Part shown: positions 1 through 64,000 of the stretch, piece after piece
How the letters are laid out: the number at the start of each line of letters is the position of its first letter
How positions within the stretch are numbered: the first letter of the stretch is position 1
Made by a program: the position numbers and the translations under genes
Notes under the pieces: generated by a model
The model's input: only the letters and a program-made list of their open reading frames with translations
Databases searched by the model: none
Told to the model about the DNA's origin: nothing
DNA from: a virus
Lineage: Duplodnaviria; Heunggongvirae; Uroviricota; Caudoviricetes
Length of the DNA stretch: 64,000 bases
IMG/VR virus record: IMGVR_UViG_3300038443_000233
Location: 1 to 64,000 of that record
Direction: 5' to 3' (one strand)

Positions 1-40
1 TTGCCAGCGACAGAATGATACCAGCGAAAATCTTCTTCAT
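1..40 (-). CDS. partial CDS (N-terminus only; MKKIFAGIILSLA...), lipoprotein-like signal start
   Basis: ATG on the minus strand at ~38-40, preceded by the conserved leader (complement of 'tctcctttggttgg'). The ORF runs off the window start. Confidence 0.3.
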   Translation of the reverse strand, partial: MKKIFAGIILSLA

Positions 41-76
41 GTTCTCTCCTTTGGTTGGATTGACCCTTACGGGCAA

Positions 77-868
77 TTACTTCGAAACGTTGACCATGCC
101 CTTGAAATCGTACGGTACGACGATGGTGTGGACACGACCAGCGGCGATGCCTTCAGCGATCTTCATTTGGGCCTGAGCTTGCATGTAGTTCACCGCACCG
201 GCATTCGCGTTCAGTGCTGCGATACGCTTCGATTCCTGTTCGGCCTTCTGCACTTCGATTGCCGACTGCTTCAGTTCGTTCTGTGCACGGACGAGGTTGT
301 TAGCCGATTGCGTGATTGCCGAAGGCGGTACGGCGTTACGGATCAGCACTTGCGATACGATGATCGACGTATCCAGCTTTTCCTTCGCCAGTTCTTCCTT
401 CATGATGGCGACGATATCCGACTCGACCGCTTGTCGCTGGATGTTGATCTTCAGCGCCTCGTACTTCGGGATCACCTTCATCACAGCGTTCTTCGCGATG
501 GTTTGCACGTAGCTCTCCATCAGCAGCGTTTCGCCTTTCTCGTTCACGCCGTTGAACGACTTCGCCTTGTTGACGTACAAGTCGCTCACGCTCGACGGGT
601 TGATGTTGTAAACGACGGTAAGATCGAAGTCATCCATCGTTACGTTCTCGACCGTCTGCGGCCGGAGGTCTTTCACTTCAGCGTTGATTTCACGCACCGG
701 GAAGGTCAACACTTCGCCCACGAGGGTCTGGTTCACCGAGCTGGCGGGCAGTTCGGTAGTGTCGATGCTCTTGTCCCAGTGTTTGCGGAGGCCGACTTCG
801 CCGGTGTCGATACGAGTGCAGCCCGTGAATGCCAGAGCCATTGCGATCATTGCCAGTACTTTCTTCAT
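77..868 (-). CDS. SPFH/band-7 (prohibitin/stomatin-like) domain lipoprotein
   Basis: 263 aa. The N-terminus MKKVLAMIAMALAFTGC has a lipobox. The coiled-coil-rich body resembles SPFH family proteins. A conserved leader/RBS sits upstream. Confidence 0.6.
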   Translation of the reverse strand: MKKVLAMIAMALAFTGCTRIDTGEVGLRKHWDKSIDTTELPASSVNQTLVGEVLTFPVREINAEVKDLRPQTVENVTMDDFDLTVVYNINPSSVSDLYVNKAKSFNGVNEKGETLLMESYVQTIAKNAVMKVIPKYEALKINIQRQAVESDIVAIMKEELAKEKLDTSIIVSQVLIRNAVPPSAITQSANNLVRAQNELKQSAIEVQKAEQESKRIAALNANAGAVNYMQAQAQMKIAEGIAAGRVHTIVVPYDFKGMVNVSK

Positions 869-894
869 TTGTTTCTCCTTTTTGGTTGGTTGTA

Positions 895-1245
895 TTACAG
901 TTGTGCTTCGATTGCGTCCGCCAGTTGTGCGAACGTTGCGCCGTTGTCGTTGTGATTCATCAGGTTATCCAAGACACCGTTGATTTCGACCTTTTCACCG
1001 AACACTGCCCCGGTCCATCCGAGTACTTCAGTGGACGGCCCCATGGCAAAGTCTCCGTATTCGAAATTGCCAGAGCGCCGCCGCCTCCATTGACTCACTT
1101 CGGACACATCACAGATGACTCCCCACACGCAGAAGCAGTTGGAAGCGTCACGCAGAACGCTCTGTCCCTGCGTGTAATTTCCACTCCGAAGTGCTTCGAT
1201 TACCTTGGCCTTCGCTTCCGGGTTCATCTTCTGAGTTTGCTCCAT
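895..1245 (-). CDS. hypothetical protein
   Basis: 116-aa ORF. A minus-strand promoter (TTGACA-17-TAACAT) lies at ~1277-1305, followed by the conserved 'ccaacc..aggaga' leader. Confidence 0.5.
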   Translation of the reverse strand: MEQTQKMNPEAKAKVIEALRSGNYTQGQSVLRDASNCFCVWGVICDVSEVSQWRRRRSGNFEYGDFAMGPSTEVLGWTGAVFGEKVEINGVLDNLMNHNDNGATFAQLADAIEAQL

Positions 1246-1276
1246 AGTGTTCTCCTAGTGGTTGGTAAGTAGTGCT

Positions 1277-1305
1277 ATGTTACTTGTTTCGTTCTACGCT
1301 GTCAA
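1277..1305 (-). promoter_or_regulatory. promoter TTGACA-17-TAACAT
   Basis: It lies upstream of the gene at 895..1245. Confidence 0.5.
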
Positions 1306-1308
1306 GCG

Positions 1309-1596
1309 TTATTTCGACATTTTCTTCATCGAATCTGCCAGTGCTTCAGCCCGTGCTGCGGACGCAATCGGCATATCGATCAGCGAGTAATCCGCACGCA
1401 TCAGCGGACCGTATTGGCGCTCCATCTGCGGGATGATCTGGTTGCTCACGAAGTTGCCGAGTGCTGCGAGCTGACGTTGCTCCAGCTTGTCCAGCTCTTC
1501 CATTTCCTGCTTCTGCACTTCGATGCTATCGTTCCATTTCGAACGAGCCTGTTCGACACGTTGTTCCAGCGTGCCACGGTTCTTTGCTTGGCCCAT
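1309..1596 (-). CDS. hypothetical protein (coiled-coil)
   Basis: ORF 1309..1644. The likely start (MGQAKNRG...) abuts the stop of the upstream gene. Confidence 0.4.
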   Translation of the reverse strand: MGQAKNRGTLEQRVEQARSKWNDSIEVQKQEMEELDKLEQRQLAALGNFVSNQIIPQMERQYGPLMRADYSLIDMPIASAARAEALADSMKKMSK

Positions 1597-1597
1597 G

Positions 1598-1792
1598 TTA
1601 GATAGCCTCCATGCAGTCATCGAACACCACTTGCACTTCACCACCTTCTGTACGGAAGCGGCCGTTCATCCTCGATTCGACTTCGTAAGCGTCTTCAAAG
1701 CGCTCTACGAGCATGCCTTCTTTAAGGATGAAAGGGTTCACGTAGGTGTCTCCGCCAAGGTAGCGGTGCGTGGGTTTGAATTCTTTACTCAT
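1598..1792 (-). CDS. hypothetical protein
   Basis: 64-aa ORF in a translationally coupled chain (its start overlaps the stop of the gene at 1789-1792). Confidence 0.4.
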   Translation of the reverse strand: MSKEFKPTHRYLGGDTYVNPFILKEGMLVERFEDAYEVESRMNGRFRTEGGEVQVVFDDCMEAI

Positions 1793-2010
1793 TTCGTGCT
1801 CTCCTGTACGTTTTTGACGACCTTCTTCACTGCCGTAGCGGTGTACGGCTCCTTGCTGTCGGTCAGTGCACCGCCGAGGGTGACGACATCTGCTGCCAGA
1901 GCAACAGGTGTTTCGACAACTACACCTACCGTGGCTTTCGCCAGCTTACCGAGCATTCCGAACATTTTGTTTCCTTTCGTAGTTGATTGCGACAGGTAAG
2001 ATTGTTTCAC
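1789..2010 (-). CDS. hypothetical protein
   Basis: 73-aa ORF. A minus-strand promoter TTGACA-17-TACTAT lies at ~2033-2061. Confidence 0.45.
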   Translation of the reverse strand: MKQSYLSQSTTKGNKMFGMLGKLAKATVGVVVETPVALAADVVTLGGALTDSKEPYTATAVKKVVKNVQESTK

Positions 2011-2059
2011 TAGCGTGCAACGATAGTACTGCTACTTACCCTACCTGTCAACAATTATT

Positions 2060-2209
2060 TTACAGCGTCGATTCGCCTTCTGCATCTTCCCACCCATCCG
2101 TCCAGTCATTGAACTCTGTGGTCCCTTCCTGATACGGATTCTCGTCGTGGCCGTAGCCTTCACGGTACGCACGCTTACCTTCGTAATACTCGTCATTCAA
2201 AAACATCAT
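2060..2209 (-). CDS. Rmf-like small protein (ribosome modulation factor family)
   Basis: 49-aa ORF that is not in the supplied track (too short): MMFLNDEYYEGKRAYREGYGHDENPYQEGTTEFNDWTDGWEDAEGESTL. It matches the Rmf pattern RA(H/Y)xxGY...(C/N)PYQ...W..GW.(E/D)A. Its ATG overlaps the stop of the 2206..2694 gene (ATGA), and a GGAGGA RBS is present. Confidence 0.55.
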   Translation of the reverse strand: MMFLNDEYYEGKRAYREGYGHDENPYQEGTTEFNDWTDGWEDAEGESTL

Positions 2210-2694
2210 TCCTCCTTCGTAAACTCTTCAATCAGGGCGTCAAGCGATTCAACCACTTTGATACCCGCTCGTTGACAGATGATGTCAACATTACCTTTCC
2301 TCCAGAAACCCGGAGGGCAGCAAACATACACCCGGCGTGGAGTGTAAGGCCAGCTTTTAGTCGTAGGCAGTGCTACCACATAGCCAAGCTCCATGAGCGT
2401 GATAGGTGACATGGTGTTCGGATCGAAATAGAACACTACGTTCTCCGCTCGTGCGATATAGTCCAGCTCCCAGTTCACTTGCTCTGCGAACTGCGGATTG
2501 TCAATACTCTGCACCCAGCTTGAGTCCCAGTCTTCCCTGCGAGGATTGAAGATCGTCAGGTGAAGGTGATCGACGGCACGCACAAAGCGTTCCTGCCAGT
2601 CCTCGGCCTTGCCCATCTCGATACTCCCCGCAAGAAAGACCGTCTCACCAGTTTGCCAGAGTTGCTTATGGTGCGGCGGTCTTATCTCAATCAA
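2206..2694 (-). CDS. nucleoside 2-deoxyribosyltransferase-like protein
   Basis: 162 aa. It contains VFLAGS...ELGYVVAL, which resembles the motifs of the Rossmann-like deoxyribosyltransferase/DUF4406 family. Confidence 0.45.
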   Translation of the reverse strand: MIEIRPPHHKQLWQTGETVFLAGSIEMGKAEDWQERFVRAVDHLHLTIFNPRREDWDSSWVQSIDNPQFAEQVNWELDYIARAENVVFYFDPNTMSPITLMELGYVVALPTTKSWPYTPRRVYVCCPPGFWRKGNVDIICQRAGIKVVESLDALIEEFTKEE

Positions 2695-2709
2695 TCTACT
2701 CTCCTTTCA

Positions 2710-5211
2710 TTAGTGGCAAGTTGCCCAATTAGTACCGATCATGTAGCCAGCCGTCAACTCCACTTTAAGCTTGTAGTACTTACCAGCGTCGGTGACAGCC
2801 TTCGTGGCAAGCTCTCCGGCTCGATTATAGGCCACGTAGAAGCATTTCTCCGTGTGGCCGATATCAGACCATACCTTATCCGTTTGCGCGTCTTTAAACG
2901 CCTTACAAGCCTTCTTAGCGGCTGCTGCGGATTCGGTCAGTTCTCCGTCAACTTCCATCGGACCGTCGAACTTGAACAGCTTGAACGTCACACTCGACTT
3001 CGTTACCTCGCACTGTGCCTCGTCGTGGTAAGCGATGAGTTGCTGTGCGAACTTTTCCTTCTCTTCCAACTTGGCTTTCCAGTCATCCACGAAGAAATCG
3101 ACTGACAAACCTTCTTCCTTCAGGTAACGGTCATGCAGCACCATTGCCCGTTTTGCGCAGATAACGCCGCACGATTGGAACGCAGTGTTAATCACGTTAC
3201 CCTTCGCCCGGATCGGAAGCTTACGTCCATCGATACCCAGCAGGAATTTCTTCTGGCCGGTCGATTCCCAGTAAGCTTGCATTGCTTCTTTCAACTGCTT
3301 CAGCGGGAACGCTTGCTCCCAGAACGTGTTGAAGATGATGGTTGCCTCTTCGATGCTACAGCCCACGGTCTTAGCGATACGTGGAATCTGTGCATTGTAC
3401 GAGCATCCGTACTTCACGTTCTTTGCAGTCGAACGAGGGAACTTACGCCCCAGAATGTCCGTGATCTTAGCAGCAAGTACAGAGTGGCAGTCGTTCGGCT
3501 TCTCAGCCGTCAGCGACACACCGTACTCAGGTCCGCCCGGATAACGATAAGTATAGTGTGCTTCCACCTTAGCTTCAAGCGAATCGAAGTCATACCCCAT
3601 CTGGTAGAAGTATTCGTCTGTTCCAAACAACTCCCGCATCTCGTAGCCGTACATCGAAGACACACGCGGCACGTTACACACCAGCCTGTGCTTGAATCGA
3701 CTGGTAGCAGCACCGCACGTATCAGCAGGCGTAGGGATTCGTCCATCAACGTCCAGACGGTCAACCGACATCCAACCCTTCTGAATGTCTTCGTCATCGT
3801 CCGGATCGATACCGCCACCCAAAATACTATTACGACGGTGCTTATACGTCAGGTAGTGGGAAATCTCCTTGGCATATCCAAACTTCTCCGACAGCTTCAG
3901 CAGCTCCGGGTCAATCTCCTTCTCCATACCAATCGTCAGCGTAGGATTCGTATAAACCTTCAGCGGACGCTTCATATGGTCGTGGGCCAACAACTTCTTC
4001 AGTACGAAGTCCTTGCTCACACGAGGCGAGTACTCCAACTCTTCCAACCTGTCCGCTTTGAACGGGCTATCAAAAGTCTGGTCAACCCACTTCGTTACCG
4101 CTTCCACGAACTTTTCCTTCGTGATCTTCTTCTTCTTGCTGTCAACCGTCAGGTCGCGTTCCTTGTACTGCGTAGGGGACCAGCCCAGATCAACGAGCCA
4201 TTGCTTGATGTGCAACGTATCGTCCAGCTTGGCAGGCTCCGTAAGGAACAATGGTTCGTTCGGGATAGGCAACTTGTGCTTCTGTCCGAACACTTCCAGC
4301 CACCAATCACCCGATTCCTCGTACAACGATCCGCCATGCTTTTTGGCGAAGTTGAACATATGGCTGACGGGTTCTCCGTTGTTCTTGAACTGCTTCTTCA
4401 CCGGAGTGACATCCGCAAGCTTACCCTTCGTCAACGGTTTCGGAGGGATGAGCGGTTCCACGGTGGATCGTAGCTCTTCCATCTTCGCGTCGAGGAAGCG
4501 AACGTTTTCAATCGCTTTGTCACGATTGAATTTGAAGCCTCGATGCTCCTGCCGGGTGATGATTTCAGCGACAGCCTTTTCCAGCTCGTACGCGTCGTTC
4601 CAGTCCCAGTCTCCCCATTCCCTCCGAAGCCAGTTGTACACCCGCTTGTTGACGTGACAGTCTCGCATCATGTAGACGCCCATTTCCGGGTGCCACTGAC
4701 GGAACTCTGCCCCTCGCGGTGCATCAGCGGTAATCAGGCCCAGTTCTACAGCCTTCGCCCGCCAGTTGATCTTTTCCAGTCCGAGAATACTACCGAAGTA
4801 CTCGATACTATGCTGCGGACGGTCTGGGTTGAGCGTCTTCGACATAACGAGCGTGTCGGTAATGATGATGTCTTTCGTCTTCCCTTTGTACGTGATGCGA
4901 TCCGGGATGTCCAGCAGACGGCAACCGATGGAGTAGTTCATACCATCGTGCAGTTTCATCAGCAGATGGTCGTAGCTGATCGTATTGTGACCGATCATCT
5001 CGTCAACCTCTTCCATGATGAATTCAGCGTGCTCGCCCCGCCTCACTTGCTCCGGGCCGAACAGCCATTCGTCTTCAGTATCCCGTGCTACAAACCCGGC
5101 ACAATGCATGAACTCCGGGTCGTGCAGTCGGTAAGGGGAAGCCGTGTAATCAATGGACTCGGAATTCAGCAGGTTCTTCGCTTCCGTGTCCCAGATTGCG
5201 GCAATGCCCAT
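2710..5211 (-). CDS. DNA polymerase, family A, with N-terminal 3'-5' exonuclease
   Basis: 833 aa. The N-terminal AIWDTEA motif looks like Exo I. GRIPTPADTCGAATSRFKHR matches the PolA O-helix region (GRLSSS.PNLQNIP-like). 'KNVKYGCSYNA' resembles motif B. Confidence 0.85.
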   Translation of the reverse strand: MGIAAIWDTEAKNLLNSESIDYTASPYRLHDPEFMHCAGFVARDTEDEWLFGPEQVRRGEHAEFIMEEVDEMIGHNTISYDHLLMKLHDGMNYSIGCRLLDIPDRITYKGKTKDIIITDTLVMSKTLNPDRPQHSIEYFGSILGLEKINWRAKAVELGLITADAPRGAEFRQWHPEMGVYMMRDCHVNKRVYNWLRREWGDWDWNDAYELEKAVAEIITRQEHRGFKFNRDKAIENVRFLDAKMEELRSTVEPLIPPKPLTKGKLADVTPVKKQFKNNGEPVSHMFNFAKKHGGSLYEESGDWWLEVFGQKHKLPIPNEPLFLTEPAKLDDTLHIKQWLVDLGWSPTQYKERDLTVDSKKKKITKEKFVEAVTKWVDQTFDSPFKADRLEELEYSPRVSKDFVLKKLLAHDHMKRPLKVYTNPTLTIGMEKEIDPELLKLSEKFGYAKEISHYLTYKHRRNSILGGGIDPDDDEDIQKGWMSVDRLDVDGRIPTPADTCGAATSRFKHRLVCNVPRVSSMYGYEMRELFGTDEYFYQMGYDFDSLEAKVEAHYTYRYPGGPEYGVSLTAEKPNDCHSVLAAKITDILGRKFPRSTAKNVKYGCSYNAQIPRIAKTVGCSIEEATIIFNTFWEQAFPLKQLKEAMQAYWESTGQKKFLLGIDGRKLPIRAKGNVINTAFQSCGVICAKRAMVLHDRYLKEEGLSVDFFVDDWKAKLEEKEKFAQQLIAYHDEAQCEVTKSSVTFKLFKFDGPMEVDGELTESAAAAKKACKAFKDAQTDKVWSDIGHTEKCFYVAYNRAGELATKAVTDAGKYYKLKVELTAGYMIGTNWATCH

Positions 5212-5224
5212 CTAATCCTCCTTT

Positions 5225-5410
5225 CTACATTTCCAAAATAGCGTAGGTTTCGTCCGGAAACTCTTTGTCCATGAACGCCTTGTTGTGCAGCACAATGGCC
5301 TTATCCTCCGTCGTGCCTCCGGGGACTCGTCGCCCGTCCAAATCTTGAAGCGAACACGTACGCCATGAGGTTGTGCCCTTCACTTTCCGCATCAGTTTGT
5401 ATTTTACCAT
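5225..5410 (-). CDS. hypothetical protein
   Basis: 61-aa ORF lying between the helicase and the polymerase in the same operon. Confidence 0.35.
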   Translation of the reverse strand: MVKYKLMRKVKGTTSWRTCSLQDLDGRRVPGGTTEDKAIVLHNKAFMDKEFPDETYAILEM

Positions 5411-5502
5411 TCATTTCTCCTTAAAATGGTAGTGTTTCTATATCCGTTAGAGTATAACCTTCTGCAATTCTAGCAGAAACCCACTCTTCGTGGGTCTGCA
5501 TA

Positions 5503-7125
5503 TTACATTCCTTGCCAGTCGTAGTCACGCTGCATTTGCCGAAGCTCCCTCCGCAGATTCGGCATGTGATCCAGCCCCATCTCGGCATGCATCGCATCTA
5601 CTGCGTGCTCTCCGTTGATAGTGCCGTTCAGGTACAGAGGGGTTGCCCCCTCGTCGTGTCTTGCACCGTTAGCGTAGTAATCGATAGCTTCCGCTACCGA
5701 ATCGTTGATTTCCAGCACACGCATCGCACGAGTAACAGCAACGTACAGAAGGTTCTGTTCCATGTCCGTCAGGCCCACCCAGTCCCCACCGTCGTAATGG
5801 CTTGGGAAGTCGTCTGCCAGAATCACTTGGTCGTGCTCACGTCCCTTCGCCTTGTGGCCCGTGGTGTAGATGATCGCAGCGTTGTCCGGGTTCTGGTAGT
5901 TCTCCAGCGTCCGGGTAAAGCGGAAATAGTCCCCACCTTCGATGATGTTGACGATGCGCTTCATCTCGCCCTTCATCTTCTCGGCTTCTTCCTTGTACTC
6001 TTCCCACGTAGGGTACGGAAGCATGTTCTCGTGCTTGACGTTCTTCATGTCCTTCTTGGACAGGGCGAACGCCGATTGTAGCAGACGGATGAAGTCTTTT
6101 ACGTCGATTTCCAGACGGATGTTCTGTCCAGCGGCGATAGCTGCCACGGCATTATACAGCAGGCCGGAGTTGGTACGGAAGAGGTACATATGCGGCTTCG
6201 TACGATCCACTACGTTCCTGCCAATGATGGTAGGCTGGTCGAGGCCGGTCAGCTTCATTTTGCCTTGCAGGACAGCCGTAGCAACGTCAGCAACGCCTTG
6301 GCCGAAGCGGAAGCTCTTCGTCAGGGCTTCGGTGTGGCCTTCGATACGCTCCATCGCGTTGATCGCACCACGCCAGCCGTAGATAGCTTGGTAGCGGTCG
6401 CCCACGAGGATGATCTTCGCACCGTACTTGGCTTGGGTCATCACGATGTCCAGAACGCAAGGGGTGCTATCCTGCGCTTCGTCCAGATACACCACGTTGA
6501 AGCCCAGCTTCGGCTTGCTGAGCTGGAACAGCTTCAGGTAGGTATCGTGCGATGCCAGCACAGGCGATTTCGGGTCGGTGCGATCTTCCCAGAGCTTCTT
6601 CGCCAGTCGCAGCACGTACGCACCACTCGATTTGTCAGCGTCCAGAGCCTTCTTCATGTCGAAACGCGGAAGGTGATGCTCGCCAATTTCCGAGTCAGCC
6701 GATTGTTCGAAGCGTTCAACGGTTTGGCGAACGAACAGGCCGACAGCATTCTCGGTGACAGCCAGCGTACCCAGCTCCATGTCCATGATGCAGCCGATCT
6801 TGTAGAAGCGAGCGATTTCCGTGCCGGTGAATGCCACGTTGACGTAGCCACCCTTCGGACGGGTCAGCTTGTCTTGCAGGCTACGGCCAAACTTGGCGTA
6901 GGCAATGCTGTGAGTGGTCTTGCACGTGACGTGTTGCGGGAACTTCTCGGCTGCGTCGGTTGCTGTTACCTTGTTGAAGGCCACGTAGAGCGATGGTTCC
7001 TGCACTTCCCCCGACACCAGCTTCAGGGTTGAGGTCTTACCACTGCCTGCGCCTGCTTCGATCTTCACAATCATGTGATTGACCGCTGCGGCGATGCAGT
7101 TCAGTTGTTGTTCGGTAGGGTTCAT
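5503..7125 (-). CDS. superfamily 1 (UvrD/Rep-like) DNA helicase
   Basis: The Walker A motif is GAGSGKTST and Walker B is YLDEAQD. GDRYQAIYGWRGA matches UvrD motif III. The likely start MNPTEQQ has a GGAGA RBS, and a minus-strand promoter TTGCAT-17-TATAAT lies at ~7156-7184. Confidence 0.8.
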   Translation of the reverse strand: MNPTEQQLNCIAAAVNHMIVKIEAGAGSGKTSTLKLVSGEVQEPSLYVAFNKVTATDAAEKFPQHVTCKTTHSIAYAKFGRSLQDKLTRPKGGYVNVAFTGTEIARFYKIGCIMDMELGTLAVTENAVGLFVRQTVERFEQSADSEIGEHHLPRFDMKKALDADKSSGAYVLRLAKKLWEDRTDPKSPVLASHDTYLKLFQLSKPKLGFNVVYLDEAQDSTPCVLDIVMTQAKYGAKIILVGDRYQAIYGWRGAINAMERIEGHTEALTKSFRFGQGVADVATAVLQGKMKLTGLDQPTIIGRNVVDRTKPHMYLFRTNSGLLYNAVAAIAAGQNIRLEIDVKDFIRLLQSAFALSKKDMKNVKHENMLPYPTWEEYKEEAEKMKGEMKRIVNIIEGGDYFRFTRTLENYQNPDNAAIIYTTGHKAKGREHDQVILADDFPSHYDGGDWVGLTDMEQNLLYVAVTRAMRVLEINDSVAEAIDYYANGARHDEGATPLYLNGTINGEHAVDAMHAEMGLDHMPNLRRELRQMQRDYDWQGM

Positions 7126-7155
7126 GTATTCTCCGTTTGGTTGGTTAGTGAGGTC

Positions 7156-7184
7156 ATTATACGTAAGAAGCGCTACGTATGCAA
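7156..7184 (-). promoter_or_regulatory. promoter TTGCAT-17-TATAAT
   Basis: It lies upstream of the helicase gene and has a consensus -10. Confidence 0.55.
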
Positions 7185-7358
7185 GCCCTTCACAAAAAGA
7201 AAAGCCACCCGAAGGTGGCACACCCGCCCCGGAGGGCGGTTGTTGTCAGCAGCTTTCGCTGATGATCCAGATCAAGATGAGCAGGAACAGGAAGCTCGCC
7301 GCATCGTCTGCCAGAACGAGCAGGAGTGTGAACACGATAATGAGTGCAAGTAGCATAG

Positions 7359-7613
7359 TTACCCTTTCTTATGTAGTTTGCCATGCAGGAAGGTAGACGT
7401 AATGCTACCAAGCCCGCCTCCGAGGCCGATTGCCAAGACAACCCACCCCATTCCGTTGTGGACGACGTTGAGCAAGATGATAGCCTCGCATACAGCCATC
7501 ACCATGCTCGTCGGCAGAATCCAAAGATACTTCTTGTGCATCACGTTCAATTGTTGGAACGAACGCAATCCAATGTTCAAGAAGCTCGTAATGAATGCTA
7601 GGAAGTAAATCAT
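7359..7613 (-). CDS. small membrane protein (2-3 TM helices)
   Basis: 84-aa hydrophobic ORF. A further 36-aa hydrophobic micro-ORF (MLLALIIVFTLLLVLADD...) lies at ~7243-7353 on the minus strand. Confidence 0.4.
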   Translation of the reverse strand: MIYFLAFITSFLNIGLRSFQQLNVMHKKYLWILPTSMVMAVCEAIILLNVVHNGMGWVVLAIGLGGGLGSITSTFLHGKLHKKG

Positions 7614-8956
7614 TTCTGATCCAGCGTGTAATGCTTCGGGTTCTTCCCAGCATGCAGCTCGTTGAGGGCTTTCACCTTGGCCTTCAGCATGTCCAGTTCC
7701 TTCAGGTAGCCAGCCATACGGAGGCGGTCATCGATCAGCATGCCAGCAGCACGAGCTTCCAGCAAGATAGCGATGTTCGCCAACACACCGCCGAGGTTAG
7801 GAACACCGTCAGCCGGGTCGTCTTCTTGTCCGCATGCCCACGCCAGCAAGTGACGCATTGCGGCAGCGATGTAGATACTCGCCTCTACGGGCGTATTCGC
7901 GAAGTTGGCCTTACCGTACTTCAGTGAACCATTGTACAGACCGAGTGCGCCGTACGCAGTCGCCAGTGGGCTCCACATATTCAACGGCACCGACGACACG
8001 CCGTACTGACGCTTCGGGTTTGTGTCTGGAGCCACATTCGTATCAGGTTGCACATTACCAGTCCAATCGATACCAAATGGCTTCGTACTTTCCGTGTTGA
8101 TCGTTCCAGTTGTAATGACGCCCGGACCAGTGCCCAGAGCTGACAGCGAACCTACTTCAAGGGCAATCGATTTGCCCATACTTTGTGCCAGATCAACAAC
8201 CATCTGTTCCTGCGTTACGGTCTTCATCTGTTCGCTTTCCGGTTGGATGCGGTACGCTACGATATCGCCCCCACTACCGTCTTGTTTCCAGTCCCAGTAA
8301 TACGTATCTGCTGCGGTTGCCAGAAGCTCATCACCATCGCTAAAACGTATCTCCACCAATGTTCCCGCAACGACCGGCATTTTTCCACCTTTCCACTCGA
8401 TCCACTCGCTTACTGCGGGCTTCTGTTTGTGCTTATTCGGCGTCAGCACTTTGTAGCTTTCGATGGTAAAGCCGCCGAAATCGTACCAACAGAAATAACC
8501 GGCTCGTCCAGTTTCCGTGTTGCCGTTACGAAAACGAACAGACACCAGAACATCCTTTCGGACAGGGATAGTGTTGTGAGTCTTCTTGGTAGCCGTAGCA
8601 TCCCATTTACGCTGCGCACGACGCTTCTTGGAAGCCTTGCTTTCCTCGCGTTTGATAGCTTTCACTTCTTCCGCAGCAGCTTTCAGCTCGTCCAGCGTCA
8701 CTTCACGTTGCGGGCCTTTCACAACAGCGGAACTTGGAACTTTCGGAGATGTGCCCGATGCGTGCCAAATAGTGCCTTCGTCGTCCACGCGGATGTATGC
8801 CGCCGGGGAGTAATCATGAACTTGACGAGGATTGCCGAAGCCCCACCGGAAGCCCATAGCGAAGTATGCCTTCTCGGCTTCACCTGTAGAGCCTCCGTGC
8901 AGTTTTACGAATGTATCTTTGAACTTCGACGTGATTTGATTGGTTGCTTGCGTCAT
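7610..8956 (-). CDS. hypothetical protein (448 aa), replication-module protein of unknown function
   Basis: Long ORF with an RBS and conserved leader. A minus-strand promoter TTGACA-17-TACACT lies at ~8987-9015. No motif could be assigned confidently. Confidence 0.6.
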   Translation of the reverse strand: MTQATNQITSKFKDTFVKLHGGSTGEAEKAYFAMGFRWGFGNPRQVHDYSPAAYIRVDDEGTIWHASGTSPKVPSSAVVKGPQREVTLDELKAAAEEVKAIKREESKASKKRRAQRKWDATATKKTHNTIPVRKDVLVSVRFRNGNTETGRAGYFCWYDFGGFTIESYKVLTPNKHKQKPAVSEWIEWKGGKMPVVAGTLVEIRFSDGDELLATAADTYYWDWKQDGSGGDIVAYRIQPESEQMKTVTQEQMVVDLAQSMGKSIALEVGSLSALGTGPGVITTGTINTESTKPFGIDWTGNVQPDTNVAPDTNPKRQYGVSSVPLNMWSPLATAYGALGLYNGSLKYGKANFANTPVEASIYIAAAMRHLLAWACGQEDDPADGVPNLGGVLANIAILLEARAAGMLIDDRLRMAGYLKELDMLKAKVKALNELHAGKNPKHYTLDQK

Positions 8957-8986
8957 AATTTTCTCCTTGGTTGATTGGAAGTACGT

Positions 8987-9015
8987 AGTGTAAGCTATCT
9001 ACGTACGTGTGTCAA
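8987..9015 (-). promoter_or_regulatory. promoter TTGACA-17-TACACT (spacer contains TACGTACGT/TACGTAG)
   Basis: On the minus strand. It drives the gene at 7610..8956. Confidence 0.55.
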
Positions 9016-9229
9016 CTACTAATTTCCGTGCCGGGAAGTATAACCTGCCCCGTGCACGTTCAGTTTCTCTATCTCATGGTCCCGGTGCCTGCAAGCGTCT
9101 CTGAACGCCACCATAACACCGAGGGTATCGATACTGAACGACTTCACCCTTTGCTTGCCCTCGGAGTTTGCCCAAGATGCTCTGAAATAGTGCCGGGTGA
9201 AATCTTCACTTGGAAATGTCACTGAGACG

Positions 9230-9571
9230 CTAAATACCCCCAGTCACGCCGGATGTGTTACTTCCGCGCTTAGCTCGGTTTCTGTTGTTGCCTTGTATGG
9301 TAGTAGTACGAAGATTCTCCCTCCTGTTGTCACTCTTGTTGCCGTTGATGTGGTCAATACACATACTACTATCTGGCAGTTCTCCGTCTAGCAACGCCCA
9401 CACAACCCTGTGGCACAGCAGGCGCTCCCCTCCGAGCTTCAATCCCCAGTAACCAGAGGAAGACATGGCTCCCGCCATGTCCCCGGCTTTTACTCCGCCG
9501 CCTCTAGCCACCTTCCACCTAAGCCCGCTTGGTACGTTCGGGGCATATTCAAGGAAGTCTGCGTATTTCAT
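9230..9571 (-). CDS. HNH endonuclease
   Basis: 113 aa with the HNH motif CIDHINGNKSDNRRENLR. Confidence 0.7.
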   Translation of the reverse strand: MKYADFLEYAPNVPSGLRWKVARGGGVKAGDMAGAMSSSGYWGLKLGGERLLCHRVVWALLDGELPDSSMCIDHINGNKSDNRRENLRTTTIQGNNRNRAKRGSNTSGVTGGI

Positions 9572-11331
9572 CAGAATTCCTTAGTACCGTTCTTAGCTAG
9601 GTAGTCGTCCTTATCAAACATGGTGTGACTAGCGTTATCGTAAAAATACTCTCCTGCAACGCCCGTCTTGCCGGTCCAGCGAATCTTACTAGCCTTCATG
9701 CGGGTAGTATTTCTTTCAATCTCGTCCTCTGCCTCTTTGTTACGCGTAAAGAGAAGATTGCATGCCCCGGATTTAAAAATGGAAGACGAACCCTGCATAT
9801 CTTCCTCAAACAGATCAGCCCCGGTGGAGTTGGCCTTCTGTCCGCCACCGCTCTTACGAACGTGGTTGACGTTGATGAACGTTACGTCGTGCGACTTCAA
9901 CATGCCCTTCATCCATTTCAGGAAGACAGCTTGCTCTTCGTTCGTCATACCGTCCAGAATGTCCTGCAACGGGTCCAGAATGATGAGTTGACAACCGCAA
10001 GCGATAATCAGCTCTTCGATCTTCGCCTTCATCGACTCAAGGCCGCCATCGCGGTCCTCGATAAGATAGAAGCGATCCGTACCATCCGGCATGAAGTACA
10101 GCTCTTTTTCCTTCTCCCGCACGTAGTCCGAGTCGAGGTATGCCAGTTTGTCCGTTTCGTCTTCGATCAGGTCGATCTTCCGTCCGACGTGTCGGCTCAG
10201 AATCTTCGTACCGTACTGCCCGCTGTCGCTTTCGAGCGTGACGATACCTACTTTGTACGGACTGTTGAAAATCCAGTAGTACGTCATCTCGTCCACGATA
10301 GTAGACTTACCAGTACCAGACGCAGAGCCGAGGTTGATAATGGTCTTGAGCGGGAACCCGCCAGCCATCATCTTTTGCAGCTTGTGCATGAACGGAGGTA
10401 GCGGAATCTTCTTCATCCCTGCTGCTTCACGAATCTTGTCACCCAGTCCACTCGACCCCACGATACCATCCGGCGTGTACGGCTTGGCCTTGAAGTAGTT
10501 GTTGACGAACTCCTTCTCCAGCCCGCTTGTCAGCATAAGATTTGGGTCTTTGCGTGACCACTTGGCGACATACACCTTACCCTTCGGCAGAACCTTCGCG
10601 ATCTTATGCGTAGCTGTCTCCCCGGCAGCGTCATTGTCCATGCCGATGATGATCCTGTCAAACTTGTTGAACCATTCATACTGTGCTTGGATTTGCTTCA
10701 CGCAACCTGTTTCGCCCACGGTAGGCGATACGACCGGGACAGCATCGTAGCCTTTCGACTCTTGGTACTCCGCTAGCATTTGGTAGGCCGACAGTTGATC
10801 TACCTCACCACCAACGATGACGACTACCCTGCCACCATTGGTGAACCTGAATTGCCCCACGAGGTCACAGTCCTTGCCAACAACTCCAACGGGACCGCTG
10901 AAGTCTTTTGGCATTCTTCTGACCTTGTAGCCAACGAGCTTGCCATTAATTGTCGTCGGTACATACTGGGCATCTGGCTCTCCCGTCTCTTCATCATATT
11001 CATATCTGATGCCGAAATACTTGTTTGTTTCATCTTTGATACCCCTCCACCCTTTTGATTTAGTTCCTGTGTAGCCTTTTATGGTTGCGTTCTCTTCATC
11101 TGTAATCGGGTCACGAGTGCTCACTTGTTCATCCTCTTCCTCTTCATAAATCCCTCGTTTAGCCTTCTCTTCGTCGCTCAGTAAAGTCCACCCGCAAGCG
11201 TGGCAGTAGGCTCCATTACCTTCTGAATAAACTTGTAGATTATCCCGTGCAGAATCGCGTCCCTCTCTTGCGCATCTCGGGCACTGCTCGTTATGCGGGT
11301 AACTTAAATCAATGTTCCATTTGTTGCTCAT
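9571..11331 (-). CDS. bifunctional DNA primase/helicase (T7 gp4-like: zinc-ribbon + TOPRIM + DnaB-like helicase)
   Basis: The zinc ribbon is CPRC...CHACGW. A TOPRIM-like segment (VVIVGGEVDQLSAYQ) is followed by the C-terminal Walker A GSASGTGKST. The ORF runs to 11412, but the ATG with a GGAGAGG RBS at ~11331 is the more plausible start. Confidence 0.8.
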   Translation of the reverse strand: MSNKWNIDLSYPHNEQCPRCAREGRDSARDNLQVYSEGNGAYCHACGWTLLSDEEKAKRGIYEEEEDEQVSTRDPITDEENATIKGYTGTKSKGWRGIKDETNKYFGIRYEYDEETGEPDAQYVPTTINGKLVGYKVRRMPKDFSGPVGVVGKDCDLVGQFRFTNGGRVVVIVGGEVDQLSAYQMLAEYQESKGYDAVPVVSPTVGETGCVKQIQAQYEWFNKFDRIIIGMDNDAAGETATHKIAKVLPKGKVYVAKWSRKDPNLMLTSGLEKEFVNNYFKAKPYTPDGIVGSSGLGDKIREAAGMKKIPLPPFMHKLQKMMAGGFPLKTIINLGSASGTGKSTIVDEMTYYWIFNSPYKVGIVTLESDSGQYGTKILSRHVGRKIDLIEDETDKLAYLDSDYVREKEKELYFMPDGTDRFYLIEDRDGGLESMKAKIEELIIACGCQLIILDPLQDILDGMTNEEQAVFLKWMKGMLKSHDVTFINVNHVRKSGGGQKANSTGADLFEEDMQGSSSIFKSGACNLLFTRNKEAEDEIERNTTRMKASKIRWTGKTGVAGEYFYDNASHTMFDKDDYLAKNGTKEF

Positions 11332-11359
11332 TTCCCGTGCCTCTCCATGTATCCCGCAT

Positions 11360-11737
11360 TCACTCCTTCCTTCCGTAGTAGCAATACACTCCCATCGGGT
11401 CTTTTTGCTCAAGCGTCGAGCGTATCCGGCAACGCATAAACTCCAGCGCTTCGGGCTTCACGTACTCGTCAATCCAGAGATGTGAAATCTGGTATCCGGC
11501 ATATTCACGGACATCCCTGTCGGCATGTCGCAACATAACCTTACCACCGTCCTTATGGGTAATCGAACGGCTACGAGCATCGTACGTGAAGCCCGACATC
11601 TTACTCGTTGCGAGGAATTTCCACAAGGCATTCTCGCTTGTAGCCTTACCACACATGATGATCGAGCGAGTGTTAGGACAAGCCTTGGCTTGCACCAAGG
11701 CCCGTTGCCCTATCGTTTTAAGCTGACGGGCCAACAT
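11360..11737 (-). CDS. hypothetical protein
   Basis: 125-aa ORF. It does not overlap the primase gene if the 11331 start is used. Confidence 0.4.
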   Translation of the reverse strand: MLARQLKTIGQRALVQAKACPNTRSIIMCGKATSENALWKFLATSKMSGFTYDARSRSITHKDGGKVMLRHADRDVREYAGYQISHLWIDEYVKPEALEFMRCRIRSTLEQKDPMGVYCYYGRKE

Positions 11738-12755
11738 AGTTCTCGCCCGGAATGAACTTCCGATACTGCCGCCAGCCCTTCAGGTTGCCCGACCACAACT
11801 TACCTTGACGATCCACGTGCGTGATGCCTTCTTCCCATGTGTACGGAACCCACGGATGGTTCTGTTCGTAGTTCGTCGGACGAACACTGCTTGGGTAGTA
11901 GCCCCATTCACGGATCGGCGTAGCACAGTGTTCGAACGCAGAAGCATGCTTTTTCTCGTCACCCACCAGCCGGTCGTACACTTCCAGCGACTTCTCCAGC
12001 CCGTAACCTTCGTTACGATAGCTTACAGCAGCGCAACGTGCACATGATACCTTGATTGCCTCTTCCAGCGTCAGCAATCGGCCCTCTTCCCCGATTTCCT
12101 CGTTCATCTGGTAGCCGATGATCGTGCCGTCTTCCTTTACAGCCTTGCCATAGATGTAAGGCAAGTGCCATTCACCAGCCTGCAACAACTCCGGCGTAGA
12201 AGCCTTACGTGCCTCGTTCATCACACGGGCCAGTTCCGCCAGAGTCGGATCAGCAGCTTCATGGTCGCGGAGCCAGAAGAAGTTCTCCAGCTCAGTACCA
12301 CTCAGCACCGTCTTCATCATCTGGAACGGCTCAAGTAGGCGATTGTACACTTGCTTGTGGTAGCCAGCCTTATTGAACTGATCTGCGAAGTAGATGGCGT
12401 GTTCCTTCGCTTCGTCCCAAGCTTCTTCAGGCGTCCACAGCGGGGAACCAGAGTTACCATCGTACTCCACAGGCCAGCCCAGAACGCCAGCGTTGAAGTC
12501 TTCACCTTTGTCCTGCATACCACTCTGGTTTGCACCGAAACGGAACGGACGGCCCAGCAGTTGCTTGAGCATCTTCAGGAACGGTACAGCACGTGAGCTG
12601 AAGCTGTTCTTCGACAGCATCCGGTGCGTGTTCAGCTCCGCCAACACCAGACGCGGGTATTCGATTTCGAACGTCAGGAACCGGACGCCCGCCTTGCTGA
12701 TCGAGTCAGCGAGGATGGTAGCCTTGATTCCGTACTTACCTTCGATTGTTACCAT
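11718..12755 (-). CDS. thyX: flavin-dependent thymidylate synthase ThyX
   Basis: It contains the ThyX signature RHR.....S (here THRMLSKNSFSSRA). The likely start is MVTIEGK. Confidence 0.75.
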   Translation of the reverse strand: MVTIEGKYGIKATILADSISKAGVRFLTFEIEYPRLVLAELNTHRMLSKNSFSSRAVPFLKMLKQLLGRPFRFGANQSGMQDKGEDFNAGVLGWPVEYDGNSGSPLWTPEEAWDEAKEHAIYFADQFNKAGYHKQVYNRLLEPFQMMKTVLSGTELENFFWLRDHEAADPTLAELARVMNEARKASTPELLQAGEWHLPYIYGKAVKEDGTIIGYQMNEEIGEEGRLLTLEEAIKVSCARCAAVSYRNEGYGLEKSLEVYDRLVGDEKKHASAFEHCATPIREWGYYPSSVRPTNYEQNHPWVPYTWEEGITHVDRQGKLWSGNLKGWRQYRKFIPGENYVGPSA

Positions 12756-13072
12756 CACTCCCCCAGAATGTCGATGATACGCTTGAGCTGGTCCGAACTC
12801 AGCAGCTTGCCGACACGGATAGTAGTTTCCACGTCGGTAACGTCGATGATGAAGTTCTTCAGTGGTGCTTCCTCTTCCACTACTTCGAAGTCGCCATCGG
12901 TCCACCCGCCGTGCGCTGTGCTAGACTTGCTCTTGGACACAGCCGTGAACTTCGTTGGATCACTGTACATGGGTTTGAACGTGTTAGGGACTGAGTAGAC
13001 GATATCCCCGACTACGAAGTCGTCGCCAAGGTCGTTAATCACGCGAAGTTTTGTACCGATTGGATGGGTCAT
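12755..13072 (-). CDS. hypothetical protein
   Basis: The start MTHPIGTKL is preceded by an RBS. A minus-strand promoter TTGCAA-17-TAGAAT lies at ~13218-13246. Confidence 0.45.
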   Translation of the reverse strand: MTHPIGTKLRVINDLGDDFVVGDIVYSVPNTFKPMYSDPTKFTAVSKSKSSTAHGGWTDGDFEVVEEEAPLKNFIIDVTDVETTIRVGKLLSSDQLKRIIDILGE

Positions 13073-13530
13073 TTGTGTTTCTCCTTTGGTTTTCGGGGCA
13101 TGTAAAAAGCATGCTTTCCGATGGTTAGAATTCGTTTCATCTTGTGTGCCCACGTTGGGTGCACTTTGTTGCTATGAAAGTACGTAGCGTTACTTGCGAC
13201 AGGTGCTATTCTACGTACTTTCGACAAGCGTTGCAACATTTCTTCGGTCGCTGTCAACCTCATGCCACGATGGTAGCCTGAGAACTGGTAAGGTTCCTTA
13301 ACTACCTCGCACGCCGTAAGGCGTCGAATTTCCATCCGGTGCTTGACGACATCATACACGGCTCGTTGGCCCCGTAGCGGCTCACCACGGGCTTCGTCAT
13401 CGATAACCCATGCCATGCAGATGTCGTCTCGTGTGATGGCTGGGGCCATCGGGATGTGCGGCGGGGTTGCCAGCGTGTTCGTAACCAGTGATGTACATAG
13501 CACTACCACACTAAGCAACCGTCTTATCAT
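13069..13530 (-). CDS. SleB/CwlJ-like cell-wall hydrolase with N-terminal signal peptide (candidate endolysin)
   Basis: MIRRLLSVVVLCTSLVTNTLA reads as a signal peptide. The motif EARGEPLRGQRAVYDVV is typical of the Hydrolase_2 (SleB) family. Confidence 0.55.
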   Translation of the reverse strand: MIRRLLSVVVLCTSLVTNTLATPPHIPMAPAITRDDICMAWVIDDEARGEPLRGQRAVYDVVKHRMEIRRLTACEVVKEPYQFSGYHRGMRLTATEEMLQRLSKVRRIAPVASNATYFHSNKVHPTWAHKMKRILTIGKHAFYMPRKPKEKHK

Positions 13531-14117
13531 TTCCCATGCCTTTCTGTATAGCCTGCACCTTCGGAATTCAAGTAGCTTACCACAGCACTGCGGTAGAAGC
13601 AAGCTGCGGAAAACGCTGGCAGCAAGCCGTACTTATCGACGCTGAAATACTTCGTGCGCCTTTTACCTTCACCGACATCATTCCACTGTACCTTGGCATA
13701 AGTGTTTCCTGCCTTGTTCACATGAAATCCGACTCCAGTTTTACCGGACGAGTTGTTCTCGTACATAGCCTTGTTACGGCTGTTCTCTATCGTACCTACT
13801 AGCCTCAAATTGGACGCCCGATTGTTACTTCGGTCGCCGTCTTCGTGGTCAACTTCGTCGTCCGTACCAAGCTCCACTTTGTTCACGATTGCATAGACAA
13901 TCCTGTGGCACTTCAGTTGGACACCTTTGTGCCTCGTGATCCAGCAGCCGGTTGCGTCGTGAAAGTGCCCTACAGCGTCTCCTGCTTTATTGACAACTGT
14001 TGTGTGCTTTCGCCCACGAGGTTTGTCCTTCCGCAGTCGGAGGCAACTTTCACTCGTCTCGTCATAATAAAAGGCAGCACTGAGTTCAGCAAGTGAAAAT
14101 TCAGTGCCCGCTCGCAT
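13527..14117 (-). CDS. HNH homing endonuclease with AP2 DNA-binding domain
   Basis: The HNH motif is CHRIVYAIVNKVELGTDDEVDHEDGDRSNNRASNL. The C-terminus is AP2-like (GVGFHVNKAGNTYAKVQW). Confidence 0.7.
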   Translation of the reverse strand: MRAGTEFSLAELSAAFYYDETSESCLRLRKDKPRGRKHTTVVNKAGDAVGHFHDATGCWITRHKGVQLKCHRIVYAIVNKVELGTDDEVDHEDGDRSNNRASNLRLVGTIENSRNKAMYENNSSGKTGVGFHVNKAGNTYAKVQWNDVGEGKRRTKYFSVDKYGLLPAFSAACFYRSAVVSYLNSEGAGYTERHGK

Positions 14118-15283
14118 TACGCCTTCTCTTTCAGAAGAAGGTAGTGGTTGCTAATACACTTGAAGCTGAAGTCCTTGTCGCATGCCTTGAACACGACGCC
14201 TTCACGCATCACACCCGGATTATCGCCTTCACCCGATGCGTATGTCAAGAGCTTTTGCACAGGGTCTTCGCCTTCCTTCAGTTGCAGGATGTTTCGCAGC
14301 GTACCCTTATCTACCACAGTAGCGTGGTTGATATCGTTCGAGATAGCGTACGACGTGCGTTCCCACGGCAGCATGTACTCTTGCATGTCGATCTTGAAGA
14401 TGTCAAACAGGTGGAATTCAACGCCCTTCACCTTCTCGTAGTTGCCTTGGATGTCCGGAGCAACCAGCTCGCCTTGCAGAGCGATGGAGCCTTCGCACAG
14501 GATGTCCAGATTGTCGTTCAGCTTCTCGATGAGAGGCTTAGCAGCCGTGTGGAAATTCGACGTACCGTCGAGCGGCAGCAGCACGTTACGCGAGCACAGG
14601 CCAAACACCGGCTGAGGTTTCTTGCGCAGCACGAAGTTCTTAATGCGAGTGAACAGCGAGTCCTTGCCATGCACCAGTGCCTTCGCATCTTCGTAGTATT
14701 CGCTACCCGGTACGATACGGAACACCGTCAGGCTGGAACCGTCCTTCTTCACTGTCACTTCGAAGATGGTGTCGAGGTTCTGTTCGATCATGTGCCCGTA
14801 GTTCTGTGCACGCTCTTGGTCCGTCTTCTTGATGAAGTACGGGAACGAGCGTGTCTTCGACGGCATCTGGCCGTTGTTGTTCGAAGTTCTCTCTTCCGGG
14901 GCTTCCCACTTCTGGACGCCCAGAGCCTCGGTCACGTCCATACCCGCGCTTTCAGGGCGAATGTCCTCGAAGTACGGTACGACAGCCAGCGGTAGCAGCA
15001 GACCTTGCGACAGCGTTTTGCGCAACTTGATCGTCTTCAGACGCTCGCCCTTCACGCCGTTGTATTCCTTCGGCTCGTATCCTTCTTTCGTCAGGAACGG
15101 AGCGATGGTGTTCGGCACCCACGAATCGATTTCGAAGTAGACGGCCAACTCACCTTCCTTGAATTCGCCCTTCTTCACGACGACTTGCCAGCCATCGACC
15201 ATTGCAACCTCGATCTTGTCCGCACCAGCAATGGGCATGATTTGTTTGATACGGCGGATGGTTGCCAGTTTACGTTCAGTCAT
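14117..15283 (-). CDS. ATP-dependent RNA ligase, Rnl1 (T4 RnlA)-like
   Basis: Nucleotidyltransferase motif I is KKDGSSL, similar to Rnl1 KEDGSL. Motif IV EGVVFK and a lysine-rich motif V are present. Confidence 0.5.
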   Translation of the reverse strand: MTERKLATIRRIKQIMPIAGADKIEVAMVDGWQVVVKKGEFKEGELAVYFEIDSWVPNTIAPFLTKEGYEPKEYNGVKGERLKTIKLRKTLSQGLLLPLAVVPYFEDIRPESAGMDVTEALGVQKWEAPEERTSNNNGQMPSKTRSFPYFIKKTDQERAQNYGHMIEQNLDTIFEVTVKKDGSSLTVFRIVPGSEYYEDAKALVHGKDSLFTRIKNFVLRKKPQPVFGLCSRNVLLPLDGTSNFHTAAKPLIEKLNDNLDILCEGSIALQGELVAPDIQGNYEKVKGVEFHLFDIFKIDMQEYMLPWERTSYAISNDINHATVVDKGTLRNILQLKEGEDPVQKLLTYASGEGDNPGVMREGVVFKACDKDFSFKCISNHYLLLKEKA

Positions 15284-15318
15284 TGTTATTCTCCTTAGTT
15301 AGTTGGTTGTGTTACGTA

Positions 15319-15729
15319 TTATTGCTCGACGCCGTTTGCGTAGATTACCAAAACGTCCTCTTGCTTGACGTATTCAGCAACCGTCTTGTAGGACTTCCAC
15401 GAGCGCCGGGTGTCCGGTTCATCGATGTACGTGCCATTTACCCATTTGCAGCTTCGGTCGTAGCCGCTAGCCTCTTCCAGCGTAGGCGATTCGCTGATGC
15501 TGTAGTCGTTGCCGCAGCAATTGCAGGTAACGTTATGTGGATCGCGCCCAAAACGCTCTTCGAAGATCGCCACTGCGGCATCTTCCGGTGCTTCAATGTA
15601 GATGTACTGCTTGCCCACACCGTTAATGTCGATCTTGCAGCTTCCGCCGCTGTGCATGTCCATGAAACGGGTGAACGGGATACGCGGCTCTTGGATTTCG
15701 GTAGACATTGTTCGCTCCTTATTCGTCAA
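15319..15729 (-). CDS. hypothetical protein
   Basis: 136-aa ORF with an RBS, in an operon with the ligases. Confidence 0.45.
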   Translation of the reverse strand: MTNKERTMSTEIQEPRIPFTRFMDMHSGGSCKIDINGVGKQYIYIEAPEDAAVAIFEERFGRDPHNVTCNCCGNDYSISESPTLEEASGYDRSCKWVNGTYIDEPDTRRSWKSYKTVAEYVKQEDVLVIYANGVEQ

Positions 15730-16267
15730 ATTGGCCTTCGACCAGATTCACTTTGATGCAGGCCACACGGTCACTGCACATCCCGCTGTCAGCCTCAGCA
15801 CGGGAGTTCCATGAACCTGCACACAAGGTATCTCCGTCTTTGTAAACGTTAAGGTACACGGTCTTCTCCAACGGTTTCGGCGGAACGTTACGAAGGTCAC
15901 GGTAGTCCGGACGAGACATGTAATACTTACCCTCAGCGGTCCAGCTCAGCATATCTTCACTGTCATCGATGTAACCACGGAGCGGGAAATCGCCGCGTGC
16001 GTCCGTCAGAACGAGTGTTACCGGGCGGCCGTCTTGGGTTTCCACTGGCTTCGACAGGTCGAGCGTAGCCTTCGCCGCCTCGCGCAGCTTGAACCGCTCT
16101 GGGAACAGTCCTTGGATGCATCCGTTATCACCGATAACGTTCACGTTGGTATCGGTTACTTGGTCGTTTGCGACGGTGTACGTCTTATCCAACGTCACGT
16201 TGTTCGGAGACGAGCAGCCCATCACGTCCACGTTGATGCAAACCACTTTATCGCCTTTTTTAAACAT
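15719..16267 (-). CDS. hypothetical protein
   Basis: 182-aa ORF. A minus-strand promoter TTGACA-17-TAAGAT lies at ~16301-16329, followed by the conserved leader. Confidence 0.5.
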   Translation of the reverse strand: MFKKGDKVVCINVDVMGCSSPNNVTLDKTYTVANDQVTDTNVNVIGDNGCIQGLFPERFKLREAAKATLDLSKPVETQDGRPVTLVLTDARGDFPLRGYIDDSEDMLSWTAEGKYYMSRPDYRDLRNVPPKPLEKTVYLNVYKDGDTLCAGSWNSRAEADSGMCSDRVACIKVNLVEGQFDE

Positions 16268-16300
16268 TATTTTCTCCTTGGTTGGTTTGTAGGAAGCGTT

Positions 16301-16329
16301 ATCTTACTTCCTACTGTTTCGTTTGTCAA
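16301..16329 (-). promoter_or_regulatory. promoter TTGACA-17-TAAGAT
   Basis: It lies upstream of the gene at 15719..16267. Confidence 0.55.
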
Positions 16330-16353
16330 GCGATACTACGAAAAAGCATGCTT

Positions 16354-17733
16354 TTATCCCTGCTTCGCAGCTTCCAGTTGTGCGTAGATGCGGTCTGCCT
16401 TATCAGCGCCCAGTGATTGCTTGTCCGCACGGATTTCCACGAAGATCGGCAGCGATAGCGAAGGCTTCTTACGGTCATCACGAGCTTGCGTGATGTCGTT
16501 CGCTTCCACCGTCACCACAGCATTACCGATCAGTTCCGGGTAATCCCAGTACTGTTTCCGCTGTGCATCCGAGAACCCGGAGCCGCACGCACATTCGATC
16601 AGACCGTCTTCGGACTGGATGTAGATGCCGCCCAGCATACCAGCAGCCTTGCCTTCACCTTCATACACACCAGTGACACGCATCTCCACTTGGAACTTGA
16701 TCTTCAGCTTCACCATGTCCTTAGCAGTACCATCCTTCCACAGCGATGCCGGGTCTTTGATGATACAACCTTCGAGGCCACGTTGCAAGTGCTCTTGGTA
16801 GATAGCGAACGCTTCTTCCAACGAGCTGACGATTTCCGTGAAGATGATCGTGACCTGCTTGTTCTCCAGCTTGTCCGCTTCATAGCGCAGCCCGTCCAGA
16901 CGCTCTTCGTACGGACGGTTCGACTTCCCGTCTTCGAATTCCTGCTGCGTCAGCAAGTCCCACGCTTCCATACGAACGGAATACTTCGACAGGTCGAACT
17001 TCTCTCCGTCCTTCAGGGCCGAATTCAGCAGGCCGTTGGCCGTCTTGCGGTCGAGATGGTACGTGGTATCCCCATTACCTTCAACGAATTGCGTCTCGTC
17101 CACCAGAAGTTCACCGACCAGCACCTTACCCGGAGCCAGTCCGTAGGCCAGCTTTTCAGCAAACCATTGCGGGTATTTCGAGCCCTGACGCGTGATTACA
17201 TCTACGGAGCCGTCGAGACGTTTGACGACGTACGCGAACGAACCATCTGCCTTGGTCTGGACGTAGAAGCGCTTCAGCTTACCGAAACGTTCACGAGCCT
17301 TCGCATCCAGCAGCGAGCAACGTTGGTACGGAACCGTGAAGAACAGTCCGGGCCACGTTTTAAGAGCCATTGTCTCGCCTACGTTCGTCTTCCCCAGCTT
17401 ACGGCTAACCATCATGGCAAGCAAATCCCGACCTTCCGCGTTCAACGCTGCTGCGTGTCCAGCAAGACGATTACTTGCTTCGCTTCCAGTGAATACGCGA
17501 TTCGACAGATGCTCCATGAAGCGAAGGTCCGCTACGCCGAATTCTGTCGTGCCCTGATGCAGTTTTTCGTAACCTTTCGGCAGCTTCGACTGGTAGTAGT
17601 TGATAGCAGGATCGAGCGTGGCTCTCACGAACTCTTTCAGCAGTTCGTTGCCCTTATGACTGTCAAGGATGGCTTGTTTTTCCAGCGTACCGCTTGCGTC
17701 ACCTAGTTGTTTGATGATGTCATGCAGTTTCAT
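16354..17733 (-). CDS. ATP-dependent DNA ligase
   Basis: Motif I is KADGSF, motif IV is EGCIIK and motif V is MVKLKIK. The start MKLHDII follows the conserved leader. A promoter (TTGACA-17-GAGAAT) lies at ~17768-17796. Confidence 0.8.
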   Translation of the reverse strand: MKLHDIIKQLGDASGTLEKQAILDSHKGNELLKEFVRATLDPAINYYQSKLPKGYEKLHQGTTEFGVADLRFMEHLSNRVFTGSEASNRLAGHAAALNAEGRDLLAMMVSRKLGKTNVGETMALKTWPGLFFTVPYQRCSLLDAKARERFGKLKRFYVQTKADGSFAYVVKRLDGSVDVITRQGSKYPQWFAEKLAYGLAPGKVLVGELLVDETQFVEGNGDTTYHLDRKTANGLLNSALKDGEKFDLSKYSVRMEAWDLLTQQEFEDGKSNRPYEERLDGLRYEADKLENKQVTIIFTEIVSSLEEAFAIYQEHLQRGLEGCIIKDPASLWKDGTAKDMVKLKIKFQVEMRVTGVYEGEGKAAGMLGGIYIQSEDGLIECACGSGFSDAQRKQYWDYPELIGNAVVTVEANDITQARDDRKKPSLSLPIFVEIRADKQSLGADKADRIYAQLEAAKQG

Positions 17734-17829
17734 ATTGTTCTCTCCTTGGTTGGTTGGTGTGATTCGCATTCTCCACGAAAAATTTTTCCGTGTCAAGCAG
17801 GTAGTGCTACTTATTTTCGCTCCCGGACA

Positions 17830-17904
17830 TTTCTCGGATTTGCTTTTGGAAATCAAAAGTCAGATTTTCAAGCCGGGATGGGGAAATTTTCACTTCTTTC
17901 TTAT
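17830..17904. repeat. direct repeat copy 1 (~75 bp) containing hairpin cttttgGaaatcaaaag
   Basis: ~88% identical to the copy at ~21794-21868. Confidence 0.8.
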
Positions 17905-18568
17905 ATAGGCAGCTCTGCCAACATACAGAACACCCTACTATGTTGCTTACCGTCGCCAAATCTTTAGGTAAAGCAACTCCCTTCCCTATGATTGTTTCTC
18001 ATAAGAAATGTTGCATACTATGTTGTGTTTTTACTACGTTTTCTCTATATTCCCTCCGTTTAGGCAAAGCAGCAGCTAGGAAACCTTACATTTCCTAGCT
18101 TTTGCACAACTTTTAAGCAGAAAATCAGCGTTTCAGAGAGCGGGTAATCTTCCACCCACTTCTCATTTTACACGTTTCCGTTCAGTTCTGCATGCCTTGT
18201 AATTAAAAATACTGTATGCATGAACAGCACTACGTACATACCATGTCACAAAGTTGTAATATATTTACGTAACAATCTACGTAACACTAGCTTCTTTCCT
18301 ACGTAACTTATTGATTTGTAGGAACACACCTACGTACGTAAGGTAGATAGGACGGAAGAATTGTCACAAGGGAAGGTGTATAAAATTTATTTCAAACATG
18401 TTGTACCTTCACAACATTGTTAGCAAATATTTATCAAAAGAGTGCGTACGCTTGAGATAACCACTTGCATTCTTCTTCCCTACGTATAAACTTTAGTTGT
18501 CCGCTGCAATGCAGCACGAGACAGAGTTAAACCTTGTGTTCACTTTCTTTCTATATAGGAGTTACATC

Positions 18569-19444
18569 ATGGCTACCGACATCCTCTGCCGCTTTGATCC
18601 AGCTCAACAAACCCCGGTTGTTTTCCTGCGCGACAGCATCAACGGTAACAAGATTCAAGTGTGGAAAGGCACTGGCAAACCGGAATATATGCCGCTGGAC
18701 TACTACAAGATGACTTCCCCGCTGTCCGCTGATGACGAGCGTGTTCTGATGGAACGCTTCAAACAAGCTACTGGCAAGCAGGATCAGGTAATTCGTATCA
18801 CGCACCGTATGCCGCGTACGTCTCGTCCGCTTCCTAACATGCTGGCTCCGCAATCGGCTCCGTCTAGCGTTGTGAGCGAGGATAAGCAACCTCTGGCAAC
18901 GCAGCGTAAGAGCACTGCCAAGCCAATCGATGCACAAAACGCCCCTAACGTCCCTACAGGCGATTTGCCAAAAGAGGGCGAGGTTCCAGCCCCAATGCCC
19001 GCCGCAACGGCTCCTACGCCCGTTCCTGTCGATCCTAACGAGCCTCCTAGCGCTGCGATGTTCCGCCGTATCAAGGAACTGAACGCACGCATGGCAGAAC
19101 TGTCGGCCACGATCCAGAACGCTACCACGGATTACGAAGCAGCGAAACAGGCATGTAAAGAATTGACGGCAGAATTTGAACAGCAGATCGAACGCGAGTC
19201 GCAAGAAGAGTTGCGCAAGCGTAAGGAAATGCTGGCACAGGTGACGGGCCTGTCCGATCCGCTCGCCACGGCTGCACAGGCGTTGCACGACTCGGCAACG
19301 AAGCCAGCCGAACAACCAGCCGACCCTGCACTGGCAGAGCCTCCGAAGGATGAGCCAAAGGCGGACGCCCCGGCCGCTTCGAAACCTCGTGCAACAGGGC
19401 AAGCCCGTCGTGCCCCCGCACCAGCCGGTAAGGCCAAGAAATAA
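18569..19444 (+). CDS. hypothetical protein with Pro/Ala-rich linker, coiled coil and basic tail
   Basis: ORF 18497..19444. The likely start MATDILC follows 'aggag'. Confidence 0.5.
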   Translation: MATDILCRFDPAQQTPVVFLRDSINGNKIQVWKGTGKPEYMPLDYYKMTSPLSADDERVLMERFKQATGKQDQVIRITHRMPRTSRPLPNMLAPQSAPSSVVSEDKQPLATQRKSTAKPIDAQNAPNVPTGDLPKEGEVPAPMPAATAPTPVPVDPNEPPSAAMFRRIKELNARMAELSATIQNATTDYEAAKQACKELTAEFEQQIERESQEELRKRKEMLAQVTGLSDPLATAAQALHDSATKPAEQPADPALAEPPKDEPKADAPAASKPRATGQARRAPAPAGKAKK

Positions 19445-19654
19445 CCTAGCTGTTGTGCGGGACAGGAAAACGTGGTAGAGTTTGACCTCCATCAACTCCT
19501 GTCCCAAACGACGTGCTATGAAAACGTTTTTCGACGTCCCCGCCATCTGGCGTGCTGTGAACCGTCCTACTCCCGCGTGGTATCGTCTCAACGTCAGCAT
19601 CGGCCTGTCCGTGTGGCGTCCTCGCAACATCCTCCGCACTCTTTGATTTTTGCA

Positions 19655-19690
19655 CAAACCCCTTGACGGGTTTTCTTTTTGTCGCTACCA
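19655..19690 (+). terminator. hairpin AACCCcttgacGGGTT + T-run, overlapping a TTGACG-17-TACCAT promoter
   Basis: The stem-loop is followed by ttcttttt. Confidence 0.4.
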
Positions 19691-19720
19691 TACGTAGCAC
19701 TACTTAACGACGAGGTAAAT

Positions 19721-20266
19721 ATGACTACCACAACCGAGTACAAGGGTTTCAAGATTCAGCACGGCATCCCGGCTTCGTCTACCCGCTACTTCGTTCTGGC
19801 CGATGGCTTCAAACAGGAAGGGTACGCAAGCTTGGGCACTGCGCACGGTGCGATTACAAAGCATTTGCAAGCGGAGGCTCTTAGCAAGGCGATTGACGCC
19901 GGTATCATGGGCGATAAGGAAGCTTTCCCGTGGGTGAAGCGGTCGAAAGCAGCTACCAGCGACGACAAGGATTACGCGACATACACCGAACTTCGGGCCG
20001 CTGTGAAAGCTGATGCCGACCGCATGACAGCCCTGTTGCGTTACTACGGGCTTGTTGATATGACTGGCTTCCCTTGTCAGACCGACAAACGGAGCCGTAA
20101 CCAACGCGAAGGCGGGTATGCTGGCACGGCTAGGCTCTACCAGATTCTTCCGGATGGCACTAGCAAGAGGCTTCGCAAGGGGCATCTTCGGGCGGGTAAC
20201 GGACGGTACATTCTAAGTCTCAGGGATCAGGCCCGTAATCTGGAACTGTCGGACCAAGGCGAATAA
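19721..20266 (+). CDS. hypothetical protein
   Basis: ORF 19679..20266. The start MTTTTEY follows an 'aggtaaat' RBS. Confidence 0.5.
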   Translation: MTTTTEYKGFKIQHGIPASSTRYFVLADGFKQEGYASLGTAHGAITKHLQAEALSKAIDAGIMGDKEAFPWVKRSKAATSDDKDYATYTELRAAVKADADRMTALLRYYGLVDMTGFPCQTDKRSRNQREGGYAGTARLYQILPDGTSKRLRKGHLRAGNGRYILSLRDQARNLELSDQGE

Positions 20267-20309
20267 ACGCCACATACATAACACACAACCAAAACTAGGG
20301 AGCAACACC

Positions 20310-20478
20310 ATGCAAGGCAATTTCAATTTCGAACGCAACACCCGTAAGCTCAACAACCAGCGCCCGCCACGTGGCGAGCAAACGGAGCGGCAACCGCAAC
20401 AGAAACGCGGTAAGCAGCAACAAAACTGGGAGCGAACGGATTCAAAACGTAACTGGGATTCATTTGGAGCTGTGTAAT
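20310..20478 (+). CDS. small basic protein (56 aa)
   Basis: The product is MQGNFNFERNTRKLNNQRPPRGEQTERQ..., with an 'agggag' RBS. The ORF is not in the supplied track. Confidence 0.3.
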
Positions 20479-21043
20479 GCTTCCAGACCAACAAGATAAT
20501 GGTATGTGGCTGCAAGGTCGGACAATTGACCGGAAATGGCACCGAACGCTAGCCGGTAACGTGTGGAACTGCATGCGCAACCGTTGCAAGTCAGGTGAAA
20601 AGCCTGCGTACCTTGGCTGTGAACTCTCTGAAGAATTCAAAGACTTTCAGAAGTTTGCTGAATGGTACGTTTCACAGGTGGGGTACGGTCTGGGCTATGA
20701 GTTGGACAAGGATTTTCTGGCGGGAGGCTCAAAGGTGTACTCCCCGGAAACTTGCGTACTGATTCCTCACAGTCTGAACGCGTTCATCAAACCTGTAAAC
20801 CCTACTAAAACTGATGGTCTACCAGTTGGCGTGTACCTACGACGTGGGAGCGGGACATACCGGGCTATCATTGGCATTGATAATAGAACGCAGTCGCTTG
20901 GTTCGTTCCAAACGGTTGAATCTGCTGAAACTGCGTATAAAGCAGCAAAACGCGCAGAGACGTTGCGTTGGATAGGTCGGCTTGAGAGTGGTGAATTCGT
21001 TGTGGATGATCGTATTATTACCGCTCTTCGCAAGATGGTATAA
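20477..21043 (+). CDS. HNH homing endonuclease with AP2 domain
   Basis: An HNH_3-like N-terminus is followed by an AP2-like segment (LPVGVYLRRGSGTYRAIIG). Confidence 0.65.
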   Translation: MLPDQQDNGMWLQGRTIDRKWHRTLAGNVWNCMRNRCKSGEKPAYLGCELSEEFKDFQKFAEWYVSQVGYGLGYELDKDFLAGGSKVYSPETCVLIPHSLNAFIKPVNPTKTDGLPVGVYLRRGSGTYRAIIGIDNRTQSLGSFQTVESAETAYKAAKRAETLRWIGRLESGEFVVDDRIITALRKMV

Positions 21044-21060
21044 GTAGTGCTACCAACATA

Positions 21061-21095
21061 CGGCCCCCGCTATTGCGGGGCTTTTCTTTTTGTGC
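21061..21095 (+). terminator. intrinsic terminator
   Basis: The stem GGCCCCCGC...GCGGGGC is followed by ttttcttttt. Confidence 0.7.
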
Positions 21096-21131
21096 TACAT
21101 TGCAAGCTCATTAACCTGAAGGAGAATTAAA

Positions 21132-21728
21132 ATGGGCCTTACCGCTGCTGAACGTGAATTTCTGGACAAGCTCTACGACACACTGACGGAGAACGAGCGT
21201 AACATCATGATGTTGGCACTGGATGACATGGTGTACCGTGCTAAAGTGTACGGTGTACCTCTGCGCGACGGTGAAGTGCTGGAAAAGCTGAAAGCAGCGT
21301 TCGTGCGTTACCTGTTGGATTGCAAGGGCGTTGATACCAGCGTAGCAGATAACGGTTTCCCGGCCCTCGACATCGATGCAAAGCTGTGGAAAGGCCAGCC
21401 GATGCACATCCGGGCAAAGAACGAGCGTAAGGTCGTGTATGCCCTTCTTACGCAAGCCGTAGAGGCCGGGTTCCAGCTCGTGGACGTGTACGATGGCGAC
21501 GAACACGAGAAGGTGAGCAACGTCAAGGAAGCGATGGAAGTGGTGTTCAACCTCGACATCTCGTACGTCTGGATGTGCAAGGAAGGCTTCAAGAAACATT
21601 ACCTGATGTTCGTGCTAGGGAACGCGGAAGACGGCTCAGAAGCGCTCGCCGACTGGAGCTACACCGATGGCGATCCTGACGGCTGGAATGCGCTCGTAGA
21701 CGGTTTTGACGCGTCCAAGGTAGTGTAA
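21132..21728 (+). CDS. hypothetical protein
   Basis: 198-aa ORF preceded by a 'gaaggag' RBS. Confidence 0.5.
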   Translation: MGLTAAEREFLDKLYDTLTENERNIMMLALDDMVYRAKVYGVPLRDGEVLEKLKAAFVRYLLDCKGVDTSVADNGFPALDIDAKLWKGQPMHIRAKNERKVVYALLTQAVEAGFQLVDVYDGDEHEKVSNVKEAMEVVFNLDISYVWMCKEGFKKHYLMFVLGNAEDGSEALADWSYTDGDPDGWNALVDGFDASKVV

Positions 21729-21751
21729 CGACCCTTCGGAGATTTTCAAAA

Positions 21752-21781
21752 ATGAACGCCACGGCTCGTCCGTGGCGTTTT
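21752..21781 (+). terminator. intrinsic terminator
   Basis: The stem AACGCCACGG...CCGTGGCGTT is followed by ttt. Confidence 0.65.
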
Positions 21782-21793
21782 CGTATGTAGAGT

Positions 21794-21868
21794 TTTCTCG
21801 GATTTGCTTTTGAAAATCAAAAGTCAGATTTTCAAACAGGACTGGGGAATTTTCGAGTCTCTTCTTAA
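21794..21868. repeat. direct repeat copy 2 (~75 bp)
   Basis: It matches the copy at 17830-17904 and contains the hairpin cttttgAaaatcaaaag. Confidence 0.8.
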
Positions 21869-21947
21869 AGAGAAATCGCCCGATCCTGCCCCGAAAATAG
21901 GCGAATTGGTGCACCGCAGCAGAGAAAGTTGCTCAAAATCAACGAAC

Positions 21948-22056
21948 TGTGGATAACCTGTGGACAAGCTGTGCACAACCCGTCCCGGCCTGTGGGCAAC
22001 CTTAGAAAAGCACGGCCGTTCTGTGGATATGTTTCCCCTGATGCATGTTATCCACA
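21948..22056. promoter_or_regulatory. cluster of six DnaA-box-like 9-mers (oriC-like)
   Basis: TGTGGATAA at 21948, TGTGGACAA at 21959, TGTGCACAA at 21970, TGTGGGCAA at 21991 and TGTGGATAT at 22022 share one orientation. TTATCCACA at 22048 is inverted. Confidence 0.6.
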
Positions 22057-22439
22057 GCCAATAGCCTATCGCCTATCATACTATGCCGATTGATAGGTAA
22101 ATGCTATTCACTATCGATTTTGGTTTTCGATAGCAAACACCGAACGCCCGGACGCGTGCGACAGGTACAGCCATGTATTTATTTTAGGCAACAGTTACCC
22201 ATTGGAAAGAGTTACTTGTAAGTAACATTCCCTTCCATCCAAGCAACGGGACACAATGCCCGATTACCCACTCTATCAGGCTGGAGCCGTACACAACAGG
22301 TTACGGTCGATACCTCACTCATCAGGTTAGACCATAGGCTAGATCGTAGGATGGAACGTAACACTAGCTGGCACGCTACTTGCCCATGCAAACTCTGTGC
22401 CATGTTGCTTGTGTGGTAAGGAATGTTGCTTACATAGCA

Positions 22440-22520
22440 CTCTTATACAAGAGTAGTCTTATATAAGACATCAGACTTAAAACTGATAAGCTATAAGAGT
22501 TAAGTCTTTGATTTGAAAAG
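22440..22520. repeat. AT-rich palindromic segment (CTTATA/TATAAG repeats; perfect palindrome GTCTTATATAAGAC)
   Basis: It lies between the DnaA-box groups and is a candidate DNA-unwinding element. Confidence 0.4.
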
Positions 22521-22537
22521 AAAAGTACCTTTCTGCC

Positions 22538-22546
22538 TGTGGATAA
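22538..22546 (+). promoter_or_regulatory. perfect DnaA box TGTGGATAA
   Basis: Exact match to the consensus. Confidence 0.5.
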
Positions 22547-22642
22547 CTATGCCATTGTGACGTGCTTTGCTTGCAAATTTCACAGAAATAAACAGGACGA
22601 TTTACACAAACCGCGTCTAAAGACCATGTTTTTAAGCAAAAG

Positions 22643-22651
22643 TTATCCACA
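22643..22651 (+). promoter_or_regulatory. perfect DnaA box TTATCCACA
   Basis: Exact match to the consensus. Confidence 0.5.
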
Positions 22652-23217
22652 TCCCTATGCCGTTTAAACGCGTTTTGAGGGGGCGCCAATGAGTTATTCA
22701 CACTGGGGTATAGCGGCATATCAACCATACCGAGAAAACGTCTCTATCGCGTTTTTCGGTTTTCTGGCACAGTTGTTGCTTATGGAGTTCTGGCACGAAT
22801 GTTGCTACGTGCGCGTGCGTCACGCGTGCGTGATTTCTCTTTTAGGTCGCGTACGTATCGCTGCCTACCTACCGTGGCGCTGTTACAAATTATTTTAAAT
22901 AGGGTATTGCGGATACCCTAAATCCTAGGCATAATCCTAACCACTGACACACACAACGATGTGTCAGGGAAGGGGCGAATGCCCTAAAGCCTAGCGGCGC
23001 GTAGCGGTGGATTCCAAAGCGCAAAGCGGTGGCAATAGGTAGATAGCCAATAAGTCTGTTCTTTAACAATTCATAACATGATGCCCGTATCGCTGGGATA
23101 GCGTAACAAGAGGGGCATACAAACTAGGCCACATGGGAATGTCGCTTAGGACAGTAGATAAAACTAGGAACCGTTAGAAATAGCGGTTCCGAATTTATCT
23201 CACTGACGGAGTATGAA

Positions 23218-23418
23218 ATGGGAATCGAAGCATTAAATAAATCGCAAGTGAAAGAGATTCAAAAACTCGCAATTTACTACAAGTTAGAAATGCAAGACAG
23301 TGTGGCGCTTGGGTTGTCCGCGTTGATTCGTGCATCCCGCACGAACGCACAGAAAACGGCATTGCTTGAATATGCCGAACTGTTCGGCGTGAAAGATCAT
23401 AAAGAATTCATCATTTAA
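23218..23418 (+). CDS. early small protein (66 aa)
   Basis: First gene of a tightly packed plus-strand operon. It has a GGAG RBS, and the hairpin GGAACCG..CGGTTCC lies upstream. Confidence 0.5.
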   Translation: MGIEALNKSQVKEIQKLAIYYKLEMQDSVALGLSALIRASRTNAQKTALLEYAELFGVKDHKEFII

Positions 23419-23428
23419 AGGATGCGGA

Positions 23429-23626
23429 ATGAAAACCTGTAAAACACATTCGCAATTCAACGAAGCAATAGTAAATAAAGAAATCGCACAATTTACCGTG
23501 CCGGAGAAATACAAACATACCGTTCTGATTCGCGCAATGCTGTACCACTGCAAAGCGTTGTTTACCGTTACAACTGTAGACGGACAACGTACATTTGCGA
23601 TTACCGGATACGATAAAAGGAAATGA
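23429..23626 (+). CDS. early small protein (65 aa)
   Basis: ORF preceded by an AAGGA RBS. Confidence 0.5.
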   Translation: MKTCKTHSQFNEAIVNKEIAQFTVPEKYKHTVLIRAMLYHCKALFTVTTVDGQRTFAITGYDKRK

Positions 23627-23627
23627 A

Positions 23628-23834
23628 ATGCGCCTGATTCAAATTATTCAATTACCGGATGCAGCGAAAACCGGACGTTCTGTAAAGATCAAAAAGGATA
23701 CGGACACGGCCGAATATGTTTGCCAATTGCACGAGCATGGCAAGCATTACGAACCAGCCGATTATTTCACATCGGATTATTTGGATGCGCTCGAAACAGC
23801 GCGTCAAATGTGCAAACCAGTTAATGCAGAGTGA
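23628..23834 (+). CDS. early small protein (~68 aa)
   Basis: An internal ATG with an AAAGGAAAT RBS avoids overlap with the upstream gene. Confidence 0.45.
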   Translation: MRLIQIIQLPDAAKTGRSVKIKKDTDTAEYVCQLHEHGKHYEPADYFTSDYLDALETARQMCKPVNAE

Positions 23835-23841
23835 GAACGTC

Positions 23842-24057
23842 ATGAAAGCACAAAAAGATTTGCGTTCGGCAATCCTGAATTGCTTGACGCCACAACAGCA
23901 AAAAGAATTGGCCGATGTAATTACGGAATTCGCAACGGCAACAAAAGAATACGGAATCTTTCTAACGGCAAATGATCCTCGTTTGTCGGAAAGTCTCCAG
24001 CGTGCTAACCGTGCATGGCATGAGTTGCGCTTTATCGGGCTGGAAACAAAATTCTAA
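23842..24057 (+). CDS. early small protein (~71 aa)
   Basis: The start is MKAQKDL. Confidence 0.45.
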   Translation: MKAQKDLRSAILNCLTPQQQKELADVITEFATATKEYGIFLTANDPRLSESLQRANRAWHELRFIGLETKF

Positions 24058-24075
24058 TAACGGAGACAAAACAAA

Positions 24076-24291
24076 ATGAAGAAATTAAAAAAGGCTATTA
24101 TCGATTTCATTATCGATAGCGTGAATTGCCTTGCACCGTACACTGTCCGTAATGCACATTTCAAAGTGGTGCATTCGGCATGGTCCTACGATGCCGCAAT
24201 CGAATGGCTTAAATGCTATGACGCTCGCAAATTCGGTGCAACACACATCTATGATTTCAATGGCGAATTGATCGCATACAAAGGGGCATAA
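24076..24291 (+). CDS. early small protein (71 aa)
   Basis: ORF with a 'cggaga' RBS. Confidence 0.5.
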   Translation: MKKLKKAIIDFIIDSVNCLAPYTVRNAHFKVVHSAWSYDAAIEWLKCYDARKFGATHIYDFNGELIAYKGA

Positions 24292-24292
24292 T

Positions 24293-24541
24293 ATGCAATT
24301 AGCAAAGCGTGAACTACTTTCATCGGAAAAGTTTCTTACTAGATGGAAGGATGCCGATAACCTTGTATCCTATTCCATCGGATACAGCTACCATTCCGAA
24401 AGACATGGCGTCCATTGCCAATTAAAGGATACGGATAATAAAAGTTTCTTTTTACGCTTTACGCCAGAGCAGGCAGAGCAATTCGCTAATCAGTTGCTTG
24501 AATGGGCAGGTAAAGCACGTGAATATCAAAAGACTGTATAA
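24293..24541 (+). CDS. early small protein (82 aa)
   Basis: Its start abuts the stop of the upstream gene. Confidence 0.5.
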   Translation: MQLAKRELLSSEKFLTRWKDADNLVSYSIGYSYHSERHGVHCQLKDTDNKSFFLRFTPEQAEQFANQLLEWAGKAREYQKTV

Positions 24542-24552
24542 GGAATAAGATC

Positions 24553-24843
24553 ATGGCAAAGCGTAAAACTAATGTGCAATTCGTAAAGCACGTAATGGAA
24601 TTCTCGAACCACGGCGCACTGATGCAAGTATTCATCTTGCAAGGTTTGGAACAGTACGCAAAGTCTGTTGCAGCCAAAACGCCCGAACAGCTTGATTCTC
24701 CGATGGTAAACGGCCGGGCATGGCATGGATGCGCAACGGAACTGATTCAAGCAATCAATGAGCATTTCGAACGTCCGAAGCCAAAAACGCTTGCCGAACT
24801 GGAAAGGAAAACCCGCAAGACTTTCGCAACCCGTAAGAGCTAA
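24553..24843 (+). CDS. early small protein (96 aa)
   Basis: ORF with an 'aggaa' RBS. Confidence 0.5.
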   Translation: MAKRKTNVQFVKHVMEFSNHGALMQVFILQGLEQYAKSVAAKTPEQLDSPMVNGRAWHGCATELIQAINEHFERPKPKTLAELERKTRKTFATRKS

Positions 24844-24901
24844 TCAGCTATAGCGCATCCTCGTGCGCTATGTCGGATTCTTTTATAGGAGGCATACCGG
24901 A

Positions 24902-25201
24902 ATGAAATTGCTAAATGGCGACGGTTCGCCTATGGGCCTAAATTTCAGACGTCACAAACAGAACAAAGGTTTTGTTATTCGTGTTGCTGGAAATGGGCAA
25001 CAAACAGATTTTGGAGTCACGCCCGATAACATAACTGATGTGTACGAAAAGGCGATAGACAAGCGCCTAGAGCTTTTGGGCATACCAGACGATGCGGACG
25101 CATGGCAAACGCTTGCGAGCGCCTACGGTGCGTTTTTGACGCGTTACGGCGTGGAAGTTAAACCAGTGACTCATTATGAATTCAAGATAAAGGGGAAATG
25201 A
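24902..25201 (+). CDS. early small protein (~99 aa)
   Basis: The start MKLLNG follows a 'taggagg' RBS. Confidence 0.5.
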   Translation: MKLLNGDGSPMGLNFRRHKQNKGFVIRVAGNGQQTDFGVTPDNITDVYEKAIDKRLELLGIPDDADAWQTLASAYGAFLTRYGVEVKPVTHYEFKIKGK

Positions 25202-25204
25202 ATT

Positions 25205-25453
25205 ATGGCTTTCAAGTTTGGTGTAGACGGAGCTAAAAACCGCGTTGAAACTATTTTCTCTACTGGCGTAAATGTTGGCGGAAAAGAAATCACGCATGGC
25301 GTTGTTTTGAAAGAAGACGGACAAGCGACCAAGATTACAAATCGTCTAGGCGAATCGGTTTTCATCGGTGACGATTCATTAGATGCTCTGGTTCTCGCGT
25401 TGCAAGAGGTACAAAGGCAAATCCAAATCGGCATGCTGAAAAGGAACAGTTAA
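25205..25453 (+). CDS. early small protein (82 aa)
   Basis: ORF translationally coupled to its neighbours. Confidence 0.5.
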   Translation: MAFKFGVDGAKNRVETIFSTGVNVGGKEITHGVVLKEDGQATKITNRLGESVFIGDDSLDALVLALQEVQRQIQIGMLKRNS

Positions 25454-25455
25454 TC

Positions 25456-25815
25456 ATGGCATACGACACTTTTAAAAATGTGTTTGTTGCGGATAACGGT
25501 GATTTGATTCGCAAAAGAGATTGCGCAGTAGTTCGCAAACAATACAGTTTCACGTTCTCTAAGTCTCGCGATTCCCAGCAATTGCGAGCAACCATTCGTC
25601 GCGGCGGATTTGTATGGCCGGGAGGATATCCGCTTTACCTGATTAACAAAGACGGAGATTGCATTTGCTTTAAATGCGCAAAAGAGAATTACAAAAGCTT
25701 GTCCCGTGATTTGCTGCATAACGGGTCTTTGCATACCGACGTGAATTTCGAAAACAACGATTTGATTTGCGACTACTGCAATAACCAAATCGAACCAGCA
25801 TACACCAACGATTAA
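25456..25815 (+). CDS. early zinc-ribbon protein (119 aa; CICFKC...CDYC)
   Basis: It carries a Cys4 motif. Confidence 0.5.
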   Translation: MAYDTFKNVFVADNGDLIRKRDCAVVRKQYSFTFSKSRDSQQLRATIRRGGFVWPGGYPLYLINKDGDCICFKCAKENYKSLSRDLLHNGSLHTDVNFENNDLICDYCNNQIEPAYTND

Positions 25816-25827
25816 AGGCATAAAATC

Positions 25828-26640
25828 ATGAGCAAAAACATTAGCACCGTCTTGCACGTCTTCGATTTCAACATCAGCAATTCGGAGGAAAAAGCGGCGT
25901 ATTTGGCACTTGTCGAAAGTCTTAAAGCAAAAGGATTGAAATGTTTTGAATCACATGGAGCTGGAAGCCATTACATCCCGCAATTGGCTGGGCCTGTTAC
26001 ACTCGAAACTGACTTTCTGTTTGATAACCAATGGAACACCGAAGGCAGGGACGGTAAAAACGGACATCGGGTTTTCGATTGGGCAATGGACTACAAGCCG
26101 AACAATAACCCGAATTTGAAGCGTGGGCATTGGTTAGAACAAACCGAAGAAATGCGAACGGCGCGCGCTAACCGTTGCAAATGCGGTTTTTGCGGTAATC
26201 AGATGGATATGCCCGACGTACCAAAGTTTTGCCCGAAATGCCTTGATAGCGAATATCTTAAATCGACGGAATTGCATTTGACGCGAATGCAACCAATCGC
26301 GAATGAGGTTCGCGAACCGTTGACGCCTGACGAACTGGCCGAACGTCTTCCACTGTACAAGGATGCGCAATTGCATGGCACCACTGCACGCGGAAGAGCA
26401 CGCATCGCAAAACGTCGCGCTGATTTGCTTAAAGAACGGGATTCAGCAATTCGTAATGCTAATACAGAATACGACGGTATGATTTGGTTAATGGACCACG
26501 GCATAACTGAGCAACCAATCTATTACAATCATACCGGGCGTTTTTGCTTTGGCTGGCGTAGTGGTGGAGTGGATGCCGCAGTAAAGCCGGATTTGATTGC
26601 AGCGCTTGACGGCTTCCCGTTTCCGTTTGACATCAAGTAA
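25828..26640 (+). CDS. early protein (270 aa) with zinc-ribbon CKCGFC...CPKC
   Basis: Largest ORF of the early operon. Confidence 0.55.
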   Translation: MSKNISTVLHVFDFNISNSEEKAAYLALVESLKAKGLKCFESHGAGSHYIPQLAGPVTLETDFLFDNQWNTEGRDGKNGHRVFDWAMDYKPNNNPNLKRGHWLEQTEEMRTARANRCKCGFCGNQMDMPDVPKFCPKCLDSEYLKSTELHLTRMQPIANEVREPLTPDELAERLPLYKDAQLHGTTARGRARIAKRRADLLKERDSAIRNANTEYDGMIWLMDHGITEQPIYYNHTGRFCFGWRSGGVDAAVKPDLIAALDGFPFPFDIK

Positions 26641-26649
26641 GGGGCAATA

Positions 26650-26844
26650 ATGGCAAAGCCTGAATTGACGCATTACGGTCTAACGCGTGAAGAGTTTGCA
26701 AATAGGGTTGGCAAACACAAATCTTGCTTTGATGCTAGACCATATTTACGTGCAATCTGCGGAAATGGGAGTTATCACGCGAAATGCACTCAAATTAAGA
26801 GCAAGGTAGATTGCCCTGAGTGCTTAAAGCAAATCACGAGCTAA
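26650..26844 (+). CDS. early small zinc-ribbon protein (64 aa; C..C...CPEC)
   Basis: ORF preceded by a 'taagggg' RBS. Confidence 0.45.
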   Translation: MAKPELTHYGLTREEFANRVGKHKSCFDARPYLRAICGNGSYHAKCTQIKSKVDCPECLKQITS

Positions 26845-26910
26845 TCAGCTAATACGCAATTCAGAATACCGGATTGCGTATTGTCGGATTAACTAACACG
26901 AGGTTATAGA

Positions 26911-27147
26911 ATGGCGAATGATTACAGGGTAGACCGTACGGACGATAAAAACCGTGTACCGTGCGGCATGAATTCGATTGTCTTTATCGGAGAACGCAAA
27001 GGACAGGCAAGAAACGCGTTCATTGCGACAGAACCGGGCAAAGATGCATGGGGCAAACCTAACGAAAATTACGGTGTGGTTCTGTCGTGCTGGGATGCAT
27101 CAAAACGTGATTATGTGATTATCGATACTAAAGGATTCGACAAATGA
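26911..27147 (+). CDS. early small protein (78 aa)
   Basis: ORF with a 'cgagg' RBS. Confidence 0.5.
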   Translation: MANDYRVDRTDDKNRVPCGMNSIVFIGERKGQARNAFIATEPGKDAWGKPNENYGVVLSCWDASKRDYVIIDTKGFDK

Positions 27148-27662
27148 AATACGAAACTCTTCCCGCCGTTGCGCTGTTGCTTGACTCGTCACGCGGCGTT
27201 TACATTCCAAAAGCTTTTGCAGAATCGTTCAATATGAATGACTGGCACGTATCGGACAATCAACGGGATTGCCTGTTAGCTGGTCCGGACGATGAGCAAG
27301 ATTTGTATTGGGATTACTGGTCTAGCATTCTGGATAATGCCTACTACGAAAAAGACGGCAAACGCTGGACGTTGTATCAAGACGGTGATTTGTGGGCGCT
27401 TTGCGATGCCGACATGACGAACGATGAAAAACGCAATTTCGGCTTTGACGTCGATCCGTTTGAATACGTTATCGATTTGGACGAACGCGGGGAATTCAAA
27501 GCGACGGTTTATGACGATAAAGGTAATCAGGTATTTGAAATAAACGGCTTCGATTTGTTTGACGATGGGTACATGAAGCATAAAGACGACATCGACGGAT
27601 TGAAAGCTTATCTTGTCGGACTGTGCATCATGCAAGACGGTGACAAACTGATTACGGGATAA
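27144..27662 (+). CDS. early acidic protein (172 aa)
   Basis: Its ATGA start overlaps the upstream stop. Confidence 0.5.
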   Translation: MKYETLPAVALLLDSSRGVYIPKAFAESFNMNDWHVSDNQRDCLLAGPDDEQDLYWDYWSSILDNAYYEKDGKRWTLYQDGDLWALCDADMTNDEKRNFGFDVDPFEYVIDLDERGEFKATVYDDKGNQVFEINGFDLFDDGYMKHKDDIDGLKAYLVGLCIMQDGDKLITG

Positions 27663-27666
27663 CGCT

Positions 27667-27921
27667 ATGGCAAATCCGCTTAAAAGGAAATTCGGGCATC
27701 GTAATCAATACGATGTTGAGCTGATTTTGAATGTCAACGGGGAAGGGGGCAATGGCGTATATATCGAATACAAAGCGGCACGGACACACAAAAGCTATAC
27801 AGCGTCACTTGCATGTGCACAAGATACAGGGGAATTAGAAAGCGCTGACGGTATGACTCATTTCATCGAATCAGCCATTCTGGACGACATAGAAGCATGG
27901 GCAATTGAAAACGGTTACTAA
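27667..27921 (+). CDS. early small protein (84 aa)
   Basis: ORF. Confidence 0.45.
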   Translation: MANPLKRKFGHRNQYDVELILNVNGEGGNGVYIEYKAARTHKSYTASLACAQDTGELESADGMTHFIESAILDDIEAWAIENGY

Positions 27922-27980
27922 GCTATTCAGCTATAGCGCTACGGGTTAGCGCTATGTCGGACCAGCTTTAAGGGGCAACC

Positions 27981-28208
27981 ATGAAACAGACTCGCATGCG
28001 AAGCGGGAACGCTCGCAAGATTAACGCATTAGCGGACATTGAAATCATCCGGCCTAATGGCAATACGATTAGCAAAGCTATTCCATGCCGCATCGTTGGC
28101 GACAAGCTTTATACGATGACACGGACGTTTTGCATTAACTCGAAAAAGAAGATTGCCGGTATCAAAGGCGATACCGAGTGCAAGCTAATTGCATACTCAA
28201 CCGTATAA
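27981..28208 (+). CDS. early small protein (75 aa)
   Basis: ORF with an 'aagggg' RBS. Confidence 0.45.
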   Translation: MKQTRMRSGNARKINALADIEIIRPNGNTISKAIPCRIVGDKLYTMTRTFCINSKKKIAGIKGDTECKLIAYSTV

Positions 28209-28220
28209 GGGATTACAGGT

Positions 28221-28454
28221 ATGAATAAAGGTAGCTGGAATTCTTACCTTGCCAGTTTCACTATAGGCGAAAGACGGTATGTCGAAACTACGCTAAACAC
28301 ATATCCCGCAACAATGCGCACAGTGAATACGCCCAAATCACGCCGTCCCGAAGAAATAAGGGAATGGGAATTTACAACAGAACTATTTACGGCCGTTAGC
28401 GCGAGCAAAGCCGGAGAAATACGCTATTTAATATCAATTGAAAGGATTTCATAA
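28221..28454 (+). CDS. early small protein (77 aa)
   Basis: ORF. Confidence 0.45.
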   Translation: MNKGSWNSYLASFTIGERRYVETTLNTYPATMRTVNTPKSRRPEEIREWEFTTELFTAVSASKAGEIRYLISIERIS

Positions 28455-28455
28455 C

Positions 28456-28764
28456 ATGCGCAATATCAAAACTAAATACTACGTCGGCAAACGCTATAGT
28501 GATCCGATCCAAACCAATTCGGGCAAAGATGCAAACATGGCTGTTGCTCAAGCTGTTCTGCATATGCAGATTGCCCACTATCGCGACGAATCGCGCAACC
28601 CTGCTACCTCGTGCGAAGTGTACGATAACGCATCAGGACAGTTGCACGCGATCATTACGCGTTCGCCATTGGGACAGATTCAAATCGTTTATAAACGCGA
28701 TCCAGAGAAATACGAAACTCGTCTTGCCATCGGTGCATTGTTCGATAAACCGAAGGGGAACTAA
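28456..28764 (+). CDS. early small protein (~102 aa)
   Basis: The start MRNIKTK follows an 'aaagga' RBS. Confidence 0.45.
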   Translation: MRNIKTKYYVGKRYSDPIQTNSGKDANMAVAQAVLHMQIAHYRDESRNPATSCEVYDNASGQLHAIITRSPLGQIQIVYKRDPEKYETRLAIGALFDKPKGN

Positions 28765-28955
28765 TGAAAACCGGATACCTCAAAAAGGACCGTCAGGAAC
28801 GGTTCAATATGAAACGGGCTTGGTTCGTAAATGCATGGCGTATCGTGGACGCTCAAGGGGTAGACATGGTGCAACCATGGTGCAATACGAAAACCGATGC
28901 TAGACGAGTTGCAAAACAATTGAATATCAACCTTATCGAAAGTGACGAGAAATGA
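28764..28955 (+). CDS. early small protein (63 aa)
   Basis: ORF with overlapping ATGA coupling. Confidence 0.45.
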   Translation: MKTGYLKKDRQERFNMKRAWFVNAWRIVDAQGVDMVQPWCNTKTDARRVAKQLNINLIESDEK

Positions 28956-29557
28956 AAAACTTTAAATCGTCTGTGCCGTTGTTGGTGCAAGCAAAGATTC
29001 ATTCCCTCGCAACGGAAATCAAACTTTCCTTTTCCGATGTCGTCACGTGCCGTTATGAATCAATGGGTGACGTTCGTATGTCCGACATCGAAGGTAATTA
29101 CGTATCCGGATGGATGCCACGTCAGGACGGCGGATTTGATGTTAGTTTGCTTGTCGACAGTGGTATCGATTCGTCCTACCACGTAACACCCAAGCAAACG
29201 GAATTCGTCAACGAACAGGAAAAGAATTGCTTTAACGCGTTCCTATCGGATAACGATTTGGACGACGAAACGTCATGGGATGATTTGACGGATGAACAGA
29301 AAGAGGAATATTGCAATTACCAGCATGATTGGTTTTCTGACGGTGCATTGATTCAGATTCAAATCTTCGCATCGGGTTATCCCGGTTCCTACTGGGAAGA
29401 GAAAGAGCAAACGATCACCGTACGCGTTAGCGTCAATTACAGAGATGCCCCTTATTTCCGTGAAAAATCCGCTGAAGACATCAAGCAACTGATTCTGTCC
29501 GAAGCTGAATTTATGGAAATGTCCAACGCGGACATCATGAAACAAATCACGATCTAA
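28952..29557 (+). CDS. early acidic protein (201 aa)
   Basis: ORF. Confidence 0.5.
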   Translation: MKNFKSSVPLLVQAKIHSLATEIKLSFSDVVTCRYESMGDVRMSDIEGNYVSGWMPRQDGGFDVSLLVDSGIDSSYHVTPKQTEFVNEQEKNCFNAFLSDNDLDDETSWDDLTDEQKEEYCNYQHDWFSDGALIQIQIFASGYPGSYWEEKEQTITVRVSVNYRDAPYFREKSAEDIKQLILSEAEFMEMSNADIMKQITI

Positions 29558-29569
29558 AGGAAAACAGAA

Positions 29570-29830
29570 ATGAAAGCATATCAGGCATACGGCAAAGCTG
29601 GACGCGTCACTAAACCTACGCCACGACAAGCGGCATTGGCCTATTTCGACCAATGGCCTACCAGCCGTAAATGCGATGTCATACAAGGGGAAACGGACGG
29701 CAATTTCTTTACCGTGAAATACGGGCGTGCGTCTAACGGTGACTGGCCGGAAAGCTTCAAAGGCATTACCAAGAAAACCGCAAGCGAATTGCACGATAAC
29801 GCCCAAGGGGAAGCAAATGAGCCGCAATAA
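29570..29830 (+). CDS. early small protein (86 aa)
   Basis: ORF with an 'aaggaaaa' RBS. Confidence 0.45.
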   Translation: MKAYQAYGKAGRVTKPTPRQAALAYFDQWPTSRKCDVIQGETDGNFFTVKYGRASNGDWPESFKGITKKTASELHDNAQGEANEPQ

Positions 29831-30071
29831 AACGGAGGGATGGTACAAAGGGAAAATAAACGGCGTGCACCAGCGTAACGGCGTTACGTGGGGCCGCACA
29901 TGCAAACGCACATATCGGGGCGGCGTGAATTTCAACACGCGTACACGAGCCATGCGCAAGTATTGGAAAATGCTTAACTCCAATTCAGCACCAGAGAATC
30001 AAGGCAAATGGGGCGGATGGATTAAACCCGAATCATTCCCCGCACCGTGCAAGCTGTACCCGGATGACTAA
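29817..30071 (+). CDS. early small basic protein (~84 aa)
   Basis: ATG at 29817 after 'aagggga', with a 14-nt overlap with the upstream gene. It is followed by a terminator. Confidence 0.45.
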   Translation: MSRNKTEGWYKGKINGVHQRNGVTWGRTCKRTYRGGVNFNTRTRAMRKYWKMLNSNSAPENQGKWGGWIKPESFPAPCKLYPDD

Positions 30072-30078
30072 CCACATA

Positions 30079-30114
30079 GGCCCGTACCTAGACAGGACGG
30101 GCCTTTTCTTTTAG
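30079..30114 (+). terminator. intrinsic terminator of early operon
   Basis: The stem GGCCCGT...ACGGGCC is followed by ttttctttt. Confidence 0.7.
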
Positions 30115-30412
30115 GCAATACTTGCGTAATCAATGAGTAGTCAACCAGCCCTGTCTGCCGACCTAGTACGTAACCCTACCTAACCATGCATGCGGTAACA
30201 CGCCTAGAACGCATGGGAATGGGCCTACATTCAACGAACGCCATTACTTGGCTAGGCTGGTATAGGCAAGCCTATTTAAAACGCTCTAAACGCGTCCTGT
30301 AGAACGTACATATAACACTGTTATTCGCAACGATTATAGTCATAGTCTAGTGCCATAGGCACAGAACATAACTCTATCGGCCTATGGCCGTTGCCTGTAC
30401 TACCTTCCCCAT

Positions 30413-30434
30413 TGACCCCTTGAACGGGGTCAAC
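30413..30434. repeat. perfect palindrome TTGACCCC-TTGAAC-GGGGTCAA
   Basis: 8-bp arms, located inside the palindrome array region. Confidence 0.6.
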
Positions 30435-30916
30435 CTATAGGCCATTGGCCTAATCCTACCTGTGCCATTGGCACAATAGATAACTCTATCGTTCTCTATT
30501 CATCATTCCTATATCATCCCCACATAGCAGAAATACTATCGCCTATGGCGAATTAATAGCACATAGCCATAGGCTATGGCATATACCATGCCCATAGGGC
30601 ATAGCAATAATAGCCTGTGCCTATGGCACTAGACATACTCATATGTGTAGCCAATGACAGACAGGCGGGGCGTTAGCTTAGCCTGTGCACTAGCCAATGG
30701 CTCTTTCTTGGCACGAGAATTGCATGTCCGGGCCTTTGGCCCCTACCAAACGCTATCGATCTACACTCGGCCATAGGCCAGAGCTATAATCGTTTAAACG
30801 AGCTATGAGGCGTTTGCAGAACGCACCCTAGTGCGGACATCAACGAGGCATCGTTCGGCCCTCTACGGGCCTATACGCAAGCCGTAGGCATATCCCTGTG
30901 CCAATGGCACGAATAG

Positions 30917-30925
30917 TTATCCACA
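30917..30925 (+). promoter_or_regulatory. perfect DnaA box TTATCCACA within the palindrome array (a near-box, TTGTGGACA on the opposite strand, lies 20 bp downstream)
   Basis: Exact consensus 9-mer. Confidence 0.45.
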
Positions 30926-31261
30926 CTGGACAGGTAGATGTCCACAACCCAGACGTTCCTCTGGATTTTATACACAGCCCTTTAAACGCGTTTAGAGGCC
31001 CATAGCGACGTTCTCTGTGCCGATGGCACTTTCCCCCTGTCTGAGCCCTCCGGGCTGCTCCTATGATATTTCTGAGCCATTGGCGACCCCAATCGCCGCC
31101 CCCGGCGAGCCGTTAAGCAATCCGTTCGCCCTCCGCAGGTATTACCCTTTTTGAACATATCATCTTGAACGTGTTTCATAGGAGAAATGCCGAGAAAGTT
31201 TCGGCAGTGGGCGGATAAATTTCGCCAATGGCGATGGATATTGCGAATGAGGGCTGTTTCT

Positions 31262-31285
31262 TAAATTTTTTTTTTTTAAGAAAAT
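31262..31285. repeat. homopolymeric T12 tract flanked by CTTAAA/TTTAAG
   Basis: The sequence is cttaaattttttttttttaag. Confidence 0.7.
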
Positions 31286-31467
31286 CAATGACTTAGAAAT
31301 ACAAAGAGCCGGTGCAGCACAACGGCTACATCCCGGCTCTAGGGCTTACAGTTGACGGGCATGGCTGTAAGCATTTGCTCTATAGGGCCAATGGCCCGGT
31401 AGCCCGTGCAGTGACTTGACGTACGCTACACAGCGTAGGATATTCCAAGAGAACGTCAAGAAAAGAA

Positions 31468-31500
31468 AAGCCCCGCACGAGGCGGGGCCAAAGGGTATGC
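31468..31500 (-). terminator. intrinsic terminator for minus-strand operon
   Basis: On the minus strand, GGCCCCGCctcgtGCGGGGCC is followed by ttttcttttc. Confidence 0.65.
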
Positions 31501-31664
31501 CTTTCGGCGTACGCCCGGATGGAAACGGGCAAGAGGAATGTTATGCCCATTGGGCAGGTAGGTATTGATCCAGCTCACGCTGGAGCCAGCCCGCTAGGCG
31601 GGAAGCGGTCATTCCTGAACAGCTCGCGTAGGCGAGCCAATAGGGAAGTAAGCATATTTCTCCT

Positions 31665-31865
31665 TTAGTCAAAGATTTTGGTAAGCTCGTAACGTTTGTT
31701 ATTGTACGAGGGATGGAGTCGATGGTTGCAACCCATCCTTACGGCCCAGTCGGTGAACGCATTGTTCAATCCAACCAGTCCACAGCCAGTGCACCATTGC
31801 TTTCCTCCGACCCGGAGGTCGAAGGTGTGAGGCTCGTATTCGTATTTCTCCTTGGGTTGAGCCAT
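31665..31865 (-). CDS. hypothetical small protein (66 aa)
   Basis: Last gene of the minus-strand operon. Confidence 0.4.
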   Translation of the reverse strand: MAQPKEKYEYEPHTFDLRVGGKQWCTGCGLVGLNNAFTDWAVRMGCNHRLHPSYNNKRYELTKIFD

Positions 31866-31866
31866 G

Positions 31867-32205
31867 TCAATAGTCCGGATTGGAACGGCGGAAGCGGATA
31901 CTCTTCATCCCTGTCCTCCAGTCGAACCGCTCCCACGTCGTCTTCACGTCCAAGTCCTTCCGATCCTTCGGCGGAGCGGGACGGAGATACGTATCGATAC
32001 ACGTTTCGATAACTCCGCCATCCATTAGAACGCCATAGGCGATGCGGAAGACAGGATGGAAGCCGGGTAGTGCTACCACAGTACCTATCATACCGTTGTA
32101 GACGCAATCCGCCGAGAAATCGGGGAGTCCGTGAATCTCGACCCTCTGGCCTACCTCGAATTTGTAAGTCGTCATGACTTGCTTTCCGCGAACTCTTTGA
32201 TTTCG
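31867..32205 (-). CDS. hypothetical protein (~112 aa)
   Basis: ORF 31867..32340. The likely start is MTTYKFEV. Confidence 0.4.
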   Translation of the reverse strand, partial: RNQRVRGKQVMTTYKFEVGQRVEIHGLPDFSADCVYNGMIGTVVALPGFHPVFRIAYGVLMDGGVIETCIDTYLRPAPPKDRKDLDVKTTWERFDWRTGMKSIRFRRSNPDY

Positions 32206-32372
32206 TTCATCATTGCGTTCTGGGCATGCATAGCACTGTCTCCGTAGTATTGGGCGTACTTCTGTTCGAAGACAGCGTGTGTCGTACCATTGACTCCTTG
32301 CTTTTCGAAATCCACGATAGCAATGATTCTGTCGCTGCAATGGCGCATCGTAATGTTTTTGATAAGGCTCAT
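32172..32372 (-). CDS. hypothetical small protein (66 aa)
   Basis: ORF that overlaps its downstream neighbour by ~34 nt. Confidence 0.35.
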   Translation of the reverse strand: MSLIKNITMRHCSDRIIAIVDFEKQGVNGTTHAVFEQKYAQYYGDSAMHAQNAMMNEIKEFAESKS

Positions 32373-32523
32373 TTCTTCTCCTTCAGTAGAGCGTACATAC
32401 GTTCCGTAGTTGCATCGTAGACAGCCTTAGCTGCCTTAGCTCGTCCTTCCACCGGACCCTCCGTCAGAGCCCGGTAGAGTTCGCTACCCTTCGCAGCGAA
32501 CGTGTCCTTGTATGGGATGCCAT

Positions 32524-32787
32524 TCATAGAGAATACGAACTCCCGTTTGGGTAGTGTGGTCCATGCCCCGGAGGGGTAGATGGAAGCTCCTGACGCTCAT
32601 ATTCCACCTTACCGCAATGGCAGCACTTCTGCTGGTACTGGACAGGCCATGACACTAGAGCAATACCTGTGTAGTGGTAGCAGTGTTCCTTACAGTCTTC
32701 CTTATTCATTTCTTCTCCTTCGTAGATAGTGCTTCGTACACACGGAACTCCGTCAGGTAGAACGTCTGCTTCGCATCCTCGCAGCAC
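32524..32787 (-). CDS. hypothetical Cys-rich small protein (87 aa)
   Basis: It contains C..C/CC.C motifs. Confidence 0.35.
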   Translation of the reverse strand: MLRGCEADVLPDGVPCVRSTIYEGEEMNKEDCKEHCYHYTGIALVSWPVQYQQKCCHCGKVEYERQELPSTPPGHGPHYPNGSSYSL

Positions 32788-32895
32788 TCCGTAGCTTCCG
32801 TTCTGTCAGCGAATGGGCCAGCGAACGTCACCCACCCGTCCACGCTAAGAGTTTGTACGTTCCAGCCGTTGTGGTTCACAGCGTTTCGGTCTTCC
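32706..32895 (-). CDS. hypothetical small protein
   Basis: ORF 32706..32963. The likely start is MEDRNAV. Confidence 0.3.
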
Positions 32896-32898
32896 ATG

Positions 32899-33075
32899 TC
32901 AGTCCTTTTCATGGAAATCGAGGTACTGATATACCCCGTACAGTGCAATACCGAACAGGACAAGGACCACGAACAGCCCTTTCGTCCACACCATCATCAG
33001 CATTACCAGCAGCACGCCTAGCATTGCAAGCACTACGATGAACAGTGCCTTCATCAGTCGTACAAATTTCTTCAT
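32899..33075 (-). CDS. small membrane protein (58 aa, 2 TM)
   Basis: The product MKKFVRLMKALFIVVLAMLGVLLVMLMMVWTKGLFVVLVLFGIALYGV... is below the size cut-off of the supplied track. Confidence 0.35.
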   Translation of the reverse strand: MKKFVRLMKALFIVVLAMLGVLLVMLMMVWTKGLFVVLVLFGIALYGVYQYLDFHEKD

Positions 33076-33298
33076 TTCATATCCTCCGCGATAAATAGCC
33101 CGTTGTCACAACGGTAGGTACGTACTGGTTCGTTCCGAGTCGCCACGTACCCTTCAGGGCGACAGTTATGCTCTTGGTAAAACGTCGATACCCTCTGCGT
33201 CTTCTCTTCCGCACGGACAGCGTTCACCCTTAGCATGTAGATTGCGTTCGCTGCGAACGCGATAATGCACAGCTATGCAACGATATGTCCGAATCGCA

Positions 33299-33610
33299 TT
33301 ACGCCCCCTTGCAGCATGTGCTGTCTTCGTTTTCAACTTCAGGCATCGCCAAGTACTCTTGGTACGACTTCCTCATATGGTCAATCAACCCTCGCGGGAT
33401 TGCAGGTTTAGGCTCGATATGGCTATAGTCTGAACTCCCGCCAGTGCCGAAGCATCGTGGGCAATCCTCCGGCCCGTCAAGGCTTTTGAACCCTCCACCG
33501 ACCGTCCCGCTTCCTCCGCAATAGTCGCAGTTGTGATAGGTCGGCTCCGTCTTGCATTTGTAGTCGAGCGTAGCTGCTAACTTCCAGTCTTTCGTATCTA
33601 CGGCAGGCAT
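33299..33610 (-). CDS. DnaJ-type zinc-finger small protein (CxxCxGxG repeats)
   Basis: It carries CDYCGGSG and CPRCFGTG motifs. Confidence 0.5.
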   Translation of the reverse strand: MPAVDTKDWKLAATLDYKCKTEPTYHNCDYCGGSGTVGGGFKSLDGPEDCPRCFGTGGSSDYSHIEPKPAIPRGLIDHMRKSYQEYLAMPEVENEDSTCCKGA

Positions 33611-33666
33611 GTAGTGCTCCTTGGTAAGTTTGTAGGTAGGATTGTAGCCCTACCTATGCTGTTGTG

Positions 33667-34809
33667 TCAAGTGTTGTAGCTGGTGTACGTCGGAATCGCG
33701 GGTGGCTTGCGGGTCAGGACAGGCTTCCGTTCGTTCCAACGTTGAGAAATTACCACAACGCCCTTCGCTGTGAAGCGGCTCTGCTCGAATGTTACGCCTT
33801 CAGCATTTACGCTGGTCTTCATATCGAACAGCTTCATACCTTTAGGGCCGTACCTGTCGGTGTGCACCCACTTACCATTCAAGCGACGATTGTATCCGTT
33901 ATCTACGAGGAAGTTGCGGAATTCGCGCTCGTTTGCTCCCAGCAGCTTCGCTACGACGCGGAACGGTTTTAGTTCTTGTCCGTCAACATACTTATCAACG
34001 AATTCGACTGACGGCTTCTGAGTCTCGATGAGCATCGTCTGCTGTTCGATCTGCACGGCCTTCTGTGCATTCTCCAGTTGCAGGGCTTCCGTACGTTGCA
34101 CGTTAGCTGCCAGTTCCAGAAGCGCTTCGGCGTACGTCTGCGGAAGCTTGAACGTAGTGTTTGCTACTTGATGTTCCAGTTCCGTCAAGCGGTCATATAC
34201 TTTCGTCTGAACTTCCAGCGATTCCGACATTACCATCAGTTCCGCTTCCCGCTTTGGCAGGTAGTAGCAGGGGTTGGTCTTCCCATTTCCCCCTACGTAG
34301 TAGCCCGAAAAATTCCGGGCTTCGATTCCGGGGTGAGAGCGGATTTTCACCATGAAGTCATCGTGGCGCAGTTCAGCCTTGCCAGTAGGGCGAAGCTGGT
34401 TGATGACTTCCACGATTTCCACAGACGACATCGTTTTGACGTTCGCCAGATGGACAGGAGGCGTGAACTTTTTAGCGACAGGCGCTACTGCTACAGCGGT
34501 GGTCGGGACATGACGCTCAAGGTACACTTGGACAGCTCTTGCGACCCCACCCTCCGTGCGCCGAGCGAACTCCAGTGCAGTCCGGATTGACAACTTGTAG
34601 TCCATACGCCCTTTTCTCGGCGGTGCGATATTGGATGTATCGACAGCAACGTAATCAACGTTCTCGACGGAACGCGTTACTGCAAGCTTCTTCTTAGCCC
34701 AGTCGGAGAAATCTTGACCGAGTTGCAGGCGGGTATGCAGCTCCCGTGCGTCAACGGTGTCAATTACCACGCCGCCGACTTGTTCTTTGTTAATTTGAAT
34801 CAGTTCCAT
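33667..34809 (-). CDS. putative antirepressor-like protein (Ant/ORF6N-like N-terminus, KilAC-like C-terminus)
   Basis: The start MELIQINKEQ follows the conserved leader. A promoter TTGCGG-17-TACAAT lies at ~34844-34872. The domain assignment is tentative. Confidence 0.45.
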   Translation of the reverse strand: MELIQINKEQVGGVVIDTVDARELHTRLQLGQDFSDWAKKKLAVTRSVENVDYVAVDTSNIAPPRKGRMDYKLSIRTALEFARRTEGGVARAVQVYLERHVPTTAVAVAPVAKKFTPPVHLANVKTMSSVEIVEVINQLRPTGKAELRHDDFMVKIRSHPGIEARNFSGYYVGGNGKTNPCYYLPKREAELMVMSESLEVQTKVYDRLTELEHQVANTTFKLPQTYAEALLELAANVQRTEALQLENAQKAVQIEQQTMLIETQKPSVEFVDKYVDGQELKPFRVVAKLLGANEREFRNFLVDNGYNRRLNGKWVHTDRYGPKGMKLFDMKTSVNAEGVTFEQSRFTAKGVVVISQRWNERKPVLTRKPPAIPTYTSYNT

Positions 34810-34856
34810 CTGTGTTACTCCTTGGGTTGGTTGAGGAAGTACGATTGTAGTGCTAC

Positions 34857-35411
34857 TTACGCTGCACCGCAAGCGTTTTGTTGCTGAAATTCACGCACGA
34901 TGGCGTCCAGCTTCGCCCAGAGCACCGGGCAACCGCCGACGAGGGCTCCGTCCAGTAGCTCACGCGTCTCTGCAACGATGACAGGAGCGAATTTCGGATC
35001 GTGTTCGATGACGGACGGCAGGTTGTCGCAGCGGTCGGCCAGCTTGATCGTCTTGACGACGGCTGGAGCGTCCTTCAGGCGGGCGATTTCGAACGCTTTG
35101 CGCTCCGCACGGGACGGTGCCGGAGCTTCCCACTCAGTTTTCGTCAGCCAACCCACGAGGACGGCCACGTCGTTGCCGAAATACTCGATGATCTGCTCGT
35201 GCGTGATGTGCGTGTCCTCGACCGTATCGTGCAGCAGGGCCGCTTGAAGCGTCACGAGGTCTTTGTGACCGTGCTGGTCGAGAATTTCAGCGACACGTTT
35301 CGGGTGATGGTAATAATCCTCGCCTGTGTACTTGCGCTTCTGGCCCGCGTGAGCAGCCAGTGCGAAGCCCGAAGCCGCTGCGATAGTCATATCGAATTCA
35401 AAGTCCGTCAT
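34857..35411 (-). CDS. HD-domain (p)ppGpp hydrolase, SpoT/RelA-hydrolase-like small alarmone hydrolase
   Basis: AHAGQKRKYTGEDYYHHPKRVAEIL...AALLHDTVEDT aligns to the SpoT HD motif HxGQ.R..GEPY..HP..VA.IL...AALLHD..EDT. Confidence 0.75.
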   Translation of the reverse strand: MTDFEFDMTIAAASGFALAAHAGQKRKYTGEDYYHHPKRVAEILDQHGHKDLVTLQAALLHDTVEDTHITHEQIIEYFGNDVAVLVGWLTKTEWEAPAPSRAERKAFEIARLKDAPAVVKTIKLADRCDNLPSVIEHDPKFAPVIVAETRELLDGALVGGCPVLWAKLDAIVREFQQQNACGAA

Positions 35412-35424
35412 TTTCTTCTCCTTT

Positions 35425-35445
35425 GGTTAAAAAGCCGGGACTCCC
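35425..35445 (-). terminator. hairpin GCCGGGAgtCCCGGC + T-run (minus strand)
   Basis: It lies downstream of the recombinase gene. Confidence 0.45.
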
Positions 35446-35476
35446 GGCAAAATTTTTGCGGCCCGCCTGCGGCGCT

Positions 35477-36148
35477 TCACGCTACCTCTCTGAAGCGGTC
35501 TACGACGTTTTTGACGGACATGGCGTGCCATTCACCGCCACGGGCGGTCTTCACCCGCATGTCGTTCAATTCGTTCGCCATCGCCCGGTAGGACATCCCG
35601 GCGAGGATCATACGCTGGATCATCGGGCGGAGTTTGTCAGCAAACGCGTCAGCCTGTTCCTTGAGGGCCAAGGAAGCGCATGCGACAGCCTTCGCACGGA
35701 CAGCGGCAGACGCCCCAAGAACCTCGCCACGGGCTTTCTTGGCTTGCAGGCCATCCCGTGTGCGGTCCGAAATCATCTTGCGCTCTTTCTCCGCCAAACC
35801 GGCGTAGATGTGCAGCGTGAACGGGTCAACGTCCTCGCCAAGCTGGGTCACGATAGTGCGGGGATTGTCGCGGACGTACGTGAGGATGAACACGGCGTCA
35901 CGAGAGAGGCGGTCGAGCTTGTTGACGACGATGTAGGCGCCGATCTTCTTTGCTCGTTTGGTGATTTCAGCAAGCACCGGGCGCTCGTCATCGGCTCCAG
36001 TGCGGACTTCCTGAACTATTTCAACGATTTCGTAACCGTTGTAGTGGGCGAACAGGCGGATTGCCTCTGCCTGTGCCTCCAGACCGTTTTTCGTCTTGCC
36101 TTGCTCTTTGGTCGATACGCGGGTGTAGCCGATGATTTTCTTCTTCAT
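35477..36148 (-). CDS. serine recombinase (resolvase/invertase family)
   Basis: The catalytic N-terminus is IIGYTRVSTKEQ, with a C-terminal HTH. The start MKKKIIGY follows a GGAAGGA RBS. Confidence 0.8.
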   Translation of the reverse strand: MKKKIIGYTRVSTKEQGKTKNGLEAQAEAIRLFAHYNGYEIVEIVQEVRTGADDERPVLAEITKRAKKIGAYIVVNKLDRLSRDAVFILTYVRDNPRTIVTQLGEDVDPFTLHIYAGLAEKERKMISDRTRDGLQAKKARGEVLGASAAVRAKAVACASLALKEQADAFADKLRPMIQRMILAGMSYRAMANELNDMRVKTARGGEWHAMSVKNVVDRFREVA

Positions 36149-36207
36149 GATGTCCTTCCATGCGGTGGGTTGCGATGGAAGGATTATCACGTATAAAACC
36201 TAGACGG

Positions 36208-36603
36208 TCAAGCAGTTTTTGCAACTTTCGTATCTACGAACAAGAGGGCCAACTCTGCCTTCTGCTCTGCCAGCAGGGCGTCGAGCATCGCTTCCTGCTC
36301 ACGAGTGGTAGCCTGCTGCTGTTCAGGCAACTTACCAAATACGCGCATGTACTTCACGCGGATACGTTCTTTGCGGAAGATGGTCGAGATTTCTTCCTTG
36401 ATACGTTTCTGCATCTCGACGGCCTTATCCAGCTTTACAGCGTGTTTGCGACGATCCGCACATGCTTCCACGAAATACGCCGTCTCGCCTTGCTTGCGCC
36501 AATGTGCTGCTTCCAGCTTGCATTCCTTGACAGCAAATTGCAGCAGGGTAATGACATCGGCGTTCAGTTTCAGCGAATTGCGCAGGATCAGCAGGTTGCT
36601 CAT
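36208..36603 (-). CDS. hypothetical protein (131 aa)
   Basis: ORF. Confidence 0.4.
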   Translation of the reverse strand: MSNLLILRNSLKLNADVITLLQFAVKECKLEAAHWRKQGETAYFVEACADRRKHAVKLDKAVEMQKRIKEEISTIFRKERIRVKYMRVFGKLPEQQQATTREQEAMLDALLAEQKAELALLFVDTKVAKTA

Positions 36604-36737
36604 CTACTCAGACTCCAGTTGTTAGGTTATTTGTTCTCGGCATGTGGCCGACAGGAAGAATTATGCCGCAGGCGTAATGTAACGGAACAAGAAAATTTGA
36701 AAGTGTTGTTTCCGTACATCAATGTACGAACAAACAA

Positions 36738-37025
36738 TCACTTTCCGTCTGTCTTACCCCATCTGGCTTGACGAGCTTTAGCCAAGCTATCAGCTTTCGA
36801 CTGTTTAGGTGTCTGGTCCTGTACGCTCGCAACATTCGTGCGAAGACGTTGCACAGTGTCGTTGCTTCGCTCAAGCGTAACGGTGTACGTACCGCCCCAT
36901 AGACCTACTACATCTCCCGGATTTGCGACACTGATGGCCCAGCCATCCATGACCTTCAGTTCCAGTTCCTTCGCAAACTTTGCGAGACTGGTTTCCACGA
37001 TGTCGTGGTAGATGATGTCACTCAT
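36738..37025 (-). CDS. hypothetical protein (95 aa)
   Basis: ORF preceded by a 'ggaggta' RBS. Confidence 0.45.
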   Translation of the reverse strand: MSDIIYHDIVETSLAKFAKELELKVMDGWAISVANPGDVVGLWGGTYTVTLERSNDTVQRLRTNVASVQDQTPKQSKADSLAKARQARWGKTDGK

Positions 37026-37099
37026 TTAATACCTCCATGTTTATAAGTAAGAAGATTATATAGTACTCCTTACGATATGTCAAGTAGTACTGTCTAAAG

Positions 37100-37128
37100 T
37101 TGACAAACTTAAGACTATAGTGTAACAT
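37100..37128 (+). promoter_or_regulatory. sigma70-like promoter TTGACA-17-TAACAT
   Basis: Perfect -35 hexamer with a 17-nt spacer. Confidence 0.5.
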
Positions 37129-37311
37129 ACGACCGAACGAGCGCAGCGAGTGAGGGAGTAGAAGAAAGAATATAAGTAATATTTATAAACTACTACTATA
37201 TGTTCCCCTGAAAGGGGGAACAATAAATAAGTAGTTAAGTAACACTATAGATATTCTATAACATAGTCAATAGATATTTATAATAATATATCTATAGGAT
37301 GTTGCGTAAAG

Positions 37312-37340
37312 TTGACAAAAGAGTGTACGTAGTATATACT
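37312..37340 (+). promoter_or_regulatory. sigma70-like promoter TTGACA-17-TATACT (spacer contains GTACGTAG)
   Basis: It sits upstream of the gene at 37361. Confidence 0.6.
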
Positions 37341-37360
37341 AAGAACTTTCAGGAGTACGT

Positions 37361-37699
37361 ATGGCAGTAACACTACGAGAAGGACAAATCTTCGTGAAGA
37401 AGAAGCATGAACTTGCTGACCTTGCAAAATCTCTGGACAAGGTAACGCCAGATGCGATTGATTTGATGGCAAGTTCGATGATGGACGAAGAGAACGTTCC
37501 ACTGAAGGAGCGTCTGAAGCTCGCTGAGTCCTTGATCGACATCAAGATTCGTATCACCGACCAGATCAACAAGGACGAACTGAACCGTCAGATCGCAGAA
37601 ATCAAAGCGAAGGGTGTGAGCACTCCGCTCGTTCCGGGAGACGATAAACCGAAGCCCGGAGCACCACGTCTCGATATGAACACGATCCAACAAGTATGA
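37361..37699 (+). CDS. hypothetical coiled-coil protein (112 aa)
   Basis: ORF with a 'caggag' RBS. Confidence 0.5.
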   Translation: MAVTLREGQIFVKKKHELADLAKSLDKVTPDAIDLMASSMMDEENVPLKERLKLAESLIDIKIRITDQINKDELNRQIAEIKAKGVSTPLVPGDDKPKPGAPRLDMNTIQQV

Positions 37700-37723
37700 A
37701 CACATTAACCCAAGGAGTAGGAC

Positions 37724-38092
37724 ATGGCTAAGAGCTGGAGTGAATTGACCTTGGACGAAGCAGTAGAACGGGCCAAAGGCATCTCTCGCCAAGCCCTTCA
37801 CATCGCTATCAAAACGTACACAGCCAATGGCCGTACGGATATCGTAGAACAGCTTCGTCTCGTACGCAAGACCCTGAAGCGTGATAAACGCATCGCGAAG
37901 GTAGGTAAGGAGGCTATAGAGGCAAAAGAAGCTTCCACGGCTGCATACGAGGCCCGCGTCGCGAAGATGAAGCAAATCAAGGCTCAGTTGGCAAGTGGGG
38001 CGTCCATGGCACAAGTAGCGAAGGATAACAACGCATCGTACACCGTCGTTTACAACATCGCGAAAGGTAAGACGTGGAGCCGGTTGCAATAA
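37724..38092 (+). CDS. putative DNA-binding regulator with two HTH-like segments
   Basis: ISRQALHIAIKTY and ASMAQVAKDNNASYTVVYNIAKG resemble HTH / sigma region 4-like helices. It lies immediately upstream of the tRNA-array promoters. Confidence 0.4.
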   Translation: MAKSWSELTLDEAVERAKGISRQALHIAIKTYTANGRTDIVEQLRLVRKTLKRDKRIAKVGKEAIEAKEASTAAYEARVAKMKQIKAQLASGASMAQVAKDNNASYTVVYNIAKGKTWSRLQ

Positions 38093-38095
38093 AAC

Positions 38096-38124
38096 TTGAC
38101 AAGTAACGCTTCATAGTGTAAGAT
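38096..38124 (+). promoter_or_regulatory. promoter TTGACA-17-TAAGAT
   Basis: It precedes the tRNA array. Confidence 0.6.
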
Positions 38125-38400
38125 AGCATTACTGACGAATTCAGTGGTACGAAATAACCAACGTACTGCCATGATTTGAGTAGTCGCCACTTGATTTAAT
38201 TTCCGAAAGGAGGTTGATCCTATCTCGATAGACCCAGCGTTGCAGGGTCTTGGCGAAGTTACCGTCCCCGAAACGACACGCTACGGATTGCTCCAGTGTT
38301 GTCGTAGGCGACTACTCTTCCGTTTGTTCTCCTTGGTGGTTGGTTGCCACACTGTCATCGCGAAAGCAGTTGACCCCGTATCAGTAAGCGGGACTAACAT

Positions 38401-38475
38401 AGCTGACTTACCCGAGAGGAAAGGGACCATCCTTGTAAGATGGAAGCCGTGGGTTCGAATCCTACAGTCAGCACC
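38401..38475 (+). tRNA. tRNA-Thr (anticodon TGT)
   Basis: Cloverleaf: acceptor GCTGACT/AGTCAGC, anticodon loop CTTGTAA, T-arm GTGGGTTCGAATCCTAC, CCA encoded. Confidence 0.7.
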
Positions 38476-38564
38476 ACGAGCCTGCGTTGCCGTCTACGGT
38501 CTTAATTGATTGAGAAGCGGCATGTAAGTCAAATCCCATTGCACACGGGGAGATAGTGTGCCAT

Positions 38565-38639
38565 TCTGGGTGTAAGTCATTGGTAGACAGCCTGTCTTGG
38601 ATACAGGTCGCAGTTGGTTCGATTCCAACCTCCCAGACC
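38565..38639 (+). tRNA. tRNA-Pro (anticodon TGG)
   Basis: Anticodon stem CCTGT/ACAGG, loop CTTGGAT, T-arm GTTGGTTCGATTCCAAC, CCA encoded. There is one acceptor mismatch. Confidence 0.65.
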
Positions 38640-38663
38640 AGAATTCAGTGCTAGTGTACAAAA

Positions 38664-38692
38664 CTTGACAAATTGTCGAGCGTATAGTAAGA
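38664..38692 (+). promoter_or_regulatory. promoter TTGACA-17-TAAGAT (internal to tRNA region)
   Basis: Same architecture as the promoter at 38096. Confidence 0.55.
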
Positions 38693-38878
38693 TAGCAGTA
38701 CGTAACGAATTTGACGTAACAACTACTTGTACCAGCTACGACCTGTAAGCGTACGTACGCGAATACCGGGCAACGTAGGAATGCTGGAACGTCATACTTA
38801 GCAATCGCAGAAGCGGCGTGAGTTAATCTACTCTCACTGAGGCGGAGACGGCCAAGAAACAGAACTGTCCAAGAACAA

Positions 38879-38952
38879 TTGCGGTGTGGTGTAACGGTTA
38901 GCACTATGGGCTCATAACCCGAAAGACCAGTTCGAATCTGGCGTCCGCAACC
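38879..38952 (+). tRNA. tRNA-Met/Ile2-type (anticodon CAT)
   Basis: D-arm GTGT-AACGGTTA-GCAC, anticodon loop CTCATAA, T-loop TTCGAAT. Two acceptor positions are mismatched, so the boundaries are approximate. Confidence 0.6.
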
Positions 38953-39023
38953 ATCCAATCCCGGTAACGTGTCCGGGTTTCTGCCGGTGAGCCGTGCAGG
39001 GAGAGCAAAACACGATTGACAAT

Positions 39024-39110
39024 TGTGGTGTGAGCGGAATTTGGTATCGCAGCGGACTGTTAATCCGTCACCGAAAGGTAACTGCTGGTTCGAGTCCAGC
39101 CTCCACAGCC
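39024..39110 (+). tRNA. atypical class II (long variable arm) tRNA with anticodon GTT (Asn) - assignment uncertain
   Basis: T-arm GCTGG-TTCGAGT-CCAGC is perfect. Anticodon stem GCGGA/TCCGT, loop CTGTTAA. The 15-nt variable arm folds as ACC-GAAA-GGT. The acceptor has a T-T mismatch. Confidence 0.45.
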
Positions 39111-39160
39111 AAGTTGAGAGTTAGCTGATAGCTCATGTCCAAAAATCAGCACGAACATAA

Positions 39161-39235
39161 TGGCTCTATCGTATAGTGGTTATTACGCCGGATTGTCGAT
39201 CCGAGCACGGGAGTTCAATTCTCCCTAGAGTCGCC
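39161..39235 (+). tRNA. tRNA-Asp (anticodon GTC)
   Basis: Acceptor GGCTCTA/TAGAGTC, anticodon loop TTGTCGA, T-loop TTCAATT, CCA encoded. Confidence 0.7.
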
Positions 39236-39251
39236 AGAATAGGACTAGACG

Positions 39252-39649
39252 TGAACACAACAAACATCGGAGACATCACTGAGCAAGGCTTTGTTCTACG
39301 GTGTTTGGAAAAAGAGATACCGATACTTCGTCCCGTAGGTAACAATCTACCGTACGACTTCGTGATTGAATATGAAGGCGCTCTCCGCAAGGTGCAAGTT
39401 AAGACGGGCCGGAAGGCCGCTTACGAAGGTTCGTACATATTCAACACACGTTCAACGTCGAAGAATTTTAATGAGGTAGTGCAGAAAACTTACGAAGGTA
39501 AGATCGACTACTTCGCAGTACAGTTCAGGGACCACTCCCGCGAATTCTATCTGATTCCGGTAGGGGACACAGGGACCAATGCTACCACTCTGTACCTTGG
39601 CGATAATCCTCGTCCGGGGCAGAATGTAGGCTCCAAGTACAAGTTTTAA
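39252..39649 (+). CDS. putative nuclease-fold protein (PD-(D/E)XK-like; free-standing/homing endonuclease candidate) embedded in tRNA array
   Basis: Track ORF 39176..39649 overlaps tRNA-Asp. The plausible start is GTG at ~39252 after AGGA. PYDFVIEYEG...RKVQVK resembles a PD-(D/E)XK core. The assignment is tentative. Confidence 0.35.
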
Positions 39650-39655
39650 GAATAT

Positions 39656-39728
39656 GCGGCCTACCTACTGGGATAGGGCTTTGCCTTCCAAGCAAATGAA
39701 AACGGTTCGAATCCGTTAGGCCGCTCCA
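39656..39728 (+). tRNA. tRNA-Gly (anticodon TCC)
   Basis: Acceptor GCGGCCT/AGGCCGC is perfect. Anticodon stem TTTGC/GCAAA, loop CTTCCAA. T-arm AACGG-TTCGAAT-CCGTT. Confidence 0.75.
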
Positions 39729-39830
39729 AGTTCCCCGACAAGGAACAGCAGCTCGTAACAGAGCTTCGCTACGTTAGTTTCGTAAAACTCAGGTTGGTAC
39801 GTACCTGTCAGTAATCGTACCACGAACATT

Positions 39831-39907
39831 GGGCAAGTGACGGAATTGGTTTACGTGCTACTCTTAGAAAGTAGATTTTGTGGGTTCGAGTCCCACCTTG
39901 CCTACCA
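39831..39907 (+). tRNA. class I tRNA with anticodon TAG (would read CUA/Leu) - atypical
   Basis: Acceptor GGGCAAG/CTTGCCT, anticodon stem CTACT/AGTAG, loop CTTAGAA. Short 5-nt variable arm. T-arm GTGGG-TTCGAGT-CCCAC. Confidence 0.55.
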
Positions 39908-39912
39908 GTCAG

Positions 39913-39950
39913 GGATGTCGTCGCAGGTTCGATTCCTGCCGCTTAAAACC
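39913..39950 (+). other. orphan tRNA 3'-half-like element (perfect T-arm GCAGG-TTCGATT-CCTGC without matching 5' half)
   Basis: It follows the previous tRNA immediately. An orphan canonical D-arm-like 5' half (TAGCTCAGTCGGTAGAGCG) lies downstream at ~39957-40000. Confidence 0.35.
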
Positions 39951-39999
39951 TTAAGTGGTCTAGCGTAGCTCAGTCGGTAGAGCGGTCCCACATTACAAC

Positions 40000-40082
40000 G
40001 TGCGAGTGGCTTGGGTAAATCGGTACAGCCAGTAGGCTCAAACCCTACGCTTTTGTCGGTTCGAATCCGGCCTTGCATACCA
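40000..40082 (+). tRNA. tRNA-like, anticodon CAA (Leu?) with irregular D-region
   Basis: Anticodon arm GTAGG-CTCAAAC-CCTAC is perfect. T-arm GTCGG-TTCGAAT-CCGGC. Acceptor GTGCGAG/CTTGCAT pairs with two G-U wobbles. The D-arm is unusually long. Confidence 0.4.
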
Positions 40083-40093
40083 AGCAGTACAAT

Positions 40094-40167
40094 GGTGACG
40101 ATAGTGTAATGGGAGCATTGCTGTCTGTGAAACAGCAGGAATGGGATCGAAACCCAGCGTCACACCA
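40094..40167 (+). tRNA. tRNA-His (anticodon GTG)
   Basis: Anticodon stem GCTGT/ACAGC, loop CTGTGAA. An extra 5' G is consistent with the His G-1 identity element. Confidence 0.65.
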
Positions 40168-40309
40168 AATTTATTTACTCATACGTGGGTTCCTAGTACG
40201 GGGGTTCGAGTCCCAATGGTAACGGAAGTGGAATCCAGCTACCGCCGACTAGCTACCGGCGAAATACGGCGCCTAGCGAGCGAACGGCGTATGCGTAAGT
40301 GAATTTAAT

Positions 40310-40385
40310 GCGGAAGTAGCTGATGAGGTCTTAGCGCTGGCCTGAAAACCCAGAGATGAAGGTTCGATACCTTCATTCCGCACCA
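40310..40385 (+). tRNA. tRNA-Phe (anticodon GAA)
   Basis: T-arm GAAGG-TTCGATA-CCTTC, acceptor GCGGAAG/ATTCCGC, anticodon loop (C)CTGAAAA. Confidence 0.6.
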
Positions 40386-40395
40386 GACGAACAAC

Positions 40396-40487
40396 GCGTG
40401 TAAGCCGAATATTGGTTAAGTCGGCGCTGACTGTAAATCAGTAGTGGGCTCGACCCGGTGGAGGTTCAATTCCTTCTGCACGCACCA
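40396..40487 (+). tRNA. tRNA-Tyr (anticodon GTA), class II
   Basis: Anticodon stem GCTGA/TCAGT, loop CTGTAAA. The variable arm is 17 nt. Acceptor GCGTGTA/TGCACGC. Confidence 0.7.
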
Positions 40488-40493
40488 TACAGT

Positions 40494-40570
40494 GTTCCAT
40501 TCGACTTCTGGTTGAGGTCAGCGTCCTTTCAAGTCGCGCAGGCTCGGTTCAAATCCGGCATGGAACTCCA
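40494..40570 (+). tRNA. tRNA-Glu (anticodon TTC)
   Basis: Acceptor GTTCCAT/ATGGAAC is perfect. D-stem GACT/GGTC. Anticodon loop CTTTCAA. Confidence 0.7.
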
Positions 40571-40577
40571 AAACAAT

Positions 40578-40652
40578 GCTTGGTTAATTCAGCGGTAGAA
40601 AATCATCCTTACAAGGTGATAGTCGTTGGTTCGAATCCAACACCAAGTACCA
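40578..40652 (+). tRNA. tRNA-Val (anticodon TAC)
   Basis: T-arm GTTGG-TTCGAAT-CCAAC. Anticodon stem TCATC/GGTGA, loop CTTACAA. Confidence 0.7.
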
Positions 40653-40658
40653 AGATAT

Positions 40659-40733
40659 GGGCTGGAGCGTAGGTTACGCTGGCCTCCCTTGCACGGAGCG
40701 CTGATCGGAGTTCGATTCTCCACTGGTCCACCA
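40659..40733 (+). tRNA. tRNA-Ala (anticodon TGC)
   Basis: The G3:U70 wobble in the acceptor is the Ala identity element. D-stem AGCG/CGCT. Anticodon loop CTTGCAC. Confidence 0.8.
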
Positions 40734-40800
40734 GAGTAGAAGCGTGGAACAACACAAAGCTACGGCTAATAACGGCTGCTGCGTGCCACGCTCAATGAAC

Positions 40801-40874
40801 CGCCGCATGGCAGAGTGACTATGTACTTGCCTGCAAAGCTTGGGAGATTGGTTAAAATCCAATTGCGGCGTCCA
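40801..40874 (+). tRNA. tRNA (isotype unresolved; possible Cys GCA)
   Basis: Acceptor CGCCGCA/TGCGGCG is perfect and T-arm ATTGG-TTAAAAT-CCAAT is perfect. The D and anticodon arms are poorly paired in my manual fold. Confidence 0.5.
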
Positions 40875-40881
40875 AGACAAT

Positions 40882-40954
40882 ACGTGATCCGAGGGATATC
40901 GGCTCTGGCGCTACGAACGCTGGCTGGGTGGTTCGACTCCATCATTACGTGCCA
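40882..40954 (+). tRNA. tRNA-Arg (anticodon ACG)
   Basis: Anticodon stem TGGCG/CGCTG, loop CTACGAA. T-arm GGTGG-TTCGACT-CCATC. Acceptor ACGTGAT/ATTACGT. Confidence 0.7.
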
Positions 40955-40956
40955 TA

Positions 40957-41030
40957 TAATCTGCTACTTACCTTCACCCTGAATTGACAGGGCATTCGCG
41001 GAAGGGGAGCCACGTAGGTAGCAGATTATA
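40957..41030 (+). other. long imperfect hairpin (TATAATCTGCTACTTACC ... GGTAGGTAGCAGATTATA) with structured 42-nt loop
   Basis: A ~17-bp inverted repeat lying between tRNA-Arg and tRNA-Ser. Confidence 0.4.
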
Positions 41031-41031
41031 T

Positions 41032-41121
41032 GGAAGATTAACCAGCCGGGGCGCTGGCGGGCTTTGCTAAAGCTTTGGTGCGTGTCGAGCGCATGGCAGT
41101 CGGGATGTCAATCTTCCGCCA
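41032..41121 (+). tRNA. tRNA-Ser (anticodon GCT), class II, 90 nt
   Basis: Acceptor GGAAGAT(T)/(A)ATCTTCC + G + CCA. Anticodon stem GGGCT/AGCTT, loop TTGCTAA. The long variable arm GTGCG-TGTCGAG-CGCAT has a non-canonical T-loop. The terminal sequence resembles selC, but the anticodon is not TCA. Confidence 0.55.
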
Positions 41122-41229
41122 GAGTAAATTTTCGCTGAACGTGGTAAGCGTTTCCGTCACCAAGCGCTTGAGGGCGGTAGCTAAGTAAAAACAACTCTTC
41201 GCCATTATCGGACTAAATGGCACGAACAT

Positions 41230-41321
41230 GGAGACTCAATCCGATTGGCGACGGAACCGGCCTTGAAAGCCGTGCGAGCTAGAAATAGCCTTGGGAGTTC
41301 GACTCTACCCAGTCTCCGCCA
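41230..41321 (+). tRNA. tRNA-Ser (anticodon TGA), class II, 92 nt
   Basis: Acceptor GGAGACT/AGTCTCC is perfect. D-stem TCC/GGA with a long loop. Anticodon loop CTTGAAA. Variable arm GCTA-GAAA-TAGC. T-loop TTCGACT. Confidence 0.7.
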
Positions 41322-41461
41322 GAGTACCCGTAAGGGGCTTGCTACGTTGCTGCTTCTTAAGCGTTAAAGCAGACTATAGGTTGGCCGTAGATTTGTGTGC
41401 ACACGAAGAACGGCGTGATGGTACTAACGTACATGACAGGTCGAGAAAGATCGACACGAAT

Positions 41462-41537
41462 AGTCCCGTAGTTTAACTGGTTAAAACGGTGGACCGATAA
41501 TCCACTAATCTGTGTTCGATCCACAGTAGGACTACCA
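41462..41537 (+). tRNA. tRNA-Ile (anticodon GAT)
   Basis: D-stem GTTT/AAAC, anticodon stem GTGGA/TCCAC, loop CCGATAA. T-arm CTGTG-TTCGATC-CACAG, CCA encoded. Confidence 0.75.
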
Positions 41538-41574
41538 AGAACAATTCCCGGCAAATCGACAAGGGCAGATACTA

Positions 41575-41700
41575 CTCTTTGAAAGTAGGTGGCTTGGAGC
41601 GTTACCAAGGCTGGGTGCCAACGCTATATACGCGCATGTACCAAGGCTGGCGAGCGAGGTTCCAACCCTTGCTGTGGAGCGTTCGATTCGATTCCGCGTA
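41575..41700 (+). other. tRNA-like debris / tandem 13-nt repeat (TACCAAGGCTGG x2) with an anticodon-arm-like CTACT-CTTTGAA-AGTAG
   Basis: There is no complete cloverleaf. The arm is a paralogue of the arm in the tRNA at 39831. Confidence 0.3.
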
Positions 41701-41713
41701 TGCCCTCTAAGGT

Positions 41714-41744
41714 AGCCCGTGTCTAACGATACGGGCTTTTTTTG
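41714..41744 (+). terminator. intrinsic terminator closing the tRNA array
   Basis: The stem AGCCCGT...ACGGGCT is followed by TTTTTTT. Confidence 0.8.
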
Positions 41745-41777
41745 TGTTTCAGAAGAAGTATAACTAAGGAGCATTAA

Positions 41778-42020
41778 ATGACACCAAAACTTGTCGACAT
41801 TGCAAGCGGATACGTTCCTGCGTTCATTCCGTTTGCATACGACCAATCTGGGCAGTTTGCTTTCAGTCCTGATTCCCTTTCTGTGTCGTACACCTACGAC
41901 ACAAGCAGCAATCTCCAATCAGAGACTCGTGGACCCGATCTAGCTGGTAACTACTACAAGAAGACTTACACCTTTACAAACGGCCAGCTAACGGCAGAAT
42001 CTATGTGGGTGAAGCAATGA
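41778..42020 (+). CDS. hypothetical structural protein (80 aa)
   Basis: ORF with an 'aaggag' RBS. It is the first gene of the late operon after the terminator. Confidence 0.5.
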   Translation: MTPKLVDIASGYVPAFIPFAYDQSGQFAFSPDSLSVSYTYDTSSNLQSETRGPDLAGNYYKKTYTFTNGQLTAESMWVKQ

Positions 42021-43702
42021 CGCGGCTTGCTGACCTATTAAAGTTCGGAGCCAATGTCGGAAGTGATCTACACGTCACGGGCAACAGTGCTCCCGGTGGT
42101 GTCATAACAGGAGCTTATCTGAAAGGTTCTGGGACGTTCAAGTTCACCAGAACACCAGCGTCCGGGGGAGCAGCAGTGCCGTTTGGAAGTGAAGTATCGA
42201 GCGGTTCTACTTACACCGTGAAAATCTCGGACATGGGGTATATTATTGGGGCTGTTCCCGTAACTTACCTACCGCCCCCTGCTGCCGGAGCTACCGTTCG
42301 TGTAGCCCCGGCACTACGTCCAGTGACAGATCGTGGTGCGCTACCGAACTTCTACAGCACCAGTTCTCAGTTGACTTATTTGCAGTGCCGGTCCGCACAC
42401 ATCGCGCATGACGTGATCACAAAGCCTGTGGTCGAGTGGACGCTGGCCTACCCGAATGGTTCTACCGAAAATGGCGTATCTAGCGTCGCAACACTAATTT
42501 CCTCATCGGTTGAATACCCAGCAGGGACGTTTACTAGGCTCACGTATAATGGATCGGTGAGTGCAACAATCGATGGCACTTCAATCTTGTCGAGTGATGC
42601 AAACACTCTTCTAGCCTCGATTCCAGACGGCGCAACTTTCTGGGTATGGGTGAATTTGCACTATACGTCAACGAACAAGGCGTACTACGATGACGGACTT
42701 AATTTTTATTATACGACTGCATCCGGTGAGGTAACGAAGGCTTCAACGTCTGCCTTGACCGATTACACGATGGTAGGTGGAATGGTGTCAGGCGGCGTTG
42801 GCTCTCCGGGATGGTCTTTCCGTCCAGTGGCTATTAGGGATATCTCAACCAAGCTATCAGCATTCCTAATGGGGGACAGCCGTCAGCGAAAAACACAAGG
42901 GGTCTATGGACACGTTGATCCGAAAGGACGTACAGGCGAAGCACAACGAGCTGTCGGTGCACGTATGGCCTGCATTAACGGTGCAGTATCAGGTGATAGC
43001 TACTTCAATGTGACCCAAGCTGGAGCGTACACTATCCGTAAGGCACTGGCCGACCGATGCGACATTATTATTGACGAATACGGCATCAATGATTTGGGCA
43101 CGGGCGTCAATCTCAGTGTGGCTAGCTTCTCAAATGACATTAATACGATGCGTGCGTTGCTTGGCCCGACGAAGCCATATTTCCGGCAGACCATCACGCC
43201 GAGGGCTACTAGCACTAATAGATTTACGGATACGGCTGGGCAGACTCCAACGTCGAACGCGTCTTACCGTAGTGCACTCAACGACGCGATTCGAAATGGC
43301 ACGCTGACGCTCAACAACGCGATGGCGGGATATTTCGAAACAGCGGATGCTGTGGAGACAGCACGGAACTCTGGCATTATCAAACCACTGTCTGGGCGAG
43401 TTCTAACAGATATCACTGTTTCTGCCAATAGTACTACTGTTACATCGACTAATAATGATTTCACATCTGCTGATGTTGGACGCTCTCTATTTGCGTCGTC
43501 TAATAACTTCGGCGCAGAAATTGTAGCTTACGTCTCTCCTACTCAAGTGACTATTAGTCAAAGCCAAACAACAGCTATCAACCCCGGCGATTCAGTTTAC
43601 GTAGGACTGTCTACACAAGATGGCCTGCACTACTGGCCCGAAGCAGAGATTTTAATGGCTGCTGACCCATCATGGAATCAGCTAGGAAATCCGCAGTATT
43701 AA
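42005..43702 (+). CDS. tail/fibre-associated protein with C-terminal SGNH (GDSL) esterase domain
   Basis: SGNH blocks are present: block I MGDSRQ, the Gly block GAVSGDS, block III GINDLG (GxND) and block V DGLHYW (DxxH). Confidence 0.6.
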   Translation: MGEAMTRLADLLKFGANVGSDLHVTGNSAPGGVITGAYLKGSGTFKFTRTPASGGAAVPFGSEVSSGSTYTVKISDMGYIIGAVPVTYLPPPAAGATVRVAPALRPVTDRGALPNFYSTSSQLTYLQCRSAHIAHDVITKPVVEWTLAYPNGSTENGVSSVATLISSSVEYPAGTFTRLTYNGSVSATIDGTSILSSDANTLLASIPDGATFWVWVNLHYTSTNKAYYDDGLNFYYTTASGEVTKASTSALTDYTMVGGMVSGGVGSPGWSFRPVAIRDISTKLSAFLMGDSRQRKTQGVYGHVDPKGRTGEAQRAVGARMACINGAVSGDSYFNVTQAGAYTIRKALADRCDIIIDEYGINDLGTGVNLSVASFSNDINTMRALLGPTKPYFRQTITPRATSTNRFTDTAGQTPTSNASYRSALNDAIRNGTLTLNNAMAGYFETADAVETARNSGIIKPLSGRVLTDITVSANSTTVTSTNNDFTSADVGRSLFASSNNFGAEIVAYVSPTQVTISQSQTTAINPGDSVYVGLSTQDGLHYWPEAEILMAADPSWNQLGNPQY

Positions 43703-43833
43703 TAACACGTGGGAAAATTAATGGCAACATTAAACCGATCCCACGTGTGCCAAGACTGCTGCCCCACCAACGAGGTTGGGGCAGCTTCTCACATAGCTTT
43801 TTAAAAGCTTACATACTACCTTAAAGGAACAAA

Positions 43834-44277
43834 ATGAGCAAGTCGGATACATGGGAAAATGACCTCCTGAAACTGGTCTTTAATAATGTTGGAACATCCC
43901 TTATTGGTGACGCAACTGGTATCGTGCCTAGCACGACAGCGGGTAGTCTTTACCTGTCGCTTCATACGTCTGATCCGGGCGAAACAGGAACACAAGCTAC
44001 TAACGAAACTGCGTACACCGGCTATGCTCGCGTCGCCGTCGCCCGTTCATCGTCTGGATTCACTGTCTCAGCCAACTCTGTAAATCTTGCAGCGAACGCT
44101 GACTTCGGCCAGTGCACCGCGTCGCCGGGAGGCAACCTTACACACTTCGGTGTAGGAACGTCGTCGTCTGGTGCAGGTAAGCTTCTATACAGCGGAACGC
44201 TAACACCCAACATTATAATGAACATTGGCGTGCAGCCGCGTATTACGACAGCTGCTGGACTCGTTACAGAGGACTAA
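43834..44277 (+). CDS. hypothetical structural protein (147 aa)
   Basis: ORF with an 'aaggaac' RBS. Confidence 0.5.
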   Translation: MSKSDTWENDLLKLVFNNVGTSLIGDATGIVPSTTAGSLYLSLHTSDPGETGTQATNETAYTGYARVAVARSSSGFTVSANSVNLAANADFGQCTASPGGNLTHFGVGTSSSGAGKLLYSGTLTPNIIMNIGVQPRITTAAGLVTED

Positions 44278-44283
44278 TTAAAC

Positions 44284-44691
44284 ATGGCAATCACGAAAGA
44301 AGAAATCCTTGCGAAATGCTCTGCTGAACTGATTGCCAGCCGTGATTGCCATGCAATTGCGGAGGTAGTTAGCGAAGGTAGGACAAAAGCTAGCGGCCTG
44401 ACGATTGGCAACGGGACTATTATCACTGCAATCGGAGATTTGGCGACCGCAAACACGCTGCTCGACGCATTACACAGCGATCAGCGTTTTAAGTACGTAA
44501 TCCCTCTTCTAGATCAAGGCCGTCTAATTGGTAGCGATCCGTTAGTAGTGGCAACAATTCAAGCATTTGTGCCGTCCATTTTGAACCAAGCGCAAGCTGA
44601 CAAGCTGATTGCTCTTTGCAGGGTAGCCGACCCAGTATCTCAAGGGGAAGTGGCAGAAGTTCTTTATAACCCTGACGGGAGTATGAAATAA
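44284..44691 (+). CDS. hypothetical structural protein (135 aa)
   Basis: ORF. Confidence 0.5.
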   Translation: MAITKEEILAKCSAELIASRDCHAIAEVVSEGRTKASGLTIGNGTIITAIGDLATANTLLDALHSDQRFKYVIPLLDQGRLIGSDPLVVATIQAFVPSILNQAQADKLIALCRVADPVSQGEVAEVLYNPDGSMK

Positions 44692-45065
44692 TGGCAATCA
44701 CAAAATCGAATAAGGTTATTATCGCGGCGGGAACGTCTTGTGCCGCTGGCACAACCAAGGCGTCGCCGGGTGTAACTGGTACGGCATATGATTGCACTAC
44801 GTATTACGGAGGCGAACTTACTTGGCGTATTACTAATGGTTCGTCAGCTCCTACGGTGGCATGTACGATTCAGTTTCAAATTTCCCCAGATAACAGCACT
44901 TGGTACGACTATTATGCTGTGGCTGGCGATGTCACTGCTAGTAGCGCATACAGTGGAGCTTTTATCCTTGATAGGGGTGCTATGTATGTAAGGGCAATTG
45001 CTTACGGTAACGCAACTAATGCAGTTACCGTAGAAGCAGCTCTTCAGGCCGTGACAGGAGTTTAA
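44691..45065 (+). CDS. hypothetical structural protein (124 aa)
   Basis: ORF with overlapping ATGA coupling. Confidence 0.5.
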   Translation: MAITKSNKVIIAAGTSCAAGTTKASPGVTGTAYDCTTYYGGELTWRITNGSSAPTVACTIQFQISPDNSTWYDYYAVAGDVTASSAYSGAFILDRGAMYVRAIAYGNATNAVTVEAALQAVTGV

Positions 45066-45066
45066 T

Positions 45067-46767
45067 ATGCCGGGGATGCGACACCAGCCGTCAGGGCGTG
45101 CGCAGCTTGATAAAACAAATCCGCTGTGCCAAGGCATTGTGTTTGCAACAAGTGACCTAACTGTTCCTGTCTCTGCATCAGGTCACGTACAGACGCAGAT
45201 CAGTCCGTCAACATTTGCACGAACAACTGATCCTAACGGACGAGGGGTAGCAGTAAACGCATACTCCGCTAACGCTGCTATTTCTCTTCCGGCGAGTGTT
45301 AGAGACGCTATCGTAGGAAGTCCTTACACTATTGCGTGGATTTGCAGCCCAATCTTGAACTCTGCTGGCGGTCAATTGCTATATGGTAATCGTAACGACG
45401 GGCAAGGTACTGCGCAATTCACTGTCGTGCTGTCGCAGGGTCAATTGGTGGTTAGCAATGCTAGTACGTCTGTAACTTTTAACCGATCCAGCATTACGCA
45501 GGGCGGGAGAATGTCGATGTCGGTTAATTCGTCAACAGTAACGTTCCGCAATAGTGGAGGCACACAAGGACCGGCATTTAGTAGTTCTACGAATACTATT
45601 GGTCTTCCGGCGTCCACAACTATTCTTCCCTACGTGTTGAATAAAGGTGATGGCGCTCGTGGATTTCTTTCTGGGGTAAGTTTCCTTGCGATCTGGAACA
45701 GGGCGCTAAGTGCTGCTGAACAGGCCGCGTGGGAGGCTAATCCTTGGCAGATTTTTGCCAGTGCAGAAGATGAACATTACGATACGGATTACATTGCAGC
45801 AGCGGGAGGCATCTTTTCCGCAGACGGGTCGTCAATTGGTACGAGTAATCTGACGGCGGCAGCTAATGCTATTTTCAATGCGTATGGCTCTAGTACAGCG
45901 ATTGCTGGTGCAGCAGGAGCTTCGACATCTGTGTTCCCGTCAAATGGAGCATCGAACGGGACAAGCTCGCTTGACGCTGCAAATATCGTGCTGTTCTATA
46001 CAAACGCAGCAGCGTCCGGTACAAGTAATGACAGTGCAAGCAGCGTAAGCGTCTTTACGTCAGACGGATCAAGCACAAGTACTGCAAGTGTGTCCGGTAA
46101 CGCTTATGCCATTTGGCGTGTGTCCGCAGAAAGCTTTGGCTCTGCTTCAAACTCTGGTGGCGGTGTAGCACTTGCTCCAGTTGCCGGAGCTTCAGCTGGG
46201 TCATCTTCGTCAGGTGGCGGCGGTTCATCTATGGGACCGGCCGATGGGTCGGCGGATGGAACAGCAGTTGGAACATCAAATGCGGCAGCAATCGCAAGCG
46301 CTTTCTACAATGCAATTGCAAATGCTGTAGGTAGCGCAACAGTTACGGCCGTTGGAGCATCAACCAATAGCGTAACAGCTAGTTCGAACGGGTCTGCGTC
46401 CGGAACAGGAAACGTTACAGCTTTGGCTACAGCGAACGCAAACACAGGCGGGGCATCGTCGGCAGCTGCTGGCGGGGTTATTTTGGCTTGCGCTTCTGGC
46501 GCAGCAACTGGCCTTGCGAACGTTGGAGGTTTGTCCGTTGCTATCTACAGCACTGGTGGTATCTCAATATCAGCAGCACAAGTGCAAGCACTCGCTGCAT
46601 CTGTAGCATCTACGTTCGGGAATTCGGAAGGACGTTCAACTGTATCTGGCGTCACGGAAGGAGGTTTGCATTATACGGCTTCTGGAGACAAGTTCTCGAT
46701 TACGTTGGTCCTATCTCCGTACAAACTGACGTTTAATGATGTCCCTTTCAAACTGAAACTTAACTAA
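45067..46767 (+). CDS. fibre-like protein: N-terminal concanavalin/LamG-like domain + long Ser/Ala/Gly-rich periodic repeat region
   Basis: The N-terminal ~220 aa carry LamG-like motifs (LYGNRNDGQG...FLAIWNRALSAAE). The C-terminal ~340 aa are low-complexity, with recurring G(S/T)SxxTSNxxAAANAIFNAYG units. Confidence 0.55.
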   Translation: MPGMRHQPSGRAQLDKTNPLCQGIVFATSDLTVPVSASGHVQTQISPSTFARTTDPNGRGVAVNAYSANAAISLPASVRDAIVGSPYTIAWICSPILNSAGGQLLYGNRNDGQGTAQFTVVLSQGQLVVSNASTSVTFNRSSITQGGRMSMSVNSSTVTFRNSGGTQGPAFSSSTNTIGLPASTTILPYVLNKGDGARGFLSGVSFLAIWNRALSAAEQAAWEANPWQIFASAEDEHYDTDYIAAAGGIFSADGSSIGTSNLTAAANAIFNAYGSSTAIAGAAGASTSVFPSNGASNGTSSLDAANIVLFYTNAAASGTSNDSASSVSVFTSDGSSTSTASVSGNAYAIWRVSAESFGSASNSGGGVALAPVAGASAGSSSSGGGGSSMGPADGSADGTAVGTSNAAAIASAFYNAIANAVGSATVTAVGASTNSVTASSNGSASGTGNVTALATANANTGGASSAAAGGVILACASGAATGLANVGGLSVAIYSTGGISISAAQVQALAASVASTFGNSEGRSTVSGVTEGGLHYTASGDKFSITLVLSPYKLTFNDVPFKLKLN

Positions 46768-46774
46768 GGACGAT

Positions 46775-47104
46775 ATGCAAATCACACGTATTCGTGGAGA
46801 TACAGCCCCGGATAGTTTCACAGTCACTAACGCAAAAACGCGGGGTGTAGTGAACCTTACCGGGTGCACGTTCAAAATGACAATTAGTACCGTTCCTGAC
46901 CCGGTTGATACATCTACTCAGGTATATCAATTGGACGGAGTAATCAACACCCCGGAAACGGGGATTGTTGAATTTTCCCCGACAGCGGATCAAGCAAACC
47001 AAGTAGGGTACTTCTACTACGATGTTCAGATGACGGACTCGTACGGACGTGTCCTTACGTTAGATAAAGACGTGTACCTGTTCACACAGGACATCACGAA
47101 ATAA
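46775..47104 (+). CDS. hypothetical protein (109 aa); positional candidate for small terminase subunit
   Basis: It lies immediately upstream of the large terminase. No HTH is recognisable. Confidence 0.3.
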   Translation: MQITRIRGDTAPDSFTVTNAKTRGVVNLTGCTFKMTISTVPDPVDTSTQVYQLDGVINTPETGIVEFSPTADQANQVGYFYYDVQMTDSYGRVLTLDKDVYLFTQDITK

Positions 47105-47115
47105 GGAGTAAGAGC

Positions 47116-48600
47116 ATGGCTAAAAAGAAGCCAATCCCGGAAAGCGTAGAGCAGGCGTACGAAGAAGAACAATTGGTTCTAGGGCCATGCTCTGAAAAGC
47201 AGCGGATGGTGTTGACGGATAATACTACCGATATGCTGTTGATCGGTGGTGGTGCCGGAGGCGGTAAGTCGTATCTGGCACTTCTGAAAGCGCTTAACTT
47301 TTGCATGACCGACCCGGCAGCTCGCGTGCTAATCGTACGTCTGACGTACCCAGTGCTAAAAGCTGTCGGTGGCCTTGTGGACGAATCGAAGTACCTCTAC
47401 AAGCAATTCGGCGCTGAATTCAAACTGCAACCCCTTGAATGGCACTTCCCAAACGGCGCTGTCATTAAGTTCGTTGCTATGCCAGCAGATAAACAAGAGG
47501 TACAGGGTTGGCAGGCAACCAACATCATTGTAGACGAGGGCGCCGAATTCAAACTAGAAGACATTCTTGCACTACAAGAGCGTATTCGGGGCGCGCGTTA
47601 CAAGGGTAAGCTAGGAATGATTATTACCTGCAACCCGAACCGTAATAGCTGGCTGTATGAATTCGTGAAATACTGCCTCGACCCGGACACAGGCGTACCA
47701 AAACCGGGGACTGAAGATATTACACGCTGGTTCATGCAGCTAAACGGTAATATCGTATGGGGTGAAAGTTATGATGACCTGTTTGAAAAGCATGGTCATG
47801 GTATGGACAAAGCTAAGGACTACCATCCTACGTCATTCCGCTTCATTCCGATGGACGTGTTCTCTAACCCGGTATTGTTGAAGAATAACCCCGGATATCT
47901 GGCTAAGCTGAAGGCAGGTACACGTGTATCTCAGTTGCGATTTTTGCACGGCTCTTGGACTGCTGTTCCTGAAGGTAACAGCAACTTCAACCGTAGCTGG
48001 GTAACGATGGTTGAACACGCCCCTGTCGAAGTTACAGGACGCGTCCGCTCATGGGACTTGGCTCACTCTATTCCGAGCGAAACGTATCCCGACCCAGACT
48101 GGACCGCTGGCGTGCGGATGAGCCGCACGAAAGCAGGGCGGTACGTAGTGGAGCATGTCAAGCGATTCCAAAAGCTGACGGACGGCGTTGTGAAAGGAAT
48201 CATCGAAACTGCGCACCAAGAGGACGGGCTGAACGTCCCGGTGACGATCCCGAAGGATAACGGCGGTGGTAAGGCTGCTACGCAGTTCTTCACGAAGGAG
48301 CTGGCAGAAGAGGGCATCACTGTGAAGGGTATCCCGATTTCGGGGCACACGAGCAAGATGCAACGCTTCCTGCCGTTCTGTTCTTTGGCAGAGGCCGGAT
48401 TGGTAGACGTTGTACGCGGAGACTGGAACGAAGACTTCTTCGTTGAGCTTGAACACTTCCAAGGTATCAGGAACGAAAAGAACGATCAGGTTGACGCCTG
48501 TGCGGACGCATTCAACTACCTAGCGAAGAACGGGAACATCCCTGACTTCGTTGTACCTGATTTGTCAAGGCCGAGTCCAGTTCCTACCATACTATCGTAA
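47116..48600 (+). CDS. terminase large subunit
   Basis: The Walker A motif is LLIGGGAGGGKSY and Walker B is IIVDEGAEF. The size is 494 aa. Confidence 0.85.
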   Translation: MAKKKPIPESVEQAYEEEQLVLGPCSEKQRMVLTDNTTDMLLIGGGAGGGKSYLALLKALNFCMTDPAARVLIVRLTYPVLKAVGGLVDESKYLYKQFGAEFKLQPLEWHFPNGAVIKFVAMPADKQEVQGWQATNIIVDEGAEFKLEDILALQERIRGARYKGKLGMIITCNPNRNSWLYEFVKYCLDPDTGVPKPGTEDITRWFMQLNGNIVWGESYDDLFEKHGHGMDKAKDYHPTSFRFIPMDVFSNPVLLKNNPGYLAKLKAGTRVSQLRFLHGSWTAVPEGNSNFNRSWVTMVEHAPVEVTGRVRSWDLAHSIPSETYPDPDWTAGVRMSRTKAGRYVVEHVKRFQKLTDGVVKGIIETAHQEDGLNVPVTIPKDNGGGKAATQFFTKELAEEGITVKGIPISGHTSKMQRFLPFCSLAEAGLVDVVRGDWNEDFFVELEHFQGIRNEKNDQVDACADAFNYLAKNGNIPDFVVPDLSRPSPVPTILS

Positions 48601-48628
48601 GCAAGTAAATAGGTAGTGTGGCAAAAAG

Positions 48629-48657
48629 TTGACAAATAAGGGTACGTAGTGTACAAT
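48629..48657 (+). promoter_or_regulatory. promoter TTGACA-17-TACAAT (spacer GTACGTAGTG)
   Basis: It lies between the terminase and portal genes. Confidence 0.55.
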
Positions 48658-48685
48658 CACGCATATACAGTAAAGAAGGAGCACT

Positions 48686-50158
48686 ATGGCAGACCAAAAG
48701 CCACAAGCTGATAGCGGCGCTGGTTTGAACGCCGATCCTTCAGCAGTAATCCCACGTATCAGTTTGAGTGAGGTTGGTTTCTCCGGCCTGACGACCATGA
48801 GTGGTCGAATCCTTGAGGAACAGAATCGAGTCTTCCGATTCCCAGAGTTCCTAAAGACTGTTACGGAAATGAAGACCGACCCGACAATTGCAGCATCGCT
48901 TGGTATCTATCGAATGATGATTACAGGCGTTCAGTGGCACGTGGCTCCGCCAGATAACGCTACTGAGACTGACAAACAGCGTGCAGCATTTGTTGAAAGC
49001 TGTATGTCTGATATGGAAGGGTCGTGGCCCCAATTTATGGCGGAAGTGGTAACGTATCTCGAATACGGCTTCTCCATTCAAGAAAAAGTATTTCGCCGAC
49101 GCCTGACAAGGAACGGGAGCAAGTATAATGATGGTTTGGTAGGGCTACGTAAGATCGCAACACGTCCTCAAGATACGATTCGTCACTGGAATTTCTCCGA
49201 AGACGGTCGTGAGTTGTTGAGTGTCGGGCAGAGTATAAAGAATATGGAAAACTCGGCACGGTTTATGAATCTTGCTGATCCGAACGGACTGATTACAATC
49301 GACCGTGCGAAGTTCATGTTGTTCTCTGCTGATAGCGTGAAAGGCAACCCGGAAGGTAAGTCGATTTTGAAGTCGGTGTACCTGCCGTATAAGCAGCTAA
49401 CACTGCTTAAAGACCAGTTGATGCTTGGTGTATCGAAAGACATTGCCTCTGTCCCGGTAATCTACATCCCGCCAAAATTCATGGCGAACGACGCAAGCGA
49501 TTCGGAGCGCGCAGTGTACCAAGCGTACCTGAATGCAGCTCAAGCGATTGCGGATGGTAAGCAGCGCTCTCTAGTGATGCCGCTGGTACTGGATGAAGGT
49601 GGGAATAAGCAGTTCGAATTCACGTTGATGGAAGCAAAAGGCCACAACAAATTCGACATCCCTTCGATCATCACCGGATTGCAAAACGACATCCTTACAG
49701 CCCTGTCAACGAAAGTGCTGACGGCAGAGCAAGAGGAAGCTAGCGTTCTCTGCAAAATGGCAATCGAACACAGACTGAATGAAATCCGCGACGTTCTTAA
49801 CAACGATCTGGTAGCTCAAATCTTCGCATTGAATGGTTGGAACCAAGATCGTCTGCCAACATTTGAGTTTGGTGACGTTAATGAAGTCGATAGCGAAGCA
49901 TGGTCGAAAGCCCTGCAACGTGCGGCATCTGTCGGTCTTGTTGAAATTGACCGACCAATCCTGAATAAAACTCGCGAAGTCCTTGGCGTTGAGCCCCTAC
50001 CTGTTGACGAACCAGTCGATAAAGAAAATCTGACGGGTAACGCAAGCCGCTCCGGCGATGGCATGGCAGCAGGTAAATCCGGCGAAGGTACGGCAGATAT
50101 CGGTGGCAAGTCCAGCAAGCAGGATAAGTCAGCGAGAAATCGTGACAACACAGGATAA
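48686..50158 (+). CDS. portal protein
   Basis: 490-aa protein immediately after the terminase, with the composition and size typical of portal proteins. Confidence 0.7.
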   Translation: MADQKPQADSGAGLNADPSAVIPRISLSEVGFSGLTTMSGRILEEQNRVFRFPEFLKTVTEMKTDPTIAASLGIYRMMITGVQWHVAPPDNATETDKQRAAFVESCMSDMEGSWPQFMAEVVTYLEYGFSIQEKVFRRRLTRNGSKYNDGLVGLRKIATRPQDTIRHWNFSEDGRELLSVGQSIKNMENSARFMNLADPNGLITIDRAKFMLFSADSVKGNPEGKSILKSVYLPYKQLTLLKDQLMLGVSKDIASVPVIYIPPKFMANDASDSERAVYQAYLNAAQAIADGKQRSLVMPLVLDEGGNKQFEFTLMEAKGHNKFDIPSIITGLQNDILTALSTKVLTAEQEEASVLCKMAIEHRLNEIRDVLNNDLVAQIFALNGWNQDRLPTFEFGDVNEVDSEAWSKALQRAASVGLVEIDRPILNKTREVLGVEPLPVDEPVDKENLTGNASRSGDGMAAGKSGEGTADIGGKSSKQDKSARNRDNTG

Positions 50159-50168
50159 GGAACACAAC

Positions 50169-50993
50169 ATGACAATGCAACGGCCTGTTCGCAGATTGAC
50201 ATCCGATCTGTACAACAAGCCGCATCTCATTTCTGCGGAAGCGTTCAGTGCGATTACTTCGTATCTGGACCTCCGCAACACTGGGATGCTGGCACAAGTA
50301 GAAACTGTTTCAGCCGACCTTGATAAACCTTCTAATGTTGGCAAGGTTGGACTAATCAACATCCACGGAAGCCTGACTAACAAACCAGTCGAATCCCTTT
50401 GTGGTGCAACTGGTACAAGCTACGCCGGACTGTTGAATCAGATGGACGAACTTATCGGGATGGGCTGTAAAAAAGTCGTCTTCGATATTAGCTCTGGCGG
50501 CGGAGAGGCATTCAATTGCTTCCAAACCGCAGACGCACTCCGCAAAATGGCTGACGATAACGATGTCTACCTGATTTCGTACGTACAGGATTGCGCAGCA
50601 TCCGCCGCTTACGCTTTGTGCGTATTGTCGGACGAGGTTGTTTGCCATCCTCAAGGCCAAGTCGGGAGCATCGGAGTTCTTATCGCCCTGATGAACAACA
50701 GCAAGCAGCTTGAACAAGAAGGACTGACACGTACGTTCGTAACAGCGGGAGCTAATAAGATTCCGTTCGATGCAAATGGTGATTTCCGAGACGAGTTCAT
50801 TGAATCTCTACAAGAGAGTGTGAATGAACTTTACGGCGAATTCGTAACCCACGTATCCAAATACACGGGACTTTCGGAAGAGGAAATCAGGTCTACAGAG
50901 GCTTCGATGTTCCGGGCTAACAAAGCGCTATCGATGGGACTGATTAACTCGATCATGACCAACGAACAGTTCGCTGAATATCTATCGCAATAA
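50169..50993 (+). CDS. prohead protease (S49/ClpP-like serine peptidase)
   Basis: The start is MTMQRPV. IHGSL...SSGGGEAF fits the ClpP/SppA fold. Confidence 0.65.
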   Translation: MTMQRPVRRLTSDLYNKPHLISAEAFSAITSYLDLRNTGMLAQVETVSADLDKPSNVGKVGLINIHGSLTNKPVESLCGATGTSYAGLLNQMDELIGMGCKKVVFDISSGGGEAFNCFQTADALRKMADDNDVYLISYVQDCAASAAYALCVLSDEVVCHPQGQVGSIGVLIALMNNSKQLEQEGLTRTFVTAGANKIPFDANGDFRDEFIESLQESVNELYGEFVTHVSKYTGLSEEEIRSTEASMFRANKALSMGLINSIMTNEQFAEYLSQ

Positions 50994-51002
50994 GGAGCCA
51001 TT

Positions 51003-51566
51003 TTGAAAGACGTACTCAAACGGATGTTCGGGAAATCGCCCGACGCTGCGCAAGCAGAAACCACACAAGAAGGAATTGAAACGATGGCAGACGCCGTAAC
51101 TGAAGTGCCTAGCGCGAGCGCTAGTCTTACAGACCAAGTAGCAGCGCTGCAAGCCACTGTTACCGCTCTGACGGATCAACTGAACGGCAAGGTTGCAGAA
51201 CTGGCAGACAAGGATTCGAAGATCGCTGAATTGACCGCTCTGGTTAATGCTGCTACAGAATTCAAAGCTGCTCAGGAAAAAGCAGCGGCCGAAGCAAAGG
51301 TTGCAGCTCGTACTGCAAAACTGGCAGAAGTGGTCGGCACAGAGCAAGCCACCAGCCTACAAGCAGCGCTGGCAACTCTGGACGACGCAGCGTTTGATGT
51401 AGCTGTAGGAGCTATGTCAAACAAACTGAATACCGAAGCAAAGTCTGCGGCATTCAACGAAGTCGGAGTTGAAGGTTCAACCGACGCTGTAGCGCTTGCT
51501 ACTGAAACCAGTGGCTCGCGTGTGATGGACTACCTGAAGACCATCGATCATAACCAATCCAACTAA
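51003..51566 (+). CDS. scaffolding protein
   Basis: Ala-rich coiled-coil protein lying between the protease and capsid genes. Confidence 0.6.
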   Translation: MKDVLKRMFGKSPDAAQAETTQEGIETMADAVTEVPSASASLTDQVAALQATVTALTDQLNGKVAELADKDSKIAELTALVNAATEFKAAQEKAAAEAKVAARTAKLAEVVGTEQATSLQAALATLDDAAFDVAVGAMSNKLNTEAKSAAFNEVGVEGSTDAVALATETSGSRVMDYLKTIDHNQSN

Positions 51567-51584
51567 TCCATAAAGGAATGTAAC

Positions 51585-52016
51585 ATGCCAGTTTTCGCAA
51601 CTGAAGGCCAATACTCTCGTTTCGGTTCGCTTGTAAAAATGAGCGACACTCCGGAGCGTTTTGAGTTCCACACTGATGTCATCACCGCTAACGAAGCCGG
51701 TACTCCTACTTACACGCTGGGTACTGTTCTAGGCAAAGTGACTGCCACCGGAAAATACATCGTCTGCGTCCGCACTGCGGTTGATGGCTCACAAACCCCT
51801 GCTGCTATCTATCTCGGTGACGGTAAGATGGGTGCCATCGTTGACACTACCCTCGTGGCAGCTACCGATACTCCTGTTCTGGCCCTGACGCGCGGCAAAG
51901 TAATCGTCGCTAAAGAGGCTCTGAAACTGGACGCGTCGTTCTCTACGACCACGCAGAAGCAGGCAGCATACGATGCTCTTAAAGCAGTCAACATCCTCGT
52001 TGAAGCCTCGTTCTAA
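51585..52016 (+). CDS. head decoration/minor capsid protein (143 aa)
   Basis: Assigned by its position just before the major capsid gene, with an 'aaaggaatg' RBS. Confidence 0.45.
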   Translation: MPVFATEGQYSRFGSLVKMSDTPERFEFHTDVITANEAGTPTYTLGTVLGKVTATGKYIVCVRTAVDGSQTPAAIYLGDGKMGAIVDTTLVAATDTPVLALTRGKVIVAKEALKLDASFSTTTQKQAAYDALKAVNILVEASF

Positions 52017-52039
52017 TTAACCAAGTAAAGGAATAACAA

Positions 52040-53068
52040 ATGATCGTTCGCGATTTTGGTAACGGCTTCAGCGTCGTTGACTGGACCCAAGAAGTAAACA
52101 CCGTTCCGAACCAGTGGGGTCTGCTAGGCCAACTGGGTATCTTCCAAGAGGAATCGGTTGCTGAACACGTGGTTGTGTTCGAAGAAATCATCAAAGACGG
52201 CCAACTGATCGTTGACCGCGTTCGCGGCGACCGTGCAAGCGTGGGCCGTGACCAACAGCGCAAGATGCACTCGTTCACCGTTCCGCACTTCCCATACGAA
52301 GATGCGATCTATCCGCAAGACATCCAAGGTAAGCGCGCCTACGGATCGGCTTCGGAAGCTGAAACGCTGGACCTAGTGCGTGCTCGTAAGCTGGCTCGTA
52401 TCCGTCAAAACCACGCATGGACGCTGGAAGCAGCTCGTGCGCAGGCAATCGTATCGGGCACTGTGTACGCTCCGAACGGTACTGTGTCGCAAGACTGGTA
52501 TCAGGAAATGACTGGCGGGGCTCGTCCTGCTGCTGTTGACTTCCTGCTGGGTACTTCGACCACTGAGATTTCGACAATGATCGAAACTGTTCTGGCACAG
52601 ATTCAGGATAACAGCGGTCAAGTGAACTACACGGGTGTCGTCGCTCTGTGCGGTACTACGTTCTTCCAAAAGCTGATTACCCACCAGGTAGTTAAGCAAG
52701 CCTACCAATACTACACTTCGACCAGCGAACCGCTGCGTCGTCGTCAGTCAGCAGACGGTAGCGCAATCGGAATGCGTCGTACGTGGGAGTTCATGGGCGT
52801 TACGTTCATCGAAATGCGTGATGCCTACAACGGCAACCGTCTGATCCCGGCTGCTGATGCGTACTTCGTGCCGACTGGTACGGACTTCTTCAAGACGTAC
52901 TTCTCGCCAGCTAACCGTTTCGGTCTGGTGAATACGCTGGGTGAACAAGTCTACGTGTTCGAAACGATGGCACCGAACGGCACTGCCTACACCATCGAAT
53001 CGGAGTCGAACTTCATCAACGCGCTGCTGAAGCCACTGATGGTTGTGAAGGCTACCACAAGCAACTAA
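52040..53068 (+). CDS. major capsid protein
   Basis: 342 aa with a strong 'aaaggaataa' RBS. It follows the scaffold and decoration genes and is followed by a hairpin. Confidence 0.7.
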   Translation: MIVRDFGNGFSVVDWTQEVNTVPNQWGLLGQLGIFQEESVAEHVVVFEEIIKDGQLIVDRVRGDRASVGRDQQRKMHSFTVPHFPYEDAIYPQDIQGKRAYGSASEAETLDLVRARKLARIRQNHAWTLEAARAQAIVSGTVYAPNGTVSQDWYQEMTGGARPAAVDFLLGTSTTEISTMIETVLAQIQDNSGQVNYTGVVALCGTTFFQKLITHQVVKQAYQYYTSTSEPLRRRQSADGSAIGMRRTWEFMGVTFIEMRDAYNGNRLIPAADAYFVPTGTDFFKTYFSPANRFGLVNTLGEQVYVFETMAPNGTAYTIESESNFINALLKPLMVVKATTSN

Positions 53069-53077
53069 TGCTTGAAG

Positions 53078-53100
53078 ACAGACCCTTCGGGGTCTGTTAT
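53078..53100 (+). terminator. hairpin ACAGACCC-ttcg-GGGTCTGT (partial terminator/attenuator after capsid gene)
   Basis: 8-bp GC-rich stem with a weak T-tract. Confidence 0.4.
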
Positions 53101-53174
53101 CTATGAAGGTTACGTTCCATGTCAAACGGTTAATTCCGTACCTAGCCTTCATAGATAACATTGAAAGGAATATC

Positions 53175-53651
53175 ATGGCACTTCTTGATCCAACAACACC
53201 CGTAGGTAAGATGCGCCTCCGGGTCGGTGATTTCTCCGATCTTCCGTTGATGCCTGATTCGGTTTATATCTCGGCATTGCAGGACACGAATAACAACCTC
53301 CCGAAAGCGAGCGTTCTGGTAGCACAATATATTCTGGCGATGCTGACATCCCAGACGCACCAGAAACTAGCGCAGATCGAAGTGTTCGGTTCAGAGTGGT
53401 TCAACAACTACCTTGCATTCGTTAAAGCTACGATCCTTAATCCGAACTTCATGGACATCGCTCCGATGCCATACGTTCCAACGATTAAGAACGAATTCGG
53501 GCAAGAGGTTGAATTGCCTCTTGTGCAATTCCAGAAGGATTGGAATAACAACTACATCACGACAACACAATCGCAGGATATGCATTTGATGGCTCTGCCG
53601 CCAAGCACAATTCCTAACGATCCGTTTAGTACTATCGGAAGGTTCTACTAA
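53175..53651 (+). CDS. head-tail connector/adaptor protein
   Basis: The start is MALLDPT. Assigned by position. Confidence 0.45.
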   Translation: MALLDPTTPVGKMRLRVGDFSDLPLMPDSVYISALQDTNNNLPKASVLVAQYILAMLTSQTHQKLAQIEVFGSEWFNNYLAFVKATILNPNFMDIAPMPYVPTIKNEFGQEVELPLVQFQKDWNNNYITTTQSQDMHLMALPPSTIPNDPFSTIGRFY

Positions 53652-54028
53652 TGGTTGACCCGCTAATCAGAACCGTTTATTCGATGATGGCTCGGTTCGG
53701 CGGGGACGCAACGCTGGTAGTGGACTCTGGTGAATCTACGTACGATCCAGAAACCTCCACTACAATCTCAAGCGTTACCGAGTACCCAGTGCGAATTATT
53801 GCTCAAGACTACATTCAGAAGTCTCTAGGACTGTTGACCAAAGCAGGAACAACGATCCAAACAGGGGATAAATGGATTTTCGTTCAGCCGAGCGAAGACT
53901 CACCGCTTCCGCGTGCAGAGGTAGATTGCCTCCTGTTCGAAGGGAAGAAATGGGTAGTGAAGGTTGTAAAAGACCATAACCCGTCTGGGACGAAGAGCTA
54001 CCTGTACGAGATTTACGCGAGGGCCTAA
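53651..54028 (+). CDS. head-tail joining protein
   Basis: ORF with overlapping ATGG coupling. Confidence 0.45.
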   Translation: MVDPLIRTVYSMMARFGGDATLVVDSGESTYDPETSTTISSVTEYPVRIIAQDYIQKSLGLLTKAGTTIQTGDKWIFVQPSEDSPLPRAEVDCLLFEGKKWVVKVVKDHNPSGTKSYLYEIYARA

Positions 54029-54444
54029 TGGGATTCGCTGACTCTATTAGGCTCCATAACGCAAAGGTCAAGCAAGAGGTAAGCAACAAGATCATCGACA
54101 TAGCGGCCGAGTTGTTCACTGAAGTAGTGAACGGTACGCCAGTTGACAAGGGTATCCTGAAGAACAACTGGTACGGAGGCACAGGTGGGACATATAACGC
54201 GTCGTACAACGAAGCGTCGGCCAGTAAGGATGGAATGTCCAGCCTAACGCAGATCGCGTCTCTACGGGCTTATACGGGCTTCGTAGGTAAGGATGGAAGC
54301 GTTAGCCTATCGAACTCAACTCCGTATGGCTTCCGTGCCGAGTATGCCGGATGGCCCGCTCCTGAGTGGACTGGACGCATCGGCCCTTACGCAATGATCG
54401 CTAAAGCCTTTATCAAAGTCGCACCGAAATATAAGAGGCCATAA
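54028..54444 (+). CDS. head-tail joining/tail completion protein
   Basis: ORF. Confidence 0.45.
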   Translation: MGFADSIRLHNAKVKQEVSNKIIDIAAELFTEVVNGTPVDKGILKNNWYGGTGGTYNASYNEASASKDGMSSLTQIASLRAYTGFVGKDGSVSLSNSTPYGFRAEYAGWPAPEWTGRIGPYAMIAKAFIKVAPKYKRP

Positions 54445-54836
54445 TGACAGCGCGATCAGAAATCGAAACAAGAATTAACACATGGGCTGAAGCGCAAATT
54501 CCGCCGATCCCAGTCGCCTTTGAGGGCGTGAATTTTACTAAGCCCGCAAGTGGTCCCTACCTAGAAGTGTATATGCTCGGTTCGGACAGTAAGTTGCGGA
54601 CAGTATCAGCAGATGGTGTGCGTGAACTAGGAATGTTCCAAGTGAATTGCTACGCCGAAGCTGGAAAAGGAATGGGAGAAGTGGAAGCGATTGGTCAAAG
54701 CATTGTATCGCTTTTCCCTGTACTACCAAAGACGGGGACAGTCAGCATTGAACAGCCCTTGAGTTGGTCACGTGGGAGCATTATCGACGGGTACGCATTC
54801 GTCCCCGTTCGTGGCAACTACCGAATTGAATCATAA
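54444..54836 (+). CDS. tail completion protein
   Basis: ORF. Confidence 0.45.
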   Translation: MTARSEIETRINTWAEAQIPPIPVAFEGVNFTKPASGPYLEVYMLGSDSKLRTVSADGVRELGMFQVNCYAEAGKGMGEVEAIGQSIVSLFPVLPKTGTVSIEQPLSWSRGSIIDGYAFVPVRGNYRIES

Positions 54837-54860
54837 CAACTTTTCTTCGAAGGAAAATAA

Positions 54861-55214
54861 ATGGGTGCTATCACTACAACTAATCGCGGCGCTAAGGTAA
54901 CTGCTACCCGTATCACCGCATCAGCATCGGATACGTTCACGTACGTGCCGAATACTGGACAAGTGCTTGAGCTACACAACAACACTGCCGGTGCACTGAC
55001 GGCTGTTATCAAAGGTACTGCCCCATCGGCGGCTTACCCAATTCCGGGTGCTGGTGGTACGACTGTTGACTTGAGTGCCGGTCTATCAGTTCCGGTAGCA
55101 GCAGGCGCTTCGGTGTTCGTAACGCTTGATTCGCACGCAGCATACCTAGCAGGTACAGGTGCCATCACCGTGACTGGTGCAACTGGCATGACCGTCATCC
55201 TGCTTGCCAACTAA
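54861..55214 (+). CDS. hypothetical structural protein (117 aa)
   Basis: ORF with a 'gaaggaaaa' RBS. Confidence 0.45.
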   Translation: MGAITTTNRGAKVTATRITASASDTFTYVPNTGQVLELHNNTAGALTAVIKGTAPSAAYPIPGAGGTTVDLSAGLSVPVAAGASVFVTLDSHAAYLAGTGAITVTGATGMTVILLAN

Positions 55215-55233
55215 TTTAACAAAGGAGTAACAA

Positions 55234-55722
55234 ATGGCTGTTTCAAAAGTACGTACCAGTGCTGGTACAACCCTGTTCATCTCGGGCACTGGTTCGGCGC
55301 CTACTGCCGCTCCGGCTGGTCTTGCTACCACGTACGACGCTGCCACCTTCGCCGGAGCATCGTACATCGCCATCGGTGAACTAACTGATCTTGGCTCATT
55401 CGGTAAGAAGTACAACCTAGTGTCGTTTAACCCGCTAGGCTCACGTCAAACCGTTAAGCGTAAAGGTTCGTTTAACAACGGCACCCTGCAACTGAAGATG
55501 GGTGATTCGATTCTGGATAATGGTCAGATCGCTATCAAAGCCGCTTCGGACCAAGACGTATCGTACGCGTTCAAAGTTGTCACCCAGTCGGGAACGACCT
55601 ACTACTTCACCGGACAGGTGATGGGATGGACGCTGGAAGTTGGATCGGTTGACCAGATCACCGGCCTGACTGTTGACGTTGAAATCGACAACGACATCGT
55701 TACGACGAACCAAACCGCGTAA
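55234..55722 (+). CDS. major tail (tube) protein
   Basis: 162 aa with an 'aaaggag' RBS, followed by a strong terminator and then a promoter. Confidence 0.55.
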   Translation: MAVSKVRTSAGTTLFISGTGSAPTAAPAGLATTYDAATFAGASYIAIGELTDLGSFGKKYNLVSFNPLGSRQTVKRKGSFNNGTLQLKMGDSILDNGQIAIKAASDQDVSYAFKVVTQSGTTYYFTGQVMGWTLEVGSVDQITGLTVDVEIDNDIVTTNQTA

Positions 55723-55728
55723 TGGATG

Positions 55729-55751
55729 GCCGACCTTCGGGTCGGCTTTTT
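55729..55751 (+). terminator. intrinsic terminator
   Basis: The stem GGCCGACC-ttcg-GGTCGGC is followed by ttttt. Confidence 0.75.
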
Positions 55752-55785
55752 ACTAACATAGTTTAGTACGTAGTGATACCAAAAT

Positions 55786-55814
55786 TTGACAAAGTGTGGT
55801 ACGTAGTGTACAAT
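55786..55814 (+). promoter_or_regulatory. promoter TTGACA-17-TACAAT (spacer GTACGTAGTG)
   Basis: It lies upstream of the chaperone and tape-measure genes. Confidence 0.55.
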
Positions 55815-55894
55815 CGTTGGTATCTGCGTAGCGAGCTACGTTAGTAAAAATACAGGCAATAACTGCCGCAACCTACCATGAAAAGGAATATACC

Positions 55895-56305
55895 ATGTTT
55901 GACGTAAAAAGCCTAGCAATCAAGGAATCGACTGTTCTGCATCTGAAGAACCCGTTCACCGACGAACCGCTGTACGTGAACGACAAAGGCGAACTGGACC
56001 CGAAAGGTACTAACCCCGTCACCGTCACCGTCGCCTCAACCGGATCGCGTGAGTACCGTCTAGCTGTGAACGCAATGATTAACCGCAGCATCAAGCGCGG
56101 CAATAAGAAGCTGAACGCTGAGGAACAAAAAGCAGAAGGCATCGAACTGCTGGTGGCATGCTGCATCGACTCGGAGAATCTGTCGTATGATGGAGAGCCG
56201 GTCAAATCGGACGCACAATTCCGTGCAATGTTGGGCGACGATTCCATCGGATTCATCAAAGCGCAGATTGACGAAGCACTGGGTACTATCGAGCTTTTCA
56301 AGTAA
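55895..56305 (+). CDS. tail assembly chaperone (gpG-like)
   Basis: 136 aa, located upstream of the tape measure gene. Confidence 0.55.
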   Translation: MFDVKSLAIKESTVLHLKNPFTDEPLYVNDKGELDPKGTNPVTVTVASTGSREYRLAVNAMINRSIKRGNKKLNAEEQKAEGIELLVACCIDSENLSYDGEPVKSDAQFRAMLGDDSIGFIKAQIDEALGTIELFK

Positions 56306-56856
56306 CAGTCGATGAGGCTGAACTTTTTGTTCGACAGGAAGCGTACTACAACGCTGTCCCAGAAGGTCAAAAACTCAGCCGGTCGGAGCAAATAAGGCGG
56401 GCAGCATTAGGTGATATTGTCCCGCTGGACGACTCCGGGGAAAAGGCCGAAGACGGTTCACTCCCCGACACGCTGGATGTATCAGTTCAAGAGCTACGAG
56501 AAATTCCAATGCCCGATGTATCGGAAGCAGCGGGGTATCTCGTAGCTCTTTTGCATTCTGCCGGGGTAGCGAGCACTAATGGAATGGGGCTGTCTGGTCT
56601 GTCGTGGCAAGAGATTGAATCGTGGGCAAGATGTAACGATATGGTTGGAATTTTGACCCCTAAAGAATATAGGGCAATCTACAACCTTAGCAGGGCGTAT
56701 GTAGCAGAGCACTCGGTAGCATCGAAGAAAGGTGCAAAACCTCCGTATGTTAAAGTGGAGCCGAAAGAAGCAAAAGACGAAGTTGTGCGCAAGATGGTGG
56801 AGACGAAAGTGGAAGACGTATTCGCATCCATGCTTTCTGCACAAAAACGAGAGTGA
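56272..56856 (+). CDS. -1 frame extension ORF (gpGT-like frameshift product candidate)
   Basis: The -1 frame is open from 56272 through 56856 and overlaps the last ~34 nt of the chaperone gene. A U-rich tract CTTTTC lies at ~56294-56299, just before its stop. Confidence 0.35.
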   Translation, partial: RSTGYYRAFQVTVDEAELFVRQEAYYNAVPEGQKLSRSEQIRRAALGDIVPLDDSGEKAEDGSLPDTLDVSVQELREIPMPDVSEAAGYLVALLHSAGVASTNGMGLSGLSWQEIESWARCNDMVGILTPKEYRAIYNLSRAYVAEHSVASKKGAKPPYVKVEPKEAKDEVVRKMVETKVEDVFASMLSAQKRE

Positions 56857-56888
56857 TAGGCCGAAAGGTCGTTTTATAAGGAACGGGA

Positions 56889-59800
56889 ATGGCAACACAA
56901 GATATTAGCCAACTTGTCGTAGACGTTAAGAGCCAAGGTATCCAAACTGCTGCAAAGCAATTGGATAAACTCGCTACGTCTGCTGACAATGCCGAAGCCG
57001 CTGTAAAGAAGTTGGGAACCGCCGTCGTCGGCACGAATGGTACGTTGTCAGGTGGAGTAGCAAATGCTACAGCCCTTGTTTCGTCTATGACGGCTCTGAC
57101 AGCAGTTCTCGAACGTATGGCGCAGAGCCAAACGCGTGCTGCGGCGTCGGCACGTGTCAATAACGAAGCTATGGCGGAGGCCCATGCGCTTGCGCGTGGT
57201 CTTTCGGGGTCGCTAGGAGCGCTATGGGTCACGTACGGCAACCTTGCTGGTATGGGTGTCGGTATTGCTCTAGGTGCGTCCCTGAAGGGCGTTATCGGTG
57301 TTGGAAAGGATGTCGAGCAAACGCTTGAAGGTATTCGCGTTCTAGGTGGCGCAACGACAACCGAGATGGTCAAGATGTCTGATGCCATCAACTCTCTTGG
57401 TACTGGAACTAGCGGTCCAAAAGAAGTTGCTGAAGCGCTGAAAACCTTGACGCTGGCAGGTTTGAATGCTGAGCAATCCCTGAAGGGCGTAGGTGCGGCA
57501 CTTAACCTCGCTATCGGGGGAGAAGTATCTATCGAGAAATCGGCAGAGACGCTTGTGCAGGTTGGATCAGCTCTAGGATATACGGCGGAAAGTTTCGATC
57601 ACATTTCTGACGTTATCGTGAAAACCGCTGCTGCGTCGATGTCCAGCGTTGACAGTATTTCGGGGGCTTTCAAATCAGCAGCAGCGGTTGGCACTACATA
57701 CGGCGCTTCGTTGCAGGACATCGCTGTCGGCCTTGCTGCTGTGGCTAACCTTGGCATCCAAGGTACTGCTGCTGGTACGGCCCTGAAGAACCTATACAAA
57801 GACCTGTCTGCCTCAACGCAGAAAGTAACGCAGACGTTGAAGGACATGCATATGTCCATTAGCAGCTTCCGTGACGCGCAAGGTTTCATGCTTCCGCTGG
57901 TAGAAGTGATTCAAAAGCTGGACGAAGGGTTTAACAGGCTCAGCACTGGAGCCCGTAACATGGCGATGGTGAAGATGTTCGGTCAACAAGGTCTGCGTGA
58001 AGGCGCGGCCCTTATTTCGTTGCTACACCAAGCAGCCGATGACACCGAAAGGTACGGTACTAAAGTTGATAGCACTCACAACAAACTGGTTGAGCTTCAA
58101 GATCAGATCAAAGAGTCTGCTGCAACTGCCAAGCTCGCCGCTATCGCGATGTCTCAGACAACGGAAAACCAGTTCAAGTCTGTAAAGAACACTCTTGAAA
58201 CGACGTTCAGCCAAGTGTTCACGCAAATCCAACCTCAGATCGGGGCAATCGCACGAGCGCTAAAGGAAGCTTTTGCTTCGGAAGAATTCAAGAGCGGCCT
58301 GAAAACCGTTATCAGTCTTCTTGTCGATTTCACGAAAGTGCTGTTCGATAATGCAGCGCTTCTCCGTGACGTGGCGTTCGGCATGGCAGGCGCTAAGTTC
58401 TTGGAAATGGCGTCTGGTATTCGTGCAGCAGCCGGTGCAGCAGCTACGTTCAATGCAGCTCTAGGTCCGATTGGTGTCGCCATTGCAGCTTTGACATTCG
58501 CTTGGCAGATGTATAAGCAGGCGAAAGACCGTGCCCTGAGCAACAAGGATGCTGAAGGTAATTTGACAGACTACGTAAAAGAAGTCGAAAAGGAAACCGA
58601 GAAACAAACGAGCCTGTACAATCTCCGTGTTAAGTATGGTTCTGACGCTGCTGCACAGCGCGCACAGGAAGCAAAGGAGCGTAGGGAAGCTTCTCAGAAA
58701 GCAATTGATGACGCTAAAGCAGGCGTGAACGCGCTCCTGAAAGTCCGTGACGATTACTTGGCTAAGATGTCGGGGAGCGAGAGAGCGAAAGCTGAAGCTA
58801 TTCTGAAGTTGGATGAGGAAGGGCAGAAAGCAGCGCTAGAAAAGCGTAAGTTTTTCGGGCAGCAGGGTTTGTTTGATAATATTGCTAACGCAGTGTCTGC
58901 GAACATTGCATACGCGGAGTCTAGCCGTAAAGTGGCTATTCAAACCGAGAATGCAAAGAAAGCCGTCGAAGGGCTTATCGGAGCTGCGGGGAAGAACGCC
59001 GACTGGTCCGATGCAGAGGCTAAGAAGAACCGCATCATCTCTCCCGGAGATGGTCAATTGTCGGGGAAGGTAGATACGAAAGCTCTGAATGCAGCGTACA
59101 ACGAGGCCATCACTGCGCAACAAGACATCATCAAAGCAGCCAGCCAAGCACTCGCTAACTTCCGCGAACAGGAGCAAGCAAAGTTCAAGGCAGGGCAAAT
59201 CGGCCAGATTCAGATGATTAACGAAGTGGCTGATGCTGAAGTTGAAGCAGCTACTAAAACCGCTGAAGCAGCTCGTGCCGCTCAAAGGAAAGCCGAAAGC
59301 ACTCCCAACAAGCAAGCCGATGCAGAGCGATTCAAAGCTGAAGCTGAACGGGCTGAAGTTGATTACGTTCAAGCTCAGAAAATGAGGAATCAGAACATTT
59401 TGGCAGCACAACGCCAGATGGAAGAAGACTCTGTACGATTGAAAGTGAAATCACTGGAAGATCAGGGAAGGTTTGTAGAAGCTGCTGAATTGAAGTGGTC
59501 GCAAGAAGGCCGTGTTGCGTTGGAGCAGGCTAGAGCTGATCTTGCAAAATACGGAGACGCGTATCCTGAACTTGCTGAAAAAGTTAAAGCTTTCGAAGCA
59601 GTACAACGAGATGCTATGAACTCGGCACAAGTTAAGGAAGACGCTAACGATTTCAACACTACGCTGATTGAGCTTCAAGGTACACTGAAAGGTTTTAAGT
59701 CAGAGTCATATGGTCGCAGTATTGGTGGAATCTTTACCGCTGCTACGAAGGCTTCTGAAGACTATCAGAAGAAGCTTGAAGAGCTAAAGACAAAACGTAA

Positions 59801-62441
59801 CGCATTGTGGGCAGATGCAGTCCTTAAAGGTGATCCAACGGCTAAAAAAGCGCTGGCAGAAGCCGACAAGGAAATGGCTGCAATGGCGGACAAGCAGAAG
59901 GGTATGTGGCAGGAAGTCGGTGATACGATTTCTAAGTCGCTTGGAGACGCTTTCGGTACTGCTGGCACAGCGCTTGGAGATTTGTTCAAAGCTACACTTG
60001 AATACCAAAACACTGAAAACGCTTCAGCAGAAGATCGTATGAAGCAGTATGGAGACATGGCCCAAGCAGCTAGCGGATTCTTCGACAAACAATCGAAGGG
60101 CTACCGTGTGCTGAATGGTATCGCTCAAGTCTTCCACGTGGCTCAGATGGCCCGTACGATGATGCAAACCGCTGCTTCGGTAGCGGCTGGTGCTGCGCAA
60201 TTCTTTGCACAGTCTGGATGGGGCGGATTCGCTGGTGTGGCGGCTATGGGTGCAGTGATGGCAGGGCTTGGATACGCAATGTCGGGTGCAAGCACGCACG
60301 GAGCTGATCCGACCATGGACGCCGAGTACGTACAGAAGCATCAAGGTACTGGTACGGTTCTTGGGGACGCAGACGCTAAGTCGAAATCTATCACGGATTC
60401 TATCTCTGAGCTGAAATCGAACTCGGATATGATGCTTCCGCTGACACAAGGAATGCTGAATTCGCTGCACAATATCGAAGACTCTATGAAAGGGCTTGCG
60501 AAGCTGGCAGTGCAAAGTGGTATTACTACCGGCCAAAACATGGGGATCGACACGTATAGCAACAAGAGTAGTATTTCTTGGGGCACTGCTGTTTTGCTGG
60601 GAGGCGTTACAGCCCCACTTGTGAAATGGCTTGGCGGGTTGTGGGGTAAATCATCGCAGGAAATCACTGACTCTGGGTTGCAATTCGGGGGACGTGTATC
60701 TGATCTGCAAGCTGGCCGTGGTTTCAACCAGTATGCAAACGTGAAGACATCTTCTTCAAGCTGGTTCGGTCTGTCGAAGAGCAGCAGCAATTCGGTTCAA
60801 ACTCAAGGATTGAGTTCGGACATTTCGGCCCAGTTCGGTCTGGTGTTTAGTAACCTCGAAGACGCACTGAAAGGTGCTGCTGGAGCATTGGGTACAAACA
60901 GCGATGCAGTCGGACGTGCGATTGATAACGTGGTTCTCAAGACTACGAAAATCTCGCTGAAAGACCTGAAGGGCCAAGAGCTGACAGACGCAATCAACAA
61001 CGTCCTGTCGAGCGCAATGGACCAGATCGCAACAGCCGTCTACCCGCAGATGCAGCAGTTCCAGCAAATCGGAGAAGGTTACGCTCAAACGGTTGTCCGT
61101 GTTGCCTCTGGTGTCGAACAAGCTAAAAATGCGTTGGAACAACTTGGTGTAACGGCTGTAAATTACGCAGACTTGACCAACAAACAGGGTGATGTAGCTT
61201 CAGAGATCGTGAAGCAAAGCCTGTTGGACAAGGAGACGACGACTCGTGTCATTGGTACGATGGATAAGTCTCAGCTTGGCGGTGTGCTAGGGAACATTTT
61301 CAAGCATTTCGGTGGAACCACTGTAACGATCCTTCAGAAAGACCTGTCCGGTATCGGGGAAATCATTAAGAACATGACTGGCAGCGTTGAAGAACTGACT
61401 GCTGCGTACAAAGCTCTTGATGCCATCCGTACTCAGATGAATCTGATCGGCTTGAACGGTAACGGTTTGAACTTGGATATGGTGAAGGGTGCAGGCGGAG
61501 TGTTGCAGCTTCAGTCAGCAGTCAATACATACCAAGACAAATACTTTACAGATCAAGAGAAGTCTGCTATAATGCTGAAGTCCGTAACTGCTGAGTTCGC
61601 AAAACTTGGCGTTGCACTTCCACCTACACGTGCGAACCTTCGATCACTGATTGAGGAAGCGAGCAATAGCAATCCTAAGCTGGCTGGACAGTTGCTTGCA
61701 CTGTCTGGGGATTACGACAAGCTGATGTCAGCGGCAGAAGATGCTAACAAAGCTACGACTGATACGCTGAACAACACAATCGACGGCCTGAAATCATTCA
61801 GGGATGCGTTGAAGAGCTTGAAAGACTCTTTGGCTCTTGGGGATTTGTCGATCCTGACGCCGATGCAGAAATTCCTAGAAGCACAGCGCCAATACGAAGA
61901 TACGGTAGCAAAAGCTAAAGCGGGTGACGCTACAGCTCAAGGTAACGTTTCTGCGACGGCTCAAGCTTATCTGGATGCTTCTCGTGTGGTCAATGCTAGT
62001 TCGCAGGCTTACACCGATACGTACAATCAGGTCATGACGGACATCGACAAACTCGGTGCATCCGCTGATACGCAATTGTCAAACGCTGAAAAGCAATTGG
62101 CAGCTTTGCAGGATCAGGTAACAGCTCTGGATGCATTGAACGCTACGGCGTCCAACATGGCATCAAGCCTTACAACGATTGCTACGAACTCTTCGGCCCC
62201 GGTTACATCTACTGGGACTGTTGCGGTGGATACGTCGGAGCTACAGGCAGAGATTAAAGACCTGAAGCAGCAATTGGCTGATGCCCAGACTGCTAATGCG
62301 CAAGCACTGGCTAACCTGACAGCAGCTTTGTTCGACGCAAATGCTCAGGGTGCAAAAACTATCTCTGACGCTGTGAAGGGAACTGCTTCCGCATCTGACT
62401 TCATTCAGCAAACAATTAAGAAAGTCCTATCAGAAAGGTAA
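56889..62441 (+). CDS. tape measure protein
   Basis: 1850 aa, Ala-rich with coiled-coil segments, in the canonical position. Confidence 0.85.
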   Translation: MATQDISQLVVDVKSQGIQTAAKQLDKLATSADNAEAAVKKLGTAVVGTNGTLSGGVANATALVSSMTALTAVLERMAQSQTRAAASARVNNEAMAEAHALARGLSGSLGALWVTYGNLAGMGVGIALGASLKGVIGVGKDVEQTLEGIRVLGGATTTEMVKMSDAINSLGTGTSGPKEVAEALKTLTLAGLNAEQSLKGVGAALNLAIGGEVSIEKSAETLVQVGSALGYTAESFDHISDVIVKTAAASMSSVDSISGAFKSAAAVGTTYGASLQDIAVGLAAVANLGIQGTAAGTALKNLYKDLSASTQKVTQTLKDMHMSISSFRDAQGFMLPLVEVIQKLDEGFNRLSTGARNMAMVKMFGQQGLREGAALISLLHQAADDTERYGTKVDSTHNKLVELQDQIKESAATAKLAAIAMSQTTENQFKSVKNTLETTFSQVFTQIQPQIGAIARALKEAFASEEFKSGLKTVISLLVDFTKVLFDNAALLRDVAFGMAGAKFLEMASGIRAAAGAAATFNAALGPIGVAIAALTFAWQMYKQAKDRALSNKDAEGNLTDYVKEVEKETEKQTSLYNLRVKYGSDAAAQRAQEAKERREASQKAIDDAKAGVNALLKVRDDYLAKMSGSERAKAEAILKLDEEGQKAALEKRKFFGQQGLFDNIANAVSANIAYAESSRKVAIQTENAKKAVEGLIGAAGKNADWSDAEAKKNRIISPGDGQLSGKVDTKALNAAYNEAITAQQDIIKAASQALANFREQEQAKFKAGQIGQIQMINEVADAEVEAATKTAEAARAAQRKAESTPNKQADAERFKAEAERAEVDYVQAQKMRNQNILAAQRQMEEDSVRLKVKSLEDQGRFVEAAELKWSQEGRVALEQARADLAKYGDAYPELAEKVKAFEAVQRDAMNSAQVKEDANDFNTTLIELQGTLKGFKSESYGRSIGGIFTAATKASEDYQKKLEELKTKRNALWADAVLKGDPTAKKALAEADKEMAAMADKQKGMWQEVGDTISKSLGDAFGTAGTALGDLFKATLEYQNTENASAEDRMKQYGDMAQAASGFFDKQSKGYRVLNGIAQVFHVAQMARTMMQTAASVAAGAAQFFAQSGWGGFAGVAAMGAVMAGLGYAMSGASTHGADPTMDAEYVQKHQGTGTVLGDADAKSKSITDSISELKSNSDMMLPLTQGMLNSLHNIEDSMKGLAKLAVQSGITTGQNMGIDTYSNKSSISWGTAVLLGGVTAPLVKWLGGLWGKSSQEITDSGLQFGGRVSDLQAGRGFNQYANVKTSSSSWFGLSKSSSNSVQTQGLSSDISAQFGLVFSNLEDALKGAAGALGTNSDAVGRAIDNVVLKTTKISLKDLKGQELTDAINNVLSSAMDQIATAVYPQMQQFQQIGEGYAQTVVRVASGVEQAKNALEQLGVTAVNYADLTNKQGDVASEIVKQSLLDKETTTRVIGTMDKSQLGGVLGNIFKHFGGTTVTILQKDLSGIGEIIKNMTGSVEELTAAYKALDAIRTQMNLIGLNGNGLNLDMVKGAGGVLQLQSAVNTYQDKYFTDQEKSAIMLKSVTAEFAKLGVALPPTRANLRSLIEEASNSNPKLAGQLLALSGDYDKLMSAAEDANKATTDTLNNTIDGLKSFRDALKSLKDSLALGDLSILTPMQKFLEAQRQYEDTVAKAKAGDATAQGNVSATAQAYLDASRVVNASSQAYTDTYNQVMTDIDKLGASADTQLSNAEKQLAALQDQVTALDALNATASNMASSLTTIATNSSAPVTSTGTVAVDTSELQAEIKDLKQQLADAQTANAQALANLTAALFDANAQGAKTISDAVKGTASASDFIQQTIKKVLSER

Positions 62442-62444
62442 TAC

Positions 62445-63917
62445 ATGATCGACTATGCAGCTTGGTTGCAAGACCCGGCTGCTGTTCGAGTGGTACTAAT
62501 CGAGGTAGGGGTGCAAGTGGCCGGGTTGGAAACAACCCGGTATTTGTCTACCCGTCCTTACGTAACGTCACCAACGGACAGCCCAGCTAACCAGTATTAT
62601 GAACCCGCTGTAACTACCGGGTTCACTTACACTGAACAACTTGATATCGATGGAAGTGGTAGCATCTCTGTAGGTGATATCGAAATCGCCAACTACAGCG
62701 GAGAGCGTGACAGTTGGCTAAATGACGTATGGGATAATCGCCCACTGAAGGCTTGGATTGGCGACCCGCGTTGGGCTCGTTCCGATTTTCAAATGATTTT
62801 CAATGGCGTTGTAGCGACCATTGGCAGCAAATCTCGCGAAGTGCTGAACCTAACGCTCCGCGACAAATTGCAATATCTAAATACCCCGATCACCGACAAA
62901 ACTATCGGAGGATCAGGAGCAAATAAAGACGAAGTTATCAGCTTGACGTTCGGAGAGGTACATAATGTTACCCCTCAACTCGTTGATGCATCGACACTTA
63001 AATACCAAGTGCACGACGTCCAGATCGAAAAGATTATCGAGGTTCGGGATAATGGTATGCCGGTGAGTTATGCAACACCGGACCTTACAACTGGCACGTT
63101 CCTACTTACCCAAGCATCGGCAGGGCAAATCACTGTCTCTGTGCAAGGTGATAAAGGTGATGGAACGTACCGCAACACAATTTCAGCGCTGATCCAACGT
63201 ATCGTAACAAGCTACGGAACGGCCAGCGGCAGATTTACCACGGCAGACCTTGATACTACGAATCTGAGTACATTCGAGGCAGCTCACACGCAGCCTGTCG
63301 GGGTGTACGCAGATGGACGTACAAATGTGCTTGAGCTGTGCCAGAATCTAGCGGCAAGCGTTGGGGCTCAGCTGGTAATGTCGAGGCTTGGACAGCTCCG
63401 TCTGATTCAGTTGGCAGTGCCCGGAACTGGAACGCCGGTTCAAGTCGGCCCAGCTCAGATGGTTGAGCGTTCGTTGAAGATTAAATCCCGTCCGCTTGTA
63501 AAGGCCGGTGTTAACCTCGGATTCTGCAAGAATTGGACAGTGCAAGAAGGACTGCTTACCGCGATTCCTGACGAGCACAAGAAGCTCTACGAGATGGAAT
63601 GGCTGAATGCCATCGTAACGTCTAGTGCCGTGCAAGCAGCTTATAAACTGAACGCTGCACCAGCTCAACAAGATACCATGCTGATTCGTCGCACAGAGGC
63701 AGTAACGGAAGCACAGCGTCAGCTTGATATCTGGAGTACTCCACGTACAGTGTTCGAATTCGAAGGAACAGCGGATTTGCTGGCAACGCTTGAACTGGGT
63801 AACGCAATCACAATTACTAACCAACGATTCGGTCTTCAAAATGGAAAGACAGGTATCGTTGTTTCGCTGGCTCCTAATTGGCTGAACGGTCACGTTACAG
63901 TCGGCGTACTCGTATAA
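62445..63917 (+). CDS. tail protein (distal tail/baseplate-associated)
   Basis: 490 aa, immediately after the tape measure gene. Confidence 0.55.
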   Translation: MIDYAAWLQDPAAVRVVLIEVGVQVAGLETTRYLSTRPYVTSPTDSPANQYYEPAVTTGFTYTEQLDIDGSGSISVGDIEIANYSGERDSWLNDVWDNRPLKAWIGDPRWARSDFQMIFNGVVATIGSKSREVLNLTLRDKLQYLNTPITDKTIGGSGANKDEVISLTFGEVHNVTPQLVDASTLKYQVHDVQIEKIIEVRDNGMPVSYATPDLTTGTFLLTQASAGQITVSVQGDKGDGTYRNTISALIQRIVTSYGTASGRFTTADLDTTNLSTFEAAHTQPVGVYADGRTNVLELCQNLAASVGAQLVMSRLGQLRLIQLAVPGTGTPVQVGPAQMVERSLKIKSRPLVKAGVNLGFCKNWTVQEGLLTAIPDEHKKLYEMEWLNAIVTSSAVQAAYKLNAAPAQQDTMLIRRTEAVTEAQRQLDIWSTPRTVFEFEGTADLLATLELGNAITITNQRFGLQNGKTGIVVSLAPNWLNGHVTVGVLV

Positions 63918-63926
63918 GGACAAAAG

Positions 63927-64000
63927 ATGGCAACAACTTTGAATGACCGCGACGTGCTGTTGCAGAGTGCATCAGCTCGCGCAACAGCAGGGGGTCGCTA
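63927..64000 (+). CDS. partial CDS (MATTLNDRDVLLQSAS...), likely next tail protein
   Basis: It has an 'aaggacaaaag' RBS and runs off the window end. Confidence 0.3.
   Translation, partial: MATTLNDRDVLLQSASARATAGGR

Follow-up and report, generated by a model that had tools for sequence, protein, structure and literature searches.

A conserved array of covarying minimal DNA dyads in a gene-free region of an uncultured phage genome

The genome of an uncultured phage contains a gene-free stretch of about 1.36 kb that is densely filled with short interrupted palindromes. The arms of these palindromes differ from copy to copy, which raises the question of what is conserved in them and what such an array might do. 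The phage looks lytic, with a genome of about 90 kb; the window, that is the whole 64-kb stretch of DNA analyzed here, covers all of this genome but about 27 kb.

Architecture of the array

An initial annotation of this DNA had placed the array between the terminator of an early operon and a minus-strand terminator, in a region with no ORF above 65 aa. Both terminators were located (Table 1), the ORF list agreed for the gene-free region, and no coding potential was found in the array region. The array sits between convergent terminators with the flanking genes pointing inward, and equivalents of the plus-strand terminator are present at the same place in relatives.

Counting of the GCCWWWGGC motif revealed 18 copies in the 64-kb window, compared with 2.04 ± 1.41 expected from dinucleotide shuffles (none of 100 reached 18), and 14 of the 18 fall in 30352–31395. 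The excess is clear, and the array is real and stronger than first described. The gene-free stretch has 14 perfect dyads (5-bp stem, 3-nt loop), or 10.3/kb, whereas the remainder of the window has 0.46/kb; when only the region was shuffled, the mean was 0.64 hairpins and the maximum 5 (2000 shuffles). The dyad excess peaks at the 3-nt loop. At 2, 7 and 8 nt the counts are close to background, and the 4–7-fold excess at 4–6 nt is at least partly due to identical dyads being read one pair shorter.

Overall, the array consists of about 15 minimal 13-nt dyads, each with a 5-bp stem and a mostly A/T 3-nt loop, with the consensus G-K-S-C-C-W-W-W-G-G-S-M-C. The spacers are A/T-rich and often 10–16 bp long, the flanks are 66–81% A+T, and a spacing of 23–29 bp between dyads recurs. 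The GCC-(A/T)3-GGC core that all copies were initially said to share is indeed enriched, but the truly invariant core is CC-N3-GG: the hairpins at 30588 (ATGCCC-ATA-GGGCAT) and 31044 (AGCCC-TCC-GGGCT) depart from the longer form, as do relatives with GTCCC, GCTCC and GCCCC stems. Similarly, most copies are perfect 5-bp dyads, as described, but those at 30693, 30770 and 31076 have outer pairs that do not fully match. The 8-bp-arm palindrome reported earlier was also found (Table 1).

At least 16 different stem sequences are present among the dyads. Pair orientation within the stems is strongly biased: T-A outnumbers A-T by 21:1 at the second position, and G-C outnumbers C-G by 36:3 at the outermost one. 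Single-stranded DNA folding is predicted to yield -3.5 to -5 kcal/mol per unit, and for a 311-nt block the predicted structure gave z = -6 for the plus strand and z = -8.5 for the minus strand.

Table 1. Features of the array region and its borders; designations beginning with L are genomes of metagenomic relatives
Feature	Position	Strand	Remarks
Intrinsic terminator	30082..30110	+	Closes small early gene block; GGCCCGT...ACGGGCC then TTTTCTTTT; read from sequence, inverted repeat I6
Conserved gene-free region	30110..31469	.	Syntenic in six other genomes; no Rfam match
Hairpin GTGCC-ATA-GGCAC	30350..30362	.	Orthologs TCGCC-ATT-GGCGA (L005), GTGCCC-AGT-GGGCAC (L001)
Hairpin CGGCC-TAT-GGCCG	30378..30390	.	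Compensated ortholog GGGCC..GGCCC in L002, L063
8-bp-arm palindrome TTGACCCC-TTGAAC-GGGGTCAA	30413..30434	.	Compensated in L063: TTGGCCC...GGGCCAA
Hairpin TAGGCC-ATT-GGCCTA	30438..30452	.	L002 counterpart GGGCC-ATT-GGCCC
Hairpin TGTGCC-ATT-GGCACA	30461..30475	.	Repeat family D1
Hairpin TCGCC-TAT-GGCGA	30539..30551	.	Aligned L063 copy GTGCC-AAT-GGCAC, two pairs compensated
Hairpin CATAGCC-ATA-GGCTATG	30562..30578	.	Single C>T in L002 gives G-T pair
Hairpin ATGCCC-ATA-GGGCAT	30588..30602	.	Orthologs GCCCC-ATA-GGGGC (L001), GGCCC-CTA-GGGCC (L006)
Hairpin GTGCC-TAT-GGCAC	30617..30629	.	With flanks (30615-30634) inverted copy of 30345-30364 (inverted repeat I1)
Weak 4-bp hairpin AGCC-AAT-GGCT	30692..30702	.	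Missing from L002
Sigma-54-type -24/-12 promoter motif TGGCACGAGAATTGC	30709..30723	+	Kept in L002, L063, L088
Hairpin GGGCC-TTT-GGCCC	30730..30742	.	Strain variant GGACC-ATT-GGTCC; GTGCC..GGCAC in L001, L005, L006
4-bp hairpin GGCC-ATA-GGCC	30769..30779	.	Stem of 4 bp
Hairpin GTGCC-AAT-GGCAC	30898..30910	.	L002 counterpart GGGCC-AAT-GGCCT
Three DnaA-box-like sites, one strand	30917..30976	+	TTATCCACA 30917, ATGTCCACA 30938, TTATACACA 30968
Motif GCCCTTTAAACGCGTTTAGAGG	30977..30998	.	Repeat family D2; copies 30789-30810 and, outside region, 22659-22680
Hairpin GTGCC-GAT-GGCAC	31017..31029	.	Strain variant C>T at 31027 gives G-T pair
Hairpin AGCCC-TCC-GGGCT	31044..31056	.	Not kept in L002
Hairpin TCGCC-AAT-GGCGA	31222..31234	.	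Kept in L002, L005, L061
Conserved A/T tract TTAAATTTTTTTTTTTTAAGAAAATCAA	31261..31288	.	Block kept in all five aligned genomes
Hairpin GGGCC-AAT-GGCCC	31385..31397	.	Segment without counterpart in four other aligned genomes
Intrinsic terminator	31469..31489	-	Closes minus-strand gene block

The region matched no described element, in agreement with the initial annotation. A search of Rfam returned terminator-like matches below threshold, none at or near the gathering score; a DNA search of INPHARED gave no match among cultured phages, and no such array was found in the literature.

Covariation of the arms in related genomes

Arrays are present at one and the same gene-free junction in seven genomes, all of them metagenomic, those of the window and six further phages, whose flanking proteins are only 47–71% identical. 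To keep the test non-circular, sites were picked by CC-N3-GG alone. In five genomes 53 of the 83 cores (64%) proved to be perfect 5-bp dyads, compared with 6.9 (about 8%) expected by permutation, where none of 10000 runs exceeded 16; outside the array regions such dyads made up just 8 of 205 cores. The covariation score for 106 instances from six genomes was 0.416, against 0.118 ± 0.019 after shuffling (0 of 500 reached the observed value) and 0.03–0.09 with slid partners.

The stems vary among copies, among orthologous copies and among co-occurring strains, yet they remain complementary (Table 1), as in the strain-level change of GGGCC..GGCCC to GGACC..GGTCC. Because both arms mutate together, it is the fold rather than the sequence that is conserved. 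Mismatch types are balanced (four G-T/T-G and four A-C/C-A), there is no wobble bias among them, and the signal is symmetric on both strands. Compensatory change keeps the arms complementary to the same extent on the two strands; intrastrand DNA pairing is the conserved property. The original proposal, in which compensatory variation is taken as a sign of selection for the ability to form hairpins, thus holds in the non-circular test, in the comparison of orthologs and in strain variation.

The array appears confined to this clade: when all IMG/VR contigs were scanned by pattern for neighbouring consensus dyads of the GTGCC type, none turned up outside it. The GCCCTTTAAACGCGTTTAGAGG motif of the window is kept as TTTAAACGCGTTTTGAG in L001, L005 and L006, and an IMG/VR search with TTTAAACGCGTTTTGAG returned 45 loci and no new members; hairpin arrays are absent from the 42 unrelated viral loci among them, which served as a negative control. 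Flanking proteins were also used as synteny anchors. The 201-aa protein has no homolog among cultured phages, and the 102-aa minus-strand and 198-aa proteins gave no loci. Homologs of the 66-aa protein occur in cultured phages, but these are unrelated large ones, so no synteny was obtained with it. A link to a conserved short serine recombinase was rejected, as more distant phages with the same recombinase lack the array. Phyletic profiling for a partner protein gave only conserved ORFs without assigned function, for example 36160–36771.

Position of the array region in the genome

Comparison of gene order located the region relative to phages whose genome ends are known. The order of genes in the window, where the 1850-aa ORF encodes the tape measure protein, matches that in phiPsa374 and vB_PseuGesM_254, and in both the direct terminal repeat (DTR) and the record ends lie exactly at the equivalent convergent gene-free junction. 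This junction is upstream of the minus-strand block, the tRNA cluster, the esterase gene (in the window and phiPsa374) and the gene for the large terminase subunit (TerL), which is closest to the TerL of Pakpunavirus, at only 41% identity over 98% of its length. The DTR is 526 bp in phiPsa374 (PMC9796965) and 1190 bp in PaP1, where run-off sequencing was used to map it (PMC3652863). Synteny with end-mapped phages favours a genome-end or terminal-repeat role and, together with the terminase similarity, suggests that the physical ends or DTR of this phage are located in the array region.

The end regions of the Otagovirus phiPsa374, of vB_PseuGesM_254 and of the Pakpunavirus PaP1 occupy the same position in the gene order and have a similar non-coding length (1.1–1.7 kb). 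No sequence similarity to them was detected by blastn or nhmmer, and local alignment scores were within the shuffle range. An apparent block shared with the phiPsa374 end and a TTCATCAT repeat shared with phage 254 were dropped on the same grounds. These ends contain direct repeats (TATATAGTGCAACGGTAAT in three copies and a repeated TTCATCATG) with only scattered short palindromes and, unlike this clade, no GC hairpin array. All assemblies are contiguous across the array region; a collapsed DTR would give this result, but the contiguity does not argue for one. Contig ends were rejected as physical termini: those of sample 3300046528 belong to two contigs with a 127-bp overlap, an assembly-graph break, and short Logan/JGI contigs have differing end points, two of which, when checked, adjoined strain-variable sites.

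The left terminal repeat of T5 offers a parallel. Its repeat region 3 has the same layout, with small plus-strand early ORFs, terminators, untranslated palindromes, repeats and DnaA boxes, and converging minus-strand genes. In T5 a 1.2-kb untranslated region spans the repeat boundary, and here more than 1 kb is likewise untranslated; both genomes also have another non-coding region further upstream, where DnaA boxes and early promoters lie, and ATTAAACGCGTTAGA of T5 resembles the TTTAAACGCGTTTAGA motif of the window. Both regions of the window contain DnaA boxes and share the motif GTTTAAACGCGTTT(T/A)GAGG, whose copies are direct and arranged unlike the inverted-repeat modules of T5. T5 has only a few palindromes, which are longer and A/T-rich, its principal repeats are nine direct copies of TGTGCAAATCCGACA, and it has no covarying GC mini-hairpin array; moreover, its terminal repeat is 10 kb long and T5 is not a close relative. 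Repeat region 3 is a candidate injection-stop signal, a function that in T5 is only hypothesised.

Possible functions of the array

Five-base-pair arms are too short for stable cruciform extrusion from duplex DNA, and extrusion of these dyads is unlikely on established cruciform energetics. Since such arms cannot extrude as stable cruciforms, the hairpins would form in the single-stranded state. Our tentative preference is to regard the array as a DNA structure module that acts in cis and forms hairpins when single-stranded, located in non-coding DNA at the genome end of a lytic DTR phage of about 90 kb. We infer that this state could arise by end resection, by strand displacement while the terminal repeat is copied at concatemer maturation and packaging, or by local unwinding. 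Both single strands would then fold into a string of small GC-clamped hairpins that might be recognised by a hairpin-specific factor or might hold the strands apart, presumably in the course of end processing. The strong bias in pair orientation suggests that a protein also reads the stem. It is possible, though doubtful, that the array represents an undescribed class of phage cis-element, a minimal hairpin string selected for structure on both strands and active only when the genome-end region is single-stranded; it could be a platform recognised by a hairpin-specific protein of end processing or replication, or a lock keeping terminal DNA unwound. Against the preferred explanation, we know of no packaging or end-replication system with arrays of 5-bp hairpins, and a literature search produced none. 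The missing sequence similarity to the known end regions and the internal sigma-54-type promoter, from which part of the array might be transcribed, also count against it. The DnaA boxes and the A/T tract would suit an origin as well as they suit a genome-end module.

Of the roles proposed initially, an origin or a packaging-recognition region may still apply. A replication origin, unlikely in our estimation, would have DnaA bind the boxes, the A/T-rich spacers or the A/T tract unwind, and mini-hairpins form on both strands, where they could hold the bubble open or load or prime a T7-gp4-like primase-helicase, with the sigma-54 promoter providing transcriptional activation. This would fit the DnaA box already annotated, TTATCCACA, which was confirmed and is accompanied by a second consensus box, TTATACACA, and one variant, the three falling within 60 bp of the same strand; the clade keeps TTATACACA (L002, L005, L006, L063 and L088). 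It would also fit the A/T-rich spacers among the hairpins, the conserved 28-bp A/T tract 290 bp from these boxes and the aim of the promoter motif toward them. For PaP1, a putative origin was placed at the genome end by its authors from GC skew (PMC3652863). In the window, however, GC skew merely follows gene orientation, no initiator gene adjoins the array, and TTATCCACA is lost in L063 and altered in L002. Furthermore, at 21.9–22.7 kb, a distance of 8 kb, a denser cluster has 5–8 consensus boxes of either orientation and is kept in every clade member examined there; this much stronger cluster is the better origin candidate. The comparable DnaA boxes of T5 are off its mapped origins (bioRxiv 10.1101/866236). 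It is distinctly unlikely that the dyads are duplex sites for a symmetric dimer, whether operators, an end-binding or small-terminase array, a sigma-54 enhancer or a 13-bp palindrome like those of matS or KorB. The 13-bp palindromic geometry, the invariant CC/GG and the strong base orientation argue that sequence is read besides pairing; the 23–29 bp spacing recurs, nine dyads lie 80–360 bp upstream of the sigma-54 motif, and other lineages bear lineage-specific direct repeats at this junction. In addition, the commonest class, GTGCC-AWT-GGCAC, differs by one symmetric pair from GTGACRNYGTCAC, which we take to be the matS consensus. Half-sites read by a homodimer evolve independently of each other, whereas those of the array covary far more strongly than under permutation. 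Baculovirus hr, lambda ori iterons, KorB OB and matS are likewise short (about 13–30 bp) repeated palindromes in a non-coding cis region, but each keeps one sequence, in contrast to the 16 or more covarying stem variants found here. Operators for the small early proteins, an initial suggestion, are disfavoured because the arms covary. Loop ends in L001 and L006 are usually non-complementary, and no gene for an enhancer-binding protein, ParB or a MatP-like protein was seen among the ORFs scanned. A sigma-54 enhancer (UAS) array was rejected as a general explanation: the sigma-54 motif is present in four of the seven genomes, arrays occur without it in L001, L005 and L006, the upstream region with four such motifs has no dyads, and no activator was found.

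The array could also act as RNA, in transcripts from read-through or from the sigma-54 promoter whose stem-loops would make 3′ ends more stable, shield the convergent operons from each other or titrate an RNA-binding protein, but this is improbable. Part of the region may be transcribed, because a sigma-54-type promoter lies inside it in four of the seven genomes, and a few single changes yield G-T pairs on the plus strand. The location at the 3′ ends of two convergent operons recalls the REP/BIME elements of enterobacteria and pseudomonads, which are also clustered extragenic palindromic units with complementary arms. REP units are about 35 nt long and imperfect, bear a GTAG head, occur throughout the genome and go together with RAYT transposases; here the units are of 13 nt and restricted to a single locus, and no RAYT-type gene was seen. 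Loops of three A/U nucleotides are unfavourable in RNA. From either side, transcription would meet a strong intrinsic terminator before the region, the dyads lie both before and after the internal promoter, three genomes lack that promoter, wobble-type mismatches are strand-symmetric and Rfam gave no match. In PAK_P3 the equivalent genome-terminus region is untranscribed (PMC4933390). Finally, the dyads might have no function of their own and be by-products of template-switch correction of quasi-palindromes or of the spread of a tiny palindromic unit under no coding constraint. We consider this highly improbable, even though hairpin-templated correction would itself yield perfect complementarity and both copy number and exact positions differ between genomes. 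Many single dyad positions are kept among relatives, CC/GG is invariant, pair orientation is biased, the arrays persist at one junction in seven diverged genomes, and the other gene-free region of the same genome contains no dyads.

Several further systems were compared. Early promoters of the N4 virion RNA polymerase are DNA hairpins with a 5–7-bp stem and a 3-nt loop that are recognised in single-stranded form. The dyads share this geometry, but they are present in about 15 copies with variable stems, and a promoter of this type was rejected: no virion RNA polymerase gene was found in the 64-kb window and no genes lie downstream in either outward direction. A partition centromere or par site, proposed initially, is unsupported: the stems covary, which to our knowledge partition centromere repeats do not, the phage looks lytic, and no ParA or ParB was detected with PHROG and Pfam among the larger ORFs of the window. 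The stem CTGCC..GGCAG of type I-F CRISPR repeats is, we assume, similar to these dyads; mimicry of a CRISPR repeat by an anti-CRISPR RNA was rejected, as the stems vary and the loop is of 3 nt, compared with presumably 5.

Repeat-rich untranslated ends are widespread among terminally redundant phages (T5, the T7 group, Pakpunavirus, Otagovirus) and their function is mostly unexplained. Here the repeat unit is tiny and covariation is clear, so that simple arm-swap mutations can separate structure from sequence. If the hairpins of a genome-end module do work in single-stranded DNA, then DNA secondary structure, besides protein-binding sequence, would be under selection at phage genome ends, and this would bear on the duplication, packaging or protection of terminal repeats. 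The DnaA-box cluster and the sigma-54-type promoters, for their part, suggest that early functions of the phage depend to an unusual degree on host DnaA and RpoN.

Composition and covariation of the hairpin array

The 64-kb window derives from a tailed phage with only distant cultured kin by protein: its primase-helicase is 57% identical to that of Otagovirus phiPsa374, its large terminase subunit (TerL) 41% identical to that of Pakpunavirus, and its major head protein 47-50% identical to those of Limnohabitans phage DC31 and Pseudomonas phage vB_PseuGesM_254. Several metagenome assemblies from JGI and Logan contain near-identical genomes (biggest contig, 91.5 kb). The stretch between two terminators that was initially annotated as gene-free indeed lacks any ORF above 65 aa, and its DnaA box, 8-bp palindrome and both terminators are as described. 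A search of 50,697 phage records with this non-coding region gave no match at the DNA level.

Positions of features in the window
Feature	Position	Strand	Details
Replication genes	1-18 kb	-	PolA, helicase, T7-gp4-like primase-helicase, ligase
HNH endonuclease gene	13527-14117	-	additional AP2 domain
Small genes	19.7-30.07 kb	+	
HNH endonuclease gene	20477-21043	+	directly upstream of DnaA-box region
Region 1, gene-free	21780-23200		dense DnaA-box cluster, both orientations
DnaA box TGTGGATAA	21948		
DnaA boxes TGTGGACAA, TGTGCACAA, TGTGGGCAA, TGTGGATAT			in region 1
DnaA box TTATCCACA	22048, 22538(-), 22643(+)		
DnaA box TTATTCACA	22694		
Sigma-54-type -24/-12 motif	22369(+), 22402(-), 22765(+), 22791(+), 30709(+)		TGGCAC-N5-TTGC, perfect
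GTTTAAACGCGTTT(T/A)GAGG	22659-22680, 30789-30810, 30977-30998 (also 30273-30295)		
Terminator	30082-30110	+	
Hairpin region, gene-free	30110-31469		
Inverted repeat, 20 bp	30345-30364, 30615-30634		CTAGTGCCATAGGCACAG / CTGTGCCTATGGCACTAG
Hairpin	30378		CGGCC; GGGCC in orthologue
Hairpin	30539		TCGCC; GTGCC in orthologue
Hairpin	30730		GGGCC; GTGCC in orthologue
Hairpin	30898		GTGCC; GGGCC in orthologue
Palindrome, 8 bp			TTGACCCC/GGGGTCAA; TTGGCCC/GGGCCAA in orthologue
Mosaic segments	30727-30846, 31042-31111		
Terminator	31489-31469	-	
Gene block	31.5-37 kb	-	
Serine recombinase gene	35477-36190	-	237 aa
tRNA genes (14)	38.4-41.5 kb (38402-41537)		ARAGORN
tRNA-like sequence	40396-40484		scored by Rfam, no ARAGORN call
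SGNH esterase, TerL, portal, major head protein, tape measure protein (1850 aa)	after tRNA cluster		
Lone dyad, 7-bp stem	44738-44754		TTGTGCC-GCT-GGCACAA

In the window, 2.0 copies of the motif GCCWWWGGC are expected and 18 are found, 14 of them within 30352-31395. Dyads that are perfect over a 5-bp stem, with a loop of 3 nt, occur 14 times in the region, or 10.3/kb versus 0.46/kb elsewhere in the window; its own shuffles gave a mean of 0.64 and a maximum of 5 (2000 shuffles). The excess peaks at the 3-nt loop, and the stem is nearly always exactly 5 bp, extension to at least 6 bp being at about chance level. The claim that every copy is a perfect 5-bp dyad holds for most, but three of the 14 GCCWWWGGC copies have imperfect outer pairs, and the core proposed as invariant, GCC-W3-GGC, has to be reduced to CC-N3-GG. 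The loop is free to vary: A-W-T is favoured in one subclade, and any sequence is found in the related genomes L001 and L006. Dyad flanks are 66-81% A+T. The 20-bp inverted repeat encloses the left hairpin cluster, is kept in the relative L002, and its arms pair in the predicted single-strand fold.

To avoid circularity, sites for covariation analysis were chosen solely by the CC-N3-GG core. In five regions, all three further pairs were complementary in 53 of 83 cores; permutation of 3′ flanks among sites gave a mean of 6.9 and a maximum of 16 perfect cores (10000 permutations), and outside the regions only 8 of 205 were perfect. Pair counting over 106 instances from six genomes gave a covariation score of 0.416, a value reached by none of 500 shuffles (0.118 +/- 0.019); slid partners scored 0.03-0.09. 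At orthologous positions the stem class is changed by double substitution (see table), and in strains that co-occur and are nearly identical, hairpin 30730 reads either GGGCC-TTT-GGCCC or GGACC-ATT-GGTCC. These strains also differ in two short mosaic segments (window versus contigs L079, L082 and L084). The second resembles L002, which suggests, on sequence resemblance, that recombination took place inside the non-coding region. At least two short contigs ending within the region break off beside the mosaic segments.

Pair orientation is strongly biased. Counting from the outside, G-C exceeds C-G by 36:3 at pair 1, T-A exceeds A-T by 21:1 at pair 2 and G-C exceeds C-G by 36:12 at pair 3; the innermost pairs 4 and 5 are invariant CC/GG. 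This argues that stem sequence is read in addition to pairing, stability not being the sole constraint. The bias carries no strand information, since a palindrome is identical on both strands.

Conservation and position of the array

Relatives were retrieved with the flanking proteins and the DNA pattern as anchors. Six further metagenomic genomes have the same gene-free junction, each with an array: 16 (L002/L060), 18 (L005), 10 (L001) and 10 (L006) CC-core dyads of at least 4 bp, 12 dyads in 1.5 kb (L063), and an array at contig ends (L061 and L088). The flanking 201-aa protein is just 47-71% identical among array-bearing genomes. Conserved blocks outside the hairpins are TTTGTCAAC, AACGTTCTTTCTT, TTATCCACA...CCAGACG...TTATACACA, TTTAAACGCGTTT(T)GAG, ATGATATTTCTGG, GTTAAGCMA and the tract AAAWTTTTTTAAAATCAA. 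None of 42 unrelated viral loci showed a cluster, each having 0-2 such dyads, and the array is absent from more distant phages with the neighbouring serine recombinase (44-48% identity). When every IMG/VR contig was scanned for two consensus dyads side by side, no phage array was found beyond this clade; the sole outside match, in a giant-virus MAG (L087, 2451-2591), is a 28-bp tandem repeat, GCACCTTTGGTGCCGGTGCCAAAGGCAC, with two palindromes in alternation, and was rejected as a relative, being picked up solely through the search pattern.

The window, phiPsa374 and vB_PseuGesM_254 are arranged alike: small genes on the plus strand, the gene-free junction, genes on the minus strand, the tRNA cluster, then TerL, portal and major head protein, with a lipase/esterase additionally in the window and phiPsa374. 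In both cultured phages the direct terminal repeat (DTR) and the ends of the record are located exactly at this junction; repeat length is 526 bp for phiPsa374 (PMC9796965) and roughly 630 bp for vB_PseuGesM_254. In PaP1 a terminal redundancy of 1190 bp was mapped by experiment to a junction of this kind (PMC3652863), and in PAK_P3 the equivalent terminus is the only untranscribed part of the genome (PMC4933390). The hairpin region has no sequence similarity to the end regions of phiPsa374, vB_PseuGesM_254 or PaP1. Every assembly is continuous across it, the lone contig break there being a 127-bp graph overlap.

The left terminal repeat of T5 is similarly built. Plus-strand small ORFs (6417-8657) are followed by terminators and then by 'repeat region 3', an untranslated 1.2 kb in which palindromes and direct repeats accompany DnaA boxes and a major nick; this region straddles the repeat boundary at 10139, and a minus-strand ORF converges on it. 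A second non-coding region, with DnaA boxes and pre-early promoters, lies upstream. The window likewise has two such regions, region 1 (21.78-23.2 kb) preceding the hairpin region, and its GTTTAAACGCGTTT(T/A)GAGG resembles ATTAAACGCGTTAGA at 9262 of the T5 repeat. The injection stop proposed for the T5 region is itself hypothetical (bioRxiv 10.1101/866236).

Possible functions of the array

Arms of 5 bp are insufficient for stable cruciform extrusion from duplex DNA. Predicted fold energies of single-stranded units are -3.5 to -5 kcal/mol, and the 311-nt left cluster folds with z = -6 on one strand and -8.5 on the other. Single wobble-type mismatches are symmetric between strands (G-T/T-G 4, A-C/C-A 4). 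From the covariation, this symmetry, the folding, the short arms and the untranscribed PAK_P3 terminus we infer that hairpins form once the region becomes single-stranded. We tentatively favour a cis-acting hairpin module of the genome-end region, which would work in single-stranded form while ends are processed, the terminal repeat is copied or DNA is packaged.

That the region, with its DnaA box, is instead a replication origin seems unlikely, as a much stronger DnaA-box cluster at 21.9-22.7 kb is kept in every clade member examined there. The symmetric dyads would also suit a dimer binding duplex DNA, a reading we consider slightly less likely still, because half-sites of a homodimer should vary independently and do not. 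Action as RNA is improbable: the dyads flank the region's only promoter-like motif on both sides, strong terminators shield either edge, and an Rfam search of the region gave no match. Least probable is a mutational by-product. A partition centromere, N4-type promoter, REP/BIME, sigma-54 enhancer and recombinase site were each rejected for failing a defining feature. Untranslated, repeat-rich end regions are an already known kind of feature; in the literature we found no description of a minimal-hairpin array maintained by compensatory change, and there is a fair chance that the array is a new class of structure-selected DNA element.

Region 1 and other observations

The region 1 cluster is kept, with 5-8 consensus boxes, in all five other clade genomes examined for it, and could be an origin, titrate DnaA or stop injection in the manner proposed for T5. 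All five sigma-54-type motifs are confined to the two gene-free regions (chance would give about 0.1 perfect matches); relatives keep orthologous copies, and the phiPsa374 DTR contains two. Among the ORFs scanned, no activator gene was found. Judging by these motifs, early transcription may depend on host RpoN. The shared GTTTAAACGCGTTT(T/A)GAGG element includes a 10-12-bp palindrome, adjoins DnaA boxes and is kept in relatives.

The short serine recombinase has a Resolvase domain and the beginning of a Recombinase domain. Its gene adjoins that of an HD-domain protein, in a stretch where GC content is locally high (59.6%). Every clade member keeps it, as do more distant phages of about 90 kb without the array; the phage itself is apparently lytic. 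The lone dyad at 44738-44754, between two structural-region ORFs, shares its stem sequence with the most frequent class of hairpin and may be a terminator.

Follow-up and report, generated by a model that had tools for sequence, protein, structure and literature searches.

The window, a stretch of 64,000 nucleotides from an uncultivated, siphovirus-like phage of approx. 91 kb, encodes a small alarmone hydrolase (SAH) of the RelA/SpoT-homologue (RSH) family. The open reading frame is genuine, its catalytic residues are intact, it is conserved in a whole clade of phages, and it is an orphan, with no alarmone synthetase beside it. Judged by homologues that have been tested, the protein is probably an active, Mn2+-dependent enzyme that is made early in infection and has a general main job, the maintenance of low (p)ppGpp, with resistance to toxic small alarmone synthetases (toxSAS) besides; we would give this reading a probability of about three in four. 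The SAH gene and its neighbours are arranged in the window as follows.

33667..34809, minus strand: AntA/KilAC antirepressor-like gene, 380 aa (Pfam AntA 1e-12, ANT 3e-12)
34857..35411, minus strand: SAH gene, 184 aa, ATG start, single HD_4 domain
35418..35423, minus strand: Shine-Dalgarno AAGGAG of the SAH gene, read from the sequence, 6-nt spacer to the ATG
35477..36148, minus strand: small serine recombinase gene, 223 aa from the ATG of the JGI gene call (Pfam Resolvase 2.7e-25)
36208..37025, minus strand: two conserved genes with which the leftward unit opens, of 131 aa (36208-36603) and 95 aa (36738-37025)
38402..41537, plus strand: tRNA array, divergent from the SAH unit, with 14 tRNAs by ARAGORN and two tRNA-like genes by Rfam (40396-40484 and 41230-41317)

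An RSH hydrolase with an intact active site

The earlier note on this DNA had read the ORF as a phage-borne SpoT/Mesh1-type HD hydrolase, and profiles, a PDB search, invariant residues, and the predicted fold all uphold this identification. The motif string that it quoted is present (H21-A-G-Q24-K-R26, H36-P37, V40-A-E-I-L, and A57-A-L-L-H61-D62-T-V-E65-D66-T), and the match goes well past chance. In particular, the protein reaches 61.4 bits on Pfam HD_4, for which the cutoff is 27.2 (E=1.1e-16), and covers positions 1-142 of this 156-position profile; it also matches TIGR00691 (spoT_relA) with 8e-23 over positions 4-123, the N-terminal hydrolase region. These profile searches, which the note had proposed as a check, assign the HD_4/spoT_relA family, i.e., the alarmone-hydrolase side of the HD proteins. 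The PHROG matches are phosphohydrolase families (8e-36 and 4e-31), and a PDB sequence search returned only SAH, MESH1, and Rel/SpoT hydrolases. As had also been claimed, the protein lacks a synthetase domain: profile searches with Pfam and TIGR00691 detected no synthetase, TGS, or ACT domain in it, and only HD_4 and HD matched. Its length falls within the 160-221 aa spanned by homologues.

The metal ligands are H36, H61, D62, and D126, and the catalytic pair is E65-D66; together with N130 and R26, the arginine of the HxGQxR motif, these residues show no variation across 36-38 homologues. In the PDB-search alignment they pair with MESH1 H35, H61, D62, E65, D66, D122, and N126. The AlphaFold (AF2) model, whose underlying alignment contained no GenBank phage sequences (two were left out), has a pLDDT of 96.2 and a pTM of 0.91. 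The predicted all-alpha HD fold superposes on solved RSH hydrolases, with Foldseek TM scores of 0.80-0.84 to MESH1 and 0.76-0.82 to bacterial SAHs, and all 45 PDB matches at E<=1e-3 are MESH1, SAH, or Rel/SpoT hydrolase domains. To judge from the catalytic residues and the tested homologues, the protein would hydrolyse (p)ppGpp, (p)ppApp, or both with Mn2+ as cofactor.

The best structural match is metazoan MESH1 (HDDC3; 3nr1, 3nqw, 5vxa), with an rmsd of approx. 2 A at 30-32% identity and the same H, HD, ED, D, and N residues. MESH1 hydrolyses ppGpp and also removes the pyrophosphate from the tRNA CCA end; however, it is a eukaryotic enzyme, and its reported physiological substrate is NADPH. 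The top structural matches include complexes of human MESH1 with NADPH and with PAPS, and NADPH is also hydrolysed by the Xanthomonas enzyme XccSAH, with an effect on NADH levels (PMC9765508). The phage protein might thus be a MESH1-like metabolic phosphatase acting on NADPH or another 2'/3'-phosphonucleotide; instead of turning over alarmones, it would then alter the NADPH/NADH pool or clear some other phosphorylated nucleotide. This is quite unlikely, since alarmone hydrolysis is what characterised bacterial and phage SAHs do and what their phenotype is tied to, and the gene context holds no pointer to NAD(P) metabolism. Because SAHs are promiscuous, as the use of NADPH by MESH1 and XccSAH illustrates, the relevant substrate could nevertheless be another one; which substrate is used in vivo is beyond the reach of sequence alone.

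Homologues of the SAH were counted in 295 phages of GenBank and in 532 or more stretches of IMG/VR; Escherichia phage Bas82 also carries one, and tblastn matches at 35-46% identity include the jumbo phages pVa-21, 201phi2-1, D6, Psa21, and XacN1. The tested phage relative is the SAH of the Salmonella phage SSU5 (PaSpo; SSU5_099), which is 42% identical over 158 aa (E=1e-31) and has all catalytic residues in common with the window protein. It is likewise a stand-alone, phage-encoded protein with a single HD_4 domain, but is 213 aa long, with a C-terminus extended by approx. 30 aa, and it comes from a plasmid-like phage of approx. 103 kb in which the 4 kb on either side of the gene contain neither a recombinase nor a tRNA array nor RtcB. 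PaSpo neutralised CapRel, PhRel, PhRel2, FaRel2, and FaRel in E. coli (Jimmy et al. 2020, PMC7229694) and is in routine use for CapRel detoxification during purification. The jumbo-phage genes named 'HD-alarmone PDease' (Iyer et al. 2021) and gp032 of the Pakpunavirus Adele, likewise an SAH, belong to the same gene class; they are comparative-genomic annotations, with which a counter to alarmone-based responses was already proposed. The window phage is distinct from Pakpunavirus and the jumbo phages, as it represents a siphovirus-like lineage whose terminase has no match above 41% identity among deposited phages, the 41% match being to Pakpunavirus. No near-identical DNA was found among GenBank phages, and the phage is without a close relative in culture.

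The SAH of X. sacchari is 49% identical to the window protein over 152 aa and 48% identical to PaSpo, and these mutual identities of 42-49% place the three proteins in one broad sub-clade. By identity rather than by a reference tree, the subfamily may be either PaSpo (42%) or that of X. sacchari (49%), whose sole SAH is listed as Mesh1-L; XccSAH, too, goes under 'Mesh1-L' in the classification that PMC9765508 quotes. Like the window gene, XccSAH is an orphan without a toxSAS partner (the likeness runs via the identity of the X. sacchari protein), but it is a chromosomal, bacterial gene with a role in housekeeping and interbacterial competition, whereas the window gene is phage-borne. The gene for the PbcSpo enzyme of PVP-SE1 was not found within the first 50 kb of the PVP-SE1 genome. 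Membership in the family of Aph1 (7smg), an HD-domain hydrolase specific for (p)ppApp and thus acting on 3'-pyrophosphorylated adenine nucleotides, was considered and rejected on account of the weak match (phmmer 3.6e-5, query-normalised TM approx. 0.6).

A fixed gene beside a variable slot

Recombinase and SAH stay together as a pair throughout a clade of approx. 90-kb phages in which the SAH proteins are 43-100% identical, and the SAH gene has kept its slot in each of the six clade lineages. The recombinase upstream of it is 42-90% identical in six related loci (L007, L009, L012, L013, L014, and L016), and the 131-aa and 95-aa genes at the head of the unit are 76% and 84% identical, respectively, in L007; neither of these two has a Pfam, PHROG, or PADLOC match. 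The Shine-Dalgarno sequence of the SAH gene is kept in L004, L007, and L009. The slot downstream, by contrast, varies: it holds the antirepressor here, one or more small ORFs together with RtcB in L007 and L009, RtcB alone in L016, and nothing in L013. The SAH is therefore a fixed, selected gene, next to which antirepressor and RtcB are swapped, and its dN/dS of 0.17-0.34 against clade relatives indicates purifying selection. The antirepressor has two matches only, at 32-33% identity, in Pseudomonas (GTDB representatives); a Pseudomonas host was considered on this basis and dropped, such identity being too weak to name a host. The one other host hint, the terminase, stops at 41% identity to Pakpunavirus.

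While the two neighbours named in the earlier note, a small serine recombinase upstream and an antirepressor-like gene downstream, are those identified by Pfam, its view of a moron-like block with its own terminator did not survive comparison with the clade. A recently acquired, dispensable passenger could account for a GC content (0.595 for the SAH gene and 0.582 for the recombinase) above the window mean of 0.505, and for the adjoining antirepressor. However, the slot is kept in six lineages with identities down to 43%, the gene is under purifying selection, and its GC3 of 0.70 falls among the values of the replication genes of the phage itself (0.60-0.70). Moreover, the antirepressor is itself the variable element, and the only clean hairpin with a T-run nearby lies 5' of the SAH gene, not 3'. 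The traits of a moron, i.e., its own promoter and terminator, patchy presence, and odd composition, are not those of this gene; this synteny contradicts such an origin and makes it highly improbable.

An equally remote reading is that the SAH serves as the type IV antitoxin of a phage-borne toxic alarmone synthetase. In the faRel operon, an SAH does just this: ATfaRel of C. marina, a single-domain SAH like the window protein but of another subfamily (PbcSpo), is promiscuous and counters every toxSAS through breakdown of what the toxins make, and some toxSAS, PhRel among them, can be borne by phages (PMC7229694). The ATfaRel gene, however, is itself part of a toxSAS operon; for the window gene, neither a toxSAS nearby nor an operon shared with a toxic synthetase was found. 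No RelA_SpoT synthetase domain was found in the SAH neighbours, in the ten larger unannotated ORFs scanned, or in Pfam-annotated gene calls within 10 kb on either side of the SAH gene or past both window ends; nor does any clade relative have a synthetase next to its SAH. This reading is thus largely refuted. PADLOC gave no match for the SAH or its neighbours.

Transcription signals around the gene

Four signals, all on the minus strand, bear on how the SAH gene may be expressed.

31469..31489, minus strand: first strong intrinsic-terminator-like site 3' of the SAH gene, 8 pairs (7 GC) followed by a T-rich tail
34844..34860, minus strand: element GTAAGTAGCACTACAAT over the SAH stop codon, with a -10-like TACAAT and a -35 TTGCGG that matches 3/6
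35412..35476, minus strand: conserved SAH leader with the GC hairpin GCCGGGAGTCCCGGC (35448-35434) and a T5 run (35433-35429), terminator- or attenuator-like
37055..37083, minus strand: sigma-70 consensus promoter TTGACA-17-TATAAT, 12/12 matches, a consensus match only

The sigma-70 consensus promoter heads the leftward unit that includes the SAH gene, and the first strong minus-strand terminator lies approx. 3.4 kb beyond the gene. At the SAH stop lies a palindrome (34859-34876) with a terminator score on the plus strand alone, antisense to the gene. The leader hairpin, which resembles an intrinsic terminator or attenuator, follows the recombinase stop and precedes the SAH start; it is therefore upstream of the SAH gene. 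The leader goes with the SAH gene even in L009, where an extra ORF splits the recombinase from it, and hairpins of other sequence are found at the same spot in L016 and L013. The base stem is conserved, with no compensatory changes, and L009 has a loop insertion. An E-value scan of Rfam over 30.5-42.5 kb gave no match in the leader, and no promoter was found between the hairpin and the SAH ATG. With such a hairpin and no promoter before the ATG, expression of the SAH gene could be very low or conditional.

The element GTAAGTAGCACTACAAT is kept in L007 and L009 despite the different downstream gene and may be the promoter of that variable gene. It was also considered as a recurrent phage promoter; this was rejected, as the window has two copies only (at up to three mismatches), the -35 matches 3/6, and the promoter scan missed it.

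Substrates and role in infection

In the preferred reading, the SAH would cleave the 3'-pyrophosphate off hyperphosphorylated purine nucleotides. Host RNA polymerase would transcribe the gene early, presumably from the sigma-70 consensus promoter, and the hairpin and U-run in the leader may trim the expression level. With (p)ppGpp kept low in the infected cell, the stringent response would spare transcription, tRNA and rRNA synthesis, and translation during replication. It has been reported that high (p)ppGpp slows T7 infection and that a ppGpp0 host improves it (PMC13483052). The enzyme would also destroy the (p)ppApp made by FaRel/Tas1-type toxins and strip the pyrophosphate set on the tRNA CCA end by toxins of the CapRel, PhRel, and FaRel2 type, and these two activities would therefore provide the phage with built-in resistance to those toxin systems. 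The neutralisation of toxSAS and the removal of ppApp, both suggested by the earlier note, are roles known from PaSpo and other SAHs, and we infer them for the window protein by homology. The general task is most likely the main one selected, because the gene is fixed in the whole clade of approx. 90-kb phages; this argument is a heuristic one. The literature searched contained no infection-level test of any phage SAH.

The surroundings of the gene hint at a different emphasis. The SAH gene lies approx. 3 kb from an array of approx. 16 tRNAs in all clade members, with the same arrangement as in the window seen in L004, L007, and L009. RtcB lies directly 3' of the SAH gene in L007, L009, L012, and L016 and approx. 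6 kb from it in L019, a contig unrelated to the clade, and the window encodes an Rnl-type RNA ligase elsewhere in the genome. Across viruses, the nearest tRNA is less than 5 kb from the SAH gene in seven of eight dereplicated loci (p=0.035), a weak statistic in which three of the eight loci come from one clade and which has no external control; the linkage is thus suggestive. Taken together, these positions, next to tRNAs here and to RtcB in relatives, faintly suggest a neighbourhood devoted to tRNA maintenance.

It is accordingly conceivable, though considerably less probable than the general role, that the SAH is dedicated to counter-defence and tRNA repair. Its selected substrate would be the tRNA-CCA pyrophosphate left by CapRel, PhRel, and FaRel2, the (p)ppApp made by toxins, or both, and it would work with the tRNA array and RNA ligases (RtcB in the relatives, the Rnl-type enzyme here). 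Such a role is compatible with ppGpp hydrolysis. Besides the gene context, it would fit the neutralisation of tRNA-targeting toxSAS by PaSpo and the ability of SAHs to restore aminoacylation of modified tRNA; MESH1 and ATfaRel restore tRNA modified by FaRel2. However, hydrolysis of the tRNA pyrophosphate is known for MESH1 and ATfaRel, not for a PaSpo-like enzyme in vitro. Counter-defence genes usually differ among close relatives, whereas here the SAH is fixed and the adjoining slot variable. Moreover, tRNA arrays and auxiliary genes tend toward the early regions of large phages anyway, and RtcB was found neither in the window, by tblastn with the relatives' proteins, nor among the annotations of the flanks past both window ends.

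A stricter version is more doubtful still. It holds that the SAH is part of a tRNA-maintenance neighbourhood formed by the divergent tRNA array, a hot spot with RtcB in most relatives, and the Rnl-type ligase; that the selected activity is removal of the 3'-pyrophosphate from tRNA CCA ends, i.e., healing of RNA ends, not alarmone turnover; that the terminator-like leader tunes or gates expression; and that phage SAH genes are generally linked to tRNA arrays.

The reading as a general alarmone hydrolase places the window gene in a class already described: the idea of phage SAHs directed against toxSAS or alarmones is in the literature. The identification made in the earlier note is right, yet the idea had been published, since the 42%-identical PaSpo was tested against toxSAS and the gene class had been annotated in other phages. 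The practical value of the window gene is modest; it adds an intact, well-conserved SAH from an uncultivated phage lineage to the class that neutralises toxSAS in co-expression assays. For phage biology, the fixation of the SAH gene next to a slot whose content is swapped argues that the SAHs of large virulent-type phages belong to a core takeover programme rather than to sporadic counter-defence cargo.

Identity of the small alarmone hydrolase

The minus-strand open reading frame at 34857-35411, which the earlier note had read as a SpoT-like HD hydrolase, is present. It encodes a 184-aa small alarmone hydrolase (SAH), starts with ATG, and is preceded at a distance of 6 nt by the Shine-Dalgarno sequence AAGGAG (35423-35418, minus strand). 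Two plus-strand ORFs overlap the gene (34900-35247 and 35001-35591); antisense ORFs of this kind are common in GC-rich genes. The HD motif quoted in the note occurs verbatim in the protein as HAGQKR (H21-R26), HP (36-37), VAEIL (40-44), and AALLHDTVEDT (57-67). In profile searches, SAH matches Pfam HD_4 (E = 1.1e-16, 61.4 bits versus a cutoff of 27.2) and, barely over threshold, the general HD model. The NCBIfam model TIGR00691 spoT_relA aligns with it through its N-terminal hydrolase portion (positions 4-123 of 687; 8e-23), and two PHROG phosphohydrolase families match as well (8e-36 and 4e-31). These searches revealed no synthetase domain, as had been claimed, and no TGS or ACT domain.

The PDB sequences matched by SAH in phmmer are exclusively SAHs, MESH1, and Rel/SpoT hydrolase domains, with Lmo0812 (3.9e-18), human MESH1 (1.7e-15), and SpoT (1.4e-14) as the best matches. 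The positions invariant in alignments of 36-38 homologues include H21, Q24, R26, H36, H61, D62, E65, D66, D126, and N130. In the phmmer alignment, the invariant positions fall onto MESH1 H35, H61, D62, E65, D66, D122, and N126, which, as established for MESH1 and RelSeq, are the Mn2+ ligands and catalytic residues. The AlphaFold2 model, computed from a 36-sequence alignment, is an all-helical domain (pLDDT 96.2, pTM 0.91). Compared with the PDB by Foldseek, it matches MESH1 (TM 0.80-0.84, rmsd ~2 Å), followed by Leptospira, Corynebacterium, and P. aeruginosa SAHs and then by Rel/SpoT hydrolase domains. All 45 Foldseek PDB matches at E<=1e-3 belong to the RSH hydrolase family; Aph1, which is (p)ppApp-specific, is matched weakly by both phmmer and Foldseek. 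Moreover, the gene is under purifying selection, with dN/dS values of 0.17, 0.26, and 0.34 for pairs with unsaturated synonymous sites. Profile, PDB sequence, residue, and fold comparisons bear out the SpoT/Mesh1-type identity. SAH is an intact, selected, orphan RSH-type hydrolase.

A fixed gene next to a variable slot

The window is most of one phage genome, and metagenomic contigs carrying the exact SAH protein reach ~91.9 kb. Its main landmarks are as follows.

Within 1-20 kb, minus strand: DNA polymerase A, UvrD-like helicase, primase/helicase, and ATP-dependent DNA ligase
33667-34809, minus strand: AntA/KilAC antirepressor, filling the slot 3' of SAH
35477-36148, minus strand: serine recombinase of the resolvase/invertase type, 223 aa, adjoining SAH throughout the clade
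38.4-41.5 kb, plus strand: tRNA array, 14 tRNAs by ARAGORN
Beyond the tRNA array, plus strand: structural genes, with large terminase, major head protein, and 1850-aa tape measure

No close DNA-level relatives were found among deposited phages; for the terminase, identity to GenBank phages does not exceed 41%, with Pseudomonas Pakpunaviruses as the best matches. The sole hints of a host are antirepressor matches at 32-33% in Pseudomonas genomes. The minus-strand 1-20 kb holds replication and nucleotide-metabolism genes. Three of its proteins, taken together, may point to a pathway for base modification or editing of the dNTP pool: a 448-aa protein with a C-terminal MazZ-like dATP/dGTP diphosphohydrolase domain (7610-8956, minus strand; PF18909, 8e-17), a divergent 395-aa ThyX-like protein (11718-12905, minus strand; 9e-7), and a nucleoside 2-deoxyribosyltransferase-like protein (2206-2694, minus strand; 1e-31). 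An SPFH/Band 7 domain protein (77-868, minus strand; Pfam 2e-14) adjoins the replication module. A gene call of 49 aa at or just outside the start of the window (L094:9251-9400) has a weak precomputed match to PF04957, ribosome modulation factor, which, if real, would be a further translation- or stringent-response-related phage gene.

Relatives were found by exact-protein look-ups and an IMG/VR scan, and the clade contigs are ~80-93 kb long. They share the gene order 95-aa gene, 131-aa gene, small serine recombinase, SAH, with three additional ORFs between recombinase and SAH in L014. SAH identity to the window descends from 100% through 85% (L007, L008), 66% (L009, L010, L012), 57% (L016), and 53% (L013) to 43% (L014). 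The recombinase identities of 90, 72, 73, 67, and 42% run parallel to this divergence, as expected from vertical inheritance. Conceivable roles of the recombinase are integration, inversion, or dimer resolution; the clade that conserves it also encodes a DNA polymerase, a primase-helicase, a ligase, and an RNR (the last just beyond the window).

The slot directly downstream of SAH is a hot spot for cargo. In L013 it is empty and SAH is followed at once by the conserved small genes; three other relatives carry RtcB in it.

L007:10596-12219: 134-aa ORF and RtcB
L009:10616-12815: two small ORFs and RtcB
L016:10574-11785: RtcB without another ORF

RtcB was not found in the window, nor in the Pfam-annotated gene calls beyond both of its ends. 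With GC contents of 0.595 and 0.582, respectively, SAH and the recombinase lie above the average of the window (0.505). Since their GC3 (0.70-0.72) is close to the values of the helicase (0.70) and DNA polymerase (0.67), and relatives show the same GC excess, composition is no mark of recent arrival. The proposal that SAH is a moron is contradicted by its clade-wide position; what varies is the gene downstream.

Promoters, leader, and terminators

The SAH region adjoins the tRNA array and is predicted, from a consensus match, to be driven by a host promoter. The signals are listed below.

37083-37055, minus strand: perfect sigma-70 consensus, TTGACA-17-TATAAT, just 5' of the 95-aa gene
36211-36183, minus strand: weaker promoter-like site (10/12), 5' of the recombinase
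37100-37340, plus strand: promoter-like sites toward the tRNA side
35448-35429, minus strand: hairpin and T-run, GCCGGGAGTCCCGGC-TTTTT, 3' of the recombinase stop and 5' of the SAH ribosome-binding site
Overlapping the SAH stop codon: 17-nt element GTAAGTAGCACTACAAT with a -10-like TACAAT
31489-31469, minus strand: first strong minus-strand terminator 3' of SAH in the terminator scan

The earlier note had given the block with SAH its own terminator; the sole good hairpin with a T-run near the gene lies upstream of it instead. A palindrome at the SAH stop has a terminator score on the antisense strand only. The observation and the hydrolase identification stood; the context of a moron with its own terminator did not. 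The promoter scan detected no promoter-like site between the hairpin and the SAH ATG.

The SAH leader (35429-35476, minus strand; compare L007:9928-9990 and L009:9921-9990) carries a GC hairpin of 6 bp and, abutting the ribosome-binding site, a U-run. In L007 and the sister contig L004 it is almost identical to that of the window; L009 keeps the base stem with a loop insertion, despite an extra ORF between recombinase and SAH, and the leader thus belongs to SAH rather than to the recombinase. L016 and L013 have a GC hairpin and T-run of other sequence at the equivalent position. The structure is conserved by position; neither compensatory substitutions nor covariation were found in the hairpin, and Rfam returned no family. 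The hairpin is best read as a putative attenuator or leaky terminator, which would adjust how much SAH is made compared with the genes upstream, and such attenuation could be regulated. GTAAGTAGCACTACAAT, present in just two copies in the window, is kept in L007 and L009 regardless of the next gene and precedes whichever cargo is present.

The tRNA neighbourhood and the proposed role of SAH

Two tRNA-like genes in the array were missed by ARAGORN and detected with Rfam.

40396-40484, plus strand: tRNA-like gene
41230-41317, plus strand: tRNA-like gene

One is matched by the tRNA model (38.7 bits) and the other by the tRNA-Sec model (41.2 bits, under its gathering score of 47), and their slots hold tRNA-Tyr and tRNA-Ser in relatives. 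A weak YrlA/Y-RNA-like match (39918-39984, plus strand; 30.6 bits, gathering score 69) probably represents a degenerate tRNA. A PD-(D/E)XK homing-endonuclease-like ORF inside the array (39176-39649, plus strand; PADLOC HEase 7e-18, PF11645 in JGI calls) overlaps tRNA-Asp (39162-39236). L004 lacks both this ORF and tRNA-Asn, so near-identical genomes differ in tRNA array content; in relatives' arrays, HNH homing endonucleases are scattered throughout. The window also encodes a 388-aa Rnl-type RNA ligase (14117-15283, minus strand; Pfam RNA_ligase 1.2e-16, PHA02142 OB-fold 1.6e-31), which, in a phage where no RtcB was found, is consistent with tRNA repair.

Within the DNA retrieved, at least one tRNA occurs in 32 of the 80 best IMG/VR SAH loci and at least three in 22. 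Clustering of the SAH segments at 70% identity gave 34 clusters, 16 of them with both 10-kb flanks, and eight of these 16 have a tRNA within 10 kb of SAH. The nearest tRNA is <5 kb away in seven of the eight (one-sided binomial p=0.035, from SAH loci alone with no external control; three of the eight are from the window's own clade). Outside the clade, RtcB was found near SAH only once (L019, ~6 kb apart). This neighbourhood is a lead rather than a finding. It bears on the main alternative, in which SAH is dedicated to tRNA repair and counter-defence, a role compatible with a more general one.

Phage-encoded SAHs are an established class. Of 50,697 GenBank phage records, 295 contain a homologue of the window SAH; they include phages of Vibrio, Pseudomonas, Rhizobium, Salmonella, and Escherichia. 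Homologues are also present in at least 532 IMG/VR stretches and, separately, in 2289 protein clusters. The window SAH is 42% identical over 158 aa to PaSpo of phage SSU5 and 49% identical to the X. sacchari SAH; pairwise identities among the three are 42-49%, and PaSpo and Mesh1-L are the candidate subfamilies. Jimmy et al. 2020 described SAHs in phages and 90 prophage-like regions, tested two, and explicitly proposed that they let incoming phages bypass alarmone-based defence (PMC7229694). In E. coli, SSU5 PaSpo neutralised the toxic small alarmone synthetases (toxSAS) CapRel, PhRel, PhRel2, FaRel2, and FaRel (PMC7229694), and it is used for detoxification in CapRel and PhRel2 purification. 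Iyer et al. 2021 counted an 'HD-alarmone PDease' among jumbo-phage counter-defences, and a 2025 Pakpunavirus paper annotated an SAH and put forward the same hypotheses. The functional idea is plausible and already published for the class; the literature searched yielded no paper testing a phage SAH during infection, although absence there is not proof.

T7 infection is slower to proceed when (p)ppGpp is high and is favoured in a ppGpp0 host (PMC13483052). tRNA that FaRel2 has pyrophosphorylated regains its aminoacylation through MESH1 and ATfaRel (bioRxiv 10.1101/2021.04.30.441581). Because of the tested relatives (PaSpo, MESH1, ATfaRel) and the effect of ppGpp on T7, SAH is best viewed as a putative promiscuous 3'-pyrophosphohydrolase made early. 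A general role is favoured, as a heuristic, because the gene is fixed in the clade while the neighbouring slot turns over; roles as an NADPH-phosphatase, a type IV antitoxin, or a passenger moron are minor or contradicted. Such an enzyme would benefit the phage mainly by suppressing the shutdown that (p)ppGpp mediates, and the same chemistry would confer resistance to (p)ppApp toxins and to tRNA-pyrophosphorylating toxSAS.

What the first reader, a model, noticed from the sequence alone, without database searches (positions are those of the whole stretch)
38096..41744. Promoter-to-terminator tRNA array (~19 genes) with several non-canonical members
I could fold about 19 cloverleaves between the promoters at 38096 and 38664 and the terminator at 41714. 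The isotypes are Thr, Pro, Met, Asp, Gly, His, Phe, Tyr, Glu, Val, Ala (with G3:U70), Arg, Ser x2 and Ile, plus several unresolved ones.

Oddities are as follows.
(a) A class II, long-variable-arm tRNA whose anticodon loop reads GTT (Asn) at ~39024-39110, one base away from the Tyr anticodon GTA.
(b) A class I tRNA with anticodon TAG at 39831. A near-identical anticodon arm with TTG lies in tRNA-like debris at ~41575.
(c) Orphan half-tRNAs, a 3' T-arm half at 39913 and a canonical 5' D-arm half at 39957.
(d) A 90-nt tRNA-Ser(GCT) whose ends (GGAAGAT..ATCTTCCGCCA) mimic selC.

Such arrays are known in large virulent phages. The atypical members could be decoys or replacements that evade host anticodon nucleases, or could recode.
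Basis: partly seen in the sequence, partly recalled or inferred. Interest (0 to 1): 0.6.

Follow-up and report, generated by a model that had tools for sequence, protein, structure and literature searches.

The report
Phage tRNA operon with variant tRNAs
This is a real transfer-RNA gene cluster of an uncultured ~91-kb phage, and its "odd" members are structural tRNA variants that recur in many phages, plus one rearranged tRNA look-alike RNA; they are conserved rather than junk, but their function is untested.

Summary
Window 38096-41744 is a promoter-to-terminator tRNA operon in a novel ~91.5-kb myovirus-like phage. It carries 21 tRNA-like genes for 19 amino acids (no Lys), in an order shared with five related IMG/VR phages.

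- (a) The long-arm tRNA with anticodon GTT is a true tRNA-Asn homologue (U1:A72, G73). It has an added 3-bp, GAAA-capped extra arm. Such Asn tRNAs are common in phage contigs and occur in cultured phages.
- (b) The class I tRNA(TAG) is a tRNA-Leu that has lost its variable arm, also a common phage type. The "TTG debris" is a diverged tRNA-Gln followed by a diverged tRNA-Trp.
- (c) The two "orphan halves" are one unit: a circularly permuted tRNA-like RNA (T arm, closed acceptor hairpin, D arm, closing stem). It covaries across relatives and resembles the tRNA-like domain of bacterial Y RNA YrlA. No Ro60-binding stem or Ro60 gene was found.
- (d) Ser(GCT) is a diverged tRNA-Ser with a degenerate T loop, not selC-like.

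Evasion of tRNA-targeting defences is plausible but only inferred. Recoding is not supported. Several conserved non-tRNA RNAs also lie in the operon.

The parts
38096..38124 (+). Promoter P1 (TTGACA-17-TAAGAT)
   Evidence: The sequence context is conserved in all relatives.
38178..38317 (+). Conserved structured 5' leader RNA, closed by an 11-bp helix (GAGTAGTCGCC/GGCGACTACTC). No Rfam family matches it.
   Evidence: 70-84% identical across five relatives. RNAalifold predicts 37 pairs, 9 of them with compensatory changes. No Rfam hit.
38402..38476 (+). tRNA-Thr(TGT). It has a class II-type D arm and a short variable region.
   Evidence: Orthologues in L001, L003 and L005 carry a GAAA-capped extra arm.
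38566..38640 (+). tRNA-Pro(TGG)
38665..38693 (+). Promoter P2, nearly identical to P1
38880..38953 (+). tRNA-Met(CAT)
39024..39111 (+). tRNA-Asn(GTT) with a 14-nt extra arm (C-ACC-GAAA-GGT-AAC). It has U1:A72 and G73.
   Evidence: The arm covaries with L006. The type is widespread.
39162..39236 (+). tRNA-Asp(GTC)
39176..39649 (+). PD-(D/E)XK endonuclease ORF inserted in the array. The true start is probably downstream of the tRNA-Asp gene.
   Evidence: Pfam PF11645, E = 2.7e-26.
39656..39728 (+). tRNA-Gly(TCC)
39831..39907 (+). tRNA-Leu(TAG) lacking the long variable arm. It is 77 nt, has A73 and a Leu-type D arm.
   Evidence: A clean 9-nt gap replaces the arm when aligned with class II phage Leu(TAG). 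The type is widespread.
39912..39989 (+). Circularly permuted tRNA-like RNA. Order: closing stem GGGAT/GTCCC, T arm, closed acceptor-like hairpin, D arm.
   Evidence: Rfam YrlA hit of 30.6 bits against model positions 26-82. The minimum-free-energy fold gives this structure. 10 of 18 pairs covary among the window, L005 and L006.
40000..40082 (+). tRNA-Leu(CAA) with a 6-nt variable region and an enlarged D loop
   Evidence: Weak Rfam hit. Relaxed ARAGORN finds it. It aligns to class II orthologues in L003 and L005.
40094..40166 (+). tRNA-His(GTG)
40167..40307 (+). Structured spacer RNA with a ~17-bp terminal stem and an internal T-arm-like hairpin
   Evidence: 74% identical to L007. Consensus fold.
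40310..40385 (+). tRNA-Phe(GAA)
40396..40487 (+). tRNA-Tyr(GTA), canonical class II
   Evidence: Rfam 38.7 bits. Relaxed ARAGORN finds it.
40494..40570 (+). tRNA-Glu(TTC)
40578..40652 (+). tRNA-Val(TAC)
40659..40733 (+). tRNA-Ala(TGC) with G3:U70
   Evidence: Relaxed ARAGORN finds it. Aligned to orthologues.
40801..40874 (+). tRNA-Cys(GCA)
40882..40954 (+). tRNA-Arg(ACG)
41032..41121 (+). Diverged tRNA-Ser(GCT). It has a 7-bp acceptor stem, G73 and a degenerate T loop (GTCGGGA).
   Evidence: Found only by alignment to the L005 and L006 Ser(GCT) genes. ARAGORN and Rfam do not find it. Fold.
41230..41321 (+). tRNA-Ser(TGA)
   Evidence: tRNA-Sec model cross-hit of 41.2 bits, below the gathering score of 47. 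Relaxed ARAGORN finds it. Orthologues.
41462..41537 (+). tRNA-Ile(GAT)
41546..41620 (+). Diverged tRNA-Gln(TTG)-like gene, possibly a pseudogene. It has a non-canonical T loop (AGCGTTA).
   Evidence: ARAGORN finds it only at the 85% threshold. It sits in the syntenic position of Gln in L003, L006 and L007.
41628..41704 (+). Diverged tRNA-Trp(CCA)-like gene. It ends in CCC, not CCA.
   Evidence: Relaxed ARAGORN finds it. Weak Rfam hit of 24.6 bits. A further tRNA hit follows Gln at the same position in L006 (6615-6686; its anticodon was not determined).
41714..41744 (+). Intrinsic terminator

Best explanation
**What it is.** The region is a polycistronic tRNA operon of a virulent-type ~91.5-kb phage.
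- Two near-identical sigma-70-type promoters drive one transcript that ends at an intrinsic terminator.
- It encodes 21 tRNA-like genes. Twenty of them have an encoded CCA end. Most are preceded by an A/T-rich leader ending in ...ACAAT, that is, U at position -1.
- Host RNase P and 3'-end processing enzymes would be expected to cut it into a nearly self-sufficient decoding set. The set has one tRNA per amino acid (two each for Leu and Ser), lacks Lys, and has U34 in the four-codon boxes.

**The unusual members.**
- tRNA-Asn carries an inserted 3-bp GNRA-capped extra arm.
- tRNA-Leu(UAG) and tRNA-Leu(CAA) have lost the long variable arm.
- Ser(GCT), Gln and Trp are diverged copies with degenerate T loops.
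- The two "half tRNAs" are one circularly permuted tRNA-like RNA. It keeps every nucleotide that builds the tRNA elbow (U8, A14, G15, G18G19, C48, T54-Psi55-C56, A58). Its acceptor end is closed by a loop and its anticodon stem is open. This is the architecture of the tRNA-like domain of bacterial Y RNA YrlA.

**Shown.** Gene content, order, structures, conservation, covariation, and the wide occurrence of these variants in phages.

**Inferred.** The set keeps phage translation going when host tRNAs are depleted or cleaved. Remodelling the variable-arm region changes a surface that immune tRNA nucleases use, while keeping synthetase identity elements (GUU with G73 for Asn; A73 with a Leu-type D arm for Leu). 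The permuted RNA acts as a tRNA-body mimic.
For: - **Boundaries.** Promoters and terminator.
- **tRNA calls.**
- **Synteny.** Five relatives share the gene order.
- **Orthologue alignments.**
- **Asn extra arm.** It shows compensatory change. Of 97 long phage Asn tRNAs, 75 have a predicted arm, 69 of them with 3-4 bp stems, 39 have GNRA loops, and 88 have G73. Cultured examples exist: Erwinia phage pEp_SNUABM_01 Asn (86 nt) and Pseudomonas phage Psa21 Asn (90 nt). In bacterial genomes only 13 of 120 pattern hits are such tRNAs, and 8 of those 13 sit in loci with at least 9 tRNA genes.
- **Armless Leu(TAG).** 118 of 120 in further viral contigs are armless. It is annotated as tRNA-Leu in Salmonella phage PVP-SE1 and others.
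- **Permuted module.**. At least 14 analogous modules without an overlapping tRNA call occur in other phage arrays.
- **Codon usage.** The missing anticodons correspond to rare codons: TTA is 3% of Leu codons, ATA 7% of Ile codons, and AGR 18% of Arg codons.
- **Published precedent.** PARIS AriB cleaves tRNA-Lys(UUU), Thr(UGU) and Asn(GUU), and T5 variants rescue infection (PMC12409363). [quoted passage not shown]
- **From my own knowledge.** E. coli LeuRS does not need the long arm.
Against: - No expression, processing, charging or cleavage data exist for this phage, and its host is unknown.
- The Asn anticodon stem keeps the U36-A-A-U-C-C sequence of the AriB site. Any PARIS evasion would therefore have to come from elsewhere in the tRNA.
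- Extra arms also occur on Met, Trp, Cys and Ile(TAT) tRNAs, so they are not tied to known nuclease targets.
- Relatives differ. L003 has a class I Asn, and L001 and L007 lack the permuted module. These features are therefore dispensable.
- Ser(GCT), Gln and Trp look partly decayed, which fits relaxed selection on some members.
- The permuted module scores far below the Rfam YrlA gathering score (30.6 versus 69 bits).
Confidence: 0.72

Rival explanations
1. The array only compensates for codon usage or tRNA supply. The structural oddities are neutral drift or decay in fast-evolving, weakly constrained phage tRNA genes. The half-tRNA element is recombination debris.
For: - Ser(GCT), Gln and Trp have degenerate T loops and fail the standard detectors.
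- Members vary between close relatives.
- A homing-type endonuclease ORF sits in the array, which fits frequent rearrangement.
- The tRNA set matches the phage's common codons.
Against: - The extra arm keeps a paired stem through compensatory changes and keeps a GNRA cap across unrelated contigs.
- Armless Leu(TAG) keeps A73, the Leu-type D arm and a fixed 77-nt length in 63 of 120 contigs (118 of 120 are 74-79 nt).
- In the permuted module 10 of 18 pairs covary and 98% of cells are paired. It also retains all elbow-forming nucleotides.
- Similar modules with perfect 7-9-bp hairpins occur in unrelated arrays.
Confidence: 0.2
2. Recoding or deliberate mistranslation. The long-arm tRNA(GUU) is charged by SerRS, LeuRS or TyrRS and inserts another amino acid at Asn codons, as nematode nev-tRNAs and bacterial allo-tRNAs do.
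For: - It has a class II shape with a non-Leu/Ser/Tyr anticodon.
- Its D arm resembles the Leu type (GGAATTTGGTAT).
- G73 is also the discriminator base of tRNA-Ser.
Against: - It keeps U1:A72, G73, GUU and, from my memory of the sequence, the E. coli-type Asn anticodon arm.
- The arm stem is only 3 bp, whereas SerRS needs a long arm (own knowledge).
- A73, which Leu and Tyr identity require, is absent.
- The positional orthologue in L003 is an ordinary class I tRNA-Asn.
- Of the 23 Asn codons in TerL, 17 align with Asn in L003, and substitutions in more distant relatives are mostly to Asp.
- It is the only Asn tRNA in the set.
Confidence: 0.04
3. The permuted element is a bona fide Y RNA. It works with a Ro60 (Rsr) protein, supplied by the host or encoded in the unseen ~7 kb of the phage genome, in RNA degradation or repair.
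For: - Its best Rfam match is YrlA.
- YrlA-type RNAs are known next to Ro60 genes in phages (PMC4201824).
- Other phage arrays hold full-length versions with a long outer stem. Several of these have a nearby 477-aa DUF2828 plus vWA-like protein with a DVSGSM MIDAS motif.
- The phage encodes an RNA ligase.
Against: - The window module has no outer, Ro-binding stem. The flanking tRNAs lie only 4 and 10 nt away.
- No TROVE or DUF2828 protein is present in the window or in 10 kb on either side, which together cover about 84 of 91.5 kb.
- The score is below half the YrlA gathering score.
Confidence: 0.12

Closest known systems
tRNA gene clusters of large virulent phages (T4, T5, FelixO1-like, rV5-like, Pakpunavirus)
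   Same: - tRNA genes in tandem on one strand behind strong early or middle promoters.
- Interspersed homing-type endonuclease ORFs and stable non-tRNA RNAs. T4 has species 1 and 2 RNAs in its cluster (own knowledge).
- Nearest cultured TerL relatives are Pseudomonas Pakpunavirus-like phages at 41% identity.
   Different: - No DNA-level match to any of the 50,697 deposited phage records.
- Near-complete set of one tRNA per amino acid.
- A conserved ~140-nt structured leader RNA.
- A permuted tRNA-like module embedded directly between two tRNAs.
YrlA, the Y RNA-like RNA (Rfam RF02553; Chen et al. 2014, PMC4201824)
   Same: - Same order of elements: optional V stem-loop, T arm, closed acceptor-like stem-loop, D arm, then a closing helix.
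- T-loop and D-loop consensus nucleotides are conserved.
- The Levitt pair 15-48 can form.
   Different: - Scores 30.6 bits here (34.2 bits in L005) against a gathering score of 69.
- No Ro60-binding helix.
- No rsr or TROVE gene nearby.
- Embedded in a tRNA operon, so its ends would be made by tRNA-processing enzymes.
Phage tRNA variants that escape immune tRNA nucleases (T5 tRNA-Lys, Thr and Asn versus PARIS AriB; T5 tRNA-Tyr versus retron-Eco7; PMC12409363, PMC13096335, PMC10264068)
   Same: - Phage-encoded isoacceptors that differ from the host tRNA.
- The variable loop is a documented cleavage site and a documented resistance determinant.
   Different: - Published cases are base substitutions in the anticodon stem-loop, the D loop or the variable loop.
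- Here a whole arm is gained (Asn) or lost (Leu).
- No nuclease has been tested on these tRNAs.
Class II tRNAs with non-Leu/Ser/Tyr anticodons (nematode nev-tRNAs; bacterial allo-tRNAs, PMC5389517)
   Same: A long variable arm combined with an anticodon that normally belongs to a class I tRNA.
   Different: - Those are Leu- or Ser-identity bodies that recode.
- The window tRNA keeps Asn identity elements.
- Its arm is only 3 bp plus a tetraloop.
- Its acceptor/T geometry is the normal 7/5.
Circularly permuted tRNA genes of the red alga Cyanidioschyzon merolae (own knowledge)
   Same: The 3' half (T arm and 3' acceptor strand) lies upstream of the 5' half (5' acceptor strand and D arm).
   Different: - No anticodon loop can be rebuilt from the termini. 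The tails are 4 and 10 nt and lack U33 and R37.
- Bacteria have no splicing endonuclease.
- The acceptor end is a short closed loop.

Membership tests
Canonical tRNA (Rfam RF00005 / ARAGORN default) | A cloverleaf scoring above the curated threshold | tested here: met
   13 genes reach at least 38 bits against a gathering score of 29. ARAGORN finds 14 at default settings. Not met for Leu(CAA) (22.9 bits), Ala, Ser(GCT), Gln and Trp, which are found only with relaxed settings or by orthology.
Bacterial tRNA-Asn | Anticodon GUU and discriminator G73 | tested here: met
   The loop is CTGTTAA and the 3' end is ...CACAGCCA. 88 of 97 long-arm phage Asn tRNAs have G73.
Bacterial tRNA-Asn | Class I variable region of 4-5 nt | tested here: not met
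   The variable arm is 14 nt with a 3-bp stem and a GAAA loop.
Bacterial tRNA-Leu | A73 and a Leu-type D arm (3-bp stem and long D loop with GGAATTGG) | tested here: met
   Alignment with class II phage Leu(TAG) genes.
Bacterial tRNA-Leu | Long variable arm (class II) | tested here: not met
   Leu(TAG) has a 5-nt variable region and Leu(CAA) a 6-nt one.
tRNA-Sec (selC) | Anticodon UCA, 8-bp acceptor stem, 6-bp D stem, and a hit to the RF01852 model | tested here: not met
   At 41032-41121 the anticodon is GCT, the acceptor stem is 7 bp, and no RF01852 hit appears even at E = 10 or below. Orthologues are ordinary tRNA-Ser(GCT).
YrlA / bacterial Y RNA | tRNA-like domain in the order T arm, closed acceptor-like stem, D arm | tested here: met
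YrlA / bacterial Y RNA | Reaches the Rfam gathering score | tested here: not met
   30.6 bits in the window and 34.2 bits in L005, against 69. None of 12 further loci with such modules reach it.
YrlA / bacterial Y RNA | Long terminal helix that carries the Ro60 binding site | tested here: not met
   The closing stem is only 5 bp, and the neighbouring tRNAs lie 4 and 10 nt away.
YrlA / bacterial Y RNA | Encoded next to an rsr (TROVE) gene | tested here: not met
   No TROVE hit in the window ORFs scanned or in the 10-kb extensions. About 7 kb of the genome was not seen.
YrlA / bacterial Y RNA | Binds Ro60 and is modified by TruB and DusA | not testable with these tools
   Needs immunoprecipitation and modification mapping.
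Permuted tRNA gene | The termini rebuild a 7-nt anticodon loop after joining | tested here: not met
   The tails are GTCA (5') and ACATTACAAC (3'). The 3' tail is the shared ...ACAAY leader of the next tRNA.
Bacterial sigma-70 operon | -35 and -10 hexamers upstream and an intrinsic terminator downstream | tested here: met
   This is a consensus match only; transcription was not measured.

The most novel reading that the evidence does not exclude
The permuted tRNA-like RNA (39912-39989) may be a Ro60-independent mimic of the tRNA body. In this reading the cell's own tRNA-processing enzymes release it from the array transcript.

It has no anticodon loop to cut and no free CCA end. It could therefore soak up or mislead tRNA-targeting immune nucleases or sensors that dock on the tRNA elbow and D loop.

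Together with arm-gain (Asn) and arm-loss (Leu) tRNAs, it would belong to a widespread and so far undescribed phage strategy of remodelling tRNA architecture rather than single bases.

A still bolder version, which I rate at about 3%, is that it is a permuted tRNA precursor closed by the phage's own RNA ligase.
Probability: 0.18. Interest if true: 0.8.

Novelty: new variant of a known kind. Interest (0 to 1): 0.5.

Why it matters
- **The class rule is broken routinely.** Textbooks divide bacterial tRNAs into class I (short variable region) and class II (Leu, Ser, Tyr). This operon, and the hundreds of viral contigs the follow-up turned up, show that phages routinely break that rule in both directions. 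Some of these tRNAs are already annotated in cultured phages, yet I could find no paper that discusses them.
- **The variable arm is a known battleground.** Recent work shows that bacterial immune nucleases cut host tRNAs, including in the variable arm. These variants are therefore ready-made candidates for resistance determinants and for mapping what those nucleases recognise.
- **The permuted RNA extends the Y RNA idea.** It appears here inside a tRNA operon in a phage with no visible Ro60 gene. That makes the function of this tRNA mimic testable in a simple genetic system.

Tried and rejected
- **DNA relatives among deposited phages.** Megablast of the array against 50,697 phage records found nothing.
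- **Downstream gene as a handle.** Using the 565-aa protein just downstream to fetch relatives found none. The TerL protein worked instead.
- **Metagenome scan with TerL.** It added no useful new array loci.
- **Asn as a Tyr derivative.** Rejected. The window Tyr and Asn sequences are unrelated, and the discriminator bases differ (G73 versus A73).
- **PARIS-specific explanation.** In this clade the extra arms fall on Thr(UGU), Asn(GUU) and Lys(UUU), which are exactly the AriB targets. The idea weakened for two reasons. Extra arms also occur on Met, Trp, Cys and Ile(TAT) tRNAs in other arrays. The window Asn also keeps the AriB site sequence.
- **Permuted tRNA closed by the phage RNA ligase.** Rejected as the main reading. 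The tails do not make an anticodon loop, and the 3' tail is the generic leader of the next tRNA.
- **Covariance model of the module.** Most high-scoring hits were junctions of tandem tRNAs, the false-positive class noted by Chen et al. Each hit had to be filtered against ARAGORN calls.
- **Is the DUF2828 plus vWA protein near other phages' modules a Ro60 relative?** Inconclusive. A sequence profile hits only a vWA domain in the PDB (E = 0.004) and no TROVE family in Pfam.
- **Literature.** Searches for long-arm Asn or armless Leu in phages found no paper on them.

Full report
**Context.** The window belongs to an uncultured phage.
- It encodes a T4-type large terminase, a Mu-type portal and an E-type major capsid protein.
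- It also encodes a family A DNA polymerase, helicases, a primase-helicase, a DNA ligase and an RNA ligase.
- Exact-protein look-ups place it on JGI contigs of up to 91,532 bp.
- No DNA match exists among 50,697 deposited phages.
- The nearest cultured TerL relatives are Pseudomonas Pakpunavirus-like phages at 41% identity.
- Seven IMG/VR contigs share 69-88% TerL identity (L001-L007). Five of them hold the array region (L001, L003, L005, L006, L007).

**Observation check.**
- Two sigma-70-type promoters (TTGACA-17-TAAGAT) start at 38096 and 38665. A 10-bp GC-rich hairpin with a T-run lies at 41714-41744.
- ARAGORN at default settings tRNAs. Rfam above the gathering score, adding Tyr.
- Lowering ARAGORN's threshold adds Leu(CAA), Tyr, Ala, Ser(TGA), Gln(TTG) and Trp(CCA).
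- Ser(GCT) is recovered only by aligning it to intact orthologues.
- The gene order is Thr, Pro, Met, Asn, Asp, Gly, Leu(TAG), Leu(CAA), [Lys], His, Phe, Tyr, Glu, Val, Ala, Cys, Arg, Ser(GCT), Ser(TGA), Ile, Gln, [Trp]. It is shared by L001, L003, L005, L006 and L007. These are therefore orthologous genes, not chance cloverleaves.
- The window has 21 tRNA-like genes for 19 amino acids. Lys is absent here but present in L003, L005 and L006.
- Twenty of the 21 encode CCA. Sixteen are preceded by ...AT, often ...ACAAT. From my own knowledge this fits the preference of bacterial RNase P for U at position -1.
- The anticodons absent from the set correspond to codons that are rare in the phage: TTA is 3% of Leu codons, ATA 7% of Ile codons, and AGR 18% of Arg codons.

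**Oddity (a), the long-arm tRNA with GTT.**
- Both programs place GTT at positions 34-36.
- The gene has U1:A72 and G73. From my memory of the E. coli sequences, its anticodon arm GCGGACTGTTAATCCGT is identical to E. coli tRNA-Asn and its T arm is close to it.
- The extra arm is C-ACC-GAAA-GGT-AAC. The L006 orthologue has C-GCA-GAAA-TGC-ACT. The stem is therefore kept by compensatory change and the GAAA loop is conserved. In L003 the same position holds a normal 76-nt tRNA-Asn.
ARAGORN confirmed 97 Asn(GTT) tRNAs of 81-95 nt in the 120 loci.
- Of those 97, 75 have a predicted arm, 69 of them with 3-4 bp stems, 39 have GNRA loops (27 GAAA), and 88 have G73.
- Cultured phages carry them too, annotated simply as tRNA-Asn: Erwinia phage pEp_SNUABM_01 (86 nt) and Pseudomonas phage Psa21 (90 nt).
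- In 596 Gb of bacterial and archaeal genomes, the same pattern gave only 13 real long-arm Asn tRNAs among 120 hits. Eight of those 13 sit in loci with at least 9 tRNA genes.
- In the window's relatives, Thr(TGT) (L001, L003, L005) and Lys(TTT) (L003, L005) also carry GNRA-capped arms.
- In arrays selected for long Asn, extra arms are also enriched on Thr, Met, Trp and Cys tRNAs. They are common on Ile(TAT) in both sets, at 65%.

**Oddity (b), the class I tRNA with TAG, and the TTG arm.**
- The 77-nt gene has A73 and the Leu-type D arm. It aligns end to end with class II phage Leu(TAG) genes except for a clean 9-nt gap where their variable arm lies.
- All five relatives with the array have the short form.
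- Leu(CAA) at 40000-40082 is likewise short-armed in the window, L006 and L007, but class II in L003 and L005.
118 of 120 Leu(TAG) genes there are 74-79 nt long.
- Full-length similar genes are annotated as tRNA-Leu in Salmonella phage PVP-SE1 and in Vibrio, Aeromonas and Proteus phages.
- The TTG anticodon arm at ~41575 has the same stem as Leu(TAG). It belongs to a low-scoring tRNA-Gln-like gene (41546-41620) with a T1·T72 mismatch, G73 and T loop AGCGTTA.
- That gene is followed by a tRNA-Trp-like gene (41628-41704) ending in CCC. The Gln-like gene sits in the position Gln holds in L003, L006 and L007, and a further tRNA hit follows Gln in L006 (6615-6686, anticodon not determined). Both window genes may be decaying.

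**Oddity (c), the orphan halves.**
- Positions 39912-39989 fold into one unit: closing stem GGGAT/GTCCC, a 6-nt linker, T arm GCAGG-TTCGATT-CCTGC, an acceptor-like hairpin closed by a loop, TA, D arm GCTC-AGTCGGTA-GAGC, and G.
- The same element lies between Leu(TAG) and Leu(CAA) in L005 and L006.
- Across the three copies, 98% of cells pair and 10 of 18 pairs show changes on both sides. No shuffle reached this, and all slid controls were far lower. The caveat is that the structure was derived from these same sequences.
- U8, A14, G15, G18G19, C48, T54, C56 and A58 are all kept.
- Its only Rfam match is YrlA: 30.6 bits to model positions 26-82 here, and 34.2 bits over the full model in L005. 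Both are far below the gathering score of 69.
- A covariance model built from the three copies found many tandem-tRNA junctions, a known false-positive class (PMC4201824). It also found at least 14 sites with no overlapping tRNA call.
- Those 14 sites fold into the same layout with perfect 7-9-bp hairpins. Many also have an 8-12-bp outer stem, the classic Y RNA shape. L062 has two minimal copies wedged between tRNAs, like the window's.
- None of these reach the YrlA gathering score.
- Several of those other phages encode a nearby 477-aa DUF2828 plus vWA-like protein. I could not show that it is related to Ro60.
- The window phage has neither a TROVE nor a DUF2828 protein in about 84 of its 91.5 kb.

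**Oddity (d), Ser(GCT).**
- The gene at 41032-41121 has a 7-bp acceptor stem, G73, an anticodon arm GGGCT-TTGCTAA-AGCTT and a variable arm. Its T loop is GTCGGGA, where the L005 and L006 orthologues have TTCGAAT.
- It has no tRNA-Sec model hit.
- The shared GGAAGAT...ATCTTCCGCCA ends reflect the acceptor features common to SerRS substrates (own knowledge), not selC mimicry.

**Mechanism.**
- Shown: a conserved, promoter-driven, terminator-bounded set of tRNA genes. Arm-gain and arm-loss variants that keep synthetase identity elements. A conserved tRNA-body mimic.
- Inferred, supply: the set maintains translation when host tRNAs are depleted.
- Inferred, evasion: the remodelled arms alter nuclease recognition. 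Published systems show the principle. AriB of PARIS cuts Lys(UUU), Thr(UGU) and Asn(GUU) and reads the D loop as well as the anticodon stem (PMC12409363). [quoted passage not shown]
- Against a simple PARIS story: the window Asn keeps U36-A-A-U-C-C, and extra arms are not limited to AriB targets.
- Recoding is unlikely. Asn features are retained, and Asn codons in TerL align with Asn or Asp in relatives.

**Novelty.**
- Phage tRNA arrays are well known.
- Long-arm Asn and armless Leu are present in public phage records. I found no paper that discusses them.
- YrlA-type RNAs are known next to Ro60 genes, including in phages (PMC4201824). A minimal, stem-less copy inside a tRNA operon, in a phage without a visible Ro60 gene, is a new variant.
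- Overall this is an ordinary kind of locus that carries under-described variants.

Noticed in passing
window 38178-38317: A ~140-nt structured RNA lies between promoter P1 and tRNA-Thr. It is closed by an 11-bp helix and is 70-84% identical in five relatives, more conserved than many of the tRNAs. Nine pairs covary. It has no Rfam match and no convincing ORF.
   Followed up: partly
window 40167-40307: The His-Phe spacer folds into an RNA with a ~17-bp terminal stem and an internal T-arm-like hairpin (GGGGG-TTCGAGT-CCC). It is conserved in L007. A motif CCTAGTACGGGG is shared with a different spacer element in L003 (4947-5077).
   Followed up: partly
window 38800-38879, 41370-41437 and 40955-41030: Two more spacer segments are 82-95% identical across relatives: the segment upstream of tRNA-Met and the Ser-Ile spacer. 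A long perfect hairpin (TATAATCTGCTACTTACC...GGTAGGTAGCAGATTATA) lies between Arg and Ser(GCT).
   Followed up: no
window, the 5 nt upstream of each tRNA (38397-41627): Sixteen of the 21 tRNA genes are preceded by ...AT, often AACAAT. This looks like a uniform processing leader. The permuted module is not preceded by it.
   Followed up: partly
window 30347-31086: A ~1.6-kb stretch (30071-31665) has no ORF of 60 aa or more. It holds at least six copies of the palindrome GTGCCAWWGGCAC and sits where the GC and AT skews change sign. It may be an origin of replication or an array of regulator-binding sites.
   Followed up: partly
window 14117-15283 (-), 16354-17856 (-), 34857-35411 (-): The phage encodes an RNA ligase (PHA02142 OB fold plus RNA_ligase), a separate ATP-dependent DNA ligase, and an HD_4 domain protein. 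No polynucleotide kinase was seen. The RNA ligase hints at RNA or tRNA repair.
   Followed up: no
window 39176-39649; L003 6285-9716; L005 5734-9273: A PD-(D/E)XK endonuclease ORF interrupts the array between Asp and Gly. Relatives L003 and L005 instead have a ~3.4-kb insertion between Arg and the Ser/Ile genes. The array is therefore a hotspot for insertions.
   Followed up: no
L165 11738-13171; L244 12298-13731; also L190, L151, L182, L246, L179, L049, L209, L176: A conserved 477-aa protein with DUF2828 and DUF7788 (vWA-like, with a DVSGSM MIDAS motif) recurs in phage tRNA-array loci. In L165 it lies ~330 nt from a Y RNA-like RNA; in L244 it lies ~6 kb downstream of one. It may be a Ro60 analogue, but this is unproven.
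   Followed up: partly
L262 3326-3789; L126 1365-1661: A GOLLD RNA (215.7 bits) and a bacterial-type RNase P RNA (148.8 bits) lie inside the tRNA regions of two unrelated viral contigs.
   Followed up: no
loci L026-L267 (for example L126, L063, L068, L069): About 65% of the tRNA-Ile(TAT) genes in the sampled phage arrays are 90-96 nt long with a long variable arm. Long-arm Met, Trp, Cys and Lys tRNAs also occur.
   Followed up: no
L320 (Verrucosispora chromosome) and L346 (Micromonospora): Actinomycete loci with 34-36 tRNA genes within 8 kb also contain a 90-nt long-arm tRNA-Asn.
   Followed up: no
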